Below, piece after piece: positions 1-64,000 of a DNA stretch of 64,000 nucleotides. The translations under genes and the position numbers were made by a program. The stretch is from Okamejei kenojei. Taxonomy: Eukaryota. Under the pieces are notes generated by a model. That model had not been told where the DNA came from. It searched no databases and saw nothing but the letters and a program-made list of their open reading frames with translations. The stretch is taken from positions 3,596,001-3,660,000 of the forward strand of contig CM069165.1 in NCBI GenBank assembly GCA_035221665.1, written 5' to 3'. Position 1 is the first letter of the stretch; each line of letters begins with the position of its first letter.

Positions 1-1180
1 TCGTGGGGCGGAGGGGAGTATGGTGAGCTAAATAACTGAGGGTGGAAAACATTGCGGTTAGTTTGCCACAGCCAGGGATGAGCTATTAGAAATATTGTAA
101 CTGTCGAAATTCCATACAATGGAAACCGGCATAATCAAGCTGGGGGTGCTGAGGGAGAGGGGAGGCAGATAGTGGTGTTGGAGAAAGAGAGGGGAGGGGG
201 AGAGGCAGAGAAAGGGAGAGGGAGCGAGATGGAGGGGAGAGAGATGGTGGGGTAGGAGGGGGGGGGCGGGAGGAAAAAGAGAGGGGAGAGAGATAGAGGG
301 AGTGTGGGCGAAAGGGGATAGGGAGAATTGGAGAGAATGTAGAATAGAGAGGGGTGGGGTGAAAGGGGAGAGATGGAGTGGGCGGAAGTGGATGGGATAC
401 AAGCTAAGCAGTTTATAGCCGGGACTCAGAGGTGGGGAGTGGCAGGGATCGGTTGTCCAATGTCCCCGGCAAAAGGGAGCGGCGGGAGGATCAAGCGTCT
501 CTTTGCTTCTCGCCCACCTCCTCCGTCGCCTTAGTGACATTCCTTATTTCCAGAGATGCTGCTTGTCCCGCTGAATAACGACAGCATGTGTGCCTATGTT
601 TGGTTTAAACCAGCATCTGCATATCCTTCCAACANNNNNNNNNNNNNNNNNNNNNNNNNNNNNNNNNNNNNNNNNNNNNNNNNNNNNNNNNNNNNNNNNN
701 NNNNNNNNNNNNNNNNNNNNNNNNNNNNNNNNNNNNNNNNNNNNNNNNNNNNNNNNNNNNNNNNNNNNNNNNNNNNNNNNNNNNNNNNNNNNNNNNNNNN
801 NNNNNNNNNNNNNNNNNNNNNNNNNNNNNNNNNNNNTTTTCATTTTAAAAAAAAATCGGCATGATAATGTACATCGTTAAATTGCCAAAGTATAAAACAT
901 GACATACATATTTGAAATTCATAAGTATAATTACAAGTATACAGTGCATGGATAGATATGCCGCTGTACATGAACTCGCAATAGGCCTATAGCCCTTTAT
1001 TGATTGCTACACGTTCTTGCANNNNNNNNNNNNNNNNNNNNNNNNNNNNNNNNNNNNNNNNNNNNNNNNNNNNNNNNNNNNNNNNNNNNNNNNNNNNNNN
1101 NNNNNNNNNNNNNNNNNNNNNNNNNNNNNNNNNNNNNNNNNNNNNNNNNNNNNNNNNNNNNNNNNNNNNNNNNNNNNNNN

Positions 1181-1392
1181 CTCTGTTCCCCCTCTCTCAC
1201 TCATCTCTTTCTCCCTGTCTCTATCTCTCCGCCCCCTCTCTGTGTGTCCTCTCTCTCCGTCTCTATCTGTCTCTCTATCTCCCCATCTGTCAATCTCTCT
1301 GTCTCTCTCTGTCACTCTCTGTCACTCAAGTGTCACTCTCTGTCACTATCTTTCTCTCTATGTGTTTCTTTCTTTGTCTCTTACTCTTTCTG

Positions 1393-1471
<79 letters not shown>
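1181..1471. repeat. CT-rich low-complexity tract with pure (CT)n at 1395-1471; similar GA/CT tracts at 150-400, 11900-12255, 32080-32840, 36520-36715, 50460-51000, 55725-56260
   Basis: Directly visible; these tracts explain the S/L/P-rich and R/E/G-rich spurious ORFs. Confidence 0.95.
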
Positions 1472-1473
<2 letters not shown>

Positions 1474-2077
1474 GCATGTTTAACTGTTTCTTTCAGGGAG
1501 CTGTAGATTTGGACAGCAATATATCTCTATCTGTGTTTGTACTACCTGTAGTACACTATATTTTTTTATCCAGAAACCTCGATGGATTCAGTTGGTTTAT
1601 AATCAGCAGAAATTCTGGTTTATCTAACGTACAAGACATTGCAAAGTCCGCACTTGGAGTATTGTTTTCAATTTTGGTCGCCCCGCTATAGAAAGCATGT
1701 TGTTAAGCTGGACAGGGAGCAGAAGTTATTTAAATGTTTCAACTACCTCCTCTGGCAGCTCGTTCCATATGCCCACCACCATCTGTGTGAAAAAAGTTGC
1801 CTCAGTTTCCTACTAAATCCTTGTCCCTCTTAACCTAAACCTACGTTCCTGATCCCCCTATCCTGGGTGTAAAATACTTCGTGCATTCACCTGACCTATT
1901 CCCTCCCACGGTGCGGGGTATCAATTACTAATGGGCATAGGTTTGGGGTGGCACAGTGGTACAGCGGTAGAGTTGATGTCTTACAGCGCCTGAGACCCAG
2001 GTTCGATCCTGACGATGGGCAAAGATTTAATGGGAACCCTTTAAATCAGGGTAAACGTTATCAGGCAGAAGATGGTG

Positions 2078-2162
2078 AGATTTAACGCACCCCTAAAACA
2101 CTGTGTTCCAATAATCTCGATTATATCTTTGCAAATGGGAAAAATGTTAGTTATTATCTTAA
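2078..2162 (+). pseudogene. Degenerate TCR-beta J segment with 12-bp-spacer RSS
   Basis: Heptamer CACTGTG 2099-2105, 12-nt spacer, poor nonamer AGATTTAAC (4/9); then SNNLDYI-F-A-N-G-K, +1 frameshift, MLVII, resembling FGxGTKLxV; candidate donor GTCAGT at 2163; about 10 kb upstream of C-beta. Confidence 0.6.
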
Positions 2163-2269
2163 GTCAGTCATGGCAGGTGTATCGTTAAATGTAAGAACAG
2201 CCGGATACCATAGGAGCTGAAGGTTTGACACTATCGCTTAAATTGACTGAGATACATTTTATCCATGGA

Positions 2270-3310
2270 AAGCTGCAAAAGAAAGCATTTTATCGGGATG
2301 CATCGCTGTCTGGTTTGGATACAGCTCCATCCAAGACTGCATGAAATCGCAGTGAGTTGTGGACGCAGCCACGCAGACGTCGATCACACAAACCAATATC
2401 CATTTTTCCATTGACTCCATCTACACTGCATGCTGCCTCGTCTAGGCCGCTAGCATAATCAAGGACTAGTCTCACCCCGGTCACTCCGTCTTCTCCTCTC
2501 TCTCTTCAAGCAAGATAGTTTTAGTTTTGGTATTTACTTTCACTTTTTTTAGCACATGTACCGAGGTTCAGTGTAAAGCTTTTTTTGTTGCGTGCTAACC
2601 AGTCTGCGGAGTGACTATACATGTTTACACTCAAGATATCCACAATATACCGATACAGGTTCAAGTGAAAACATTTAATGCAACATAAATTCCACGAATG
2701 TACGATTAGATATAGTCCAAGGCACTTCAATGAAGTAGATAGTAGCTCAGGACCACACATTAGTTGTTGATAGGAGATTCCGTTGCCTGATAAGAGCTGG
2801 GTAGAAACTTTTCCTTATTCTGGAGGTAAGCGTATTCACACTTCTGTACCCCTTGGGAGATGGTTGAATCTGGAGTGTCTGGGGTAGACGACCCTTGATT
2901 ATGCTGCTGACCTTGCCAAGGCAGCGTGAAGAGTGCATGGAGTCGATGGAAGGGAAGTTAATTTGTATGATAGTCTGGATTGCGTCCTCTACTCTCTTCA
3001 GTTTCACGTGGTCTTGGATGGAGCTGCTTAGTAACAGTTTCATCCCAGCTGTTACCAGGCAACTGAACCCGCGTCTCACCAGTTAGAGAACTGTCTTGAC
3101 CTCCCGCCTACCCCATTGGAGTACCTTAAACTATATTTAATCAGACTTTACTGGACTTTATCTTGCAATAAACAGTATTCCCTTCATCCTAAATCTGTAC
3201 ACTGTGGGGCGGCACGATTGTAATAATGTTCGGTTTCTTTGACTGCACAACACGTAACACAAAAGCTTTTTACTGTACACGACTCACATGACAATAATAA
3301 ACTAAACTAC
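2270..3310. mobile_element. Rex1/RTE-like LINE 3' fragments in both orientations
   Basis: Recurrent degenerate segments translating as PSIDSIYT..C..KA.SIIKD.SHPG, with a (TAAAC)n tail; the same family recurs at 21.8-22.2 kb and 46.3-49.3 kb. Clade assignment tentative. Confidence 0.6.
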
Positions 3311-4022
3311 ACAAAACAAAGATATATTTGACAAGCATAAACAGGGATCTTGAGGTCCAAGCTCATAACACCCTGAAAATGGCAGCGCAAGTAGATAGCG
3401 CAGTAAAGAATATATACGGTATGCTTGATATTATTGGTCGGGGCATTGAGTGTAAGAGTCAGGATATCACGATGCAGCTTTATAAAACTTTGAGCAGGCT
3501 GCATTTCGATTACTGCACTCATAGAGTCATAGAGTGATGCAGTGTGGTAACAGGTCATTCGGCCCAACTTACCCACACCGGACAACATGTCCCAGCTACT
3601 TTAGTCCCAACTGCCAGTATTTGGTCCATGTCCCACCAACCCTGTCCTATCCATGTACCTGTCAAACTGATTCTTAAATATTGCCATATTCCTTTTCTGA
3701 ACTACCTCCTCTGTCAGCTCGTTCCATAAATCCATCTTGTGTGAAAAAGTAACCCCTCAAACCTATATCCTCTAGTTCTCGATCCACCTACTGTGGGAAC
3801 GAGACTGTGCTCCTTCCCGATCTATTCCTATCATGATCTTATACACCATATTAGATCACCACTCATCCTACTGGTCTCCAGCGAATAGAGCACCAGCATA
3901 TTCAACCTCTGCCTATAGCTCAGAACATCTAGTTCTGGCAAAATCATCGTATATAGTCTCTGTACTCTTAGCAGCTTGACAACATCCTTCCTATAACACG
4001 GCGCACAGAACTGAACAACATA

Positions 4023-5628
4023 CAGTGGCTTGCAAAAGTGTTCCTACCCCTTGAACGTTTCCACATTTTGTCACGTTACAACCACAAACGTAAATGTATT
4101 TTATTGGGATTTTATTTGATAGACCAACACAAATTGGCGCATAATTGTGAAGTGGAAGGAAAATGATACATGGTTTGCAATTTTTTTTACGAATAAAAAA
4201 CTGAAATGTGTGGCATGCAAAAGTATTCAGCCCCCTTTACTCTGATACCCCTAAATAAAATCCAGTGCAACCAATTGCCTTCAGAAGTCACCTAATTGGT
4301 AAATAGAGTCCACTTATGTGTAATCTAATCTCAGTATAAATACAGCTGTTCTGTGAATGCCCCAGAGGTTTGTTAGAGAACATTAGTGAACAAACAGCAT
4401 CATGAAGCCCAAGGAACACACCAGACAGGTCAGGGATAAAGTTGTGGAGAGGTTTAAAGCAGGGTTAGGTAATAAAAAAATACCCCAAGCTTTGAACATT
4501 TCATGGAGCACTGTTCAATCCATCATCCGAAAAGGAAAGAGTATGGCACAACTGCAAACCTACCAAGACATGGCCGTCCAACTAAACTGACAGGCCGGGC
4601 AAGGAGAGCATTGATCAGAGAAGCAGCCAAGAGGCCCATTGTAACTCTGCAGAGATCCACAGCTCAGATGGGAGAATCTGGCCACAGGACAACTATTAGT
4701 CGTGCACTCCACAAATTGGGCCTTTATGGAAGAGTGGTGAGAAGAAAGCCATTGTTGAAACAAAGCGATAAGATGTCCCATTTGCAGTTTGCCACAAGCC
4801 ATGTGGTGGGGACAGTAAACATGTGGAGGAAGGTGCTCTGGTCTGATGAGACCAAAATTAACGTTTTTGTCCTAAATGCAAAACGCTATGTGTGGCGGAA
4901 AACTAACACTGCACATCACCCTGAACACACCATCCCCACTGTGAAACATGGTGGTGGCAGCATCATGCTGTGGGGATGCTTTACTTCAGTAGGGACAGGG
5001 AAGCTGGTCACAGTTGATGGTAAGGTGGATGGAGCCAAATACAGGGCAATCTTGGAAGAAAACATGTAAGAGTCTGCAAAAGACTTGAGACTGGGGCAGG
5101 GGTTCACATTCCAGCAGGACAATGACCCTAAACATAGAGCCAGAGCTACAATTGAATGGTTTAGATCAAAGCATATTCATGTGTTAGAATGGCCCAGTCA
5201 AAGTCCAGACCTAAATCAAATTGAGAATCTCTGGCAAGACTTGAAAATTGCTGTTTACAGACGCTCTCCATCCAATCTGACTGAGGTTGACCTATTTTGC
5301 AAAGAAGAATGGGCAAAAATTTCACTCTCTAGATGTGCGAAGCTGGTGGAGACATACCCCAAAATACTTGCAGCTGTAATTGCAGCGAAAGGTGGTTCTG
5401 CAAAGTATTGTCTCAAAGGGGCTGAATACTTTTGCACGCCACACTTTTCAGTTTTTAAATTGTAATAATATTTGCAAACCATGTATCATTCCCTTCCACT
5501 TCACAATTATGCACCACATTGTGTTGGTCTATCACATGAAATCCCAATAAAATACATTTACGTTTGTGGTTGTAACGTGACAACATGTGGAAAGGTTCAA
5601 GGGGTATGAATACTTTTGCACGCCACTG
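4023..5628 (+). mobile_element. Full-length Tc1-family DNA transposon (DD34E, IR/DR type), defective transposase
   Basis: TA|CAGTGG ... CCACTG|TA; about 210-bp inverted repeats with internal direct repeats; transposase pieces 4402-5410 with GRPTK, WSDETK, QQDND-34aa-E (SPDLNQIENLW); frameshift near 4530 and stop at 5067-5069. Confidence 0.96.
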
Positions 5629-5629
5629 T

Positions 5630-8600
5630 ACTTGTAACTTGACATCACCAACGTATTATACCACTGCAACATGGCCTCCCAACCTCCATACCCAATACTC
5701 TAACTGAAGAAGGCCAATGTGCCAAAAGCCTTTTTGACCACCCAATCTACCTGCGACTCCATCTTCAGGAAACTATGCACATAGACTCCTATATTAATCT
5801 ACGCTACAACACTACCTAGAAGCCTACCATTCAATAGACAATAGACAATAGACAATAGGTGCATGAGTAGGTCATTAGGCCCTTCGAGCCAGCACCGCCT
5901 TTCACTGTGTAGGTCATCCCTATGTTGGACTTCCAAAAATGCAACAGCTCTCATTTATCTGCGTTCATTTCCATCAAACAATCCTCAGCCCACTTAGCCA
6001 ATTGACCAAGTTACTACTGATTTTTTTCACAACCATCTGCACTATAGGCGAAGCCGCCCACTTTTGCATCATCTCCAAATTTGCTAATCTTGCTCTGAAA
6101 GCTATCGTCTAAATCATTCATATTGATCACAAACAGTAACGGGCCCAGCACCGAACCTTGAGGTATACCACTTGTCAGAAGCCTCCAGTCTGATAAGCTA
6201 CCTTCCACCATCACCCTCTGCTTCCTTCCTTGAAGCCAATTTTCTATCCATTCTTCTACCTCTCCTTGGACCCCATGCGATCTAATCGCCCAGGACAGCA
6301 TACCATGAGGAACCTTCACGAATGCTTCAGTGAAGTCCATATATACAACATCTACAGCTCTGCTCTGATCGACATTTTATGTCACATCTACAAGAACCTC
6401 ATAGTTGTGAGCCATTACCTCCCAAGTACAAAACGATGCTGGCAATCCCTAATCAGCCCGTGTCCATCTAAATGTTTGTATAGCCTATCCTTCAGAATAC
6501 TCTCTAGTAATTTTCCAACGGCATGTTAAGCTCACTGACCAAGTTCCAAGCATTTTACTTGCAGACTTGTCCCACTTGAATAAACGCAAATTTGCCACCC
6601 TGTTGATGTCCTCTACCGTTGACCTCCCTGACATTTGAACATATAAGTCTTCTGGCACCAGTCATGTATTTAAAGTCGACTCGTAAATGTCAACCACTGC
6701 TCCCGCAATTTCCTCTCCGGTTTCCCACCATGTCCTCGGATATATATATATGAGCATGCTCTATAAATGTGTCTACCTTCATATAAGATATTGCCTTCAG
6801 CACCTCTTCCACCGTAACACTTGCGTGCAGTTCTGGTCACCCCCTTTACAATATGGATGTGGAGGCTTTGGAAAGTTTGCAGAGGAGGTTTACCAGAATG
6901 TTGCCTGGATTACATGGTTTCAGCTACAGGACGATGTTGGTTTGCGAGCAAATAAAATTCATCAGAATGCTGCCTGGATTTGAGTGCTTAACCTACAGGG
7001 AGAGGTTGGATAGGGTGCAGAGGAACGCTGCCTCAATTAGGATGTTTGAGCTTCACGGAGATATTGAAGAACACTGCTGTAATAGGGATGAATTGCAAAT
7101 GCTGGTTCATACCAAAGACACACATTGCTGGAGTAACGCAATGGATCAGGCAGCATCGCAGGAGAAAAAAAGATAGGTGACTTTTCACGGCATGACTATT
7201 CTTCAAAAATGGATTGTTTTCACTGGAACATCGGAGGTTGATGGGAGATCTGATAGAAGTGTATGAAATCAGGAGGGGCGTACATAGGGAAAACAATCAG
7301 CAAATGTTTCCCTCTGGGGAGAGGGAAAGGGGAACAATAGAGCGAGGAGAGACTGAGAGGTCTAGAAGGGAGGTCAACGATAGAGGAAATAGAACGTTAA
7401 TGGCAAGATCCATAACAGCATCAATGTACAGAAGGATCTTGGGATTCAGGCCCACAGCTCCCTTAAAGTGGCAACGCAAGGATATTGAGCATTATCAAGA
7501 TGTATGTGGTCATGGACCGCGAAGCAGACTGACATACGGATTATAGACGGGCAGAAAATGGCAGATGGAGATTAATCTGACCACTTTAATACAGATAAAT
7601 ATGAGATGTTGCATTTGGGTGCAAAATGGACAGAACTTACAGTTAATTGTAGGGTTCTGGTGAGCGTTGTGGAGATCTAGGAGTACAGTACATAGTTTGG
7701 TGAATTTGTCATAATAGATATATTTGGTGATCATACATGCTTTTGGCACATTGTCCATCATTAGTCAGAGCACTGAACATAGAATTTGGCAGGACATGTT
7801 GCAGTTGTGTAAGCGCAGGAGGATGAGGGGTGATCTGGTAGAGGTGTACAACATTATGAGAGGAATAGATCGGACAGACGCACAAATTCTATTGCCAGAG
7901 TAGGGTGATAAAGAACCAGGGGCACAGGTTTAAGGTGAGACTGGGAAGGAATTAGTAGGAAGCTGAGGGTAACTTTTCCACACAAAAGATTGTAGGTGTA
8001 TGGAAGAAGCTGCCGGACGAGGGAGATGAGGAAGGGACTATCGCAACGTTTAAGAATCATTTGGACAGGTTTAGAGGGAGGTTTGACTAGTGTAGATGAA
8101 ACATGTTAGCCGTCGTGGGGAAGTAGCGTGAAGGGCCTGTTTTCGCGCTGCAGTACTCAATGACCATAATTCTAAGAGTGTGAGGTGTAGCACTTTGCGA
8201 GGTCGAATGTAAGGGGAAAGTCTACAGTTAATGGCAAGACCCCTAACAGCATTGATGTAAAGAGGAATCTTGAAGACGAAGTCCACACCTCCCTGAAAGC
8301 ACTAACATAAGTTTAGTTTAGTTTATAGTCACGTATCATGAAGAGCAGTGAAAATGTTTTATTGCGTGCTAACCAATCAGTGGAAAGAATATACAGATTG
8401 CAATCGAGCCTTCCACATTGTACAGATATTTGATAAATGGAATAACGTTTAGTGCAGTAGATTCAGCGGTAAAGACGGTGTCCCGTATATTTGCTTTATC
8501 AGGCGGTGCATTGAGTACAAGCGTCAGGAAGTCACAATGCAGCTTGATCAAATTTTGATTAGGCCGCATTTAGAATATTACGTGCAGTTCAGGTCACTCC

Positions 8601-8660
8601 CGTTACAGGAATAATGTGGAGGCTTTAGAAAGGGTGCAAAGGAGAGTTATTAGAATGCTG
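5630..8660. mobile_element. Mosaic of old CR1 LINE fragments in both orientations
   Basis: RT motifs AFx[19 protein letters not shown] (6014-6340 -); QRRFTRMLPGL and RLxGDLIEVY pieces on +. Boundaries approximate. Confidence 0.8.
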
Positions 8661-10668
8661 GAGAAACTCAGCGGGTGCAGCAGCATCTAAGGAGCGAATG
8701 AGATAGGCGACGTTTCGGGTCAAGACCCTTCTTCAGACTGGTCAGGGATCAGGGAAACGAGAGATGTAGACGGTGATGTGGAGAGATAAAGAACAATGAA
8801 TGAAAGATATGCAAACAAGTATCGATGATAAAGGGAACAAGCCATTGTAAGCTGTGTGTGGTGTGAAAATGAGAAGCTAGTGCGACTAGGGTGGGCGAGG
8901 GAGATAGAGATAGAGGGAATGCCAGCGCCCGAGGTCTGAGGGAGAGGTGGGAAGGGGAGGAGACAGCAAGGGTTAACAGAATTGAGAAAATTCAATGTTC
9001 AAGCCCAAAGGATGCAGACTCCCCAAGCGGAATATGAGGTGCTGTTCCTCCAACGTGCGGTGTTGCTCACTCTGGCCGTGGAGGAGGCTCAGGACCGAGA
9101 GGTCGGATACAGAATGGGGGGGGGGGAGTTGAAGTGCTGAGCCACCGGGAGGTCGGGTTGGTTTTTGCGGACCGAGCGGAGATGTTCGGCGAAACGATCG
9201 CCAAGCCTCTGCTTGGTCTCACCGATATAGATCATCTGGCATCTGGAGCAGCGGATGCTGTAGATGAGGTTGGAGGAGGTGCAAGTGGACCTCTGTCGGA
9301 CCTGGAAAGACTGCTTGGGTCCCTGAAAGGAGTGGAGGGGGGAGGTAAAGGGACAAGTGTTGCATTTCTTGCGGTTGGAAGGGAAAGTGCCCGGGGAAGG
9401 GGTAGAGCGGGAGGGGAGGGAAGAATTGACAATGGAGTTGCGGAGGGAGCGGTCTTTGCGTAAGGCAGACAGGGGGGGAGATGGGAATATGTGGCGGGTA
9501 GCGGGGTCACGTTGGAGGTGGCGAAAGTGGCGGAGGACTATGTGTTGTATTTGCCGGCTGGAGGGGTGAAAGGTGAGGACCAGGGGGACTCTGTCCTGTT
9601 TGCGAGTGCGGGAATGGGGAGAGAGGGCAATGTTGCGGGGTATGGAGGAGACCCTGGTGCGAGCCTCGTCAATAGTGGGGGATGGAAATCCCCGTTCTCT
9701 GAAGAATGAGGCCATTTGTGATGACCTGGTGAGGAACACCTCATCCTGGGAGCAGATGCGGCGTAGGAGGAATTGGGAATAGGGGATGGAGTCCTTACAG
9801 GAAGCAGTGTGGGAGGAAGAGTAGTCCAGGTAGCTGTGGGAGTCAGTTGGTTTGTAGTGGATGTCGGTCAGGAGTGCATCACCTGCAATAGAGATGGTGA
9901 GGTCAAGGAATGGTAGGGAAATGGTCCATGTGTATTTGAGTGCCGGATGGAAGTTGGTAGTGAAATGAATGAAGTCAGTCAGTTGTGTGTGGGAGTAGGA
10001 GGTGACACCAAAGCAGTCGTCGATGTAACGGAGGTAGAGGTCGGGGATGGGGCCCTGGTACGCCGAGAACAAGGATTGTTCGACGTACCCAACAAAGAGG
10101 CAAGCATAGCTGGGGCCCATGCGTGTGCCCATAGCTACGACTCGTGTTTGGAGGAAATGGGAGGAATCAAAAGATAAGTTATTGAGGGTAAGGACCAACT
10201 CCGCTAGGCAGAGGAGGGTGTCCCCCCTCCCATTCCGTATCCGACCTCTCGGTCCTGGGCCTCCTCCACGGCCAGAGTGAGCAACACCGCAAGTTGGAGG
10301 AACAGCACCTCATATTCCGCTTGGGGAGTCTGCTTCCGTTGGGCTTGAACATCGAATGTTCTCAATTCTGTTAACCGTTGCTGTCTCCTCCCCTTCCCAC
10401 CTCTCCCTCAGACCTCGGGCGCTGGCATTCCCTCTATCTCTATCTCCCTCCCCCACCCTAGTCGCACTAGCTTCTCATTTTCACACCACAAACAGCTTAC
10501 AATTGCTTGTTCCCTTTATCATCGATACATTTTTGCATATATTGCATTCATTGTTCTTTATCTCTCCAAATCATCGTCTATATCTCTCGCTTCCCTGACC
10601 CGCTGATTTTCTCCAGCTTTTTGCGTAACCCTCGATTCTCCAGCATCTGCAGTTCCTTCTTTAACAAA
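8661..10668 (-). mobile_element. 5'-truncated Penelope-like retroelement (RT + GIY-YIG endonuclease) with inverted terminal repeat
   Basis: ORF 9089-10198(-) with AMGT.MGPSYACLF, YIDD, NLIYSIRC..C..IYIGET...LGDRFAEH; 8749-9126 is repeated inverted at 10221-10598; flanking duplication TTATTAGAATGCTG (8647-8660 / 10669-10682) inside a CR1 fragment. Confidence 0.93.
8709..8736 (-). ncRNA. Minimal hammerhead ribozyme core in the Penelope terminal repeat
   Basis: Minus strand CTGAAGA-A-GGGTC-TT-GACCC-GAAAC-GTC: CUGANGA and GAAA boxes, perfect helix II, palindromic ACGT helix III, GUC triplet. Confidence 0.7.
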
Positions 10669-11261
10669 TTATTAGAATGCTGCCTGGATTAGAGTGCCTC
10701 AGCTACAGGGAGAGATGGGAGAGCGTGCAGAGGTGCTTTGCCAGACCGCTGCATGGATTAGTGGTTTCAGATACAGGGGGAGGATGAACAGACCTGGAGT
10801 AAAAAGAACGAACTGCACATTCTGGTTTATTCCAACGATAGATACAAAGTGATGGTGTAACTCAACGGGTTAGGCAGCATCGCTGGAGAAAATAGAATGG
10901 GTGACTTTTCGGGTAGGGCATTACATGCAGTATGTGGAGCATTTGGTGAGGGTGCAGAGGAGATTTACCAACATGATACCTGGATTAGAGAGAATGGCTA
11001 CAGAGAGAGGTGGGCGAATGTGCAGAGAAGGTTTACCAGAATTCAACACGTGTGCGAGACTTAGTCTACAGGGAGAGGTTGCGCAAACTTGGAATGCTTG
11101 TTTTCGGAAGGAGATGGGAGGCTTGGTAGAAGTATATAAAATTATGACACGCAGAGATAGGGTTTACCAATCAGAACCTTACCCTCCCCACTCCTCGAGG
11201 GTGGAAAGGTGAAAGAATTGATGGAATATCATTAAGGTGAACGGGGCAAAGTTTAAAGATG

Positions 11262-11353
11262 GTTACACAAAAAGCTAGAGAAACTCAGAGGGTGCAGCAG
11301 CATCTAAGGAGCGAAGGAGATAGGCGACGTTTCGGGTCGAGACCCTTCTTCAG
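11262..11353 (-). mobile_element. About 92-bp Penelope-derived insertion containing a hammerhead core (11326-11353)
   Basis: Matches the 8661-8736 terminus; flanked by 11-bp duplication GTTTAAAGATG (11251-11261 / 11354-11364). Confidence 0.75.
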
Positions 11354-11765
11354 GTTTAAAGATGTTTTGTTTGCCCAGAGTGCAGTTGGGGCTTTGAACG
11401 CAATGCCAGGAGCGGTAGTGGGGGCAGATACATTAGTGGTGTTTAAGAGGCTTTTAGATAGGCACATGGAAGTGCAGGGAATGGGGGACTATTGATCACG
11501 TGAGGACAACAGTTTAAATTTGTGATCGACATGGTCATTTTGGGGGTGAAGACGTGTTCCTGTGCTGTACTGTTCCGTGTTATATTTCCTAAGTTATGCT
11601 GGGTGATAAATGTGTCGCTTTGAACCATTGTTGTTGAATATTCTTGCGCCCTCAATCAAATTTATTGATGCAATATATCTTTATTTTTAATACTCTAGTA
11701 TGAATCAGGGTATCTACAGGACAAAGAAAGCTGGAAGGAGTGAGAACGATAGAGATAGGAAGAGA

Positions 11766-11822
11766 AAGTGGGGATAATGGTTCCATTAGATTCTCCCACT
11801 AATGGAACCTTTATCCCCACTT
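11766..11822. repeat. Near-perfect inverted repeat (24-bp arms, 1 mismatch, 9-nt loop)
   Basis: AAGTGGGGATAATGGTTCCATTAG-attctccca-CTAATGGAACCTTTATCCCCACTT. Confidence 0.9.
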
Positions 11823-11897
11823 CCACTATATTCAAAAGCATTAGAAGCTGTACTATTCTGTTCTACTATAACAAATGCGATCTAACAGTGTTTTTAT

Positions 11898-11933
<36 letters not shown>

Positions 11934-12260
11934 CTCACACGCCTTTCTCTCTCCCTTTATCTCTCGGCATTCCTCCCTCTCCTTCTCCCTCCATCTTTCT
12001 TTCTCTCCCTCGATCTTACCCTCTCCCTATTTATTTCCCTAATCCTCCTATTGTTCTCCTTCTTTCTTTCTCTCTCCTCCTATCTATCTCCCCATCTTCC
12101 TCTTTGTTTCTCCGCCTTTCACTCTTCCTCCTTCTCGCTTCATCTTTCATGCTCCCTCTGTCCGTTTCCCACTTACCCTCTTCCTCTTTCATACTCCCTC
12201 TTTCCCTCTCCATCCCCCATCCCCCCTCCTCTCTCTCCCGTTTTCCACTCCCTCTTTCAG

Positions 12261-12611
12261 ATCCGAAATTGAAGCTGCGATCTCCCCAAGTTACAATTCT
12301 CCAGCCGTCTGACCGTGAAATTAAAAACAAGGGCAAAGCCACTGTTGTTTGTCTCATCACTGATTTTTACCCGGACAACATAAAAATTCAATGGATTGTC
12401 GATGACGTTGGACAACCCAAAGATAGTCCTAACATCCATACAGATCCTAGCTCCCATAGCGAAGACGGAGGGGAGACCTTCAGTATCAGTAGTCGCTTTA
12501 GATTGGACGCCCGAGATTACGCAAAGGCCAAGAAGGTCGTCTGTCAAGTAGATCACTACAGGAATGGATCTACGCCACAAACTGAACAGCAAACCCACAT
12601 CATCAAACACG
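12261..12611 (+). CDS. TRBC: T-cell receptor beta constant region exon 1 (C1-set Ig domain)
   Basis: Long CT tract, then ...ctctttcAG|AT; 351 nt, phase 1/1; donor G|GTGAAA. Translation xPKLKLRSPQVTILQPSDREIKNKGKATVVCLITDFYPDNIKIQWIVD...FSISSRFRL...VVCQVDHY has the C-beta signature PS.xEI...KATxVCL..xFYPD, the conserved Trp and both Cys. Confidence 0.96.
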
Positions 12612-12895
12612 GTGAAATTTCTAACCGTAATGTCTTGTAAAGTTGTAGCATGACCCCCAACGTCTACACTTGATGCTCTCACTGATGATGGTCAGTGTGC
12701 CAAAAGCCTACTTAACCACCCTATCTACTTGTGATGCCACTTTTGAAGATCAGCTTCCCAATAACAGGGTGACCAACACGTTACAAAATATTCCATATGT
12801 GTCCTCACCAATATCGTGTGCAACTGTAATATGACCTCCCAAATTATATGTTTAATTCTAATTTGTTCTTGGTCTTCATCAGTCAGGGTATTGGG

Positions 12896-13010
12896 TATAT
12901 TTATGTTCTTTTAACAGAAGCTGAAATTCAAACAATGGAAGCTGACTTATCTGATCCTCATTTGTAAAACTATCGTCTGCGAAATAATTGTTTCTGCTTT
13001 AGCTTGCAAA
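12896..13010 (+). pseudogene. Duplicated, frameshifted copy of the TRBC transmembrane exon plus its acceptor, inside intron 1
   Basis: By hand about 74/93 nt identical to 16386-16486 with an 8-nt deletion; upstream intron end tatttatgttcttttaacAG matches tatttatattcctttaacAG. Confidence 0.9.
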
Positions 13011-14269
13011 AGTGACACAACAATCCCTCTGTCTCCAGTGGAATAACAACCATGGTTTTAGTATCTGGAAGGTATGCCAAAACCCATAAGGGCATGTGAT
13101 AGGAGCAGAACGAGGCCATTATGCCCATCAAGTCTACTCCGCGATTCAATCACGGCTAATCAAAATCTTCCTCCTAAAATCATTCTCCTAACTTCTCCCC
13201 ATACCCCTTGACACCCGTACCAATCGGAAATCTATGTCTGCCTTCAAAATATTCATTGAAAGTCTTCACAGCCGTTTTATAATTCCACACATTCACCACC
13301 CTGTGAAAAAATACTGTCCTCCTCCCCTCCTTCTTAACTGAACGTCCATTAATTCAAAGAGGCTGTAACCTTTGGTCTTAGACTCTCCCACTAGTGGAAA
13401 CATCCTCTCCGCAGCCACTCGTTGCAAGCCATTCGCTATTCTGTATTTTTAAATGACCCCCCCGCATTATTCTAAACTCCAGCGCCATCAAACGCTCAGC
13501 CTATGTATGATTCCTGGGATCATTCTTGTAAATCTCCTCTTGGCCCTCTCCAGAGCCAGCACATCCTTCGTTGAATATGGTGCCATAAACCGGCACAATA
13601 CTCCAAATGCAGCCTGACCTATGTATTTTCACCGCTCAGTGTATAGATGTTGACATAATATAACTTTATTTATCCCAGGAGGCTTGTAAATGATTTCAAG
13701 AAATCGTATCCCAGGTCCCTAGTGTCAGAATATCTACCCCACTACTTGGGATGCCTGTAGCACACTGCCAGGACAGGTGGTGGAGACAGATATGACAGTA
13801 GCGTTTATGTGGCTTTTAGGTAGACCCATGGAAGTGCAGGGAATCGAGGAATATGGATCACGTACAGGCAGATAAGGTTAACAAGGAAATGCAAAAACCG
13901 GTAAACACATGAAAGCACACAAACGTGGTTTAGGAGAATGATCCTGGGGATGATTGTTAACGTTCGATGAGCGTTTAATGGCGCCAGAGCCTGTTCTCGC
14001 TGTTTAGAAAGATGAAGGGAGACCTAGATGAGGCTCAGGTAGAGTAGATGTGGAGAGAATGGTTCCATTCGTGGGAGAGTCTTGGACCAGATGCCATAGC
14101 CTCAAAAAAAAAGGATAAGCCTTTGGAAAGGAGATGAAGAGGAATGTCTTTAATCAGAGGGTGGTGAATCTCTGGAATTAATTACCACCGAAGGCTGTGG
14201 GGTCATCAATTGATATTTTAAGGCCATCGACCATAATCACCCGTACTTTAGTTTGTTTTTATTTAGATT

Positions 14270-14540
14270 AGTTTAGTGATACAACTTGGAAATAGGCCCT
14301 CCTGTTCAATGAGTCCAAGCCAACCAACAATCCCCATCCTGCATACTGGGGATACTGACAATTTTACCCAAGTCTATTATTCTACAAACCCGCAATTCGT
14401 TGGACTGTGGGAGGAAACCGGAGCACCGGAGGAAACCCACGAAGTCACAGGGTGAACGTGCAAACTCCGTACAGACAGCACCCATACTCAGGATCAATTG
14501 CGCTCTAAGGCAGCAACACCAACGCTGCACAACTGTTTTG
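14270..14540 (-). mobile_element. tRNA-derived SINE; related copies at about 1945-2020(+), 23325-23470(+), 35700-35990(-), 36240-36500(+)
   Basis: tRNA-like head with A/B-box remnants (e.g. GGCACAGTGGTACAGCGG...GGTTCGATCC at 1951-2009) and shared body GAGTTTGCACGTT...CTCCGGTTTCCTCCCAC. Confidence 0.8.
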
Positions 14541-14705
14541 CCCTCACCCGAGAATATTGTGAAGTGTATATGGAGTCAATGGTGGGAAGCCTGGAATGTG
14601 CGAAGGACTGGGCTTCATCCAAAACTCTGCAATGTTTTGTAGCTTCGTTTCGTAAATGGGTATTTATGAAACCACTTAACGCATTTTCCATATTTCTTCT
14701 TACAG

Positions 14706-14726
14706 AGACTTGTGGCTTGAGTAAAG
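14706..14726 (+). CDS. TRBC: TRBC exon 2 (connecting peptide/hinge, E-TCGLSK, interchain Cys)
   Basis: ttttccatatttcttcttacAG|agacttgtggcttgagtaaag|GTGAGT; 21 nt, phase 1/1, in frame with exons 1 and 3; xCG motif matches the TCR-beta hinge. Confidence 0.9.
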
Positions 14727-16385
14727 GTGAGTGGCTCTACTTAAATAAGTATACCGTCATTATTTTAAGACTGTTTACCCTTTCTGTGAGTTAAAACTTA
14801 ATAATCTCACACAGCAATATATAGAGTGCATAAATACACTTCAGCCAAACCTGCCCACGCCAACCAACATGCCACATCTACACTATTACCATCTGTCAGT
14901 TGTTGGCCCACATCCCTCTAATGCTTTCCTATCCAGCCAACTGTCCAAACGTTTATTAAACGTTGTGATAGTGCTTGCCAGAACTACCCCTCCCCGCCCC
15001 CCCCACCCCCCCACCCCCCCCCCCCACGGCAGCATGTTACATACAGCCACTGTGCAGAAAACATTGTCCCTCAGGTTCCAATCAAAACTTTCTCCCGCTT
15101 ATCCCCCTCACCGTACACATATGGCGTCTGGTTCTCGATGCTCCATACTCTGGGCAAAAGACTATGCATCTTCTTGATCTATTCATCGCGTGATTTTGGA
15201 AAGCTCTTTAAGATAACCCTCATCCTCCTACATTACAAGGATTAAAGTCCGAGCCTGACTCAACCTTTCCCTGTAGCTCAGGCCCTTGAGTCATGGCAAC
15301 ATTTATGTAAATATTCTTGGCATCCTTTCCCGCTTAACAACATCTTTCCATAAATAGTGTGACCAAAACTGAACAAAATACCAAAAATGTGGCCTTACCG
15401 ATGTCTAGTACAGCTGCTATATTACCTATGTCCTCTGGGTCTTGATTCCCCTGTCGTGGGGGTAAAATACTGTACATTTACCCGATCTATTTCCCTCATG
15501 ATTTTATACAATATCAGATCACATCATCCTCCTGCGCTCCTAAGAATACATGTTTAGCCTGCCCAAACTATACATATAGCTCAGACACCCGAGTCCTGGC
15601 AACATTCTCGTAAATCTTCTCTGCACAATTTCCCGCACATCAGCATATTTCCTATAACATGGTGAATATAGTCCAAATGTGGCCTCACCAAAGTCTTCCT
15701 GTAACATGCTTTCCATATGTCTATACTGAAACTCTGAATAATGAAGGTAATGTGCCTCAGAAGACGGCTATGGGAATGCATCTGCCGACTCCAGCCAGGC
15801 AGGAGATACAGAGCCTCGGCCGCAGGGGGGCAAATCTGACCAGTCAATCCGCCGCGGAAGTCCCGATGAGGTCGAGATTAGCACCCACACTTGGCCTCAG
15901 CGTCGCATTTTCGAGGCGGATTTCCGGGAGGGATTTCAAGTATGCTCTCGTAGCATGTTTGAGCTAAAGGATGAGCCAAAGCTCCAGTTGCTGGAAAAAC
16001 AGTGGCGGTAATGTATATGTGCGTGCCCGCTTTCAGGGAATTATGTACTTGGACCACACGATCCCTCTGTACATCGATGCCGTTAAGGGTATTGGCAATA
16101 ACTATAGAATTCCCCCTTGCATACGACCTCCCAAAGTGCAACATCTCGCACATGCTCAGATTACAGTCCAACCGCCAATTTTCTACCCATTTATGTAGCT
16201 GATCTCTTTTCCACTAAATACGTTGACATCATTCTTCACAGTCCGCAACCCCAGCGTTTGTTCATTCATAAATATCCGTTATGTTAAAGTGCCTATACTA
16301 CTTCAGCAAGTAAGAAGTTATTTTTTAATAAACGTTATTCTTCACTCTAGATGTTATTTACCACATATTTATATTCCTTTAACAG

Positions 16386-16492
16386 AAGCTAAAGTTCAGA
16401 CATTGCAAACTGCGAAACTGATTTACCTGATCCTGATTTGCAAGAGTATTCTTTATGGAATAATTGTTTCTGTATTAGCTTGCAAAGCCAAG
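16386..16492 (+). CDS. TRBC: TRBC exon 3 (transmembrane, EAKVQTLQTAKLIYLILICKSILYGIIVSVLACKAK)
   Basis: cctttaacAG| ... AAG|GTAAGT; 107 nt, phase 1/0; hydrophobic helix with an intramembrane Lys and the Y..L..K..LY antigen-receptor TM motif. Confidence 0.95.
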
Positions 16493-17702
16493 GTAAGTCT
16501 TTCTGGAGATAAAAAATACAGATATATATCCAAGATATATATTGTTGAGTATAGAAGTTGTGAGAGCATGCTGCAGTTATATGAGATGTCGGGGAGGCCA
16601 CAGTTATAGTATTGTTTTCCACTTTTGTCACTATTATAGGAACGATGTTGTCAAACTTGAAAACGTCAAAGAAACGTCAAATAGATTTGCCACGACGTTG
16701 CCAGGACGCGAGGGACTGAGATGTAGAGAGAGATTGAGCAGGCTATGGCTTTATTCCTTGGAGCGCAGGGGGGCGAGAGATGATCTTATAAAGGTGTACA
16801 AATTATGAGAGGAATAGATCGGGTAGTCTTTTGCCGAGAGTATGGGAAACGACAACCAGAGAACAAAGGTTAAGGTGGAATGGGAAAGATTTAATGAGAA
16901 CCTGTGGAGTAACTGTTTTATACATAGGGTGGTGGGTGTGTGGAATCAGCTGCCACAGGAGATGTTTGAGGCAGGTACTATCGCACCGTTTCAGAAATAT
17001 TTAGACAGGTGCATCGAAAGGGTAGATTTAGAAGGATGGGTACAAACGCCGGCAGTTGGGACAAGTGTAGATTGGGCATGTTGCTCGGCATGAGCCTGTT
17101 TCCATGCTGTATAGACTCTATATCCATCTATCAGGGTAATTGGACCAATTTTGCATTGAGCTGGGAATCATTGAGTCGTCGAGTCATTCCACACGGAAAC
17201 ACGCCCTTTGTCTCAACATGCCTATGACGAGCAAGATGCACCATCTACACTAGTCCCACCTGCCCGCGTTTGGCCCATATCCCTCTCAAACTATCTTATC
17301 CATATACCTGTCGACAAAACATTGTGATAGTAACTGCTTTAACTACCTCCTCCAGCAGCTCTGTCCATATACGAACCTCCGTCTGTGTGAAAAAAGTTGC
17401 CCCCCATGTTCATTAATCTTTCCCCCATCCCCCCTCACTTTAAAGTATTTCCTTTGGTTCTCGATCACCCAGCCCTGGATAAAAAACTCTGCGCTTTGAA
17501 CCTATCTATTCGCCTCTTGTTTTTATAAAACTCCATACGATCACTCCTCATCCTCCACCCCTCCAAGGAAGAAAGTCGTAGCCTGCGCAACCTCTCCCTG
17601 TAGCTCGGGCATTTGAGTCTTGGCAATGTCCTTGTAAATTGTCCCTGTACTCGTTTCAATATTAAACAAAGGGACACAAATTGCTGCAGTAACTAACCCG
17701 CT

Positions 17703-20700
17703 GATCCCATTTGCCACAAGGGCAACATCTAACTCACTCGTAAATATAGCCCATGAACTGGCCTCAACTACCTTCTGTGGCAGAGAATTCCAGATTCACC
17801 ACTCTCTGTGTGAAATGTTTTTCTCATCTCGGTCCTAAACGACATCCCCCTTCATTCAAACTGTGACCCCTTGTTCTGGACTTCGCCAACATCGTGAGCA
17901 ATCTTCCTGCATCTAGCCTGTCCAAGCCCTTATGAATGTTGTACGTTTCTATAAGATCCCCTCACAATCTTCTAAATTCTAGCGAGTACAAGCCGACTGT
18001 ATCCACTGTTTCTTCATATGAAAGTTCTACCTTCCCAGGAATATGTCTGGTGAACCGTCTCTGTACTCGCTCTATGGCAAGAATGTATTTCCTCAGATTA
18101 GGAGACCAAAACTGTACACAATAGTCCAGATGTAGTCTCACCAAGACCCTGTACAACTGCAGTCTCCATGCTCTTATAGTCAAATCATTTTACCATGAAT
18201 GCTAACATACAATTCGCTTTATTCACTGCCTGCTGCACCTGCATGCCTACTTTCAATGACTGGTGTACCATGACACCCAGGTCTCGTTGCATCTCCCATT
18301 TTCCTAATCGGCAACCATTCAGATAATAGTCTACTTTCCTGGTATTGCCACCAAAGTGGATAACCTCACAATAAATCACATTATACTGCATGTGTCATGC
18401 ATTTTCCCACTCAGCCAACCTATCCAAGTCACCTTGCAGCCTCCTAGCATCCTCCTCACAGATAACACTGCCCCCCAGCTTCGTGTCATCCGCAATCTTG
18501 GAAATGTTGCATTCAATTCCCTCATCCAGAACATTAATGTATATTGTAAATAGCTGGTGTCCCAGCACTAAGCCTTGCGGTACAGCACTTGTCACTGCCT
18601 GCCATTCTGAAAAGGACCCGTTTACTCATACTCTTTGCATCCTGTCTGCCAGCCAGTTTTCTATCCACATCAATACTGACGCCCCAATACCGTGTGCTTT
18701 AAGTTTGCATTCTAATCTATTATGTGGGACCATGTCGAAAGCCTTCTGAAAATCCAGATATAACAAATTCACTGGACCCCCCCCCCCTTATCCACTCTAT
18801 TAGTTACATCAAACGTTCTATTAGTTACATCAAACATTCTTGAAGATTCGTCAGACAATAGTTACCTTTCATAAATCCATGCTGGCTTTGTCCAATGATT
18901 TCTCCACTTTCCAAATGTGCTGCTATCCCATCTTTAATAACTGACTAGCATTTTCCCCACTACCGATTTTAGACTGACTGGTATGTAATTCCCCGGTTTC
19001 TCTGTCCCTCCCTTTTTAAAAAAATGGGTTACATTAGCTACGCTCCAATCCTCAGGAACTACTCCAGAATCTAAAGAGTTATGAAACATTATCACTAATC
19101 CATCCACCATTTCTGGGGCTACTTCCTTATTTACTCTGGGTTGCAGCCTATCTGGCCCTGGCGATTTATCGGTCTTTAATCCATTCACTTTAGCTAACAC
19201 CACTTCCCGGCTAACCTGCATTTTACTCAGTTCCTCCATCTCATTTGATCCACGGTCCCATGCTATTTCCGGCAGATTATTTATGTATTCCTCAGTGAAG
19301 ACTGAACCAAGGTAATTATCCCATTGGTCTGCCATGTCCTCGTTCCCCATGATCAATTAATCTGTTTCTGACTGCAAGGGACCTATATTTGTTTTAACTA
19401 ATATTTTTCTCTTCACATATCTATAAAAACGTTTGCATTCAGTTTTTATACTCTCTGCCAGTATTCTTTCATAATCTATTGTCCATTTCATAATTAAGCC
19501 CTCCTCTGCTGTCGTCTGAATTTCTCCCAGGCCTCTGGTAGGCTGTATTTTTCTGGCTAATTTGTATGCTTCATCTATTATTTTGATACTATCCCTGATT
19601 TCCCTTGTTATCCACGCATGCGCTACCTTCCCTGATTTATTATTTTGCCAAACTGGGATGAACAATTATTGTAGTTCATCAATGCAATCAATAAATGCCT
19701 TCCATTGCATATCCACCGTCAACACTTTACGAATGAATTGCCAGTCTGTTGGCCAATTCACGTCTCATACCCGCAAAGTTACCTTTATTTAAGTTGAGAA
19801 CCCCCTGTTTCTGAATTAACAATGTCACTCTCCATCCTAATGAAGAACTCAAACATATTATGATCACTTTTGCCCAAGTGGCCATGCACAACAAAGCTGC
19901 TAACTAACCCTTCCTCATCACTCAATACCCAGTCTTGAATAGCCGGCTCTCTCGTTGGTTCATCTACATGTTGGTTTAGAAACCTATCCCGCATACCAAG
20001 AAATCCTCTTCCTCAGAACCTCTGCCAAATTGATTTACCCAATCTATATGTAGATTGAAGTCACCCATTATTACTGTTTTAACTTTGTTGCACGCATTTC
20101 TCATTTTCTGTTTGATGCCATCCCCAATTCCACTACTACTGTTAGGTCGCCTGTACACACTCCCACTAGCGTTTTCTGCCCCATCGTGTTTCGCAGCTCT
20201 ACCCATATCGTTTCCACATCCTCGAAGCGAATGTACTTCCTTTCTGTTGCGTTAATCTCCTCTCTAACCAGCAACGCTACCCCACGTCATTTTCCTTTCT
20301 GTCTATCCCTCCTGAATATTGAATATCCATCGATGTTCAGCTCCCAGCCTTGGTCACCCTGTAGCCATTTCTCCGTGGTCCCGACTATATTACATTCATT
20401 AATAATTATCTGCATATTAAACGTCCACCTTATTACGAATGTTCCTTGCATTGAGACACAAAGCCTTCAGGCTTGTTTTTACAACACTCTTGCCCCTAAT
20501 ACAATTATGTTGAAAAGTGGCCCTTTTTGATTTTTGCCCTGGAGTTGTCTGCCTGCCACTTTTACTTTTCACCCTGCTACCTATTGCTTCTACCCTAATT
20601 TAACACCCCTCGGTCTCCCTGCTCATGCTCCCATCCCCCTGCCACATTAAAATCGTCCCCGATAGCACTAGCAAACACTCCCCCAAGGACAATGGTTTAA

Positions 20701-21600
20701 TTCCAGCCCACGTGCAGACCGTCCTGTTTGTACTGGTCCACCTCCCCCAGAACTGGTTCCAAAGTCCTAGCAATTTGAATCCCTCCCCCTTGCACCATTT
20801 TCAAGACACGTATTAATCTGTAGTATCCTCCTATTTCTACTCTGACTGGCACGTGGCGCTGGTAGTAATCCAGTGATTATTACCTTTGACATCCTACTTT
20901 TAAGTTTTTCTCCGATCTCCCTAAATTCACCTTGTTGGACCTCATCCGGTTTTTTACCTATACAGTTGGTGCCAATGTGCACCACGACAACTGGCTGTTC
21001 ACCCTCCCCCTCCAGAATGTTCTGCAGCCGTTCTGTGACATCCCTGACCCTTGCACCAGGGAGGCAACTTACCATCCTGGAGTCTAGTTTGCGGCCTCAG
21101 AAACGACTATTTGTTCCCCTTACAATTGAATCCCCTATTGCTATAGCCCTTCCACTCTCCCCCCCCCCCCCCACTCCTGTGCAGCGGAGCCACAATGGGG
21201 CCATCAACTTGGCTGCTGCTGCCTTCCCCTGGAGAGCCATCTCCCCCATTAGTATCCAAAATTGTATAGCTGTTTAGGAGGGAGATGACTGCAGGGGATT
21301 CCTGCACGACCTGCCTGCTGCTACGCTGGCTAATGGCCACCCGTTACCTTTCTGTCCGCTTAACATTTACCTGCGGGGTGTGGCCAACTCACTGTACGTG
21401 CTATTCACGACTTTTTCAGCATCGTGGATGCTCCAGTATTAATGCAATCGCAGCTCCAATCATTCAATGCGGTCTGCCATGAACTGCAGCTGGACACACC
21501 TCCTGCAAACGTAGTCAACAGGGACACCGACCATATCCCTGATCTCCCACATTTTGCAGGATGAGCAACCCATGGGGCCGATCTCAACCGACATGGCTTA
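17703..21600 (-). mobile_element. Old near-full-length CR1 LINE in TRBC intron 3 (degenerate ORF1 esterase and ORF2)
   Basis: Collinear fragments: CLPGARVRDV...VVHIGTN (ORF1), VYRRPNS, MGDFN, KSDHN (APE), KSPGPD, VPQGLVLG, KIADD, RPHLDYCVQFWSP-like; many stops and frameshifts. Confidence 0.92.
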
Positions 21601-22487
21601 CCCCCAAATTAGATCAACTCACTCACACTATAACAACCTAAATCCTTTAAACTATACATTTACTAAAGAGCACTGATCCTTAACTCACTGTACCCTTAAC
21701 TCACTGAACCCTTAACTTCCTGTACCCTTAGTGAAAATTACCCAAAGAATAAATATTGAAGTCCAATAAAATCTGATTAAAGGTAGTTCAGCTATTTTAA
21801 ATGAGGTAGACGGGATATCAGGACGGCTCTCTAGTTGGTGAGATTGCTGTTTAGTTGTCTGATAATAGCTGTAATGAAACACTCCCGGAATCGTGAGGTA
21901 TGCGTTTTCAAACGTCTGTAGTTCGTCCCCGATGAGAGAGCGGAGAAGAGGCAGTCACCGGTGTGAGAACGCTCCTTGATTATGCTGGTGGCGTTGCCGG
22001 GACAGCGTGGTGTGGATAGATTCAATGTTTCGATTGCATGATTGTCTGTCCTCTCTGTGATTGCTTGCGGTCTTGAATGGAGATGTCCCAAAACATGTTG
22101 CGATGCATCCCGACAAAATGTTTTCTACGGTACATCTGTTGAACTTGGTGAGGACTGTTGGGAACGTGGCAATATCAAATATTCAGAGGATTTAGAGGTA
22201 TTGGTGTTTTTACCTGAGATATGGGCCAAACACTGGCAGGTGGGACGAATGCAGGTGGGACGGGTGCATATGGAACACCTTGATTGGCATGGGCAAGTAG
22301 TCAAATATCCAGTTTCGGTGCTGTATTGACTGAGACCCTCTATGCCGCTTCCCTCTCTGCTTCTCTCTCACTCACTCTCCTTCCACACCCCCGCTCCCCT
22401 CCTCCCTTGCTTTCTCTCTTCCCGTTGTCCTCATGTCAGGACCCTGCTGCATACTCAACTATTAATTTTGTATCTTTCTTATTTCAG

Positions 22488-22514
22488 ACATCTTACAACA
22501 AGAGGTTTGATTGA
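22488..22514 (+). CDS. TRBC: TRBC exon 4 coding part (cytoplasmic tail TSYNKRFD-stop)
   Basis: Strong pyrimidine tract tatctttcttatttcAG| in a non-repeat island; phase 0 matches exon 3; short tail then TGA, as expected for TCR-beta. Confidence 0.8.
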   Translation, partial: TSYNKRFD

Positions 22515-23492
22515 TGGACCAAGGTGATTCAACAACAATGGTACAACAGTAAGACATGTATCACGCATTTTATCAATTCGGATAGTTAAAACTGAAGAGT
22601 AGAGCACTGGAATAAGCCATTCAGCCCGCAACACTGTGCCAGAAACAATGCCAAATTTAACTGATCACCTCTGCATGCGTGTGATCCATATCCCTCCATG
22701 CCGTGCATATTCATTTGCCTACCTAAAATCCTGTTAAACGCCACTATCGTACCTGCGTCCACTACCGCCCCCAGGAGCACGTTGCAGGCCGCCACCCCCT
22801 CTTGAGTAAACAGTACTTGCTCTGGGCACCTCATTTAAAATTTACCCCTCTCGTTTTAAATCTATCGTGCCTCATAATGTTATAAATGTCCATCATGAGT
22901 CCCCTCAGTCTCTGGCATTTCAGAGAAAACAATCCAAGCATGTCCAACCTCTCCTTGTACTTTAAACCCTCTAATACAGGCAGTATTCTGAAACACATCC
23001 TCTGCTCTCTCCTCAACCTCTCCCAGGCATGAACAATGTTTTATAAAGCTGCATCGTGATATCCTAACATATACAATGCCCCGGCTTATGAAGGCAAGCA
23101 CACCGTATGACTTCTTTACCACTCGATCCACTTGTGTTGCCTTTTTCAGTGAGCTGTGGACTTGGAACAAAATCATACCGTACATCGATGTCTTCACGGG
23201 CATTGCCATTAACTGTACACGGGTCTCCTTACATTCAACCCCCCCGACGTGCAAAATATCCCACTTGCTCAGCTTAAGATCTATCTGACCTTTCCAGGGC
23301 CATTTATGTAGCAATGAGCGCCACAGTGGCGCAGCTGATAGAGCCACTGCATCACAGGTGCAGAGACCCAGGATAGATCATGAACCTCGGTTGCTGTCGT
23401 TCTGGAGTTTGCATATATTCCCGGTGACAACGTGGGATTCCTCCGAGTGCTCTGATTTTATCCTATGTCACGATTTTCTGATCTTTGATTTT

Positions 23493-23963
23493 AGAAACAT
23501 AGAAACATAGAAATTAGGTGCAGGAGTAGGCCATTCAGCCCTTCGAGCCTGCACCGCCATTCAATATGATCATGGCTGATCATCCAACTCAGTATCCCGT
23601 ACCTGCCTTCTCTCCATACCCTCTGATCCCCTTAGCCACAAGGGCCACATCCAACTCACTCTTAAATATAGCCAATGAACTGGCCTCAACTACCCTCTGT
23701 GGCAGAGAGTTCCAGAGACTCACCACTCTCTGTGTGAAAAAAGTATTTCTCATCTCGGTCTTAAAGGATTTCCCCCTTATCCTTAAGCTGTGACCCCTTG
23801 TCCTGGACCTCCCCAACATCGGGAACAATCTTCCTGCATCTAGCCTGTCCAACCCCTTAAGAATTTTGTAGGTTTCTATAAGATCCCCTCTCAATCTCCT
23901 AAATTCCAGAGAGTATAAACCGAGTCTATCCAGTCTTTCTTCATAAGACAGTCCTGACATCCC
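23493..23963 (-). mobile_element. Young 5'-truncated CR1 LINE
   Basis: (AGAAACAT)n tail; ORF2 C-terminus nearly identical to the copies at 42111 and 58275. Confidence 0.92.
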
Positions 23964-24959
23964 ATCCTGATTTTATATGAATGTTTCTTGATTTTATTGA
24001 TGTGCTAGTCCGACTGCAGACTCGTTATGTCTGCTCAGCATCATCAAGGACCCACACCACCCTGGCCACACACTCATCTCCCTGGTACCTTCGGGTAGAC
24101 GGTACATGCGCCTGAGAACTGCAACGTCCCGGTTCAGGAATAGCTACATCCCCACAGCCATCAGGGTATTAAACCTGGCATGGAAAAAAACTCTGGACTT
24201 TAATATCCCTCCATCTGTTATTTGCAAGTTATTAATTTATTAATTAATGTGCGTATTTACGTATATAATTGTAGTCAATGCCTACTATGTTCTGTTCTGC
24301 TAAGCAAATAAATAATTCCATCTTCCTGTCAGGGACACATGACAATAAACTCTTTTGACTTTGACTCTTTTGACTTTAACTTTGACTCTCCCAACGCACC
24401 CGTTCCATACCCGTAGCCCCCACGGGAGGCGTGGTTCTCCAACTGAACACTTTGCCCAACATAAGATTCCAGCACTCCTCTTCCTCCCCAGCACTGGACT
24501 TGAAATACAAAATCCCAATTGCACTTGCCCAATTGCAATACCAATTGACCCCCCCCCCCCGTCCTGCTGGGAGCTATGAAGAAATCTTTGTTGCAAATGT
24601 CAGCTGCACATGTTGTGATATGCCATTGAGTTGAAAAGTTCAGAGTGTTCCTGATTGCAACTTTAAAATGGAAGTGCGTTGGAAGCTGTGAGAAATGATT
24701 TTAACAGTAAAATCGTTTTCAATTTTTACGTTTTGAAACTTTATTCATAATAATTCGATAAATAAAGCATGAACTGTTAACATAATGTGATTCCGGCCTC
24801 GACGGGAAAAATGTCAACCGGAATATATAAAATTAAATTGTCGTTTCCACGTTGTTTTTTTTGTGACGATGTAAAGACAAGCGCATATACACACTCGTGC
24901 AAGATCAGAGTAAATGATGTTTATGATAGTATATGATGTCGTTTCATGCTCTCGCGACT

Positions 24960-26010
24960 TTTTTACATTATGAATCCATTAATTATATTAATTATTCCAT
25001 AATGTCATAACATCAAGATTAGATGATTCCTATTTAGTCATTTTGATCTATGATTCCAGGATGTCATGATTTTATAAGTTGTTAAGTTACTGGAGAGAAT
25101 TCTGAGGGATAGGATATACAAGTATTTGGATGGACAAGGGCTGATTGGCGGCAGTCAGCATGGTTTTGTACGTGGGAAGTTAGGTGGGCTGGCTCTCTAT
25201 TCCATGGAGCGCAGGAGTATGAGGGAAGATCTTATAGAGGCATATAAAGTCATGATAGGAATCGATCGGGTAGATGTACAGAGTCTTTTACACAGTGTAG
25301 GGGAGTCGAAGACCAGAGGACATAGGTTCAAGATCAAGCGGAAAGGATTTAACAGGATATCGAATGGTAAATTCTTCGCGCAGAGGATGGTGGGTGTATA
25401 GATCAAGCCAACAGAGGAGGTTGTTGAGGCTGGGACTATCCCATCGTTTACGAACCAGTTAGACAGGTACATGGATAGGACAGGTATGGAGGGTTATGGG
25501 CCAAGGGCAGGCAAGTGGAACTAGTGTAGCTGGGTCATTGTTGACCGATGTGTGCGAGTTTGGCCGAAGGGCCTGTTTCCGCACTGTATCACGCTATGCG
25601 GATGAGTCTACAATATTTTCAATTTCATAATGTATCCATTCGTGGCTATATGATTTTAATGATTTTGTGGCTTTATCATTTCATGTTTCCATGATATATT
25701 TGATATCAGAATTAATCAACTTCGCGATATCTTTGCTTTCAAGATTGTATAACTTTATTGATCCTTGATATCCCTTATTTCAAGATTGCATAATTTTATG
25801 ACACCATGTTTCGAATTTCAACATTATATGACCATGATTTCGATGATTTTGTGACGTATTGACTGTGATTCCATGATATTCATGATTTCAGAATTGAATA
25901 ATTTAGTAGTTCTATGATACATCTAATTTCAGTTGTGTATAACTTCATAATTCCATGATATCTCTGATTTCAGGCCTGCATAACCACGATCCCGTGATTT
26001 CAAAATTATA
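24960..26010. repeat. Degenerate AT-rich minisatellite of about 41 bp, split by a CR1 fragment (about 25075-25600)
   Basis: Unit like TTTCAAGATTGTATAACTTTATGATTCCATGATATC recurring at 25740, 25781, 25888, 25930, 25971. Confidence 0.7.
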
Positions 26011-26072
26011 CGAACCCAACTTTCATTGGATTTGAAATCATGTTTGAATATTAATTCGCTTTGCTGCGTTAG

Positions 26073-26270
26073 TTAGGTGCATTTGATCATGACCAGTTAC
26101 CTGTTTCACTCGGAAATCAATTTTCTTGTGATCCGGATAGTTAGTTTTCCGACGATGGACATCAAACTGAAATCTTTGCAGAGGCCTTTGAATTCACCAG
26201 AGATCCTGCAATCTGCATTTTTTATGTACATGGTCATATCTTAATCAATAAAGAGAGCGTTACTGCAAAT
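26073..26270 (+). other. Candidate non-coding terminal (3' UTR) exon of TRBC with polyadenylation signal
   Basis: Non-repeat island; acceptors ttcgctttgctgcgttAG/ttAG (26072/26076); TGTA at 26225, AATAAA 26247-26252, T-rich downstream; matching donor CA|GTAAGA at 22549 after the stop codon. Confidence 0.5.
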
Positions 26271-27129
26271 ACATCTCTCGTTTCTCATTTACTTATGTCA
26301 TAGTTGCATAAAACGGAAATAGTAGGAATTCAAGGGGCCTGAGCTACAGAAAGTTCATAAATTACATGAGCAGTATTAGTTAAGTCTTGAATCATGGCTG
26401 ATCTACATTTCCCTCTCAGCTACATTGTCACGCCTTTACCCCATAACACCTGAATCCTGTACTAATCAATATGTTTTCAAACGCATACCTTTATCCATTG
26501 ACCTGGCCTCCACAGCTGTCTGTGGCAATACATTCCACAGATTCACCACCCTTTGGATAAAGAAATTCCTCCACATCTACATTCTAAAGGAATATTATTT
26601 TATTCTTAGTCTGTAGCTTCTGATCCTAGACTCTCCCACGAATCATAAAAACATATCCACATCCACTCTATCCAGAACTTATACTATTTGGTACGTTTAT
26701 ATGCGGTCCCCCACACATCCTTCTAAACTGCAATGAGTACAGGCCCAGTATCATCAAATGCCAATGAATTAATCCAATCACCCTTGGATCAATCTTGTAA
26801 ACCTCTGCTGGATACGCTCCAATCTGGGTGAGGGAAAGGTTGAGCAGGCTAGGCATGTATACCTTGGAACACTGTAGAAGTTGTACATATGGATTCCAGC
26901 AAGGCATTTGACAAGGTTCCGCATGGTAGGCTGCCCTGGATGGTTAGATGGAATGGGATCCAGTGAGAGAGAGTTGAATGGATAGAAAATTGAGTTAATA
27001 GAAGCAAGCAGAAGGTGATGTTGAAATGTAGTTTTTAGGACTGCAGGCCTGTGACTATTGGTGTGCCTCAGTGTTCGTTGCTGGGCCAATTGCTGTTTGT
27101 ATCATATGAATGATTTGGATGTGAACATA

Positions 27130-29830
27130 CAAAGCATGTTTAAGGTCATAAAGTAAGGAATAGGAGCAGAGTTTGGCAATTCAGCCCATCTAGTGTACTC
27201 AATCATTGCTGATATATCTCCCCCTCCTCAACCCATTCTCCTGCCTTCTCTCCATAACCTCTGACATCTGTACTAATCAAGAATCTACCTATGCGTGCCT
27301 TAAAAGTATCCACCTAGATGGCCTCTACAGCCTTCTGTGGCAGATAATTCCACAGATTCACAAACCTCGAATTAAATAAATGTCTCGGCATCTCCTTCCT
27401 AAAATAACGTACTTTAATTCTGAGGCTATAGCATCTAGTTCTACACCCTCCCGCCAATGAAAACATCCTTTCCACTTCCACTATATCCAAAATGTTCACT
27501 ATTCTTTATGTTTCAATGAGGTCCCCCCTCATTGTTCTAAATTCCAGCGAGTACAGGCACAGTGCCGACAAAAGCTCATCATAGGTTAACGTACGTATTC
27601 CTGGGACCATTCTTGTAATCCTCCTCTGGGCCCCCTCCTGGAACAGCACATCCTTCCTCAGATCTGGTGCCCAGAATTACTCACAATATTCCAAATGCGG
27701 CCTTATCAGCGCTTTATAGAGTCTTGACATTTCATTCCTGTTGTTGCATTCTAGCCCTCTTGAAATATTTGCTAGTATTTAGTCTGCGTGCTTTACTCCC
27801 GATTATACTTGCAGATTAACATTTTGGAAATCCTACTCCTGCACTGCCAAATCCAATTTCTCCTCCGATTTCTGGATTCTCACCCCATTTAGAAAATAGT
27901 CTACGCCTTTATTCCTATTACCAAAATGCATTACTCCACATTTTGCAGCACTATGTTCCATCCGCCACTTGTCTGCCACTCTCCCAACCGATCAATACCC
28001 TTCTGCAGAGTTCCTGTTTTCTCTACACTACCTGCTCCTCCACCTATTTGCGTATCAACCGCAAATGTTACATCAAATTCTTCAATCTACTCGTCGAAAT
28101 TATTAGTATACAATGCGAAGAGTAGCGCCCCTAGCACCGACCATTGCGGAACTCCACCAGTCACTGGCAGTCAACCAGAAAAATACCCCATTATTGCCAG
28201 CTCTTTGTCTTCTGCCATCCAGCCAAGCTGATATCCATGTATACGCCCTTTGATACCGTGGGCTCTCATCTTCCAAAGCAGCATAACGTGCGGCACCGTA
28301 TCAAAGGCTCAATATAAGTAAATGACATCTCCTTTGTCTGTCCTGCCATTTACTTCCTCAAAGAATTCCAGCCAAACTGTCAAGGAAGACCCCCCCTTTA
28401 AAAAGCCATGTTGACCTCGGCCTATTTTATCGTGAACATATCAGTATTCTGAAACATCCTTTTTAATGATCTTTAAAATCTTACCCAACCACTGAAGTCA
28501 GATTAACCGACCTCTAATTCCCACTGTTATGCCTTGCTAGTTTTTTTTGTGCAGCGAGATAATATTGGCAATTTTCTAAACATCTGGAACAACTTCTGAT
28601 TATTGATTCATAACATAGCATTATCATGCCTCCACAAACACTAAAGTCACCTCTTTCTCAACCATATAGTGCAGTCGATACGGTCCAGGTGACATCCAAC
28701 TTCAGCCCTTTTAGTTTCCCAAACATCTTCTTCCTGGTATTAACCACTCCACTAACTTCTACTCTTGAATCTCAGCCACGTTGCTGGTGTCTTCCTCTGT
28801 GCAGACGGATGAAAAAAGTTATCCAACTCCTCTGCCATTTCCTTATTTCCCATTATCAGTTCTCTCGCATCATTCTCCAGCAGTTTAATGTACACTCTTC
28901 TCTCTTTCTTACACTTTATGTAAATTAAGAAAGTCTTGCTATTCTCTTTTGTATTATTGGCTAGCTTGCTTTTGTATTTCATCATTTCTCCCTGTAATGT
29001 ATTTTCTGTTACCATCTGACGCTCACCAATCATATGGCTTCCCGTTATCTTTTGCACTCTTATACACCCTCTCTTTTACGTTTATACTGTACTTGACTTC
29101 CCTTGTTAGCCACGGACGCGGCAGTCACCCCCACGAATCTTTCTGCCGCTTTGGAATGAAATGATCCTGCATTTTCAGGATTATTCCCTAAAATTCCTGT
29201 CAATTAGTGGTCTACCGTCATCCCTGCTATGGTCCCATTCCAGTCAACATTGGCCAGCTTCTCCCTCTTGTCTCTGTTATTCCCGTTGCCAAGCTGCAAT
29301 GCCGACACATCTAATTTCACCTTCTCCCTCTCAAATTGCATATTAAAACTTATTATGTTGCGATCGCTACCTCCTAATGGTTCGTTTAACTTGAGTTCCC
29401 TGATCAAATCTGGTTCATTACATAATCCTAAATTCAAAGTTACACTTTCCTTGGTACGCTCCTTCACAAACTGCTTTAAGAATCCATCTCGTAGGCTCTA
29501 TACATATTCCCTTTCTTGTAAACTAATACCAGCCTAATTTTCCCAATGTATCTGCATATTGATATCTCCCATGACCACCGTAGCATTGCCCTATTTGCAT
29601 GCCAATTTTATCTCCTGATGTACCCTATATCCTGGATACTGTTTAGGTAGCTGTAAATAACTCCCATTAGGTCCTTTTTAGCCATAGTTTTTCAGCTCAA
29701 GCCACAAAAATTCTACATCATCTGATCCTATTTCACCCTCATCGCCACCCCCTATACCCACATTCCTGTCATTCCGAAATGAAGTATAACCCTGAATATT
29801 AAGCTCCCAGCTCCGGTCCTCTTGCAGCCA
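27130..29830 (-). mobile_element. Old CR1 LINE (different subfamily), degenerate ORF2
   Basis: TWLQEDRSWELNIQGY, PLGGSDRN, KLANNTKENSKTF and 3'-end fragments in collinear order. Confidence 0.85.
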
Positions 29831-29834
29831 CGTC

Positions 29835-31087
29835 TTCTGAAATTGTTTGAAGATATAACTAGGAAAATGGTCAATGGAGAGGCAGTGAATGTAGTGTACC
29901 TGGACATTCTGAACGCATTTGCTAAGGTCCCACATAGGAGATTAGTGGGGAAAATTGGGGCACATGGTATTGGCGGTAGAGTGCTGACATGGATAGATAC
30001 ATGGTTGGCAGACAGGAAACAAAGAGTAGGAATGAACGGGTCCCTTTCCGAATGGCAGGCAGTGACTAATGGGGTACCGCAAGACTCGGTGCTAGGATCA
30101 CAGCTATTTTCAATATACATCAATGATTTGGGATTCAAGGTAACATTAGCAAATTTGCAGATGACACTAAACTGGGTGGCAGTGTGAACTGTGAGGATAC
30201 TATGAGAATGCAGGGTGACTTGGACAGGTTGGGGGAGTGGGCAGATGCATGGCATCTGAAGTTTAATGCAGATAAATGTGAGGTTAACCACTTTAGTAGC
30301 TAAAACAGGAAGGCAGATTACTATCTAAATGGCGTCAAGTTCGGAAAAGGGGAAGTAGAACGGGATCTGGGAGCCCTTGTTCATCAATGTATGAAAGCAA
30401 GCATGCAGGTACAGCAGGCAGTGAAGAAAGCGAATGGCATGTTGGCCTTTATAACAAGATGAATCGAATATAGAAGCAAAGAGGTCCTTCTGCAGTTGAA
30501 CAGAGCCCTAGTGTGACCACACCTGGAGTATTGTGTGCAGTTTTGGTCCCCTAATTTGAGGCAGGACATTCAAGCTAGTGGCGGAGTGCAGCGTAGATTT
30601 ACAAGGTTACTCCCCGCGATGGCGGGACTGCCATATGCTGAGAGAATGGAGCATCTGGGCTTGTACACTCTGGAGTTTAGAAGGATGAGAGGGAATCTCA
30701 TTGTAACATATGAGGTTGTTAAGGGCTTGGACACGCTAGAGGCAGGAAACATGTTCCCGATGTTGGGGGAGTCCAGAACCAGGGGCCACAGTTTAAGAAT
30801 AAGAAATAAGCCATTGAGAACGGAGACGAGGAAACATTTTTTTCTCACAGCGAGTGTTGAGTCTGTGGAATTCTCTGCCTCAGAGGGCGGTGGAGGCAGG
30901 TTCTATGGATGCTTTCAAAAGAGAGCTAGATAGGGCTCTTAAACATAGCGGAGTCAGCGGATATGGGAAGAAGGCAGGAACGGGGTACTGATTGGGGATG
31001 ATCAGCTGTGATCACATTAAATGGCGGTGCTGGCTCGAAGGGCCGAATGCCCTACTCCTGCACCTATTGTCTAGTGTCGATTGTCTA
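29835..31087 (+). mobile_element. CR1 LINE 3' half
   Basis: FEDIT...VVYLD..AFAKVPH, GVPQDSVLG, QFWSP, RRFTRL; ends in a (TATTGTC)-like tail. Confidence 0.9.
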
Positions 31088-31194
31088 TGTAATTCCCACA
31101 ACATCATGCCTACCAATCTCTAACTGTGCTAAAAGCTCATCCACTGAATATCTTATGGTACGCACATTCTAATACAACAATTTAATTCAGTAGT

Positions 31195-31728
31195 GACCTG
31201 TGACACCACTTTCGGGGAACTATGCACCTGCACTGTTAGATCCCCCTGCTCCACAACACTCCCTGCCTACATGAGACGACGCTTTCAGGGAACAATGTAC
31301 CTGCATTCCTCGATCCCTCCGCTCAAAACAATCCCTGTCTTCCTGTGACACCAATTTCAGAAACAATATACCTGCACTCCTAGATCACTCAGCTCTAAAG
31401 CACTCACCATCTACCTTTCAGTGAACTACTGTATGGACCTGCAGTTCTAGATCCCTCTGCTCTGCAACACTCCATGATTACGTGTGACTCCGTATTCTGG
31501 GGACTATGTACTGCACCTGTAGATACCTCTGCTCGAGTGCAATCCATCTACACCTAATACACCACTTTTAGGGAATTATGCACCTGCACCCCAATATCCC
31601 TCTGCACTGCAATACCACTCGTCTACCTGTGACGCCCATTTCAGGGAACTATTTACATTCACTCCAAGATCCCACTGCTCTTCAACACTCCCTGCCTATA
31701 TGTGATACTACTTTCAGGAAAATATGGA
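31195..31728. repeat. Tandem repeat of about 72 bp (about 7.5 copies) derived from a CR1 ORF2 segment
   Basis: Unit TACCTGTGACACCACTTTCAGGGAACTATGCACCTGCACTCCTAGATCCCTCTGCTC..CAACACTCCC starting near 31195, 31268, 31340, 31412, 31478, 31549, 31624, 31697. Confidence 0.88.
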
Positions 31729-31744
31729 GGGTAGGGGTGGACGA

Positions 31745-32000
31745 GGAAAGTGGAAACACATCACTTGTTTGTTTCTGACTTGCATAGTTTGGCTTCCGTT
31801 GGCTTCCGGAAATACTGAGTCAAACGGAAAAAAATGCCAACAGAGATCGAACAAAGCAGTCGAGTCGAGAATAACAAGTTGCAGGTGCTTGAGAGGAGGC
31901 GGCAGAACTTGCGGATGTGGTGTAAACAACAATTGTCTGTTCCACTACAACGTTGCCTGTCTAAAGTAGGTCACACCATCTCCGCCCGGTTTGTGGTCGA
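31745..32000. promoter_or_regulatory. Candidate TCR-beta 3' enhancer (E-beta-like)
   Basis: About 250 bp of non-repeat DNA 3' of C-beta with ETS (CTTCCG 31793; TTCCGGAAAT 31804), AP-1 TGAGTCA 31816, TCF/LEF AACAAAG 31850, E-box CAGGTG 31882, ETS-RUNX composite GGATGTGGT 31913-31921, forkhead GTAAACA 31922, RORE AAAGTAGGTCA 31963, second RUNX TGTGGT 31992. Confidence 0.65.
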
Positions 32001-32979
32001 ACTAGTTCTCGACATTTGAGCTTTAGTGCGTCGTAGGGGGAAGGGATGTCGCTTGGTGCTAGGCACCTGTTTATTTGTCTTTCTCTCACTCTCTCCCTCC
32101 CCTATCTCCCCCTCTCTCTCGCTATCTCTCTNNNNNNNNNNNNNNNNNNNNNNNNNNNNNNNNNNNNNNNNNNNNNNNNNNNNNNNNNNNNNNNNNNNNN
32201 NNNNNNNNNNNNNNNNNNNNNNNNNNNNNNNNNNNNNNNNNNNNNNNNNNNNNNNNNNNNNNNNNNNCATTTTCTCTCTCTCGGTATCTGTATTTCTCCA
32301 GTTTCTCCTTTCTCTGTCCTCTTTCTTTTGTCGCTCTCTCCTCTCCCCGCCACCTCTCTCCATCTTTCTCCCATGTGTCCCTCCTCTATCTCTATATCTC
32401 GCTCTCCCCCTTTCCCTCTGATACAGTTGTACAATGGGGAGAGGAGAGAGGGGCAGATGGAGAGGGAGGAGATACAGAGAGAGTGATAGAGTGGGGAGAG
32501 ATGATACACAGAGAAGCGGCAGAGGGGCGTATCGGCGAGAGAGAGGTTGGAGAGAGCGACAAAAGAGAGAGATAAAGAAGAGCGACAGGAGTGTGAGAGA
32601 AAGATAAATAGAGAGGGAGGACTGGACGGTGAGTGCGAGGTGGAGAGAGAGATGGAGGGAGAGGAGGGAGAAAAGAGGGAGAGAAATGGGAGAGAGATAG
32701 TAGAGAAATAAATGGGGTCAGGATTAGAGAAAGAGGGGAGTGGAGAGAGAGGGGAGAAAGATAGAAACATGGGGGGGAGAAATAGGAAATAGAGTGGGGA
32801 GAGAGATGGGGTGTGGAGCATGTGAGGGGGGAGAAGGAGACATAGTCTTAGAGCCATACAGAACGGAAACAGGCCAAAAGTGGCATCAAAGGTAGACAGG
32901 GAGTCTTGTAGAGTAACGAGATCTTGGGGTGCAGGAAGATTGCTCCCTCAAATTGTAGTCACATGTAGCCAGCAAGCAA

Positions 32980-34860
32980 GCTTATTTATAAAGCATATAT
33001 CAGATACAAGGCAATTTAAAGTGCTTTAAACAAAGCAATACAAATCAAACTAAGCAATTATAAACAGTCATTAAAAATAATAGAACATAAAACAAGCAAA
33101 AATAGAATGACAAATATAAGATACTAGAATAAAAATTACAGTGCATTGTTAGAAATGAATAATTATTTAATTTAATTAAATTAAAAGTGATTAACAGCAG
33201 CGTCACACAAAAGTCTTCAGCCCCGATTAAAATGAACTGAGAGTTGGTGCAGACCTGCATTTTTCTGGAAATCTGCTCCATATATGTGATGCATATAAAG
33301 TAAACGCTGTTTCTCCATGTTTTGGTCTGATTATGGGGGCAGAAAGCACACCTGTCCTAGACGACCTCGGAGGTATGAATTGTTCACAATGCAGCAGAAG
33401 ATCACAAATGTATTTTGGCCCTAGACCATTCTGTGCTTTATAAACCAATAGTAATATTTTGAAATCAATACTGTGACAGACTGGAAGCCAGTGTGAAGAC
33501 CTCAAAACTGGAGTATTGTGATCCACTTTCTTGGTCTTAGAGATTCGAGCAGCAGCGTTCAGAATCAGCTGCAGCTGTCTAATCGATATTTTAGGGAGAC
33601 GTGAAGTCGGCATTGCAATTTTCAAGTCTACCGAAGACTATGGACACGTTTTTCCCATATCCTGCTGGACCATAAGTCCTTCAACCCTTGGTATTTGATT
33701 AAGGTGTTAATTCGCTGACAGTAATTGTCTCAAAGTGGCTGTTGAAATTCAGGTCTGAGTCCATGATTACACTAAGAGTTTTTGCATTGTCCGTGGGTTT
33801 TCATTTTTGCCGATTGAAGCTGAGCACTGACTCTTATTCGCTCCTATTTGGCTCAAAAACAACTACCTCAATGTTGTCTTTGTTTAATTGAAGAAAGTTG
33901 TGGCACTTAATTTGTTCGATGCACTTACTTAATTATGCCAACTGCATAATTATGGTAACTTATTTTGTTGTTTTCCATGTCTATGAAAACTGCAATTGCT
34001 GGAAACATCGAAGGTAGACAATAATGCTGGAAAACTCAGCGGGTGAGTCAGCATCTATGGAGCGAAGGAAAAAGAAAGGATGCGGCGGAGATAGTGGGCT
34101 GTGGAAGAGGAGGGGAAGGAGTGGGAAAGCAAGGACTTTCTGAAATTGGAGATGTCAGTGTTCATACCGCTGGGGTGTAAATCTCCGCCTCTTCCTTTCT
34201 TCTCCCTCCCCACCACCACATCAGTCTGAAGAAGGGTCTCGACCCGAAACGCAACATATTTATTCGCTCCATAGATGCTGCCTCACCCGCTGAATTTATC
34301 CGGCATTTTTGTCTACATTTGTTGTTTTCCATAATCCATTGGAAGCATGTTAAACAGAGAGGCCCCAGAATGGAGCCCTGGGGAACTACACATGTCATAT
34401 GTGTCCGCTATGATGTGTCCGCTCTGATGTAGAATTCAAAACAGAATTGTGCCAGAAAGTCCAACCCAGTGTTCCGATCGGTATACCAATATGGTGTGGA
34501 CGACCGTGTCAAATGCAGCACTGAGATCCAATGATACTAAGACTGAAATGTTGCCATTGTCTGATTTTAAGTGGATGTCATTGAAGACCTTAACTAGAGC
34601 AGTCTCATTGCCGTGTTTTGATCGAAACCCTGACTTGTTTAGTGATAAGTTGTTTCGTGTCAAAAAGTTGTTAAGCGGCTGAAAACAGCTTTTTCAATTA
34701 TTCTACTTAAAAATGCAAGGTTTGATATGGGCCTCTAATTGTACATTAGTGATATCTTGATTGTTCGTTGTTAAGTGTGGCTTGATGACTGCAGTTTTCA
34801 AGACCTATTGGACGACACCTGAGGGAAGAGGCGTGTTTATGATTTGTGGTAGATCTGAGG
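32980..34860 (-). mobile_element. L2-clade LINE, 3' part, degenerate
   Basis: GFRxKHxxETALVKVFND, LDLSAAFDTV, VPQGSILGP, LQLILNAAAR, HxTPVLRSxHWLPV, FKILLLVYKA. Confidence 0.9.
33979..34317 (+). mobile_element. Non-autonomous Penelope-derived element with inverted ends and hammerhead-like core (34226-34252), inserted in L2
   Basis: 15-bp duplication TTTGTTGTTTTCCAT (33964-33978 / 34318-34332); 34014-34065 inverted at 34263-34316; CTGAAGAAGGGTCTCGACCCGAAAC. Confidence 0.8.
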
Positions 34861-37399
34861 GTGGTCAAGAAGGCTTTCAACATATTGGCCTTCACCAGTC
34901 AGGGTAGTAAGTAATGAAATTAGGACATTACGTCACAGTTGTTCAAGACCACGAGATGCCACGCTTAGAGCATTAAGTTATTTTTTGTCGCCATGCTACC
35001 AGAAGGATGTTGTTAAACTGATTAGGGTGCAGAAAAGATTTACGAGGTTGTTGTCATGACTCGGGGGCCGGAGCTACAGGGAGAGGTTGGGAAGGCTCAA
35101 TGAATTTAGATGGATATGCAGGAATTGGAGGGATATGGATCACGTATAGGCAGAGATTAGTTTAATTTGCCATCGAATAGTGGCGTAGATAGGGTAGACA
35201 GTCAGAAAGGTTCTCGCCCTCAGTGTTGAAATATCAAAGACGTGAGGGCATCGCTTACAAAGTAGAATTCTGCAAAACAGTGAAACTTCTAAGAAATAAC
35301 AGCAAATTACGGAACATAGAAACATAGAAAATAGGTGCAGTAGGTCAACCGGCTCTTCGAGCCAGCACCGCCATTCACTATTGTCATAGGTGACCATCCA
35401 AAATCAGTGCCTCGTTCCGGTTTTCCCTTTATCCCTTGACTCCATCACCCCTATGAACTAAATCTAATACCCTACACAACACGTGAGCAGGTCCTTCATG
35501 TCTGTGCCGAAGACCAGGCCAAGTTAAAATAATCTCCTCTGCCTGCAAGTGATCCATATCCCTCATTTCCTGCGTATTCATCTCGAAGACTCTTAAAAGC
35601 CACTGCCACATATGCTTCTACCACCGTGCCTTTCCTAATATTAGAAACTTATTTGTGCTCTCCACTCAACACGTGACAATAATAAACTACATCCAAAACA
35701 CTTAGTTTAGAGATACAGCGAGGAAACAGACCCTTCGACCCACCAAATCTGCGCTGACCAGCGACCCTCATACGCCAACACTATCCCACACACTAGGGAC
35801 CACTTTACATTTATTCCAAGCCAATTAACCTGCAAACATGTAAATCGTTGTAGTGTGGGAGGAAAGCAAAGATCGCGGAAAACCCACGCGGTCACGGGGA
35901 TAACGTACAAACCCCGTACAGACAGCACACGTAGTCAGGATCGGATCTGGGTCACTGGTGCTTCAAGGCAGCAATTCAGCCGCTGCAGTATCTCGTAACT
36001 AATACACCCTCATCCAGGCATCATTGTGGAAAACTCCTCTGCACCCTCTCCAAAATCACCACATTATTCCAGTAATGGGACAATCAGAACAGCACCCTAT
36101 ACTTCAAATGTCACCTAACCATATTCCTAAGAAGCTGCATTCTGACTCCCTGCTATTACACTCAATGTCCTGATTGTTGAAGGCAAGCATACCGTACGCT
36201 ATCTTTACAATTTACTGTACCATTCTATCATTAGACCAGCGCAATTGTCGCCGCGCAACGTCAGGACCCGGGTGTGATACTGACTATGGGCGTTGCTTGT
36301 ACGATGTCTCTCTGTGATCGCGTGGGTTTTCTCCGGGTCTGGTTAACTCCCACAATCCAAAGACATGCAGGCGTGTACGTTCATTCCTTTCTGTAAATTG
36401 TAAAATGCCCTTATTGTGTTGGATAGCGATCGTTGGTTGGCACAGAGTAGGTGGGCCGATGGGTTGCTTTCCACACTATATCTCTAGAAGACTAAATAAA
36501 AGTCTACCATATCTCTCTTAATCCGATTCCCCTTCTCTCTTCCTCTCACCCTCATCTCTCTATTCGTTCTCCCTCGTCCCCCCTCATCGCTGCCCCTCCC
36601 TTTCTCTGCCCCTCTATCCCTGTTTCCCGTCGCTCCTTACTCACCTCTCCTCTTCGCAAATCTCCCTTTCTCTCTCCCCCACCTCTCCCCCTCCCTCCCC
36701 CTCTCTCTTTCTCTGAGACAGTTCGTAGTTTAAAGTTTAGTTCGGGTTATGCAGTACTCACAAGCCTGACGGTTGCTGGGACGAATCTGTTCCTGATCCT
36801 GGAGGTCACCGTTTTCAGACTTGAGCATTCTTCCGGACATTGAAATGCAACTGCAGATGTCGGTGGCGAGGAAGACACATGCGATTCCAGCTTTAATTTC
36901 AAGAATACTAGAATATAATAACAGGGATGTAAATCTGAGGTTTTATTGCACATTTGGTCAGACCACATTTGGAGAATTGTGAGCAATTCTGGGCCCCATA
37001 TCTGAGGAAGGATGTGTTGGCTTTGGAGAAGGCCCAAACGAGGTTTACGACAATGTTCTTGGGGATGATTGGGTTAACGTGTGATTAGTGATGACCCTGG
37101 GCCTGTACTCGCTGGGGTTTTGAAGGGTGAGGGGGGACCTCAATTAAACTTACGTAATAGTCAAATGCCTGGGTTGTGAGGATGTGGAGGATTTTTCAAG
37201 TAGTGGGAGAGTCCATGACCAGATGGCATTGCCAGGGAATAAAACGACGTACCTATAGAAAGGAGAAAATTATTATTTTTTTTAAACAGAGGGTGGTTAA
37301 TCTGTAGACTTCATTACTCGAGATGGTGGTGCTCAAGTAATAGGATATTTTCACAACGGCGATTGACATGTCCTCCATTAGTAAGGTCTTTACATGTTC

Positions 37400-38977
37400 C
37401 TAGAACAAGTGGGACCAGTTGGGGGGGNNNNNNNNNNNNNNNNNNNNNNNNNNNNNNNNNNNNNNNNNNNNNNNNNNNNNNNNNNNNNNNNNNNNNNNNN
37501 NNNNNNNNNNNNNNNNNNNNNNNNNNNNNNNNNNNNNNNNNNNNNNNNNNNNNNNNNNNNNNNNNNNNNNNNNNNNNNNNNNNNNNNNNNNNNNNNNNNN
37601 NNNNNNNNCTCTCTAACCACCCCTCTCAACACACACACACACTAACCCGCACTTGATATTATATAAATATTATTCATTCGCTCATTTTACCCCATCCCAC
37701 GCCCTACCCACTCGGGCATAACCCCAACTGCGCAAGCGCGCCTAGATTGGGAGAGGGAGGGTGTAAAGCGAGAGGGCAGAGAGAGAGGGCNNNNNNNNNN
37801 NNNNNNNNNNNNNNNNNNNNNNNNNNNNNNNNNNNNNNNNNNNNNNNNNNNNNNNNNNNNNNNNNNNNNNNNNNNNNNNNNNNNNNNNNNNNNNNNNNNN
37901 NNNNNNNNNNNNNNNNNNNNNNNNNNNNNNNNNNNNNNNNNNNNNNNNNNNNNNNNNNNNNNNNNNNNNNNNNNNNNNNNNNNNNNNNNNNNNNNNTAGA
38001 GATAGAGGGCAGAGAGACAGAAGGCAGAGAGAGGGCAGAGAGCGGTTAGAGAGAGGGCAAAGACGGAGAAGGCAGAGGGAGAGAGGGCAGAGAGAGGGAC
38101 AGCAGAGAGAGAGAGAGAGCGCAGGGAGAGAAGGCAGCGAGAGGAAGGGGCCAGAGAGAAGGCAGATATAGGGAAAGATGGCAGAAACAGAGAGAGAGAT
38201 AGAGGGCAGAGACAGTGGGAGAAGGGAGGGACAAAGAGAAGGCAGAGGCAGAGAGTGATGGGGCAGGCAGAGAGGGAAGAGAAAGGGAGAGACGGTAGAG
38301 ACAGAGAGAGAGCAGAGACAGAGAAATGGCAGAGACGGAGAGGGCGAAGAGATAGACAGGGGGCAGAGACATAGAGAGAGGGCAGAGAGAGAGACCAACG
38401 GCAGAGGCGGAGAGAGGGCAGACACAGAGAAGGCAGAGACAGATAGAGAGCGCAGAAACAGAGAGAGGGCAGAGATAGAGAGTGTGCAGAGACAGAGAGA
38501 GAGGGCAGAGAATGAGAGAGAGGGGGCAGATACATAGAGGGGGGACTAAGTCAGAGAGAGGGGCAGAGACAGGGAGAGGGGGCAGAGAGAGAGAAAGAGG
38601 ACAGAGACAGACGGAGAGGGCGTCGGGCGGACGTGGAATCGAGCAGTAGCCTCCCCACCAGGCGCCGACCCGAGGACCCCGAGCGAGGCGGCCGGCTGAT
38701 TTTATTTTCGATGTTATTTCAGATTTTGAACATTAATAACTCGGGAAATAATGCTTGAATTTTGCAGATGAGGCAGTTTCCGTTTCCACTGGATAACTGT
38801 CTCCCAGAATAAGAAAAAATATTACCGTTACCGCATCGTTTTCGAGAAAGTATGATCCAACACAAACAACTGAACACACGCACACGCACGCACACACCAC
38901 ACACATACAACATCACAGTTTTAATAGTTACTAGACCGTTGCCTCCACGTGCTGTGGCTGGGGGCAGCCTGCGGGCG

Positions 38978-39018
<41 letters not shown>

Positions 39019-39063
39019 CCCCCCCTCCCCCCATACTCACACAAAACTAACAACCCCCCCCCC

Positions 39064-39113
<50 letters not shown>

Positions 39114-41100
39114 CCACCTCCTGGATATTATATTAATATTATTCATTCCCTCCTTTTACCCCATCGCCGCCCTATCCACTTACGCATCGTCCCCACCTCG
39201 TAGGCGCGTCTAGAGAGGGAGAGGGAGGGGGGCAGCGAGAGAGAGGGCACAGAGAGATTGGGCAGAGACAGAGGGGCAGAGACAGAGACAGAGACAGAGG
39301 GGCAGAGACAGAGAGAGAGGGGCGAGAGCGAGAGGGCAGAGAGAGAGGGGAGAGAGGGATGGAACGGGAGAGCGAGAGAGGGAGAGGGGGCAGCGAGAGG
39401 GGGAAGAGAGTGTGGTGGAGAGAAGGGTGGATGGGATGGAGAGTGGGAGAGGAGGGGAGAGGGGAGAGAGGGGGGAGAGACGGTGATATCGTGGGGTAGA
39501 GAGAGGGGGTGAGAGAGGGGAAGTGAGGTGGAAAAGAGAGGGGGAGAGAAGTGGAGATAGGGGGAGAGGGGGAGAGGAAGGGGGTAGAGTAGGATGCGGA
39601 AGAGGAGTAGGAGAGGGGAGGAGGAGGGGGAGGAGGAGGGGGATGAGGGGGCGAGAGTGGGGTGGAGAGAGGCGGAGAGATGGAGAGTGTGAGAAAAAAA
39701 GGAGGAGTTGGAAGAGGGGGCAGAGAAGGGATGGAGAGAGCGGGTGAGAGAAGGGAGAGACGGGAGAGAGTGAGGGGGCAGAGAGTGTGAGGGGGAGAGT
39801 GCGGGGAGAGAGAGGGTGGGGAGAGAAGGGGGAGATAGCAGGGGAGAGAGTGGGCTCAGAGAGAGAGGTGGAGCGAGGTGAAAGAGAGAAAAAGGGAAAG
39901 AGAGACAGGGGTGCGATAGAGGGTGAGGGAGGGGGGGTTATAGAGTGGGGAGAGAGATATGAACGAGTAGTGTAGGGAAGGAGGGGGAAGAGAGAGAGGG
40001 GGAGAGAGAGGGGGGCAGAAGGGCGGGAGAGAGAGTGGGGAGAGAATGGGGGAGAGAGAGTGGGAGAGAAAGGGGGAGAGAGAGGGGGGAGAAAGGGGGA
40101 GAAAAAAGGGGGAGAGAGAGGGCGAGAGAGGGCGAGAGAGGGGAGGAAGATAGGGGGGAGGCCCAGGCCGAGCCGGGGAACGGACCCGAGACGAGGCGTG
40201 AGCGTGAATCGTTCAACGCTCCCGGGAGCTCTCGGTTACAGGGCCCGATGAAGGTGGAGGGGAAGGGGGAGAGGGTGGAGGGGGAGGGGGAGGGGGAAAG
40301 GGAGGGAGTAGGGAGGGTGAGGGGAGGGGAGGTGTGAGGGGGAGGGAGAGGAGTTAGGGGAGGAGTGGGGGAGAGAGGGGCGCTTAGAGGAATCGGTGAG
40401 AGGTGGAGGTGAGGGGGAGATGGGGAACGAGGGGATGAGAGAGGCCGGTAGAGGGGAGAAAGGATGAGGCGGGTTCATCTCCGGCAGATTCCTGAACGAG
40501 GGAGCAGGGAGCATCTCCAGTAGCATGTGTCCAATAACTGGGGGCAGGAGAGAGAGGTGGGGCAGAGGCGGGCAGAGAGTGGGGGGAGGCCCGGGACGAG
40601 CCCAGGAACGGACCAGAGCCGAGGCGCGAGCGTGCGTCGACCGAAGCTCTCGGGAACTCGGATACAGGGCCCGAGCCGAGCCGAGTCGAGCCGAGGCGCG
40701 AGCGAGCGAGTGTCGACCAAAGGCCGCTGTTGTCTTCAGCTGTAGAAGTACCGGGCCCGACTTGCTCCTTCTTCACTCACAGCGCAGTCTTCAACTATGA
40801 TCTTTGGTCTTCAGTCGACGGGCCGACTTTTGAATAACGGGGAGAGTAGGGAGAGTGTGACGTCACTCGCAGCGCGAGCAGACGACAGACAGACAGATCC
40901 ATTGTGACGTCATCATCGAAAAACAGTCTTTTTGACCAACGTTTCATCGGATTGGTGAACATTTTGATTAATAACTCGAGAAATAATGCATTAACATTTC
41001 AGATAAGGCGTTTTCTTGGCTTCACGGGATAAATTTCTACCGGAAATGTAAAAATGCTACTGTTCGCGTGTCAATTTTTTAAAAGATGTGAGCGCAAANN
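37400..41100 (+). repeat. Two tandem CpG-rich interspersed elements with internal CA and GA/G-rich expansions (possibly non-autonomous Helitron/Helentron-like); related blocks at about 24400-24940 and 62440-63760
   Basis: 37610-37790 resembles 39100-39260; 38700-38930 resembles 40950-41100 and 24720-24930; units begin with CTAGA. No coding capacity, so the class is a guess. Confidence 0.5.
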
Positions 41101-42110
41101 NNNNNNNNNNNNNNNNNNNNNNNNNNNNNNNNNNNNNNNNNNNNNNNNNNNNNNNNNNNNNNNNNNNNNNNNNNNNNNNNNNNNNNNNNNNNNNNNNNNN
41201 NNNNNNNNNNNNNNNNNNNNNNNNNNNNNNNNNNNNNNNNNNNNNNNNNTATAGTTACAGGGATATGGATATAATGGGGAGAAGCATGTTAATGGGGATG
41301 GTTGGGAAGCCATGATTGAATGGCGGAGTAGACTTGTTGGGCCAAATGGCTTACTATTCTCCTGTGTGTTATGATAGAACAGAGAACAGTACAGCACAGT
41401 AACGGCCATTCGGCCCACAATGTTTGTGCGGAACATGCCGCCAAGTTGAACTGATCTCTTCAGCCTCCATGTGATCCACATTCCTCCATTCCTTACATTT
41501 CCAAGTGCCTATCTGAAAGCCTCTTAAATTCCATTCTCGTTTATTCCTCCACCACCACACTCCACAGCGTATTCCAGGCCCACACAACCTTAGGTGTAAA
41601 AATAGTTGCTCCACAGATCACGTTTAAACGTTGCTCCTCTCATTTTCAAGCTATCCCTTCCAGCCTTTGGCATTTCCACCCTTTGGGCATGTTCTGACTG
41701 TCTACTCTCGCTACGATTCCACAAATTCGCAACACTCTGAGTGAAAACGTTTTTTCTCACCTCAGTATTAAATATAAAATTATAAAAGGACTGGACAAGC
41801 TAGATCCAGGAAATATGTTCCCAATGTTGGGCCCGTCCTGAACCAGCGGCGACAGTCTTAGAATAAAGGGGAGGCCATTTGAGACTGAGGTGAGAAAAAT
41901 CTTTATCACCCAGAGAGATGTTAATATGTGGAATTCACTTCCACAGAGGGGAGTGGAAGCCAAATCAATGGATTGATTTAAGAGTGAGTTAGATGGAGCT
42001 CGGCGGGCTCCTGGAATCAAGAGATATGGGGAGAAGGCATGCACGGGTTATTGATTGGGGACGATCAGCCATGATCACAATGAATGCCGGTGCTGGCTCG
42101 AAGGGGCGAA

Positions 42111-45100
42111 TAGAAACATAGAAACATAGAAATTAGGTGCAGGAGTAGGCCATTCAGCCCTTCGAGCCTGCACCGCCATTCAATATGATCATGGCTGATC
42201 ATCCCACTCAGTATCCCGTACCTGCCTTCTCTCCATACCCTCTGATCCCCTTAGCCACAAGGGCCACATCCAACTCACTCTTAAATATAGCCAATGAACT
42301 GGCCTCAACTACCCTCTGTGGCAGAGAGTTCCAGAGACTCACCACTCTCTGTGTGAAAAAAGTCTTTCTCATCTCGGTCTTAAAGGATTTCCCCCTTATC
42401 CTTAAGCTGTGACCCCTTGTCCTGGACTTCCCCAACATCGGGAACAATCTTCCTGCATCTAGCCTGTCCAACCCCTTAAGCATTTTGTAAGTTTCTATAA
42501 GATCCCCTCTCAATCTCCTAAATTCCAGAGAGTATAAACCGAGTCTATCCAGTCTTTCTTCATAAGACAGTCCTGACATCCCAGGAATCAGTCTTGTGAA
42601 CCTTCTCTGCACTCCCTCTATGGCAATAATGTCCTTCCTCAGATTTGGAGACCAAAACTGTACGCAATACTCCAGGTGTGGTCTCACCAAGACCCTGTAC
42701 AACTGAAGTAGAACCTCCCTGCTCCTGTACTCAAATCCTTTTGCTATGAAAGCTAACATACCATTCGCTTTTTTCACTGCCTGCTGCACCTGCATGCCTA
42801 CTTTCAATGACTGGTGTACCATGACACCCAGGTCTCGCTGCATCTCCCCTTTTCCTAATCGGCCACCATTTAATTAATAGTCTGCATTCCTGTTTTTGCC
42901 ACCAAAGTGGATAACCTCACATTTATCCACATTATACTGCATCTGCCAAACATTTGCCCACTCACCCAGCCTATCCAAGTCACCTTCTGTCTCCTAGCAT
43001 CCTCCTCACAGCGAACACTGCCCCCCAGCTTAGTGTCATCCGCAAACTTGGAGATATTGCCTTCAATTCCCTCATCCAGATCATTAATATATATTGTAAA
43101 TAGCTGGGGTCCCAGCACTGAGCCCTGCGGTACCCCACTAGTTACTGCCTGCCATTGTGAAAAGGACCCGTTTACTCCTACTCTTTGCTTCCTGTTTGCC
43201 AGCCAGTTCTCTATCCACATCAATACTGAACCCCTAATACCGTATGCTTTAAGTTTGTATACTAATCTCTTATGTGGGACCTTGTCGAAAGCCTTCTGGA
43301 AGTCCAGATATACCACATCCACTGGTTCTCCCTTATCCACGCAACTAGTTACATCCTCGAAAAATTCCACAAGATTCGTCAGACATGATTTACCTTTTGT
43401 AAATCCATGCTGACTTGGTCCAATGATTTCACCACTTTCCAAAAGTGCTGCTATCCCATCTTTAATAACTGACTCTAGCAGTTTCCCCACTACCGATGTT
43501 AGACTAACTGGTCTGTAATTCCCCGTTTTCTCTCTCCCTCCCTTCTTAAAAAGAGGGGTTACATTTGCTACCCGCCAATCCTCAGGAACTACTCCAGAAT
43601 CTAAAGAGTTTTGAAAGATTATCACTAATGCATCTACTATTTCCTGAGCTACTTCCTTAAGTACTCTGGGATGCAGCCTATCTGGCCCTGGGGATTTTTT
43701 CGGCCTTTAATGTATTCAATTTACCCAACACCACTTCCCGACTGACCTGGATTTCACTCATTTCCTCCTTTGACCCACAGTCCCCTGCTATTTCAGGCAG
43801 ATTATTTATGTCTTCCTTAGTGAAGACGGAACCAAAGTAGTTATTCAATTGGTCCGCCATATCCTTGTTCCCCATGATCAACTCACCTGTTTCTGACTGC
43901 AAGGGACCTACATTTGTTTTAACTAACCTCTTTCTCTTCACATATCTATAAAATCTTTTGCAGTCAGTTTTTATGTTCCCTGCCAGTTTTCTATCATAAT
44001 CTATTTTTCCTTTCCTAATTAAGCCCTTTGTCCTCCTCTGCTGGTCTCTGAATTTCTCCCAGACCTCTGGTATGCTGCTTTTTCTGGCTACTTTGTACGC
44101 ATCATCCTTTGCTTTGATACTATCCCTGATTTCCCTTGTTATCCACGGATGCACTACCTTCCCCGATTTATTCTTTTGCCAAACTGGGATGAACAATTTT
44201 TGTAGTTCATCCATGCAGTCTTTAAATGTCTTCCATTGTATATCCACCGTCAACCCTTTTAGAATTAATTGCCAGTCAATCTTGGCCAATTCACGTCTCA
44301 TACCCTCAAAGTTACCTTTCTTGAAGTTCAGAACCATTGTTTCTGAATTAACAATGTCACTCTCCATCCTAATGAAGAACTCAACCATATTATGGTCACT
44401 CTTGCCCAAGGGGGCACGTACAACAAGACGGCTAATTACCCCTTCCTCATTACTCAAAACCCAGTCTAAAATAGCCGGCTCTCTCGTTGGTTCCTCTACA
44501 TGTTGATTTAGATAACTATCCCGCATACATTCCAAAAAATCCTCTTCCTCAGCACCCCTGCCAATTTGATTAACCCAATCTATATGTAGATTGAAGTCAC
44601 CCATTATAACTGTTTTGCCTTTGTCGCACGCATTTCTAATTTCCTGTTTGATACCATCCCCAACTTCTCTGCTACTGTTAGGTGGCCTGTACACAACACC
44701 CACCAGCGTTTTCTGCCCCTTAGTGTTTTGTAGCTCTACCCATACCGATTCCACATCCTCCAAGCTAATGTCCTTCCTTTCCATTGCGTTAATCCCCTCT
44801 CTAACCAGCAACGCTACCCCACCTCCTTTTCCTTTCTCTCTATCCCTCCTGAATATTGAATATCCCTGGATGTTCAGCTCCCAGCCTACGTCACCCTGGA
44901 GCCATGTCTCCGTGATCCCAACTATATCATAATCATTAATATCTATCTGCACGTTCAACTCGTCCACCTTATTACGAATACTCCTTGCATTGAGACACAA
45001 AGCCTTCAGGCCTGTCTTTACAACGCACTTACCCCTTATACAATTTTGCTGAAAAGTGGCCCTTTTTGATTTTTGGCCTGGTTTTGTCTGCCTGCCACTA

Positions 45101-45386
45101 TTTTTCACCTTGCTACCTAATGCTTCTACCCTCATTTTACACCCTCCTGCCTCTCTGCTCTTGTACCCATCCCCCTGCCACATTAGTTTAAATCCTCCCC
45201 GACAGCTCTAGCAAACACTCCCCCAAGAACATTGGTTCCATTCCATTCCAGGTGCAAACCGTCCTGTTTGTACCGGTCCCACCTCCCCCAGAACTGGTCC
45301 CAGTGCCCTAAAAATCTGAATCCCTCCCCCTTGCACCACTTTTCAAGCCACGTATTCATTTGCATTATCCTCCTATTTCTACTATT
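42111..45386 (-). mobile_element. Young CR1 LINE with almost intact ORF2 (APE + RT) and ORF1 3' end, nested in an older CR1 tail
   Basis: ORFs 43678-45183, 42870-43625 and 42208-42843 are contiguous ORF2 parts separated by frameshifts; [38 protein letters not shown]; (AGAAACAT)n tail. Confidence 0.96.
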
Positions 45387-45489
45387 TCTACTCCTCCTGC
45401 ACATATTTACTATGTAATTGTGGTATACTTCTGTCAGATCTCACCTCAACCTCAGCAATTCCAATGAAAACAATCCAAGTCCTTCCAAT

Positions 45490-45900
45490 CTCGCCCTGTA
45501 GCTGAAACCCTCTAATCCAGGCATCATTCTGGTAAACGTCTTCTGCACCCGCTACAACCATTCCCTGTAGCTAAAGTCCTCTAATTCTGGCAACACTCTG
45601 GTAAGTCACCACTGCACCCTTTCCAACCTATCCCTGTAGCTAAAGCCCACGAAAACGGGCAGCATTCTGGTAAACCTCTTCTAGACCTTCTCTCTGCAGC
45701 AAAAGCTCCCGAATCTTGGCAGTATTCTGGTAAACCCCCCGGGCATCATTCCCAACCTCCCAGTAGCTCGAGCCCACTAATCCAGGCAGCATTCAGGTAA
45801 ATCTCCTCTACAACGTTTCAAACATCTCCCTGCATCTAAAGCCCTCTAATCCGGGAGCATTCTCGTAAATGTCCTCTGAACTCTCTCCAAAGCCCCCGCA
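45490..45900. repeat. Tandem repeat of about 69 bp (about 6 copies) derived from a CR1 ORF2 segment
   Basis: Unit CCTGTAGCTAAAGCCCTCTAATCCAGGCAGCATTCTGGTAAACCTC.TCTGCACC near 45495, 45564, 45633, 45693, 45760, 45829. Confidence 0.85.
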
Positions 45901-46634
45901 TCCATTATCCAAATGGGGTGAACAGAACGGGACACATTACTCCAAATGAGGCCTCACCAAAGAGCTATAAAGCTGCATCGTGACTTCCTGACTCTGGCAC
46001 TCTTTGCCCAACTGTTGATGGCAAGCATACCGTATTTGGCACGCTACTTACTTGCGCTACCTCCTTCAATAAGCTATGTAATCAGATAACAAGGTCCCCT
46101 TGCTCATCGATGCTTTTAAGTGTCTTGCCATTAACTGCTGATGTTCCCTTTGTGTTCGATCTCCCATAATGCAATACCTCATACACTTGCTCGGGTTAAA
46201 ACCAATTTGTCATTTTTCCGATCATTTCTGTGGTTGATCTATATCCCGCTGCATCTTCAGAGAGTTTTCCTCACTGTCTGCAACTCTTCCAAATTTAATA
46301 ACCAAAAAAACACTTTAGGTCAGTTTATTATTGTCACCGAAGTACAGTGAAAAGCGTTTGTGTCGCATGCTATCCATTCAGCGGAAATACAATGCATGAT
46401 CTCAATCAAGCCGTCCCCAGTGTAAACACCTAGATAATGGGAACCACGTTCAGTATAAGTTATAGTAAGGTAAGTTTCGATTAAATGTAGTTCAAACATC
46501 ACCAATAAGGTAGATGGTAGGTCAGGACCGCTCCCTAGCTGGGAAGAGGACGGTTGAGTTGCCTGCTGACAGCTGGGAAGATACAGGCCCGTCGTCTGGA
46601 GGTGTGCGTTTTCACACTTCTGAAACCCTTTCCT

Positions 46635-49600
46635 GATGGAAGAGGGGAGAAGATGGAGTGACCGGGTGAGACTGATCTATGTTTATTCTGGTGGCTTTGA
46701 GCGGTTGAATGAGGTGTAGATCATATAGATGGTGTCCATGGAAGGGAGATTAGTTTGCGTAATGGTCTCGGCTGCTTTCACAATTTTTTGCAGTTTCTTG
46801 CGGTTCTTGGACGGAGCTGTTCCCAAACTATGCTGTAATGCATCCCGATAAATTGTTTTCTATGGCGTATCTGCAGAGGTTGAACAGAGATGTTGGGGAC
46901 ATACCGAACCTCCAAATCTTTCTAAGGCAGTAAAGGCGTCTGTGTGCTTTCTCGGCCATTGCTTAGATTTTGCTGGTTCAAGAATATATGCTGGTGATAT
47001 TTACTCCTCGGAACATTGATCTTATCAAATGTATTTCTACCCAACTTTAGGAGTGGAATGAGAGAGTAGCCAGGATATCTGATGATGCTGGCAGGGTGTT
47101 TGTGGCAGTGACTCCTATAGATCCCTTTAATGGTGGGGAAATCAGTACGTGATGGATTGGGCAGTGTCTACCAATCTCTGTTATTTAATTTGTTCCTGAG
47201 CCTTGTAGATGCCCAACCAGGCCGATATGCAACCTGTTAACATGCTTTCTATTTATGTGATCTACTGGGAGAAGCTTTGAAAATTAGAAGAGTTGCAAAC
47301 ATTGAGGAATGATGCAAGAAGATACTGCGGGTTGGAGGTCAGCTGCAGAAATGGGCGGACAAACGGCAGATGGAGTTTAACGTAAGCAAGTGTGTGAGCT
47401 GTTGCACTTTTTGAGTTTGAATGTAAGGTGAAAGTCTGGAGTTATTAGCAAGACCTTCAACAGCATTGATGTGTAGTGATGACATGGAGTCCAAGTTCAT
47501 CGCTCACTGAAGGTGGCATCACAAGTAGGTAGAGCGGTAAAACCAATCAAGAGAATATTCGTTGATATGTAGATCGAGTCGATGGAAAGAGGGATTGTTT
47601 TCCGCGATGGTCAGAGCTGCGTCTAAAATTCCATCGCTCCTGGTAGCGCGTTCCGGGCCCCGCCACGTTCTGTGCATAAAAAACCTGTAAAATGTGCCCC
47701 TCTCACGTTAAAACTACGCTCTATAATCTTTGACATTGATATGGTGGTGGAGGGGGTGGGTGTAGTTTCTGACTGTTTATCCTATATACCTCTCTCGGAA
47801 ATTTATATTACTTCTATCAGGTCTCCAATGAACCTGTGAGGTTCCGGAGAAGTGATCCAAGTCTGTGTAACTGCTCTTTGTAGTTATGCACTCTATTCTT
47901 TTACATGGGCATTTATCTGTACAAATAGTTTAGGAAGAAGGTGAATCTAACCGTCAGTTTACCCACTCTCTCTTATTCGCCGCCTCTTCCTTTTTACAAG
48001 GTATGGTAAGTGTTGGGGGTGAGAGGGAGAGAGCATGAGATAGTGTAATACTCCCACCCAGTGGCTGAGAACCGCCACTGCGATTCCTACACCCCATCCC
48101 AGTCTCTGTGACATCCTCCCCCCCGGTGCCTATACCACTCTCCTGATGTCTGTAACACCCTCGCCTTGGGCCCCTACACTCCGCCATGTCTCTGACCACC
48201 ACCCAGGCGGCACTTACACCCCTCTCCTTATTTCTGTGACTCCCTCCCTCTCCAGCCCCGACACCCCCTCTTCCAGTCACTGTATCTCCCTCCCCTCCGG
48301 CCTCGACACCCTTCACCCAATGGAAGAGGGGAGAAGATGGGCTGACCGGGGTGAGGCTGGTCTTTGTTCATTGTGGTGACCTTGAGCGGAGGCATGAGGT
48401 GTAGATGGTGTAGATGGTGTCCATGGAATGGAGATTAGTTTGCGTGATGGTCTCGGCTGCTTCCACAATTCTCTGAGGTTCCTTGCGGTTCTTGGACGGA
48501 GCTGCTCCCAAACCAGGTTGTAATGCATCCCGATAAATTGTTTTCTATGGCATATCTGTAGAGGTTGAACAGAGGTGTTGGGGACATGCCGAACCTCCAA
48601 AGCTTTCTAATGCAATAAAGGCGTTGGTGTGCTTTCTATGCCATTGCTTAGATGTGACTGGTCCAAGATTTGATGCTGATGATATTTACTCCCCGGAACT
48701 TTGATCGTATCAAGTTTATTTATACCCAACGTTAGGAGTGAACCGAGGGAGTAGCCAGGGTGGTATGTGTATCTGATTATGCTGGCAGTCTTTTTGAGAC
48801 AGTGTCTCCTATAGATTCCCTTGATGGTGGGGAAGTCAGTACCCGTGATGGATTGGGCAGTGTCTACCCATCTCTGTAATTGCCTTTGTTCCTGGACATT
48901 CAAGATGCCGAGCCAGGCTGTGATGCAACCAGTTCACATGCTCTCCACTGTATGTGAGCTACAGGGAGAAGTTTTGAAAATTGGAAGAGTAAAACATTGA
49001 GGAAGGCTCTCAGAAGATACAAAGGGATGGAGGTCAGCTGCAGAAATGGGTGGAATTTAGCACGAGCAAGTGTGTGATCCGTTGCATTGTGTGAGTTTGA
49101 ATGAAAGGTGAAAGTCGACAGTAATTAGCAAGACCATCACAGCATTGATGTGTAGTGGTAACTTGGAGTCCAAGTTCATAGCTCACTGAAGGTGGCAGCA
49201 CAAGTACGTTGAGCGGTAATGAAATTCAAGCGAGTATACGTTGATGTGTAGATGGAGTCGATGGAAGGGAGGTCGGTTTCCGTGATGGTCAGAGCTGCGT
49301 GCATAATTCCACCGCTTCTGTCAGCGCGTTCCAGGCCCACATCACTAACTGTGTCTAAAAAACTTGCCACGCATATTTCCTATAGATTTTGACTCTTTCA
49401 CCTTAAAGTTATGCTCTCTAATCTTTGACATTAGTATGGTGGTGGTGTTGGAGGGGGGGGGGGAGTTTTCTGACTGTTTATCCTATCTACCGCTCTCGGA
49501 AATGTATATTGTTTCTGTCGGGTCTCCAATCAACCTGTGAGGTTCCGGAGAAATAATCCAAGTCTGTGCAACCTCTCCTACTAGTTAATACATTTTAATC

Positions 49601-50030
49601 CTTTCCCTGGGCATTCATCTGTCCAAATAGTTTGGGAAGAGGGGGAATAGAGCCGACAGTTTACACACACTCTCTTGTTCGCCCGCTGCATCTGTTACAA
49701 GGTTTGGGTAGGGTTGGGTGTGAGAGGGAGAGAGCATTAGATAGTGAAATACTCCCACCCAGTGGCGGAGAACAACCACTTCGAAACCTACACCCCTCCC
49801 ATTCTCTGTGATTTGCTCCCCTCGGCGCCTCTACCTCTCTCCCGATGTCTGTAACACCCACACCTCTGGCCCCTACACCCCGCCCTGTCGCTGTGACCAC
49901 CTCACAGCCGGCACCTACACCGCTCTCCCTGTTTCTGTGATGCCATCCCTCTCCAGACCCGGCACACCCTCTCCCCGTCAATGTATCCCCCTCCGTTCCG
50001 GCACCTACACCACCTCTCGCCGTATCTATG
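46635..50030. repeat. Older tandem duplication, period about 1.7 kb
   Basis: 46635-48310 aligns collinearly with 48318-50030, clearly diverged; each unit ends in a C-rich minisatellite of about 38 bp. Confidence 0.85.
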
Positions 50031-53000
50031 AACCCCTTCAAGTTTCAAATAGAATATCAGAACACCGGGAGTGGGTTACCGGCTGGGATCTAATCCTACA
50101 AGTGTATGGGAGGGTTTATATATAGAATAACAGATCCCCGGAGGTGTGTTACAGGATGGGATCTTATCAACGTGTTTTGGGCGGGGGGGGGGGGGGTGGT
50201 GTAAAGTTCAACTTTACAGATTTACTAGATTTCGATGAGTCAGAGCAACAAACAACTATGTATGTTGTCCACCAATAAAAAAGTGGACACTTGGAGATGA
50301 TTGTATTCAATAGGTAATACTTTTTAGTGTGTAGTGTTGTGTAGAATTGTACATGAAAGTTCCCAAGAAATCTCGGCAAAGTTGGAATAGCTTTGAGGGC
50401 TTAATTTTTAGTTTATATTATATCCATTCATTCCAGATTAGCGCTCAGAAAATAATATCGAGGGGTGGAAGGGAGAAAGTTTGGTAGAGAGCGGCATGCT
50501 GGATAGAGGGAGTGGGGTTGAAAAATGACATGAGGAATATCAGGGACAGGATGGGGTGGAGGGAGATCAAGAAAGGCAGGTAAGAGAATAAGGGGAGGGG
50601 AGGGATGGGGGAGTGAGGGGGGGGAGGTAAGGGACATATAGGGGAGTGGGACATGATGAGGGGAGTTACAAGGGAGGGGATAGAGAGAAGGGGAGAGAGA
50701 CGGCTTGGGGAGAGAGTGACGAGAGATCCAGGGGGGTGAGTTAGAGGGGAGGTGAGGGGAGATAATGGGGTGAGGGGGGCGAGGGAAGAGGATGGGGAGT
50801 TGGAGGAAAGGGGATGGGACGAGGGGGTGGGAGGGGAGAGTGAAGAGGAGGTAAGAGAGGCTGGGTGCGAATGAGAAGGGAAGAGAGGGGATGGCGAGAG
50901 GGGAGGGGGAGAGGAAAATGGGTAAGGAAAGGGGAAGCGATGGAGAAGATGAAGAGATGGGAATTGGGTGAGGAGATGTAATGAGAGGGGGAGTGGAGAT
51001 CAATCACTGGATGCATTGAAGAGAGATGTATATGGAGCTCTTAGGGCAAGAGGAATCAAGGGATATGGGGTAAAAGGCAGGAACGGGGTACTGATTGGTG
51101 AAGATCAGACATTATCACAATGAATGGCGGTGCTGGCTCCAAGGGCTGCATAGCCCACTCCTGCCCATATTGTGTTGTATCTCTGTAAGACGGGAGGGTA
51201 GGTGGAGGGGAGGATAAGGTAGGGCGGGGACAGTTAATGGGTATGAGGAGTTGAGGAAGAAAGGAGCAGTAGAGTGGAAGGGGTGTGGGAGAGTGGAGTA
51301 GGGAGGGGGGAGGGTGTTCGGTTGTGCATTCCGCATCCGCCATATCACCTCCCCATCAAGCCCTCCCCCTTGCCTTCTCCTGAGGCTCTTCGCCCCGTAG
51401 CTCCTCCCCTGTAGCCCATGCTCCTACCTTCTAGCCCATCCGCCTCCCTCCCACATTACCCCACCCCTTCCACGGAGCCCCTCCCCTGACCCATCCATCT
51501 ACTGCCACCCATTCACCCAGATCCCACAATTTCCGTTCCAAATCGCCATCATATCCATGATTTCTCATCGGCCTGAAAATCTGTCGATTTTACAGTCAGG
51601 TAGAGCAATTACAGTTTCCCACATGAAGCACATGCGCGCTGGAAATTGGTTGGTTGATCGAGCGCTGTGGCGATCTTTTATGCTGGCGCCTTCAATACTT
51701 GTCAGCGGAAAGGGCCGCCATCATTCGTGTAGGCTCTCTCAATGCAAGTGGCCGTACACAGACCATTGTCGTATGTGATGCTAGCCTCAATGCAGGTCTC
51801 CACATTTCGTGCAGGCTTCCTTAACACTCGTGCCCATACAGGGACAGGGTGTGATGCAGACAGCATCAATGCAGGTATCCCATACGGTAAATGTGCCGCC
51901 ATCGTTGGTGCTGCCACCACACCGGTACCCTTCAAAGATGACCCTCTGGTGCAGAGATATAGAAGGCACTTCTCGCCTGTCTATAATCCAGTGAACGCGC
52001 AGCGGATGTAATAACTCCTCACCTTACCCCTCCATCCCTGGCAAGATGCTGGGGAATTTCTTCTGCACTCGTGTGATGCAAGGGTTAATCACAATATGTC
52101 AGCTAAAATGAAGTTGTCAGTGCATACAGGAGCGTTGAATTCGCGTGTATGAAATAACTGCTGATGCCGGTTTAAATCGAAGGAAGACACAAAATGCTGG
52201 AGTAACTGCGGGACAGGCAGCATCTCCCAATTCCTTCTCTCCAGAGATGCTGCCTGTCCTGCTGAGTTTCTCCAGCACTTTGTGTCTATCTTAAACTTGA
52301 GTACGCAGCGGGCAGTGAGACCTGTCATTTTGTATCGTTAATGTATTGACAGTTGTTTTCTGTATTTTGCTTTAATAAATAGTTATTTGTGTATTTCAGG
52401 ATGTGCTTACTCCGTTCATTGATCCGAATCCTTGAATCCTGCATATAGTTCTTCATAGCCAGCTCCAATGGCACCAAATCATTGGTACTTCTTTCATAAC
52501 TCTTTGCCAGAGGTACTGCCACATAGTTTTATCGTCAACTCTGCCTCATCAGGTTGAACAGCGGATACAGTAGTACATGAGTTCTATTTCCCCCTTCAAC
52601 TACGTCAAAGGATCTTGACAGTCTTTTCAGGAGAGGCAGAGGTTCACTTGCATCTCCTCCAAGCTAACCTACTGTATCTGCTGTTCCAGTTGTGGACTCC
52701 TATATGTCTGCGAGACCAAGTGCTGGCTCGGCGATGGTTTCGCTGAACACCTTCACTCACTGCACTTGGATTTACCCAATCTCCCGGTTGCCTATCATTT
52801 TAATTCCCCATATCCATCAAGAGAATATTCGTTGATATGTAGATCGAGTCGATGGAAAGAGGGATTGTTTTCCGTGATGGTCAGAGCTGCGTCTAAAATT
52901 CCATCGCTCCTGGTAGCGCGTTCCGGGCCCCGCCACGTTCTGTGTATAAAAAACCTGTAAAATGTGCCCCTCTCACGTTAAAACTACGCTCTATAATCTT

Positions 53001-56000
53001 TGACATTGATATGGTGGTGGAGGAGGTGGGGGGTAGTTTCTGACTGTTTATCCTATATACCTCTCTCGGAAATTTATATTACTTCTATCAGGTCTCCAAT
53101 GAACCTGTGAGGTGCCGGAGAAGTGATCCAAGTCTGTGCAACTGCTCTTTGTAGTTATGCATTCTATTCTTTTACATGGGCATTTATCTGTACAAATAGT
53201 TTAGGAAGAAGGTGAATCTAACCGACAGTTTACCCACTCTCTCTTATTCGCCGCCTCTTCCTGTTACAAGGTATGGTAAGTGTTGGGGGTGAGAGGGAGA
53301 GAGCATGAGATAGTGTAATACTCCCACCCAGTGGCTGAGAACCGCCACTGCGAGTCCTACACCCCATCCCAGTCTCTGTGACCTCCTCCCCTCCGGTGCC
53401 TATACCACTCTCCTGATGTCTGTAACACCCTCGCCTTGGGCCCCTACACTCCGCCATGTCTCTGACCACCACCCAGGCGGCACTTATACCCCTCTCCTTA
53501 TTTCTGTGACTCACTCCCTCTCCAGCCCCGACACACCCTCTTCCAGTCACTGTATCTCCCTCCCCTCCGGCCTCGACACCCTTCACCCCATGGAAGAGGG
53601 GAGAAGATGGGCTGACCAGGGTGAGGCTGGTCTTTGTTTACTGTGGTGACCTTGAGCGGAGGCATGAGGTGTAGATGGTGTCCATGGAATGGAGATTAGT
53701 TTGCGTGATGGTCTCGGCTGCTTCCACAATTCTCTGAGGTTCCTTGCGGTTCTTGGACGGAGCTGCTCCCAAACCAGGTTGTAATGCATCCCGATAAATT
53801 GTTTTCTATGGCATATCTGTAGAGGTTGAACAGAGGTGTTGGGGACATGCCGAACCTCCAAAGCTTTCTAATGCAATAAAGGCGTTGGTGTGCTTTCTAT
53901 GCCATTGCTTATATGTGACTTAGATGTGATGCTGATGATATTTACTGCCCGGAACTTTGATCGTATCAAGTTTATTTATACCCAACGTTAGGAGTGAAAC
54001 GAGGGAGTAGCCAGGGTGGTATGTGTATCTGATTATGCTGGCAGTCTTTTTGAGGCAGTGTCTCCTATAGATTCCCTTGATGGTGGGGAAGTCAGTACCC
54101 GTGATGGATTGGGCAGTGTCTACCCATCTCTGTAATTGCCTTTGTTCCTGGACATTCAAGATGCCGAGCCAGGCTGTGATGCAACCAGTTCACATGCTCT
54201 CCACTGTATGTGAGCTACAGGGAGAAGTTTTGAAAATTGGAAGAGTAACAAAACATTGAGGAAGGCTCTCAGAAGATACAAAGGGATGGAGGTCAGCTGC
54301 AGAAATGGGTGGAATTTAGCACGAGCAAGTGTGTGATCCGTTGCATTGTGTGAGTTTGAATGAAAGGTGAAAGTCGACAGTAATTAGCAAGACCTTCACA
54401 GCATTGATGTGTAGTGGTAACTTGGAGTCCAAGTTCATAGCTCACTGAAGGTGGCAGCACAAGTACGTTGAGCGGTAATGAAATTCAAGCGAGTATACGT
54501 TGATGTGTAGATGGAGTCGATGGAAGGGAGGTCGGTTTCCGTGATGGTCAGAGCTGCGTGCATAATTCCACCGCTTCTGTCAGCGCGTTCCAGGCCCACA
54601 TCAGTAACTGTGTCTAAAAAACTTGCCACGCATATTTCCTATAGATTTTGACTCTTTCACCTTAAAGTTATGCTCTCTAATCTTTGACATTAGTATGGTG
54701 GTGGTGTTGGCGGGGGGGGGGGGGGGTAGTTTCTGACTGTTTATCCTATCTACCGCTCTCGGCAATGTATATTGCTTCTGTCGGGTCTCCAATCAACCTG
54801 TGAGGTTCCGGAGAAATAATCCAAGTCTGTGCAAACTCTCCTAGTAGTTAATACATTTTAATCCTTTCCCTGGGCATTCATCTGTCCAAATAGTTTGGGA
54901 AGAGGGGGAATAGAGCCGACAGTTTACACACACTCTCTTGTTCGCCCGCTGCATCTGTTACAAGGTTTTGGTAGGGTTGGGTGTGAGAGGGAGAGAGCAT
55001 TAGATAGTGAAATACTCCCACCCAGTGGCGGAGAACAACCACTTCGAAACCTACACCCCTCCCATTCTCTGTGACTTGCTCCCCTCGGCGCCTCTACCTC
55101 TCTCCCGATGTCTGTAACACCCACACCTCTGGCCCCTACACCCCGCCCTGTCGCTGTGACCACCTCACAGCCGGCACCTACACCGCTCTCCCTGTTTCTG
55201 TGACGCCATCCCTCTCCAGACCCGGCACACCCTCTCCCCGTCAATGTATCCCCCTCCGTTCCGGCACCTACACCACCTCTCGCCGTATCTATGAACCCCT
55301 TCAAGTTTCAAATAGAATATCAGAACACCGGGAGTGGGTTACCGGCTGGGATCTAACCTACAAGTGTATGGGAGGGTTTATATATAGAATAACAGATCCC
55401 CGGAGGTGTGTTACAGGATGGGATCTTATCAACGTGTTTTGGGCGGGGGGGGGGGGGGGGTGGTGTAAAGTTCAACTTTACAGATTTACTAGATTTCGAT
55501 GAGTCAGAGCAACAAACAACTATGTATGTTGTCCACCAATAAAAAAGTGGACACTTGGAGATGATTGTATTCAATAGGTAATACTTTTTAGTGTGTAGTG
55601 TTGTGTAGAATTGTACATGAAAGTTCCCAAGAAATCTCGGCAATGTTGGAATAGCTTTGAGGGCTTAATTTTTAGTTTATATTATATCCATTCATTCCAG
55701 ATTAGCGCTCAGAAAATAATATCGAGGGGTGGAAGGGAGAAAGTTTGGTAGAGAGCGGCATGCTGGATAGAGGAAGTGGGGTTGAAAAATGACATGAGGA
55801 GTATCAGGGACAGGATGGGGTGGAGGGAGATCAAGAAAGGCAGGTAAGATAATAAGGGGAGGGGAGGGATGGGGGAGTGAGGGGGGGTAAGGGACATATA
55901 GGGGAGTGGGACATGATGAGGGGAGTTACAAGGGAGGGGATAGAGAGAAGGGGAGAGAGAGACGGCTTGGGGAGAGAGTGACGAGAGATCCAGAGGGGTG

Positions 56001-58076
56001 AGTTAGAGGGGAGGTGAGGGGAGATAATGGGGTGAGGGGGGCGAGGGAAGAGGATGGGGAGTTGGAGGAAAGGGGATGGGACGAGGGGGGTGGGAGGGGA
56101 GAGTGAAGAGGAGGTAAGAGAGGCTGGGTGCGAATGAGAAGGGAAGAGAGGGGATGGCGAGAGGGGAGGGGGAGAGGAAAATGGGTAAGGAAAGGGGAAG
56201 CGATGGAGAAGATGAAGAGATGGGAATTGGGTGAGGAGATGTAATGAGTTAAGGGGAGTGGAGAACAATCACTAGATGCATTGAAGAGAGATGTATATGG
56301 AGCTCTTAGGGCAAGAGGAATCAAGGGATACGGGGTAAAAGGCAGGAACGGGGTACTGATTGGTGAAGATCAGACACTATCACAATGAATGGCGGTGCTG
56401 GCTCCAAGGGCTGCATAGCCCACTCCTGCCCATATTGTATTGTATCTCTGTAAGACGGGAGGGTAGGTGGAGGGGAGGATAAGGTAGGGCGGGGACAGTT
56501 AATGGGTAGGAGGAGTTGAGGAAGAAAGGAGCAGTAGAGTGGAAGGGGTGTGGGAGAGTGGAGGAGGGAGGGGGGAGGGTGTTCGGTTGTGCATTCCGCA
56601 TCCGCCATATCACCTCCCCATCAAGCCCTCCCCCTTGCCTTCTCCTGAGGCTCTTCGCCCCGTAGCTCCTCCCCTGTAGCCCATGCTCCTACCTTCTAGA
56701 CCCTCCGCCTCCCTCCCACATTACCCCACCACTTCCACGGAGCCCCTCCCCTGACCCATCAATCTACTGCCACCCATTCACCCAGATACCACAATTTCCG
56801 TTCCAAATCGCCATCATATCCATGATTTCTCATCGGCCTGAAAATCTGACGATTTTACAGTCAGGTAGAGCAATTACAGTTTCCCACTTGAAGCACATGC
56901 GCGCTGGAAATTGGTTGGTTGATCGAGCGCTGTGGCGATCTTTTATGCTGGCGCCTTCAATACTTGTCAGCGGAAAGGGCCGCCATCATTCGTGTAGGCT
57001 CTCTCAATGCAAGTGGCCGTACACAGACCATTGTCGTATGTGATGCTAGCCTCAATGCAGGTCTCCACATTTCATGCAGGCATCCTTAACACTCGTGTCC
57101 ATACAGGGACAGGGTGTGATGCAGACAGCATCAATGCAGGTATCCAATACGGTAAATGTGCCGCCATCGTTGGTGCTGCCACCACACCGGTACCCTTCAA
57201 AGATGACCCTCTGGTGCAGAGATATAGAAGGCACTTCTCGCCTGTCTATAATCCAGTGAACGGGCAGCGGATGTAATAACTCCTCACCTTACCCCTCCAT
57301 CCCTGGCAAGATGCTGGGGAATTTCTTCTGCACTCGTGTGATGCAAGGGTTAATCAGAATATGTCAGCTAAAATGCAGTTGTCAGTGCATACAGGAGCGT
57401 TGAATTCGCGTGTATGAAATAACTGCTGATGCCGGTTTAAATCGAAGGAAGACACAAAATGCTGGAGTAACTGCGGGACAGGCAGCATCTCCCAATTCCT
57501 TCTCTCCAGAGATGCTGCCTGTCCTGCTGAGTTTCTCCAGCACTTTGTGTCTATCTTAAACTTGAGTACGCAGCGGGCAGTGAGACCTGTCATTTTGTAT
57601 CGTTAATGTATTGACAGTTGTTTTCTGTATTTTGCTTTAATAAATAGTTATTTGTGTATTTCAGGATGTGCTTACTCCCTTCATTGATCCGAATCCTTGA
57701 ATCCTGCATATAGTTCTTCATAGCCAGCTCCAATGGCACCAAATCATTGGTACTTCTTTCATAACCCTTTACTAGAGGTACTGCCACATAGTTTTATCGT
57801 CAACTCTGCCTCATCAGGTTGAACAGCGGATACAGTTGTACATGAGTTATATTTCCCCCTTCAACTACGTCAAAGGATCTTGACAGTCTTTTCAGGAGAG
57901 GCAGAGGTTCACTTGCATCTCCACCAAGCTAACCTACTGTATCTGCTGTTCCAGTTGTGGACTCCTATATGTCTGCGAGACCAAGTGCTGGCTCGGCGAT
58001 TGTTTCGCTGAACACCTTCACTCACTGCACCTGGATTTACCCAATCTCCCGGTTGCCTATCATTTTAATTCCCCAT
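47546..58076. repeat. Recent tandem duplication, period about 5270 bp (47546-52815 and 52816-58076)
   Basis: Both copies start ATCAAGAGAATATTCGTTGATATGTAG and end TTTTAATTCCCCAT; ORF pairs in the track are nearly identical. Confidence 0.95.
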
Positions 58077-58274
58077 TCCCATTCCCACACTGACCATTCT
58101 ATCCAGGGCCTCCTCCATTGTCAAACTGGCAAGAAGTCCATGGCAAATTCGCTTGAGGAGGTTACACCCGAGTGATATATTAACGTGTTTAAGGAAGAAC
58201 TGCAGATGCTGGAAAATCGAAGGTACACAAAAATACTGGAGAAGCTCAGCAGGTGCAGCAGCATCTATGGATCA

Positions 58275-59567
58275 AACATAGAAACATAGAAACATAGAAA
58301 TTAGGTGCAGGAGTAGGCCATTCAGCCCTTCGAGCCTGCACCGCCATTCAATATGATCATGGCTGATCATCCAACTCAGTATCCCGTACCTGCCTTCTCT
58401 CCATACCCTCTGATCCCCTTAGCCACAAGGGCCACATCCAACTCACTCTTAAATATAGCCAATGAACTGGCCTCAACTACCCTCTGTGGCAGAGAGTTCC
58501 AGAGACTCACCACTCTCTGTGTGAAGAAAGTCTTTCTCATCTCGGTCTTAAAGGATTTCCCCCTTATCCTTAAGCTGTGACCCCTTGTCCTGGACTTCCC
58601 CAACATCGGGAACAATCTTCCTGCATCTAGCCTGTCCAACCCCTTAAGAATTTTGTAAGTTTCTATAAGATCCCCTCTTAATCTCCTAAATTCCAGAGAG
58701 TATAAACCGAGTCTATCCAGTCTTTCTTCATAAGACAGTCCTGACATCCCAGGAATCAGTCTGGTGAACCTTCTCTGCACTCCCTCTATGGCAATAATGT
58801 CCTTCCTCAGATTTGGAGACCAAAACTGCACGCAATACTCCAGGTGTGGTCTCACCAAGACCCTGTACAACTGAAGTAGAACCTCCCTGCTCCTGTACTC
58901 AAATCCTTTTGCTATGAAAGCTAACATACCATTCGCTTTTTTCACTGCCTGCTGCACCTGCATGCCTACTTTCAATGACTGGTGTACCATGACACCCAGG
59001 TCTCGCTGCATATCCCCTTTTCCTAATCGGCCACCATTTAAATAATAGTCTGCTTTCCTGTTTTTGCCACCAAAGTGGATAACCTCACATTTATCCACAT
59101 TATACTGCATCTGCCAAACATTTGCCCACTCACCCAGCCTATCCAAGTCACCTTGCAGTCTCCTAGCATCCTCCTCACAGCGAACACTGCCCCCCAGCTT
59201 AGTGTCATCCGCAAACTTGGAGATATTGCCTTCAATTCCCTCATCCAGATCATTAATATAATATTGTAAATAGCTGGGGTCCCAGCACTGAGCCCTGCGG
59301 TACCCCACTAGTTACTGCCTGCCATTGTGAAAAGGACCCGTTTACTCCTACTCTTTGCTTCCTGTTTGCCAGCCAGTTCTCTATCCACATCAATACTGAA
59401 CCCCTAATACCGTATGCTTTAAGTTTGTATACTAATCTCTTATGTGGGACCTTGTCGAAAGCCTTCTGGAAGTCCAGATATACCACATCCACTGGTTCTC
59501 CCTTATCCACGCTACTAGTTACATCCTCGAAAAATTCCACAAGATTCGTCAGACATGATTTACCTTT
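58275..59567 (-). mobile_element. Young 5'-truncated CR1 LINE
   Basis: Near-identical to 42111-43398; ORFs 58376-59308 and 59253-59540. Confidence 0.95.
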
Positions 59568-59799
59568 TGAAAGAAAATAGGCAACGTTTCGGGACTAAAC
59601 CATTCTTCAAACATCTTGATATATTAACTTCCCTAACTTCAAGTAACTATTGCTTTCCCTCTCTCTCCACCCCATTTACCCCCCCAGTTCTCCGACCAGT
59701 CTGAGTGTCATCGATTACATGTTATCTCAGTTTTTCTTGTTTCCTGTTCCGAGCGAGCATTTATTGTACATTCTCCTTATACTTCATCCACTTGGTCCC

Positions 59800-61195
59800 G
59801 TTTTCCACAGATCCACCACTCTGTGTGAAAATGTTTTTTCTCATCGCGGTCCTAAAAGAATTCCCCCCTATCCTTAAACTGTGACCCCCTTGTTCTGGAC
59901 TTCCCCAACATCAGGCTCAATCTTCCTGCATCTAGCCAGTCCAAAATCTTAAGAATTTTGTAAGTTTCTATAAGATTCCCCCTCGATCTTCTAAATTCTT
60001 GCGAGTGCATTCCAAATCTATCCAGTCTTTCTTCATATGAGTCCTGACATCCTAGGAATCAGTCTGGTGAACCATCTCTGTACTCCCTCTATGGCAAGAA
60101 TATCTTTCCTCAGAATAGGTGACCAAAACTGTACTCAATACTCCAGGTGTGGACTCACCAAGACCCTGTACAACTGCAGTAGAACCCCCCTGCTACTTTA
60201 CTCAAATCCTTTTGCTATGAATGCTAACATACCATTCGCTTTCTTCACAGCCTGCTGCACCTGCATGTTTACTTTCAATGACTGGTGTGCCATGACACCC
60301 AGGTCTCGTTGCATCTCTCCTTTTCCTAATCAGCCACCATTCAAACAATAGTCTACTTTCGTGTTTTTGCCACCAACATGGATAACCTCACATGTATCCG
60401 CATTATACTGCATCTGCCACGCATTTTCCCACTCACCCAACCTATCCAAATCACTTTGCAGCCTCCTAGCATCCTCCTCACAGCTAACACTGCCCCAGCT
60501 TCAAGTAATCCGCAAACCTGAAGATGTTGCATTAAATTCCCTCGTCAAAATTATTGGTATATATTGTAAATAGCTGTGGTCCCAGCACCGAGCTTTGCGG
60601 TACCCCACTAGTCACTGCTTGCCATTCTGAAAATGACCCATATAACCATATAACCATATAACAATTACAGCACGGAGACAGGCCCTCTCGGCCCTTCCAG
60701 TCCGTGCCGACCATTTGTTTTCCCCTAGTCCCTTCTACCTGCACTCAGACCATACCCCTCCATTCCCTTCACGTCCATATACCTATCCACTTTACTTTTA
60801 AATGTTAAAATCGATCATGCCTCCACCACCTCTGCTGGAAGCTCATTTTACTCCTATACTTTGCTTCCTGTCTGCCAGCCAGTTCTCTATCCACATCAAT
60901 ACTGAACCCCCAATATCGTGTGCATTATTTTGCGTACTAATCTCCTAAGTGGGACCTTGTCGAAAGCCTTCTGAATGTCCAGAAATAACACATCCACTCG
61001 TTCTCCCTTATCTACTCAACTAGTTACATCCTCGAAAAATTCGATAAGTTTCGTCATACATCATTTCCCTTTCATAAATCCACACTAATTTTGTCCATTG
61101 ATTTTACCACTTTACAAATGCGCTGCTATTCCATCTTTAATAACTGACTCTAGAAGTTTCCCCACTACCGATGCTAAATTAATTGGTCTGTAATG
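59800..61195 (-). mobile_element. Older CR1 LINE fragment, interrupted at about 60640-60850 by another repeat
   Basis: Collinear with the young CR1 RT region but diverged. Confidence 0.88.
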
Positions 61196-61204
61196 GCTGA
61201 TGAG

Positions 61205-62070
61205 ATATTGGCTGATGAGATTAAAGAAAGTGAGTTAAAACATTTAAAAGCTCCTAGTTTAGATCTTTATAAGAATATATTTGAATTTCATGATTTGTTA
61301 TTAGTATCACCGATTGAGAAAACTTGTGAAAACCAAAAGACAATTTTATGTACATGGTGATAAATCTGGCAAACTATTTGCAAATCAGTTGAAAGCTGTG
61401 TCAGCCAAACGTCAGATTATTAAAGTTAGTAAACGAGATGGTACTCTGACAGTAGATCATGATGAAATTAATAAATCCTTTCAATAATTGTATACCTAGC
61501 TATATCAATCAGAAATTCATACTGATTCCAATATAATGCATGCGTTTTTAAAGAAAAGGAACGTGCCAAATGTATCACATAATGAATCTCTGTTATTAGG
61601 TGAACCCATCACGGAGGAAGAAATACAGAAATAAATCCTTTCGATTAACTCTGGTAAAGCTCCTGGCTTGGACCTGTATATAGTGGAATTCTCTTAGTGT
61701 TTCTCAAGTTTACTGTCCCCGTGGCTATGCTACGGTTTTTAAGAAGCCCTTTCAATGAAAAAATTACCACAATCATTTTATGAAGCATCTATCTCTTTAT
61801 TTCTTATAAAAATATAAATATCCTACTGAAGTGGCACATATAGACCAATATCATTATTAAATGTAGATTCTAAAATTATTTCAAAAATATTAGCTTTGTG
61901 GTTGAAAAACATTTTACCGCAAATTATTTCTGAAAATCAGACGGGTTTTATTAAACATCGTTATTCATACTTTAAGGTTAGGAGATTAATTCCATAATGT
62001 GACATCTCACTTGATGCTTGATATAGAGTAGTATGGGAATACTTATTCAATACACTTGAACAATTTTTTT
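61205..62070 (+). mobile_element. L1-clade LINE ORF2 fragment, degenerate
   Basis: Manual translation gives HGDKSGKLFANQLK, PITEEEI, GKAPGLD, ASISL, YRPISLLNVDSKI, QTGFIKHR with stops. Confidence 0.88.
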
Positions 62071-64000
62071 AATGAAAACTTAATTAAAAGATTTTAAAAG
62101 AAGAAAAGAAAGCTTTGTCTGCCCCAAACCGTGGGGGTTGAATCGCCCCGTTCCGCGGGGTCTTTCATCGCGTGGCGCGGCTTAAAATCGGCCACCAAAA
62201 TCGGGAACCTCGAATTCCTCGATGCAACAGTTAGATTTTAAGCCCAGCCGGGTGATGAAAAGCCCCGTGAACTGCCGAGACGGCCCTTAGCAAGCGTCTG
62301 GTACTCCCTTGAATCTTTCAAAAGCTTCAGTGAACAATAACACCTAAACAAATGAAATTGTCGCAAATAAAGGCAAACAGAAGAACCAACCTTGGAGGGG
62401 GCAGAGAGAGAGAGAGAGAGAGAGAGGGAGATTTGAAAACGCTAAATAACGTGAGTGGCCGTGATAGAAACATTTACCTGCAAGCCAGCCAGGAAACCCG
62501 TTCGTCCTGAACCCTTAATGACCCGACACGTTTAATTCCGATACCCGTTTAAATATTTCGCATCCACCAATTGATCCATTAGTTGAAATGGTATTCCTAC
62601 CCCCATCAGATAGCTTTAAGAAATTATCCGTAATTACCTTAATACTTGAGGGTCAAAACATAATTGGTGACACATCATGTTAATACGATGTCTCGCGGAG
62701 AGCGGATAATGTAATAGAGTTTTTTTCACGGAATTTCGAAAACCGGAATACAAAATACCGGGGAATTGTATCCCACCCCTCAAAAAATGGGAAGAATGTG
62801 TGCCCCCCCATTCCCCCCAACCCCTCCGGGTTTCCGCATGGGCGTGTGGTGTGTGGGTGGCGGGGTAAGGGTGGGGCGGTTGGGTGTGTGTGGGCGGCTG
62901 GGGGTGGGGTGTGGGCGGGGGGCTTGTAGCAGGGAGCTGTGTCTGGCCAGGCTGGGATTTGTGCGGGGGGACGTAGATGTCTGGGCGGGGGGAGTTGTAG
63001 GGGGAGAGGGGTTTGTGGGCGGGGTGGGTGAGCTCGGAGAAAAGACGGGGAGAGGGGGGCATCAAGGGGGAGGGGGTAGGGTGGGCGGTGCTAGAAAGGG
63101 TACCAGAGGGTTGATGGCTGGAATTGGACGTGCGGTGGGGCTAACAGTGGGCGCTGGTTGCTCTCCTCCGCCTGTTTCAGTGTCTCTGCTTTCCATTTGG
63201 CGACATCGATGACGTATCCGACTCCGGGCTGGGCTAGGCCTCCCACACTGGGATGGGCTGGGTCGGGACTCCAACGCTGGGATGCTGCTTGGGGCTTGGT
63301 TGCTGCATAGGGCGGGGCAGCTTGGGGCGGGGCTTATTGGGGCTGGGCTGAGCTGGGCTGCTTGGGGTGGGGTGCTTGGGGCTGGGCTGCTTGTGGGGGT
63401 GGGCGGGCTGGGCTCCTTCGGGTCCCTCCAAACGTCCGGTTGGAAAACACCGCCAGCCCACCCTCACCTCCAGTAAAGAGGCGATAGCGCAGGAAGGGGC
63501 GGAACGTCCCGGGAGTGACAGGGGAAGATACTAATCGACGCGGCGGTGACAGGCAGGAGAATACATCGATCTGCGCATGCGCGGTTTTTTGAGAATTTTA
63601 AACCTCGCTAACTTTTACGATATTGAACCGATTGGAACGAAACATTCGGTGTACTCGCAGTACAGGAGAGCGGTGGTGTAACTGGCAAAAATCGTAACTC
63701 TACCAGGAACCATTTTTGTGCAACGATGACTAGATCAAAGTTTTAATTTTGTCTAAAGAATATAGAGATAGAGGTAGAATATTGATAGACAGAAAATAGA
63801 TAAATTGTCACTGACTCCTAATGGCTCCTTTACCTCCGGTTCATTACACAATAGACAATAGAGAATAGGTGCAGGAGTAGGCTATTCAGTGTGATAATGG
63901 CCGATCATTTCCAAACGGCACCCCGTTCCTGCCTTCTCCCCACATCCCCTGACTTCACTATCATTAAAAGACCTATCTAGCTCTCGCTTGAAACTATCCA

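Follow-up and report, generated by a model that had tools for sequence, protein, structure and literature searches.

The window, a 64,000-nt stretch of Okamejei kenojei contig CM069165.1, contains a T-cell receptor (TCR) beta constant gene (TRBC), here called gene A, whose features are listed in Table 1. Gene A passes as a TRBC, as it combines a C1-set immunoglobulin exon (Pfam PF07654, E 1.8e-16), a hinge exon with a Cys, a transmembrane (TM) exon with a Lys, a short cytoplasmic exon and J segments upstream; four J-like segments precede exon 1 on its strand, at a distance of 12-21 kb. The nearest named proteins, from protein searches that returned four relatives in all (none of them in the first search, at E 1e-25), are the TCR-beta-like proteins of three elasmobranchs: little skate, whale shark and cloudy catshark. 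Exon 1 shares about 74-75% amino-acid identity with the Leucoraja erinacea protein XP_055517541.1, and the join from the TM exon to exon 4 is present in runs X1 and X4.

Table 1 Features of TRBC gene A and its surroundings, in window coordinates
Feature	Position	Strand	Remarks
Decayed DNA copy, in inverted orientation, of sequence from the end of intron 3 through exon 4 and beyond	11368..11770	-	About 70% identity; lies in the J-C intron
TRBC gene A exon 1 (C-beta Ig domain)	12261..12611	+	Closes in phase 1
Repeat-derived flank, presumably LINE-like	12629..12895		Common to the TM-like copies in intron 1 of genes A and B and the two in intron 2 of gene B, four in all
Acceptor tract of the TM-exon copy	12896..12917	+	19/22 nt the same as in the tract of the working TM exon
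TM-exon copy (pseudo-exon)	12918..13010	+	8-nt deletion; shifted frame ends at TAA 12965-12967
Tail common to the gene A and gene B copies	13011..13071	+	70% over 50 nt
Hinge exon with interchain Cys	14706..14726	+	Joined within a transcript contig from a relative
Working TM exon (exon 3)	16386..16492	+	
Coding part of exon 4, from the cytoplasmic tail up to the stop	22488..22514	+	

The J-C intron of gene A holds an inverted exon-4 relic 0.5 kb before exon 1, which is also present in a second contig, C576, and was not found before exon 1 of the second TRBC gene described below. A processed origin of this relic was rejected: the genomic alignment scored 245 against 228 for the spliced form, and the junction test was non-significant (p 0.14-0.18). 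Two inverted repeat pairs lie in the same intron, at 8742-9125 and 10222-10606 (385 nt at 94%) and at 4021-4237 and 5415-5630 (217 nt at 90%), and both are likely to be the ends of DNA transposons. Downstream of gene A, the window carries a tandem 5.3-kb duplication of 97.9% identity (47546-52817 and 52816-58082).

A second TRBC, gene B, is encoded on the opposite strand of contig C35, which carries both genes, about 300 kb upstream of gene A, with its exon 1 at C35:3310295-3309948. The first exons of the two genes share 77% amino-acid identity. Exon 1 of gene B matches the little skate protein at 86% identity, exon 1 of gene A at about 75%, so the split between the two genes appears to be older than the split from Leucoraja. 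Two TCR-beta-like constant proteins, encoded on separate scaffolds, are likewise found in the cloudy catshark. The region C35:3317055-3595651 presents two head-to-head J-C clusters with four J-like segments each. At least three V segments were detected between genes A and B using two V queries (the interval includes a 500-N gap at C35:3338348), and all of them are on the gene B strand; gene A would therefore need inversional joining, if no other V segments exist.

Gene B spans C35:3310295-3268700 on the minus strand and consists of one C exon followed by two modules, each made of a hinge, a TM exon and an exon 4. The second module is complete, 77-87% identical to the first and retains an intact hinge, but it is dead, as its TM exon is frameshifted by a 2-nt deletion and its exon 4 contains a premature stop. 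Intron 2 of gene B holds two further TM-like copies, both cut short and frameshifted. Besides the two working sets, the 405 kb examined contain five TM-like pieces, one hinge piece and two exon-4 pieces, and local duplication of 3' exons is thus a habit of this TRBC locus. A genome search with the TM exon gave seven matches and one with exon 1 gave three close matches (two C exons on C35, one on C576); these own-genome counts are lower bounds, since a DNA search with the 3' half of the intron-1 copy described below missed its gene B counterpart.

Over C576:60001-90000, contig C576 aligns collinearly with the window at 94-97% identity; its exon 1 has 95% protein identity to that of the window and its TM exon differs at three residues. 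From this alignment, C576 is probably the other haplotype. Its divergence is high for alleles and may reflect either a divergent haplotype or a recent third gene.

Intron 1 of gene A contains a decayed second version of the TM exon. This copy begins at 12918 behind an AG (12916-12917), 306 nt past the end of exon 1 at 12611, and is recovered by self-BLAST of the window as 12897-13010 against 16365-16486 (E 3.5e-19). With the best gap placement, it is 79.6% identical to the working TM exon and differs from it by 19 substitutions, 10 of them at third codon positions; the other gap placement gives 20 substitutions, with nine at third positions. An 8-nt deletion, located somewhere between 12937 and 12945 with its exact spot ambiguous over eight positions, shifts the frame, and exon 1 spliced to the copy would continue for 15 codons past the split codon before the stop. 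A sequence-only reading of this DNA had already described a copy of about 80% identity with its acceptor, some 300 bp past exon 1 and ahead of the hinge, together with the 10 third-position changes among 19, the 8-nt deletion, the phase match to exon 1 and the TAA, and each of these observations was reproduced here. It had also considered the copy to be a product of DNA duplication and not a retrocopy. We agree, because intron bases are kept (19 of the 22 acceptor bases are common to both) and the hinge exon, which a retrocopy would have brought to this position, is absent. The shared intron sequence on which that reading relied is real, but it is limited to about 22 nt; the next 58 nt align poorly, and a dispersed repeat lies upstream of the tract. 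At the other end, homology stops 6 nt short of the donor of the TM exon, so that the copy is left without a donor of its own at the usual place.

Many of the replacements were previously listed as conservative. Missing from that list are Y>C, G>E and K>E. Moreover, two of the changes between the copy and the working exon (L/M and I/T) lie on the branch of the working exon, as the C576 TM exon shows the state of the copy at these sites. The TM Lys is kept, as had been noted, in the old frame of the intron-1 copies of both genes. Four residues after this Lys, Cys replaces Tyr in all three intron-1 copies, while Tyr is found in 4/4 outgroup proteins and in 3/4 genomic TM exons. In the human beta chain, Y291 contacts TCR-alpha and CD3 gamma/epsilon, according to the portion of PMC8293630 available to us, and spacing suggests that the skate Tyr is its equivalent. 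Beyond the copy, the tail in the old frame has 11 codons, a stop at 13044-13046 and then a GT at 13072. A derivation of this tail from a fused exon 4, as in a partial retrocopy, was rejected, as its likeness to exon 4 was non-significant in 12/12 comparisons (best anchored p 0.08).

Intron 1 of gene B holds the same copy, with 77% identity over 348 nt that include both flanks. Its presence in both genes with the same flanks places the origin of the copy before the gene duplication. The gene B version has an intact AG, a matching phase, the TM Lys and a 45-codon open frame with a 19-residue hydrophobic run (mean 2.14, against 2.28-2.41 in working exons). A 6-nt in-frame deletion removes two TM residues, the Tyr is replaced, and a GT and an ATTAAA are found about 20 nt and about 180 nt past the stop, respectively. 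Intron 1 of both genes enters a repeat mosaic about 16 nt past the donor, and this mosaic also precedes the two truncated TM-like copies in intron 2 of gene B. In an exon tree, the intron-1 copies form one group against the working exons (support 99/96), and in a tree of the flanks they form one group against the intron-2 copies (support 99/96). The exon tree loses its resolution once the short intron-2 copies are added, which leaves room for conversion among paralogues; markers at codons 2-4 and 16-23 that were identified by eye as common to the intron-1 copies only argue against later conversion by the working exons.

As it stands, the gene A copy fails as a working alternative exon, since its 8-nt deletion leads to a stop after 15 codons. 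The window and C576 share the deletion with the DNA of organism B, a related species (runs X2 and X3, one sample), for which a 1241-nt contig spans 12240-13142 with one gap, and it is therefore no assembly error. Uneven depths in X2 had raised the possibility of copy-number amplification in organism B, which the even depths in X3 (66-84) do not bear out. The gene B copy of organism B shares, by hand alignment, the 6-nt deletion, has in addition lost a net 1 nt, which shifts the frame, and has a changed acceptor base (one base of the acceptor being visible). Four of the five copies with a readable start are out of frame, the five being those of gene A, gene B, the two in intron 2 and that of gene B in organism B. 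In run X1, a 540-nt contig joins exon 1, 20 letters, the TM exon and exon 4, the normal path, across the site of the copy; this run comes from a relative, organism A, and bears on skipping only if organism A has the copy. No contig of runs X1, X4 and X5 lies on 12926, and none of X1 and X4 lies on the gene B copy except through the normal TM exon; as contigs drop rare forms, neither result counts as evidence. The gene A copy is today most likely skipped and inert.

We then asked what the copies retain of a coding past by comparing those of genes A and B with each other, a comparison in which neither sequence is a working exon. They differ at 12-13 positions, of which 7 are silent and 5-6 are replacements, more silent than the share of about 0.255 expected from the mutation spectrum measured on the window and C576 (p 0.016-0.027). 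With the C576 allele, the counts are 6 silent and 4-5 replacement (p 0.022-0.038). The orthologous introns of the two genes have a pooled mismatch of 0.244 (1105/4526 columns). Replacements between the copies are rarer than this rate predicts (p 0.0006-0.002, or 0.007-0.018 at a rate of 0.20), and silent sites, with 7 of about 21 changed, are at or above it. The bodies of the two copies are 87% identical, the working exons 85-86%, and among 46 intron windows of 87 columns, none has as few as 11 mismatches and one has as few as 13. The acceptor AG is kept in both copies over the 24% intron divergence.

Other tests were less clear. The codon-position-only test between copies was non-significant (p 0.07-0.12), constraint relative to the immediate flanks gave p 0.057, and per-branch counts made by hand were each non-significant (3 silent and 3 replacement, p 0.19). 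Between the copy and the working exon, where branches are mixed, 9 silent and 11 replacement changes gave p 0.03-0.08 depending on the model. It should be noted that the selection signal comes from 12-13 differences in one 90-nt exon and from a test made after the fact. The sequence-only reading had proposed that the two sequences diverged under coding constraint and had accepted that a bias falling entirely on the functional branch would undo the argument. The bias persists when the intron-1 copies are compared together, and a replacement deficit is thus found on branches without the working exon, on small counts and with p 0.0006-0.04 according to the test. This deficit supports past coding use at the hinge-less position. 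Since the hinge-less arrangement is common to both genes, any constraint after their split acted on an exon in that position. The Tyr kept in 4/4 outgroup proteins was gone from the copy before the split, and its early loss fits relaxation as well as it fits a new role.

The account that we favour, and consider probable by a modest measure, is that the copy is a decayed DNA duplicate of the TCR-beta TM exon that was once translated as a hinge-less alternative exon, and that it is neither a soluble-TCR exon nor a poison exon. We infer that part of intron 2, carrying a duplicate of the TM exon, was copied into the start of intron 1, which would explain the order of TM before hinge. The route may have been a tandem duplication of the 3' module with loss of the first hinge, or a direct insertion; the data are compatible with both. 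This copying would have preceded the duplication that gave two TRBC genes. Exon 1 would have been spliced straight to the copy to yield a membrane-bound TCR-beta lacking both hinge and interchain Cys, composed of the C domain, a TM segment with the Lys but with Cys for Tyr, and a tail of 11-14 residues, and, after genes A and B had split, the copy was presumably translated for some of the time. The old path may have used the GT that lies 20-25 nt after the old stop in both genes to splice on to exon 4, which is a guess. A stop within the usual 50-nt rule escapes decay, and a splice from this GT to exon 4 would qualify. The copy would then have died separately in each gene, by its own deletion in each. 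Among the histories offered by the earlier reading, the remnant of a hinge-less membrane form is thus the likelier one, and that of a second C-beta is not supported, as C35 has two C exons, each with its own copy; a remnant of a third C-beta gene was likewise discarded, since C35 has two C exons and C576 has one.

The copy could instead have been neutral debris from the start, a 3' exon fragment left by repeated local duplications and never translated in intron 1, with the silent excess due to chance or gene conversion. We regard this as possible, if doubtful. The locus is full of such pieces, including a whole dead module in gene B and the relic just before exon 1 of gene A; moreover, the copy has no normal donor, no longer has the K, S and Y that sharks retain and, in gene A, has fixed a G>E inside the TM segment. 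Neutral debris is harder to reconcile with the shortage of replacements between copies whose silent sites changed at or above the intron rate, with an acceptor AG that outlasted such intron divergence in both genes and with a gene B deletion that is in frame.

If the hinge-less exon was once used, it might still be used in gene B, with only the gene A copy dead. The product in this species would be a hinge-less membrane TCR-beta, not disulfide-linked to alpha and with an altered alpha/CD3 contact. The AG, phase, open frame, Lys, hydrophobic run, GT and ATTAAA of the gene B copy are all compatible with such a use, and hinge-less constant genes exist in the form of salmon TRGC4 and TRGC6, as far as the accessible part of PMC7349638 goes. 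We nevertheless judge it improbable, given the two deleted TM residues, the replaced Tyr, the frameshift and altered acceptor seen by hand in the organism B orthologue, and the fact that the polarisable differences from organism B (codon 6 and two tail codons) change residues. Still more improbable is the earlier suggestion that the frameshifted gene A copy is spliced in today, yielding either a soluble TCR-beta whose tail is acidic or transcripts bound for nonsense-mediated decay. Its acceptor is nearly the same as the used one, its phase suits exon 1, a 154-nt pseudo-exon would be bounded by a plausible GT at 13072, and the 8-nt deletion is old enough to be common to organism B. However, 3/3 differences in the 15-codon shifted tail change the residue (I/F and P/S in C576, A/D in organism B), and the gene B copy, broken differently, does not have this frameshift. 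The GT at 13072 is GG in C576, is weaker in gene B and has a changed -1 position in organism B, so that no conserved pair of acceptor and donor surrounds the stop as in a poison exon. Secretory terminal exons are known from Ig heavy chains; here, the tail is not conserved and no AATAAA or ATTAAA was found in 12965-14705, between the stop of the copy and the hinge, which is a weak test, as there is none within 1 kb of exon 4 either. The X1 contig, from a relative, also joins across the site.

To our knowledge, TCR-beta constant regions have been taken to have one fixed exon path. The mouse has a C-beta-0 exon. In the open-licence literature, we found no description of a TM-exon duplicate ahead of a TRBC hinge, nor of a locus map with two inverted J-C clusters, duplicated 3' modules and exon relics; the accessible portions of PMC11754216 and PMC6795676 contain nothing on skate TRBC structure. 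If a TM exon ahead of the hinge did stay constrained, a single gene in one lineage of vertebrates would have tried both disulfide-linked and non-linked alpha-beta receptors, a switch that gamma chains make between genes. The copy gives an exact junction to seek in skate thymus and spleen RNA.

The closest parallels come from other TCR constant genes, as described in the parts of the cited sources that were available. Exon 2 of human TRGC2 is duplicated or triplicated, and ruminant, dog and mouse TRGC genes have exons EX2A, EX2B and EX2C (PMC7349638). The skate arrangement resembles these in being an intragenic tandem duplication with the membrane-proximal exon of a TCR constant gene and in changing the interchain Cys. 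In TRGC, however, the multiplied exon is the hinge exon, which keeps the normal order and is in use (PMC7349638), whereas here a copied TM exon stands ahead of the hinge in a TRBC gene and the locus duplicates whole hinge-TM-tail modules. Atlantic salmon TRGC4 and TRGC6, which have no exon 2, join the C exon directly to the TM exon, as the would-be product of the copy does, but they are separate gamma-chain genes that lost the hinge and not an alternative exon (PMC7349638). Axolotl TRBC_003, with two C-beta exons, is another case of exon duplication within an ectotherm TRBC gene; there, the Ig-domain exon is doubled, the gene is transcribed and, within the accessible text, no TM duplicate is described (PMC12529555). 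At the scale of the locus, salmonid TRB1 and TRB2 likewise place two oppositely oriented J-C clusters on a single chromosome, with a four-exon TRBC of phases 1,1,0, but that pair is 99% identical, compared with 77% for exon 1 of skate genes A and B, and the same portion of the source describes no extra 3' exons for it (PMC10464911). Intragenic exon duplication in TCR constant genes is therefore already known, and a TM duplicate ahead of the TRBC hinge would be a further variety of it.

What the first reader, a model, noticed from the sequence alone, without database searches (positions are those of the whole stretch)
31745..32000. Candidate cartilaginous-fish TCR-beta enhancer with the ETS-RUNX core of mammalian E-beta
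Seen: a small non-repeat island about 9 kb 3' of the stop codon, packed with ETS x2-3, AP-1, TCF/LEF, E-box, forkhead, a consensus RORE and two RUNX sites about 75 bp apart, one as the composite GGATGTGGT. Known: mammalian E-beta lies a few kb 3' of C-beta and depends on two RUNX sites and an overlapping ETS-RUNX element of the form GGATGTGGT. Inference: a positional and motif-level ortholog of E-beta, implying this regulatory logic dates to the jawed-vertebrate ancestor, with ROR and FOXO sites as possible extra inputs. The 81-aa ORF over it is probably incidental.
Basis: partly seen in the sequence, partly recalled or inferred. Interest (0 to 1): 0.8.

Follow-up and report, generated by a model that had tools for sequence, protein, structure and literature searches.

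The report
Candidate skate TCR-beta 3' enhancer
A 340-base low-copy island 9.2 kb downstream of an intact skate T-cell-receptor beta constant gene carries an unusually dense set of T-cell transcription-factor sites and is a credible but untested candidate enhancer; descent from the mammalian beta enhancer is not shown.

Summary
Every listed motif is at the stated place, and the two RUNX sites are 76 bp apart, one of them as GGATGTGGT. The island lies 9.2 kb 3' of the TGA of an intact four-exon TCR-beta constant gene. The genome is a skate.

The motif cluster is the densest in the 64 kb: 12 hits in 7 classes. Dinucleotide shuffles give a mean of 2.0, and none of 5000 reached 12.

Contigs of four other species show 1-2 copies of the island, while its flanks are repeats. 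The first copy is an orthologue at about 93% identity. The second starts at 31760 in three species and is 82-85% identical, so it is probably a paralogue. An unchecked note from this scan places a similar 331-base island about 13 kb 3' of another Cbeta on other DNA of this genome.

CpG is retained (o/e 0.86-0.95; flanks 0.36-0.44). None of the 14 listed substitutions falls in a motif (P=0.014).

Limits: overall conservation is no better than the flank. GATA and CRE sites are missing and only one composite site is present.

Verdict: a probable T-lineage regulatory element (about 0.5). Orthology to E-beta is unproven.

The parts
31726..32066 (.). Low-copy island (candidate enhancer) between a tandem-repeat array and CT-rich low complexity
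   Evidence: No other copy in the window. 1-2 contigs per species on it against 1e2-1e7 on the flanks. CpG o/e 0.86.
31760..32060 (.). Block shared with a second, 82-85% identical copy in three other species (probable paralogue)
   Evidence: records 8, 16 and 24. All start at 31760, and the contig flanks are unlike this stretch.
31789..31812 (-). Two high-affinity ETS sites (CCGGAAGCC / ACGGAAGCC) in an exact 10-nt tandem duplication
   Evidence: No listed cross-species difference in 31786-31834.
31816..31822 (.). AP-1 site TGAGTCA
   Evidence: One of 7 in the 64 kb.
31825..31830 (+). Further ETS core CGGAAA
31850..31856 (+). TCF/LEF site AACAAAG
   Evidence: The second copy has a T inserted behind 31855, inside this site.
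31882..31887 (.). kE2-type E-box CAGGTG
31913..31921 (+). ETS-RUNX composite GGATGTGGT (in context, GCGGATGTGGTG)
   Evidence: Same 9-mer as the tested TCR-beta enhancer site CAGGATGTGGT (PMC2787013). No listed difference in 31908-32020.
31922..31929 (+). Forkhead/FOXO-type site GTAAACAA, abutting the composite
31964..31973 (+). ROR response element AAGTAGGTCA
   Evidence: One of 2 matches in the 64 kb.
31992..31998 (+). Second RUNX site TGTGGTC, with no adjacent GGA core
12261..12611 (+). TRBC exon 1 (Ig C1-set domain)
   Evidence: Pfam C1-set E=1.8e-16. 53% identical to a Mustelus asterias TCR beta chain. AG/GT splice sites.
14706..14726 (+). TRBC exon 2 (hinge, ETCGLSK)
16386..16492 (+). 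TRBC exon 3 (transmembrane)
   Evidence: 65% identical to the Mustelus TM region. Splice sites and phases fit.
22488..22514 (+). TRBC exon 4 (TSYNKRFD, stop TGA at 22512-22514)

Best explanation
The island 31726-32066 is a cis-regulatory element of the skate TCR-beta locus, most likely a T-lineage enhancer that works like mammalian E-beta.

Inferred mechanism:
- An ETS1-type factor and RUNX/CBF-beta bind together to GCGGATGTGGT (31911-31921).
- A second RUNX binds at 31992, and E-proteins bind CAGGTG at 31882.
- TCF/LEF, AP-1, tandem ETS/GABP, forkhead and ROR sites add further inputs.
- The complex recruits co-activators and acts over 32-50 kb on the D-J cluster that earlier scan notes place just upstream of the window, and later on the rearranged V promoter.

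Shown here: the sites, the position, the low copy number, CpG retention and motif-sparing substitutions. Inferred: factor binding, T-cell specificity and the target.
For: - All motifs are present. The island is the densest cluster in the window and far above shuffles.
- With a literature-fixed motif list it is the only window with at least 2 ETS, at least 2 RUNX and a kE2 box.
- It lies 9.2 kb 3' of the stop of an intact TRBC gene. Bovine E-beta lies 8.7 kb 3' of TRBC3 (PMC2685407).
- The composite 9-mer equals the tested mammalian E-beta site (PMC2787013).
- It is not a dispersed repeat: 1-2 contigs in each of four other species.
- A second, 82-85% identical copy exists in three species. A scan note (s1-880341; unchecked) places a 331-nt island with an ETS-RUNX composite 3' of another Cbeta.
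- CpG o/e is 0.86-0.95 against 0.36-0.44 in the flanks, and only 1 of 17 CpGs is hit by a listed substitution.
- The motif positions were fixed, before the cross-species data. 0 of 14 listed substitutions fall in them (P=0.014), and 1 of 22 events when indels are included (P=0.012).
Against: - Orthologue identity over the island (93.7%) is about that of the adjacent tandem repeat (92-93%), so there is no overall excess conservation.
- The difference table is truncated (229 rows hidden), so motif conservation is only partly seen.
- Paralogue divergence of 15-18% is compatible with neutral drift since an older duplication.
- No GATA or CRE site, and only one composite.
- High CpG retention and tandem CCGGAAG sites are more typical of promoters than of tissue-specific enhancers (PMC2787013).
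- No RNA run holds the island. There are no chromatin data.
Confidence: 0.5

Rival explanations
1. The island is a non-functional remnant of old unique DNA that survived between transposon insertions. The motif cluster is a chance or post-hoc pattern.
For: - Overall orthologue identity equals the flank, and the second copy is 15-18% diverged, as neutral DNA could be.
- The motif list was chosen after reading the island.
- A gap of 113 nt without listed differences has P of about 0.1 once its position is not fixed in advance (my estimate).
- No RNA holder.
Against: - 12 hits in 7 classes against a mean of 1.96 in 5000 shuffles.
- It is the top window of the 64 kb even with a literature-fixed list.
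- CpG o/e is 0.86-0.95 in a genome at 0.51.
- Listed substitutions avoid the motifs (P=0.014).
Confidence: 0.22
2. The island is an ETS/GABP-driven, CpG-island-like promoter of an unannotated, probably non-coding transcript. It is not a distal enhancer.
For: - Two CCGGAAG-type sites exactly 10 bp apart. This is the promoter-type ETS motif of PMC2787013.
- CpG o/e is near 0.9 and the CpGs are stable across species, as in germline-unmethylated promoters.
- Mammalian E-beta itself gives rise to transcripts (PMC8016127; title and abstract start only), so the two readings overlap.
Against: - No RNA run holds the island (weak, because few small RNA runs exist).
- The ATG at 31834 reads AAG in the other species, and indels break all three ORFs over the island. 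No Pfam match.
- No exon, V segment or RSS downstream in 32 kb.
- It is only 340 bp long with 49% GC.
Confidence: 0.18
3. The island derives from a low-copy mobile element, for example a solo LTR or a LINE 5' region whose own enhancer or promoter carries ETS-RUNX sites.
For: - Retroviral enhancers carry adjacent ETS and RUNX sites (my own knowledge, not checked here).
- Two copies per genome.
- The island sits beside a tandem array, as LINE 5' regions can. A LINE in this window has 69-nt repeats on its 5' side at 45494-45827.
Against: - Only two copies in each of three species.
- No terminal inverted or direct repeats at the block ends.
- No similarity to the LINE 5' region or to anything else in the window.
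- The tandem array and the island are separable, because the second copy lacks the array.
- No LINE ORF follows in either direction.
Confidence: 0.05

Closest known systems
Mammalian TCR-beta enhancer (E-beta)
   Same: - It lies a few kb 3' of the last Cbeta. Bovine E-beta is 8.7 kb from TRBC3; this island is 9.2 kb from the stop.
- It has two RUNX sites, a composite GGATGTGGT identical to the tested site CAGGATGTGGT, and a kE2-type CAGGTG box upstream of the composite.
- Its size is a few hundred bp.
   Different: - Only one RUNX site is composite with ETS; mammals have two.
- No GATA and no CRE site.
- Extra tandem CCGGAAG pair, AP-1, TCF/LEF, FOXO and ROR sites.
- No sequence alignment could be attempted, and activity is untested.
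- The genome seems to carry at least two copies, probably one per Cbeta cluster, whereas mammals have one E-beta for two or three D-J-C clusters.
Mammalian TCR-alpha enhancer (E-alpha)
   Same: - One ETS-RUNX composite (GAGGATGTGGC in E-alpha) together with a TCF/LEF site.
- AP-1 input, and ROR-gamma-t binding reported at E-alpha (PMC13639285).
- It lies 3' of its constant gene.
   Different: It sits at a beta locus, not an alpha/delta locus, and has no CRE. The resemblance shows that the motif grammar is generic to T-cell enhancers, not specific to E-beta.
ETS/GABP-type housekeeping promoters
   Same: Tandem CCGGAAG sites one helical turn apart, and high CpG retention.
   Different: No transcript, exon or conserved ORF was found. 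The element is short, and its right half has enhancer-type ETS-RUNX grammar.

Membership tests
TCR-beta enhancer (E-beta) | Lies 3' of the (last) Cbeta gene within a few kb | tested here: met
   The island starts 9.2 kb after the TGA at 22512-22514. No further gene, V segment or RSS in the next 32 kb.
TCR-beta enhancer (E-beta) | Two RUNX sites (both essential in the mouse) | tested here: met
   TGTGGT at 31916 and 31992. This is at motif level only.
TCR-beta enhancer (E-beta) | Two composite ETS/RUNX sites | tested here: not met
   One exact composite, GGATGTGGT at 31913. The second RUNX is preceded by CCGGTT, which has no GGA core.
TCR-beta enhancer (E-beta) | GATA site and CRE (betaE1/betaE2, Tbeta2), conserved in mammals | tested here: not met
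   No WGATAR and no TGACGYMA in 31726-32066. An AP-1 TGAGTCA is present instead.
TCR-beta enhancer (E-beta) | kE2-type E-box bound by E2A/HEB | tested here: met
   CAGGTG at 31882. This is at motif level only.
TCR-beta enhancer (E-beta) | Alignable sequence homology to mammalian E-beta, or to the region 3' of TRBC in sharks and chimaeras | not testable with these tools
TCR-beta enhancer (E-beta) | T-lineage enhancer activity; open, acetylated chromatin; ETS1/RUNX1 occupancy | not testable with these tools
   No RNA holder and no chromatin run were found.
Dispersed repeat / mobile element | Many copies, terminal repeats, similarity to element bodies | tested here: not met
   1-2 contigs per species, no terminal repeats, and no match in the window.
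Protein-coding exon | ORF kept across relatives; family match | tested here: not met
   The ATG at 31834 reads AAG in the other species. Frame-breaking indels are listed at 31742, 31761, 31855, 31952 and 32006. No Pfam match.

The most novel reading that the evidence does not exclude
The island is a true descendant of the element that became mammalian E-beta. That would mean a RUNX/ETS-driven enhancer 3' of Cbeta already existed in the jawed-vertebrate ancestor. In skates it was then copied along with each Cbeta cluster, so each cluster carries its own enhancer instead of sharing one.
Probability: 0.15. Interest if true: 0.75.

Novelty: new member of a known kind. Interest (0 to 1): 0.45.

Why it matters
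Four of the literature searches here looked for cartilaginous-fish TCR regulatory elements. Together with a check of one recent paper on elasmobranch receptor loci, they found no described TCR-beta enhancer in cartilaginous fish. A defined 340-bp candidate with named RUNX and ETS sites gives comparative immunologists something concrete to test. The questions are whether control of beta-chain rearrangement by RUNX/ETS is as old as the receptor itself, and whether multi-cluster loci use one enhancer per cluster. If it fails the tests, it is one more motif cluster of no consequence.

Tried and rejected
- Coding exon: rejected. No Pfam match, the start codon is not kept, and there are frame-breaking indels.
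- Known RNA family: only sub-threshold low-complexity miRNA matches at 32381-32471.
- Dispersed repeat or LINE 5' region: rejected.
- Promoter of a nearby V gene: no V-like exon or RSS in the window.
- Metagenome scan for the 27-nt core: 0 hits.
- The search of earlier findings by sequence and by relatives: blank, which means nothing.
- Paper search for the 9-mer alone returned only unrelated primer matches.
- PMC5526733 (Zhao et al. 2017) is not held.
- The TRBC model was searched exon by exon only.
- PDB search with exon 1 gave generic Ig C1-set hits, with no TCR-beta chain among the 60 shown. The beta assignment therefore rests on the Mustelus hit, the TM and tail exons, and the D-J cluster noted upstream.
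- The N run at 32132-32267 was left untouched.

Full report
**What is there.**
- ETS cores lie at 31744, 31793, 31803/31806 and 31825. The central pair sits in an exact 10-nt tandem duplication, TTGGCTTCCG x2.
- The other sites are AP-1 TGAGTCA (31816), TCF/LEF AACAAAG (31850), E-box CAGGTG (31882) and the composite GGATGTGGT (31913-31921).
- FOXO-type GTAAACAA abuts the composite at 31922. RORE AAGTAGGTCA is at 31964 and a second RUNX, TGTGGTC, at 31992, 76 bp from the first.
- The true limits of the unique stretch are 31726-32066. To its left is a tandem array of about 73-nt units (31196-31725). To its right is CT-rich low complexity that runs into an N stretch (32132-32267), which I left untouched.

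**Context.**
- The window holds an intact TCR-beta constant gene on the + strand. Exon 1 is 12261-12611 (Ig C1-set, Pfam E=1.8e-16). The hinge exon is 14706-14726, the transmembrane exon 16386-16492, and the last exon 22488-22514 with TGA at 22512-22514.
- All exons have AG/GT splice sites and matching phases.
- The only protein found by the word search is a Mustelus asterias TCR beta chain, 53% identical over exon 1 and 65% over the TM exon.
- A PDB search with exon 1 gave only generic Ig C1-set chains among the 60 shown. The beta assignment therefore rests on the shark hit, the TM and tail exons, and the D-J cluster that earlier notes place just before the window.
- The model was searched exon by exon; the joined protein was not built.
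- A LINE ORF in the window is 93% identical to a Leucoraja erinacea protein and 80% to Hypanus, so the genome is a skate.
- The DNA between the gene and the island, and the 32 kb after it, is mostly LINE fragments. It holds no V-like exon, RSS or other gene.

**Is the cluster more than chance?**
- 5000 dinucleotide-preserving shuffles of the island never reach that (mean 1.96).
- These figures are inflated because the list was drawn up from the island itself.
- With a list fixed from the mammalian literature (ETS, RUNX, GATA, kE2 box, CRE), the island is still the only place in the window with at least 2 ETS, at least 2 RUNX and a CAGGTG. It has no GATA and no CRE site.

- The run search found the island in organism A (share of words 0.94) and small shares of its words in four other species labels (0.16 and 0.09). 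No RNA run holds it.
- Contigs of those four species were laid at 80% likeness or more. Summed depths were 1e5-1e7 over the LINE tail (30132-31136) and 1e2-1e4 over the tandem array. Only one or two contigs lay on 31740-32074. The island is therefore not a dispersed repeat.
- In three species there are exactly two contigs. One is an orthologue that also spans the tandem array (31282-32104/32131), at 92-94% identity.
- The other is a second copy that starts at 31760 in all three and ends at 31951, 32024 or 32060. It is 82-85% identical, and its contig flanks are unlike this stretch.
- I read the second copy as a paralogue. Earlier notes of this scan (unchecked) report further Cbeta genes in this genome, one 286 kb upstream and one on another piece. 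On that other piece they report a 331-letter island with an ETS-RUNX composite about 13 kb 3' of Cbeta.
- I could not read that sequence, so the link between the second copy and another Cbeta remains a lead.

**Signs of constraint.**
- CpG o/e is 0.86 for the island and 0.95 for the shared block. The flanks are at 0.36-0.44 and the window at 0.51. Coding exon 1 is at 0.89.
- Only 1 of the 17 CpGs is hit by a listed cross-species substitution.
- The motif positions were fixed, before the cross-species data. 0 of the 14 listed substitutions fall in the 88 motif-covered bases of 341 (P=0.014). Including indels, 1 of 22 events does (P=0.012). That one event is a T inserted in the TCF site of the second copy.
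- No listed difference lies in 31786-31834 (ETS pair, AP-1) or in 31908-32020 (composite, FOXO, RORE, RUNX).

**Cautions.**
- The difference table is truncated (229 rows hidden) and seems to show mainly differences shared by several species.
- A 113-nt gap has P of about 0.1 if its position is not fixed in advance.
- Identity over the whole island is about the same as over the tandem flank.
- At about 7% divergence the comparison has little power.

**Not coding, not a known RNA.**
- The three ORFs over the island have no Pfam match.
- The ATG at 31834 reads AAG in the other species. Indels at 31742, 31761, 31855, 31952 and 32006 break the frames.
- Rfam gives only sub-threshold low-complexity matches outside the island.

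**Comparison with what is known.**
- The tested ETS/RUNX site of the human TCR-beta enhancer is CAGGATGTGGT, and that of the alpha enhancer is GAGGATGTGGC (PMC2787013).
- E-beta has two such composites, and mutating both RUNX sites abolishes its activity. E2A/HEB also bind it (PMC7696796 and PMC13639285).
- The bovine element is 187 bp long and lies 8.7 kb 3' of TRBC3, with its GATA and kE2 sites fully conserved and the CRE nearly so (PMC2685407).
- The skate island matches on position, two RUNX sites, one exact composite and the kE2 box.
- It fails on the second composite, GATA and CRE. It adds a promoter-type tandem CCGGAAG pair, AP-1, TCF/LEF, FOXO and ROR sites.
- The TCF/LEF-plus-composite combination, AP-1 and ROR input are also features of E-alpha. 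The grammar is therefore generic to T-cell enhancers and cannot by itself show descent from E-beta.
- Four literature searches and one paper check found no description of a TCR-beta enhancer in cartilaginous fish.

**Verdict.**
- Observation: confirmed.
- Interpretation: partly supported.
- Best reading: a T-lineage cis-regulatory element that works like E-beta (0.5).
- Rivals: a neutral remnant (0.22), an ETS-driven promoter of an unannotated transcript (0.18), and a low-copy mobile-element relic (0.05).

Noticed in passing
window 12939-13022 (+): A second copy of the transmembrane exon lies in TRBC intron 1 (KLTYLILICKTIVCEIIVSALACKSDTT, 57% identical to the Mustelus TM region). Earlier notes report the same relic in other Cbeta genes of this genome, so it predates the duplication of the clusters.
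   Followed up: partly
window 8746-10601: An element upstream of TRBC exon 1 has 380-nt inverted arms (94% complementary). It has a 406-aa open frame on the minus strand with a weak GIY-YIG match (E=7e-4, below the Pfam cut-off). It looks like a Penelope-like retroelement.
   Followed up: partly
window 42208-45183 (-), with 45494-45827: A CR1-type LINE has an intact 501-aa endonuclease ORF, 93% identical to a Leucoraja erinacea protein, plus reverse-transcriptase ORFs. Five 69-nt tandem units lie on its 5' side and may be promoter monomers.
   Followed up: no
window about 46660-57000: A tandem duplication with a period of about 5.26 kb (copies 97-100% identical) contains an internal repeat of about 1.7 kb. 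It has no recognisable gene.
   Followed up: no
window 31196-31725: A tandem array of about 73-nt units (67-77% alike) abuts the island. The family has summed depths of 1e2-1e4 in four other species. The array-island junction is kept in the orthologues but is absent from the second copy.
   Followed up: partly
window 38000-40400: A purine-rich (GA/GGGA) low-complexity tract of more than 2 kb has GC skew 0.46 and AT skew 0.54. N runs lie before it at 37428-37996 and about 0.7 kb after it at 41099-41249.
   Followed up: no
window 22515-24000: No AATAAA or ATTAAA occurs within 1.5 kb after the TRBC stop codon, so the polyadenylation site of the gene is not evident.
   Followed up: no
window 31916-31949: An imperfect 20-nt palindrome (75% complementary) is centred on CAATTG. 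It pairs the RUNX/FOXO part of the composite with GTTCCACTACA.
   Followed up: no
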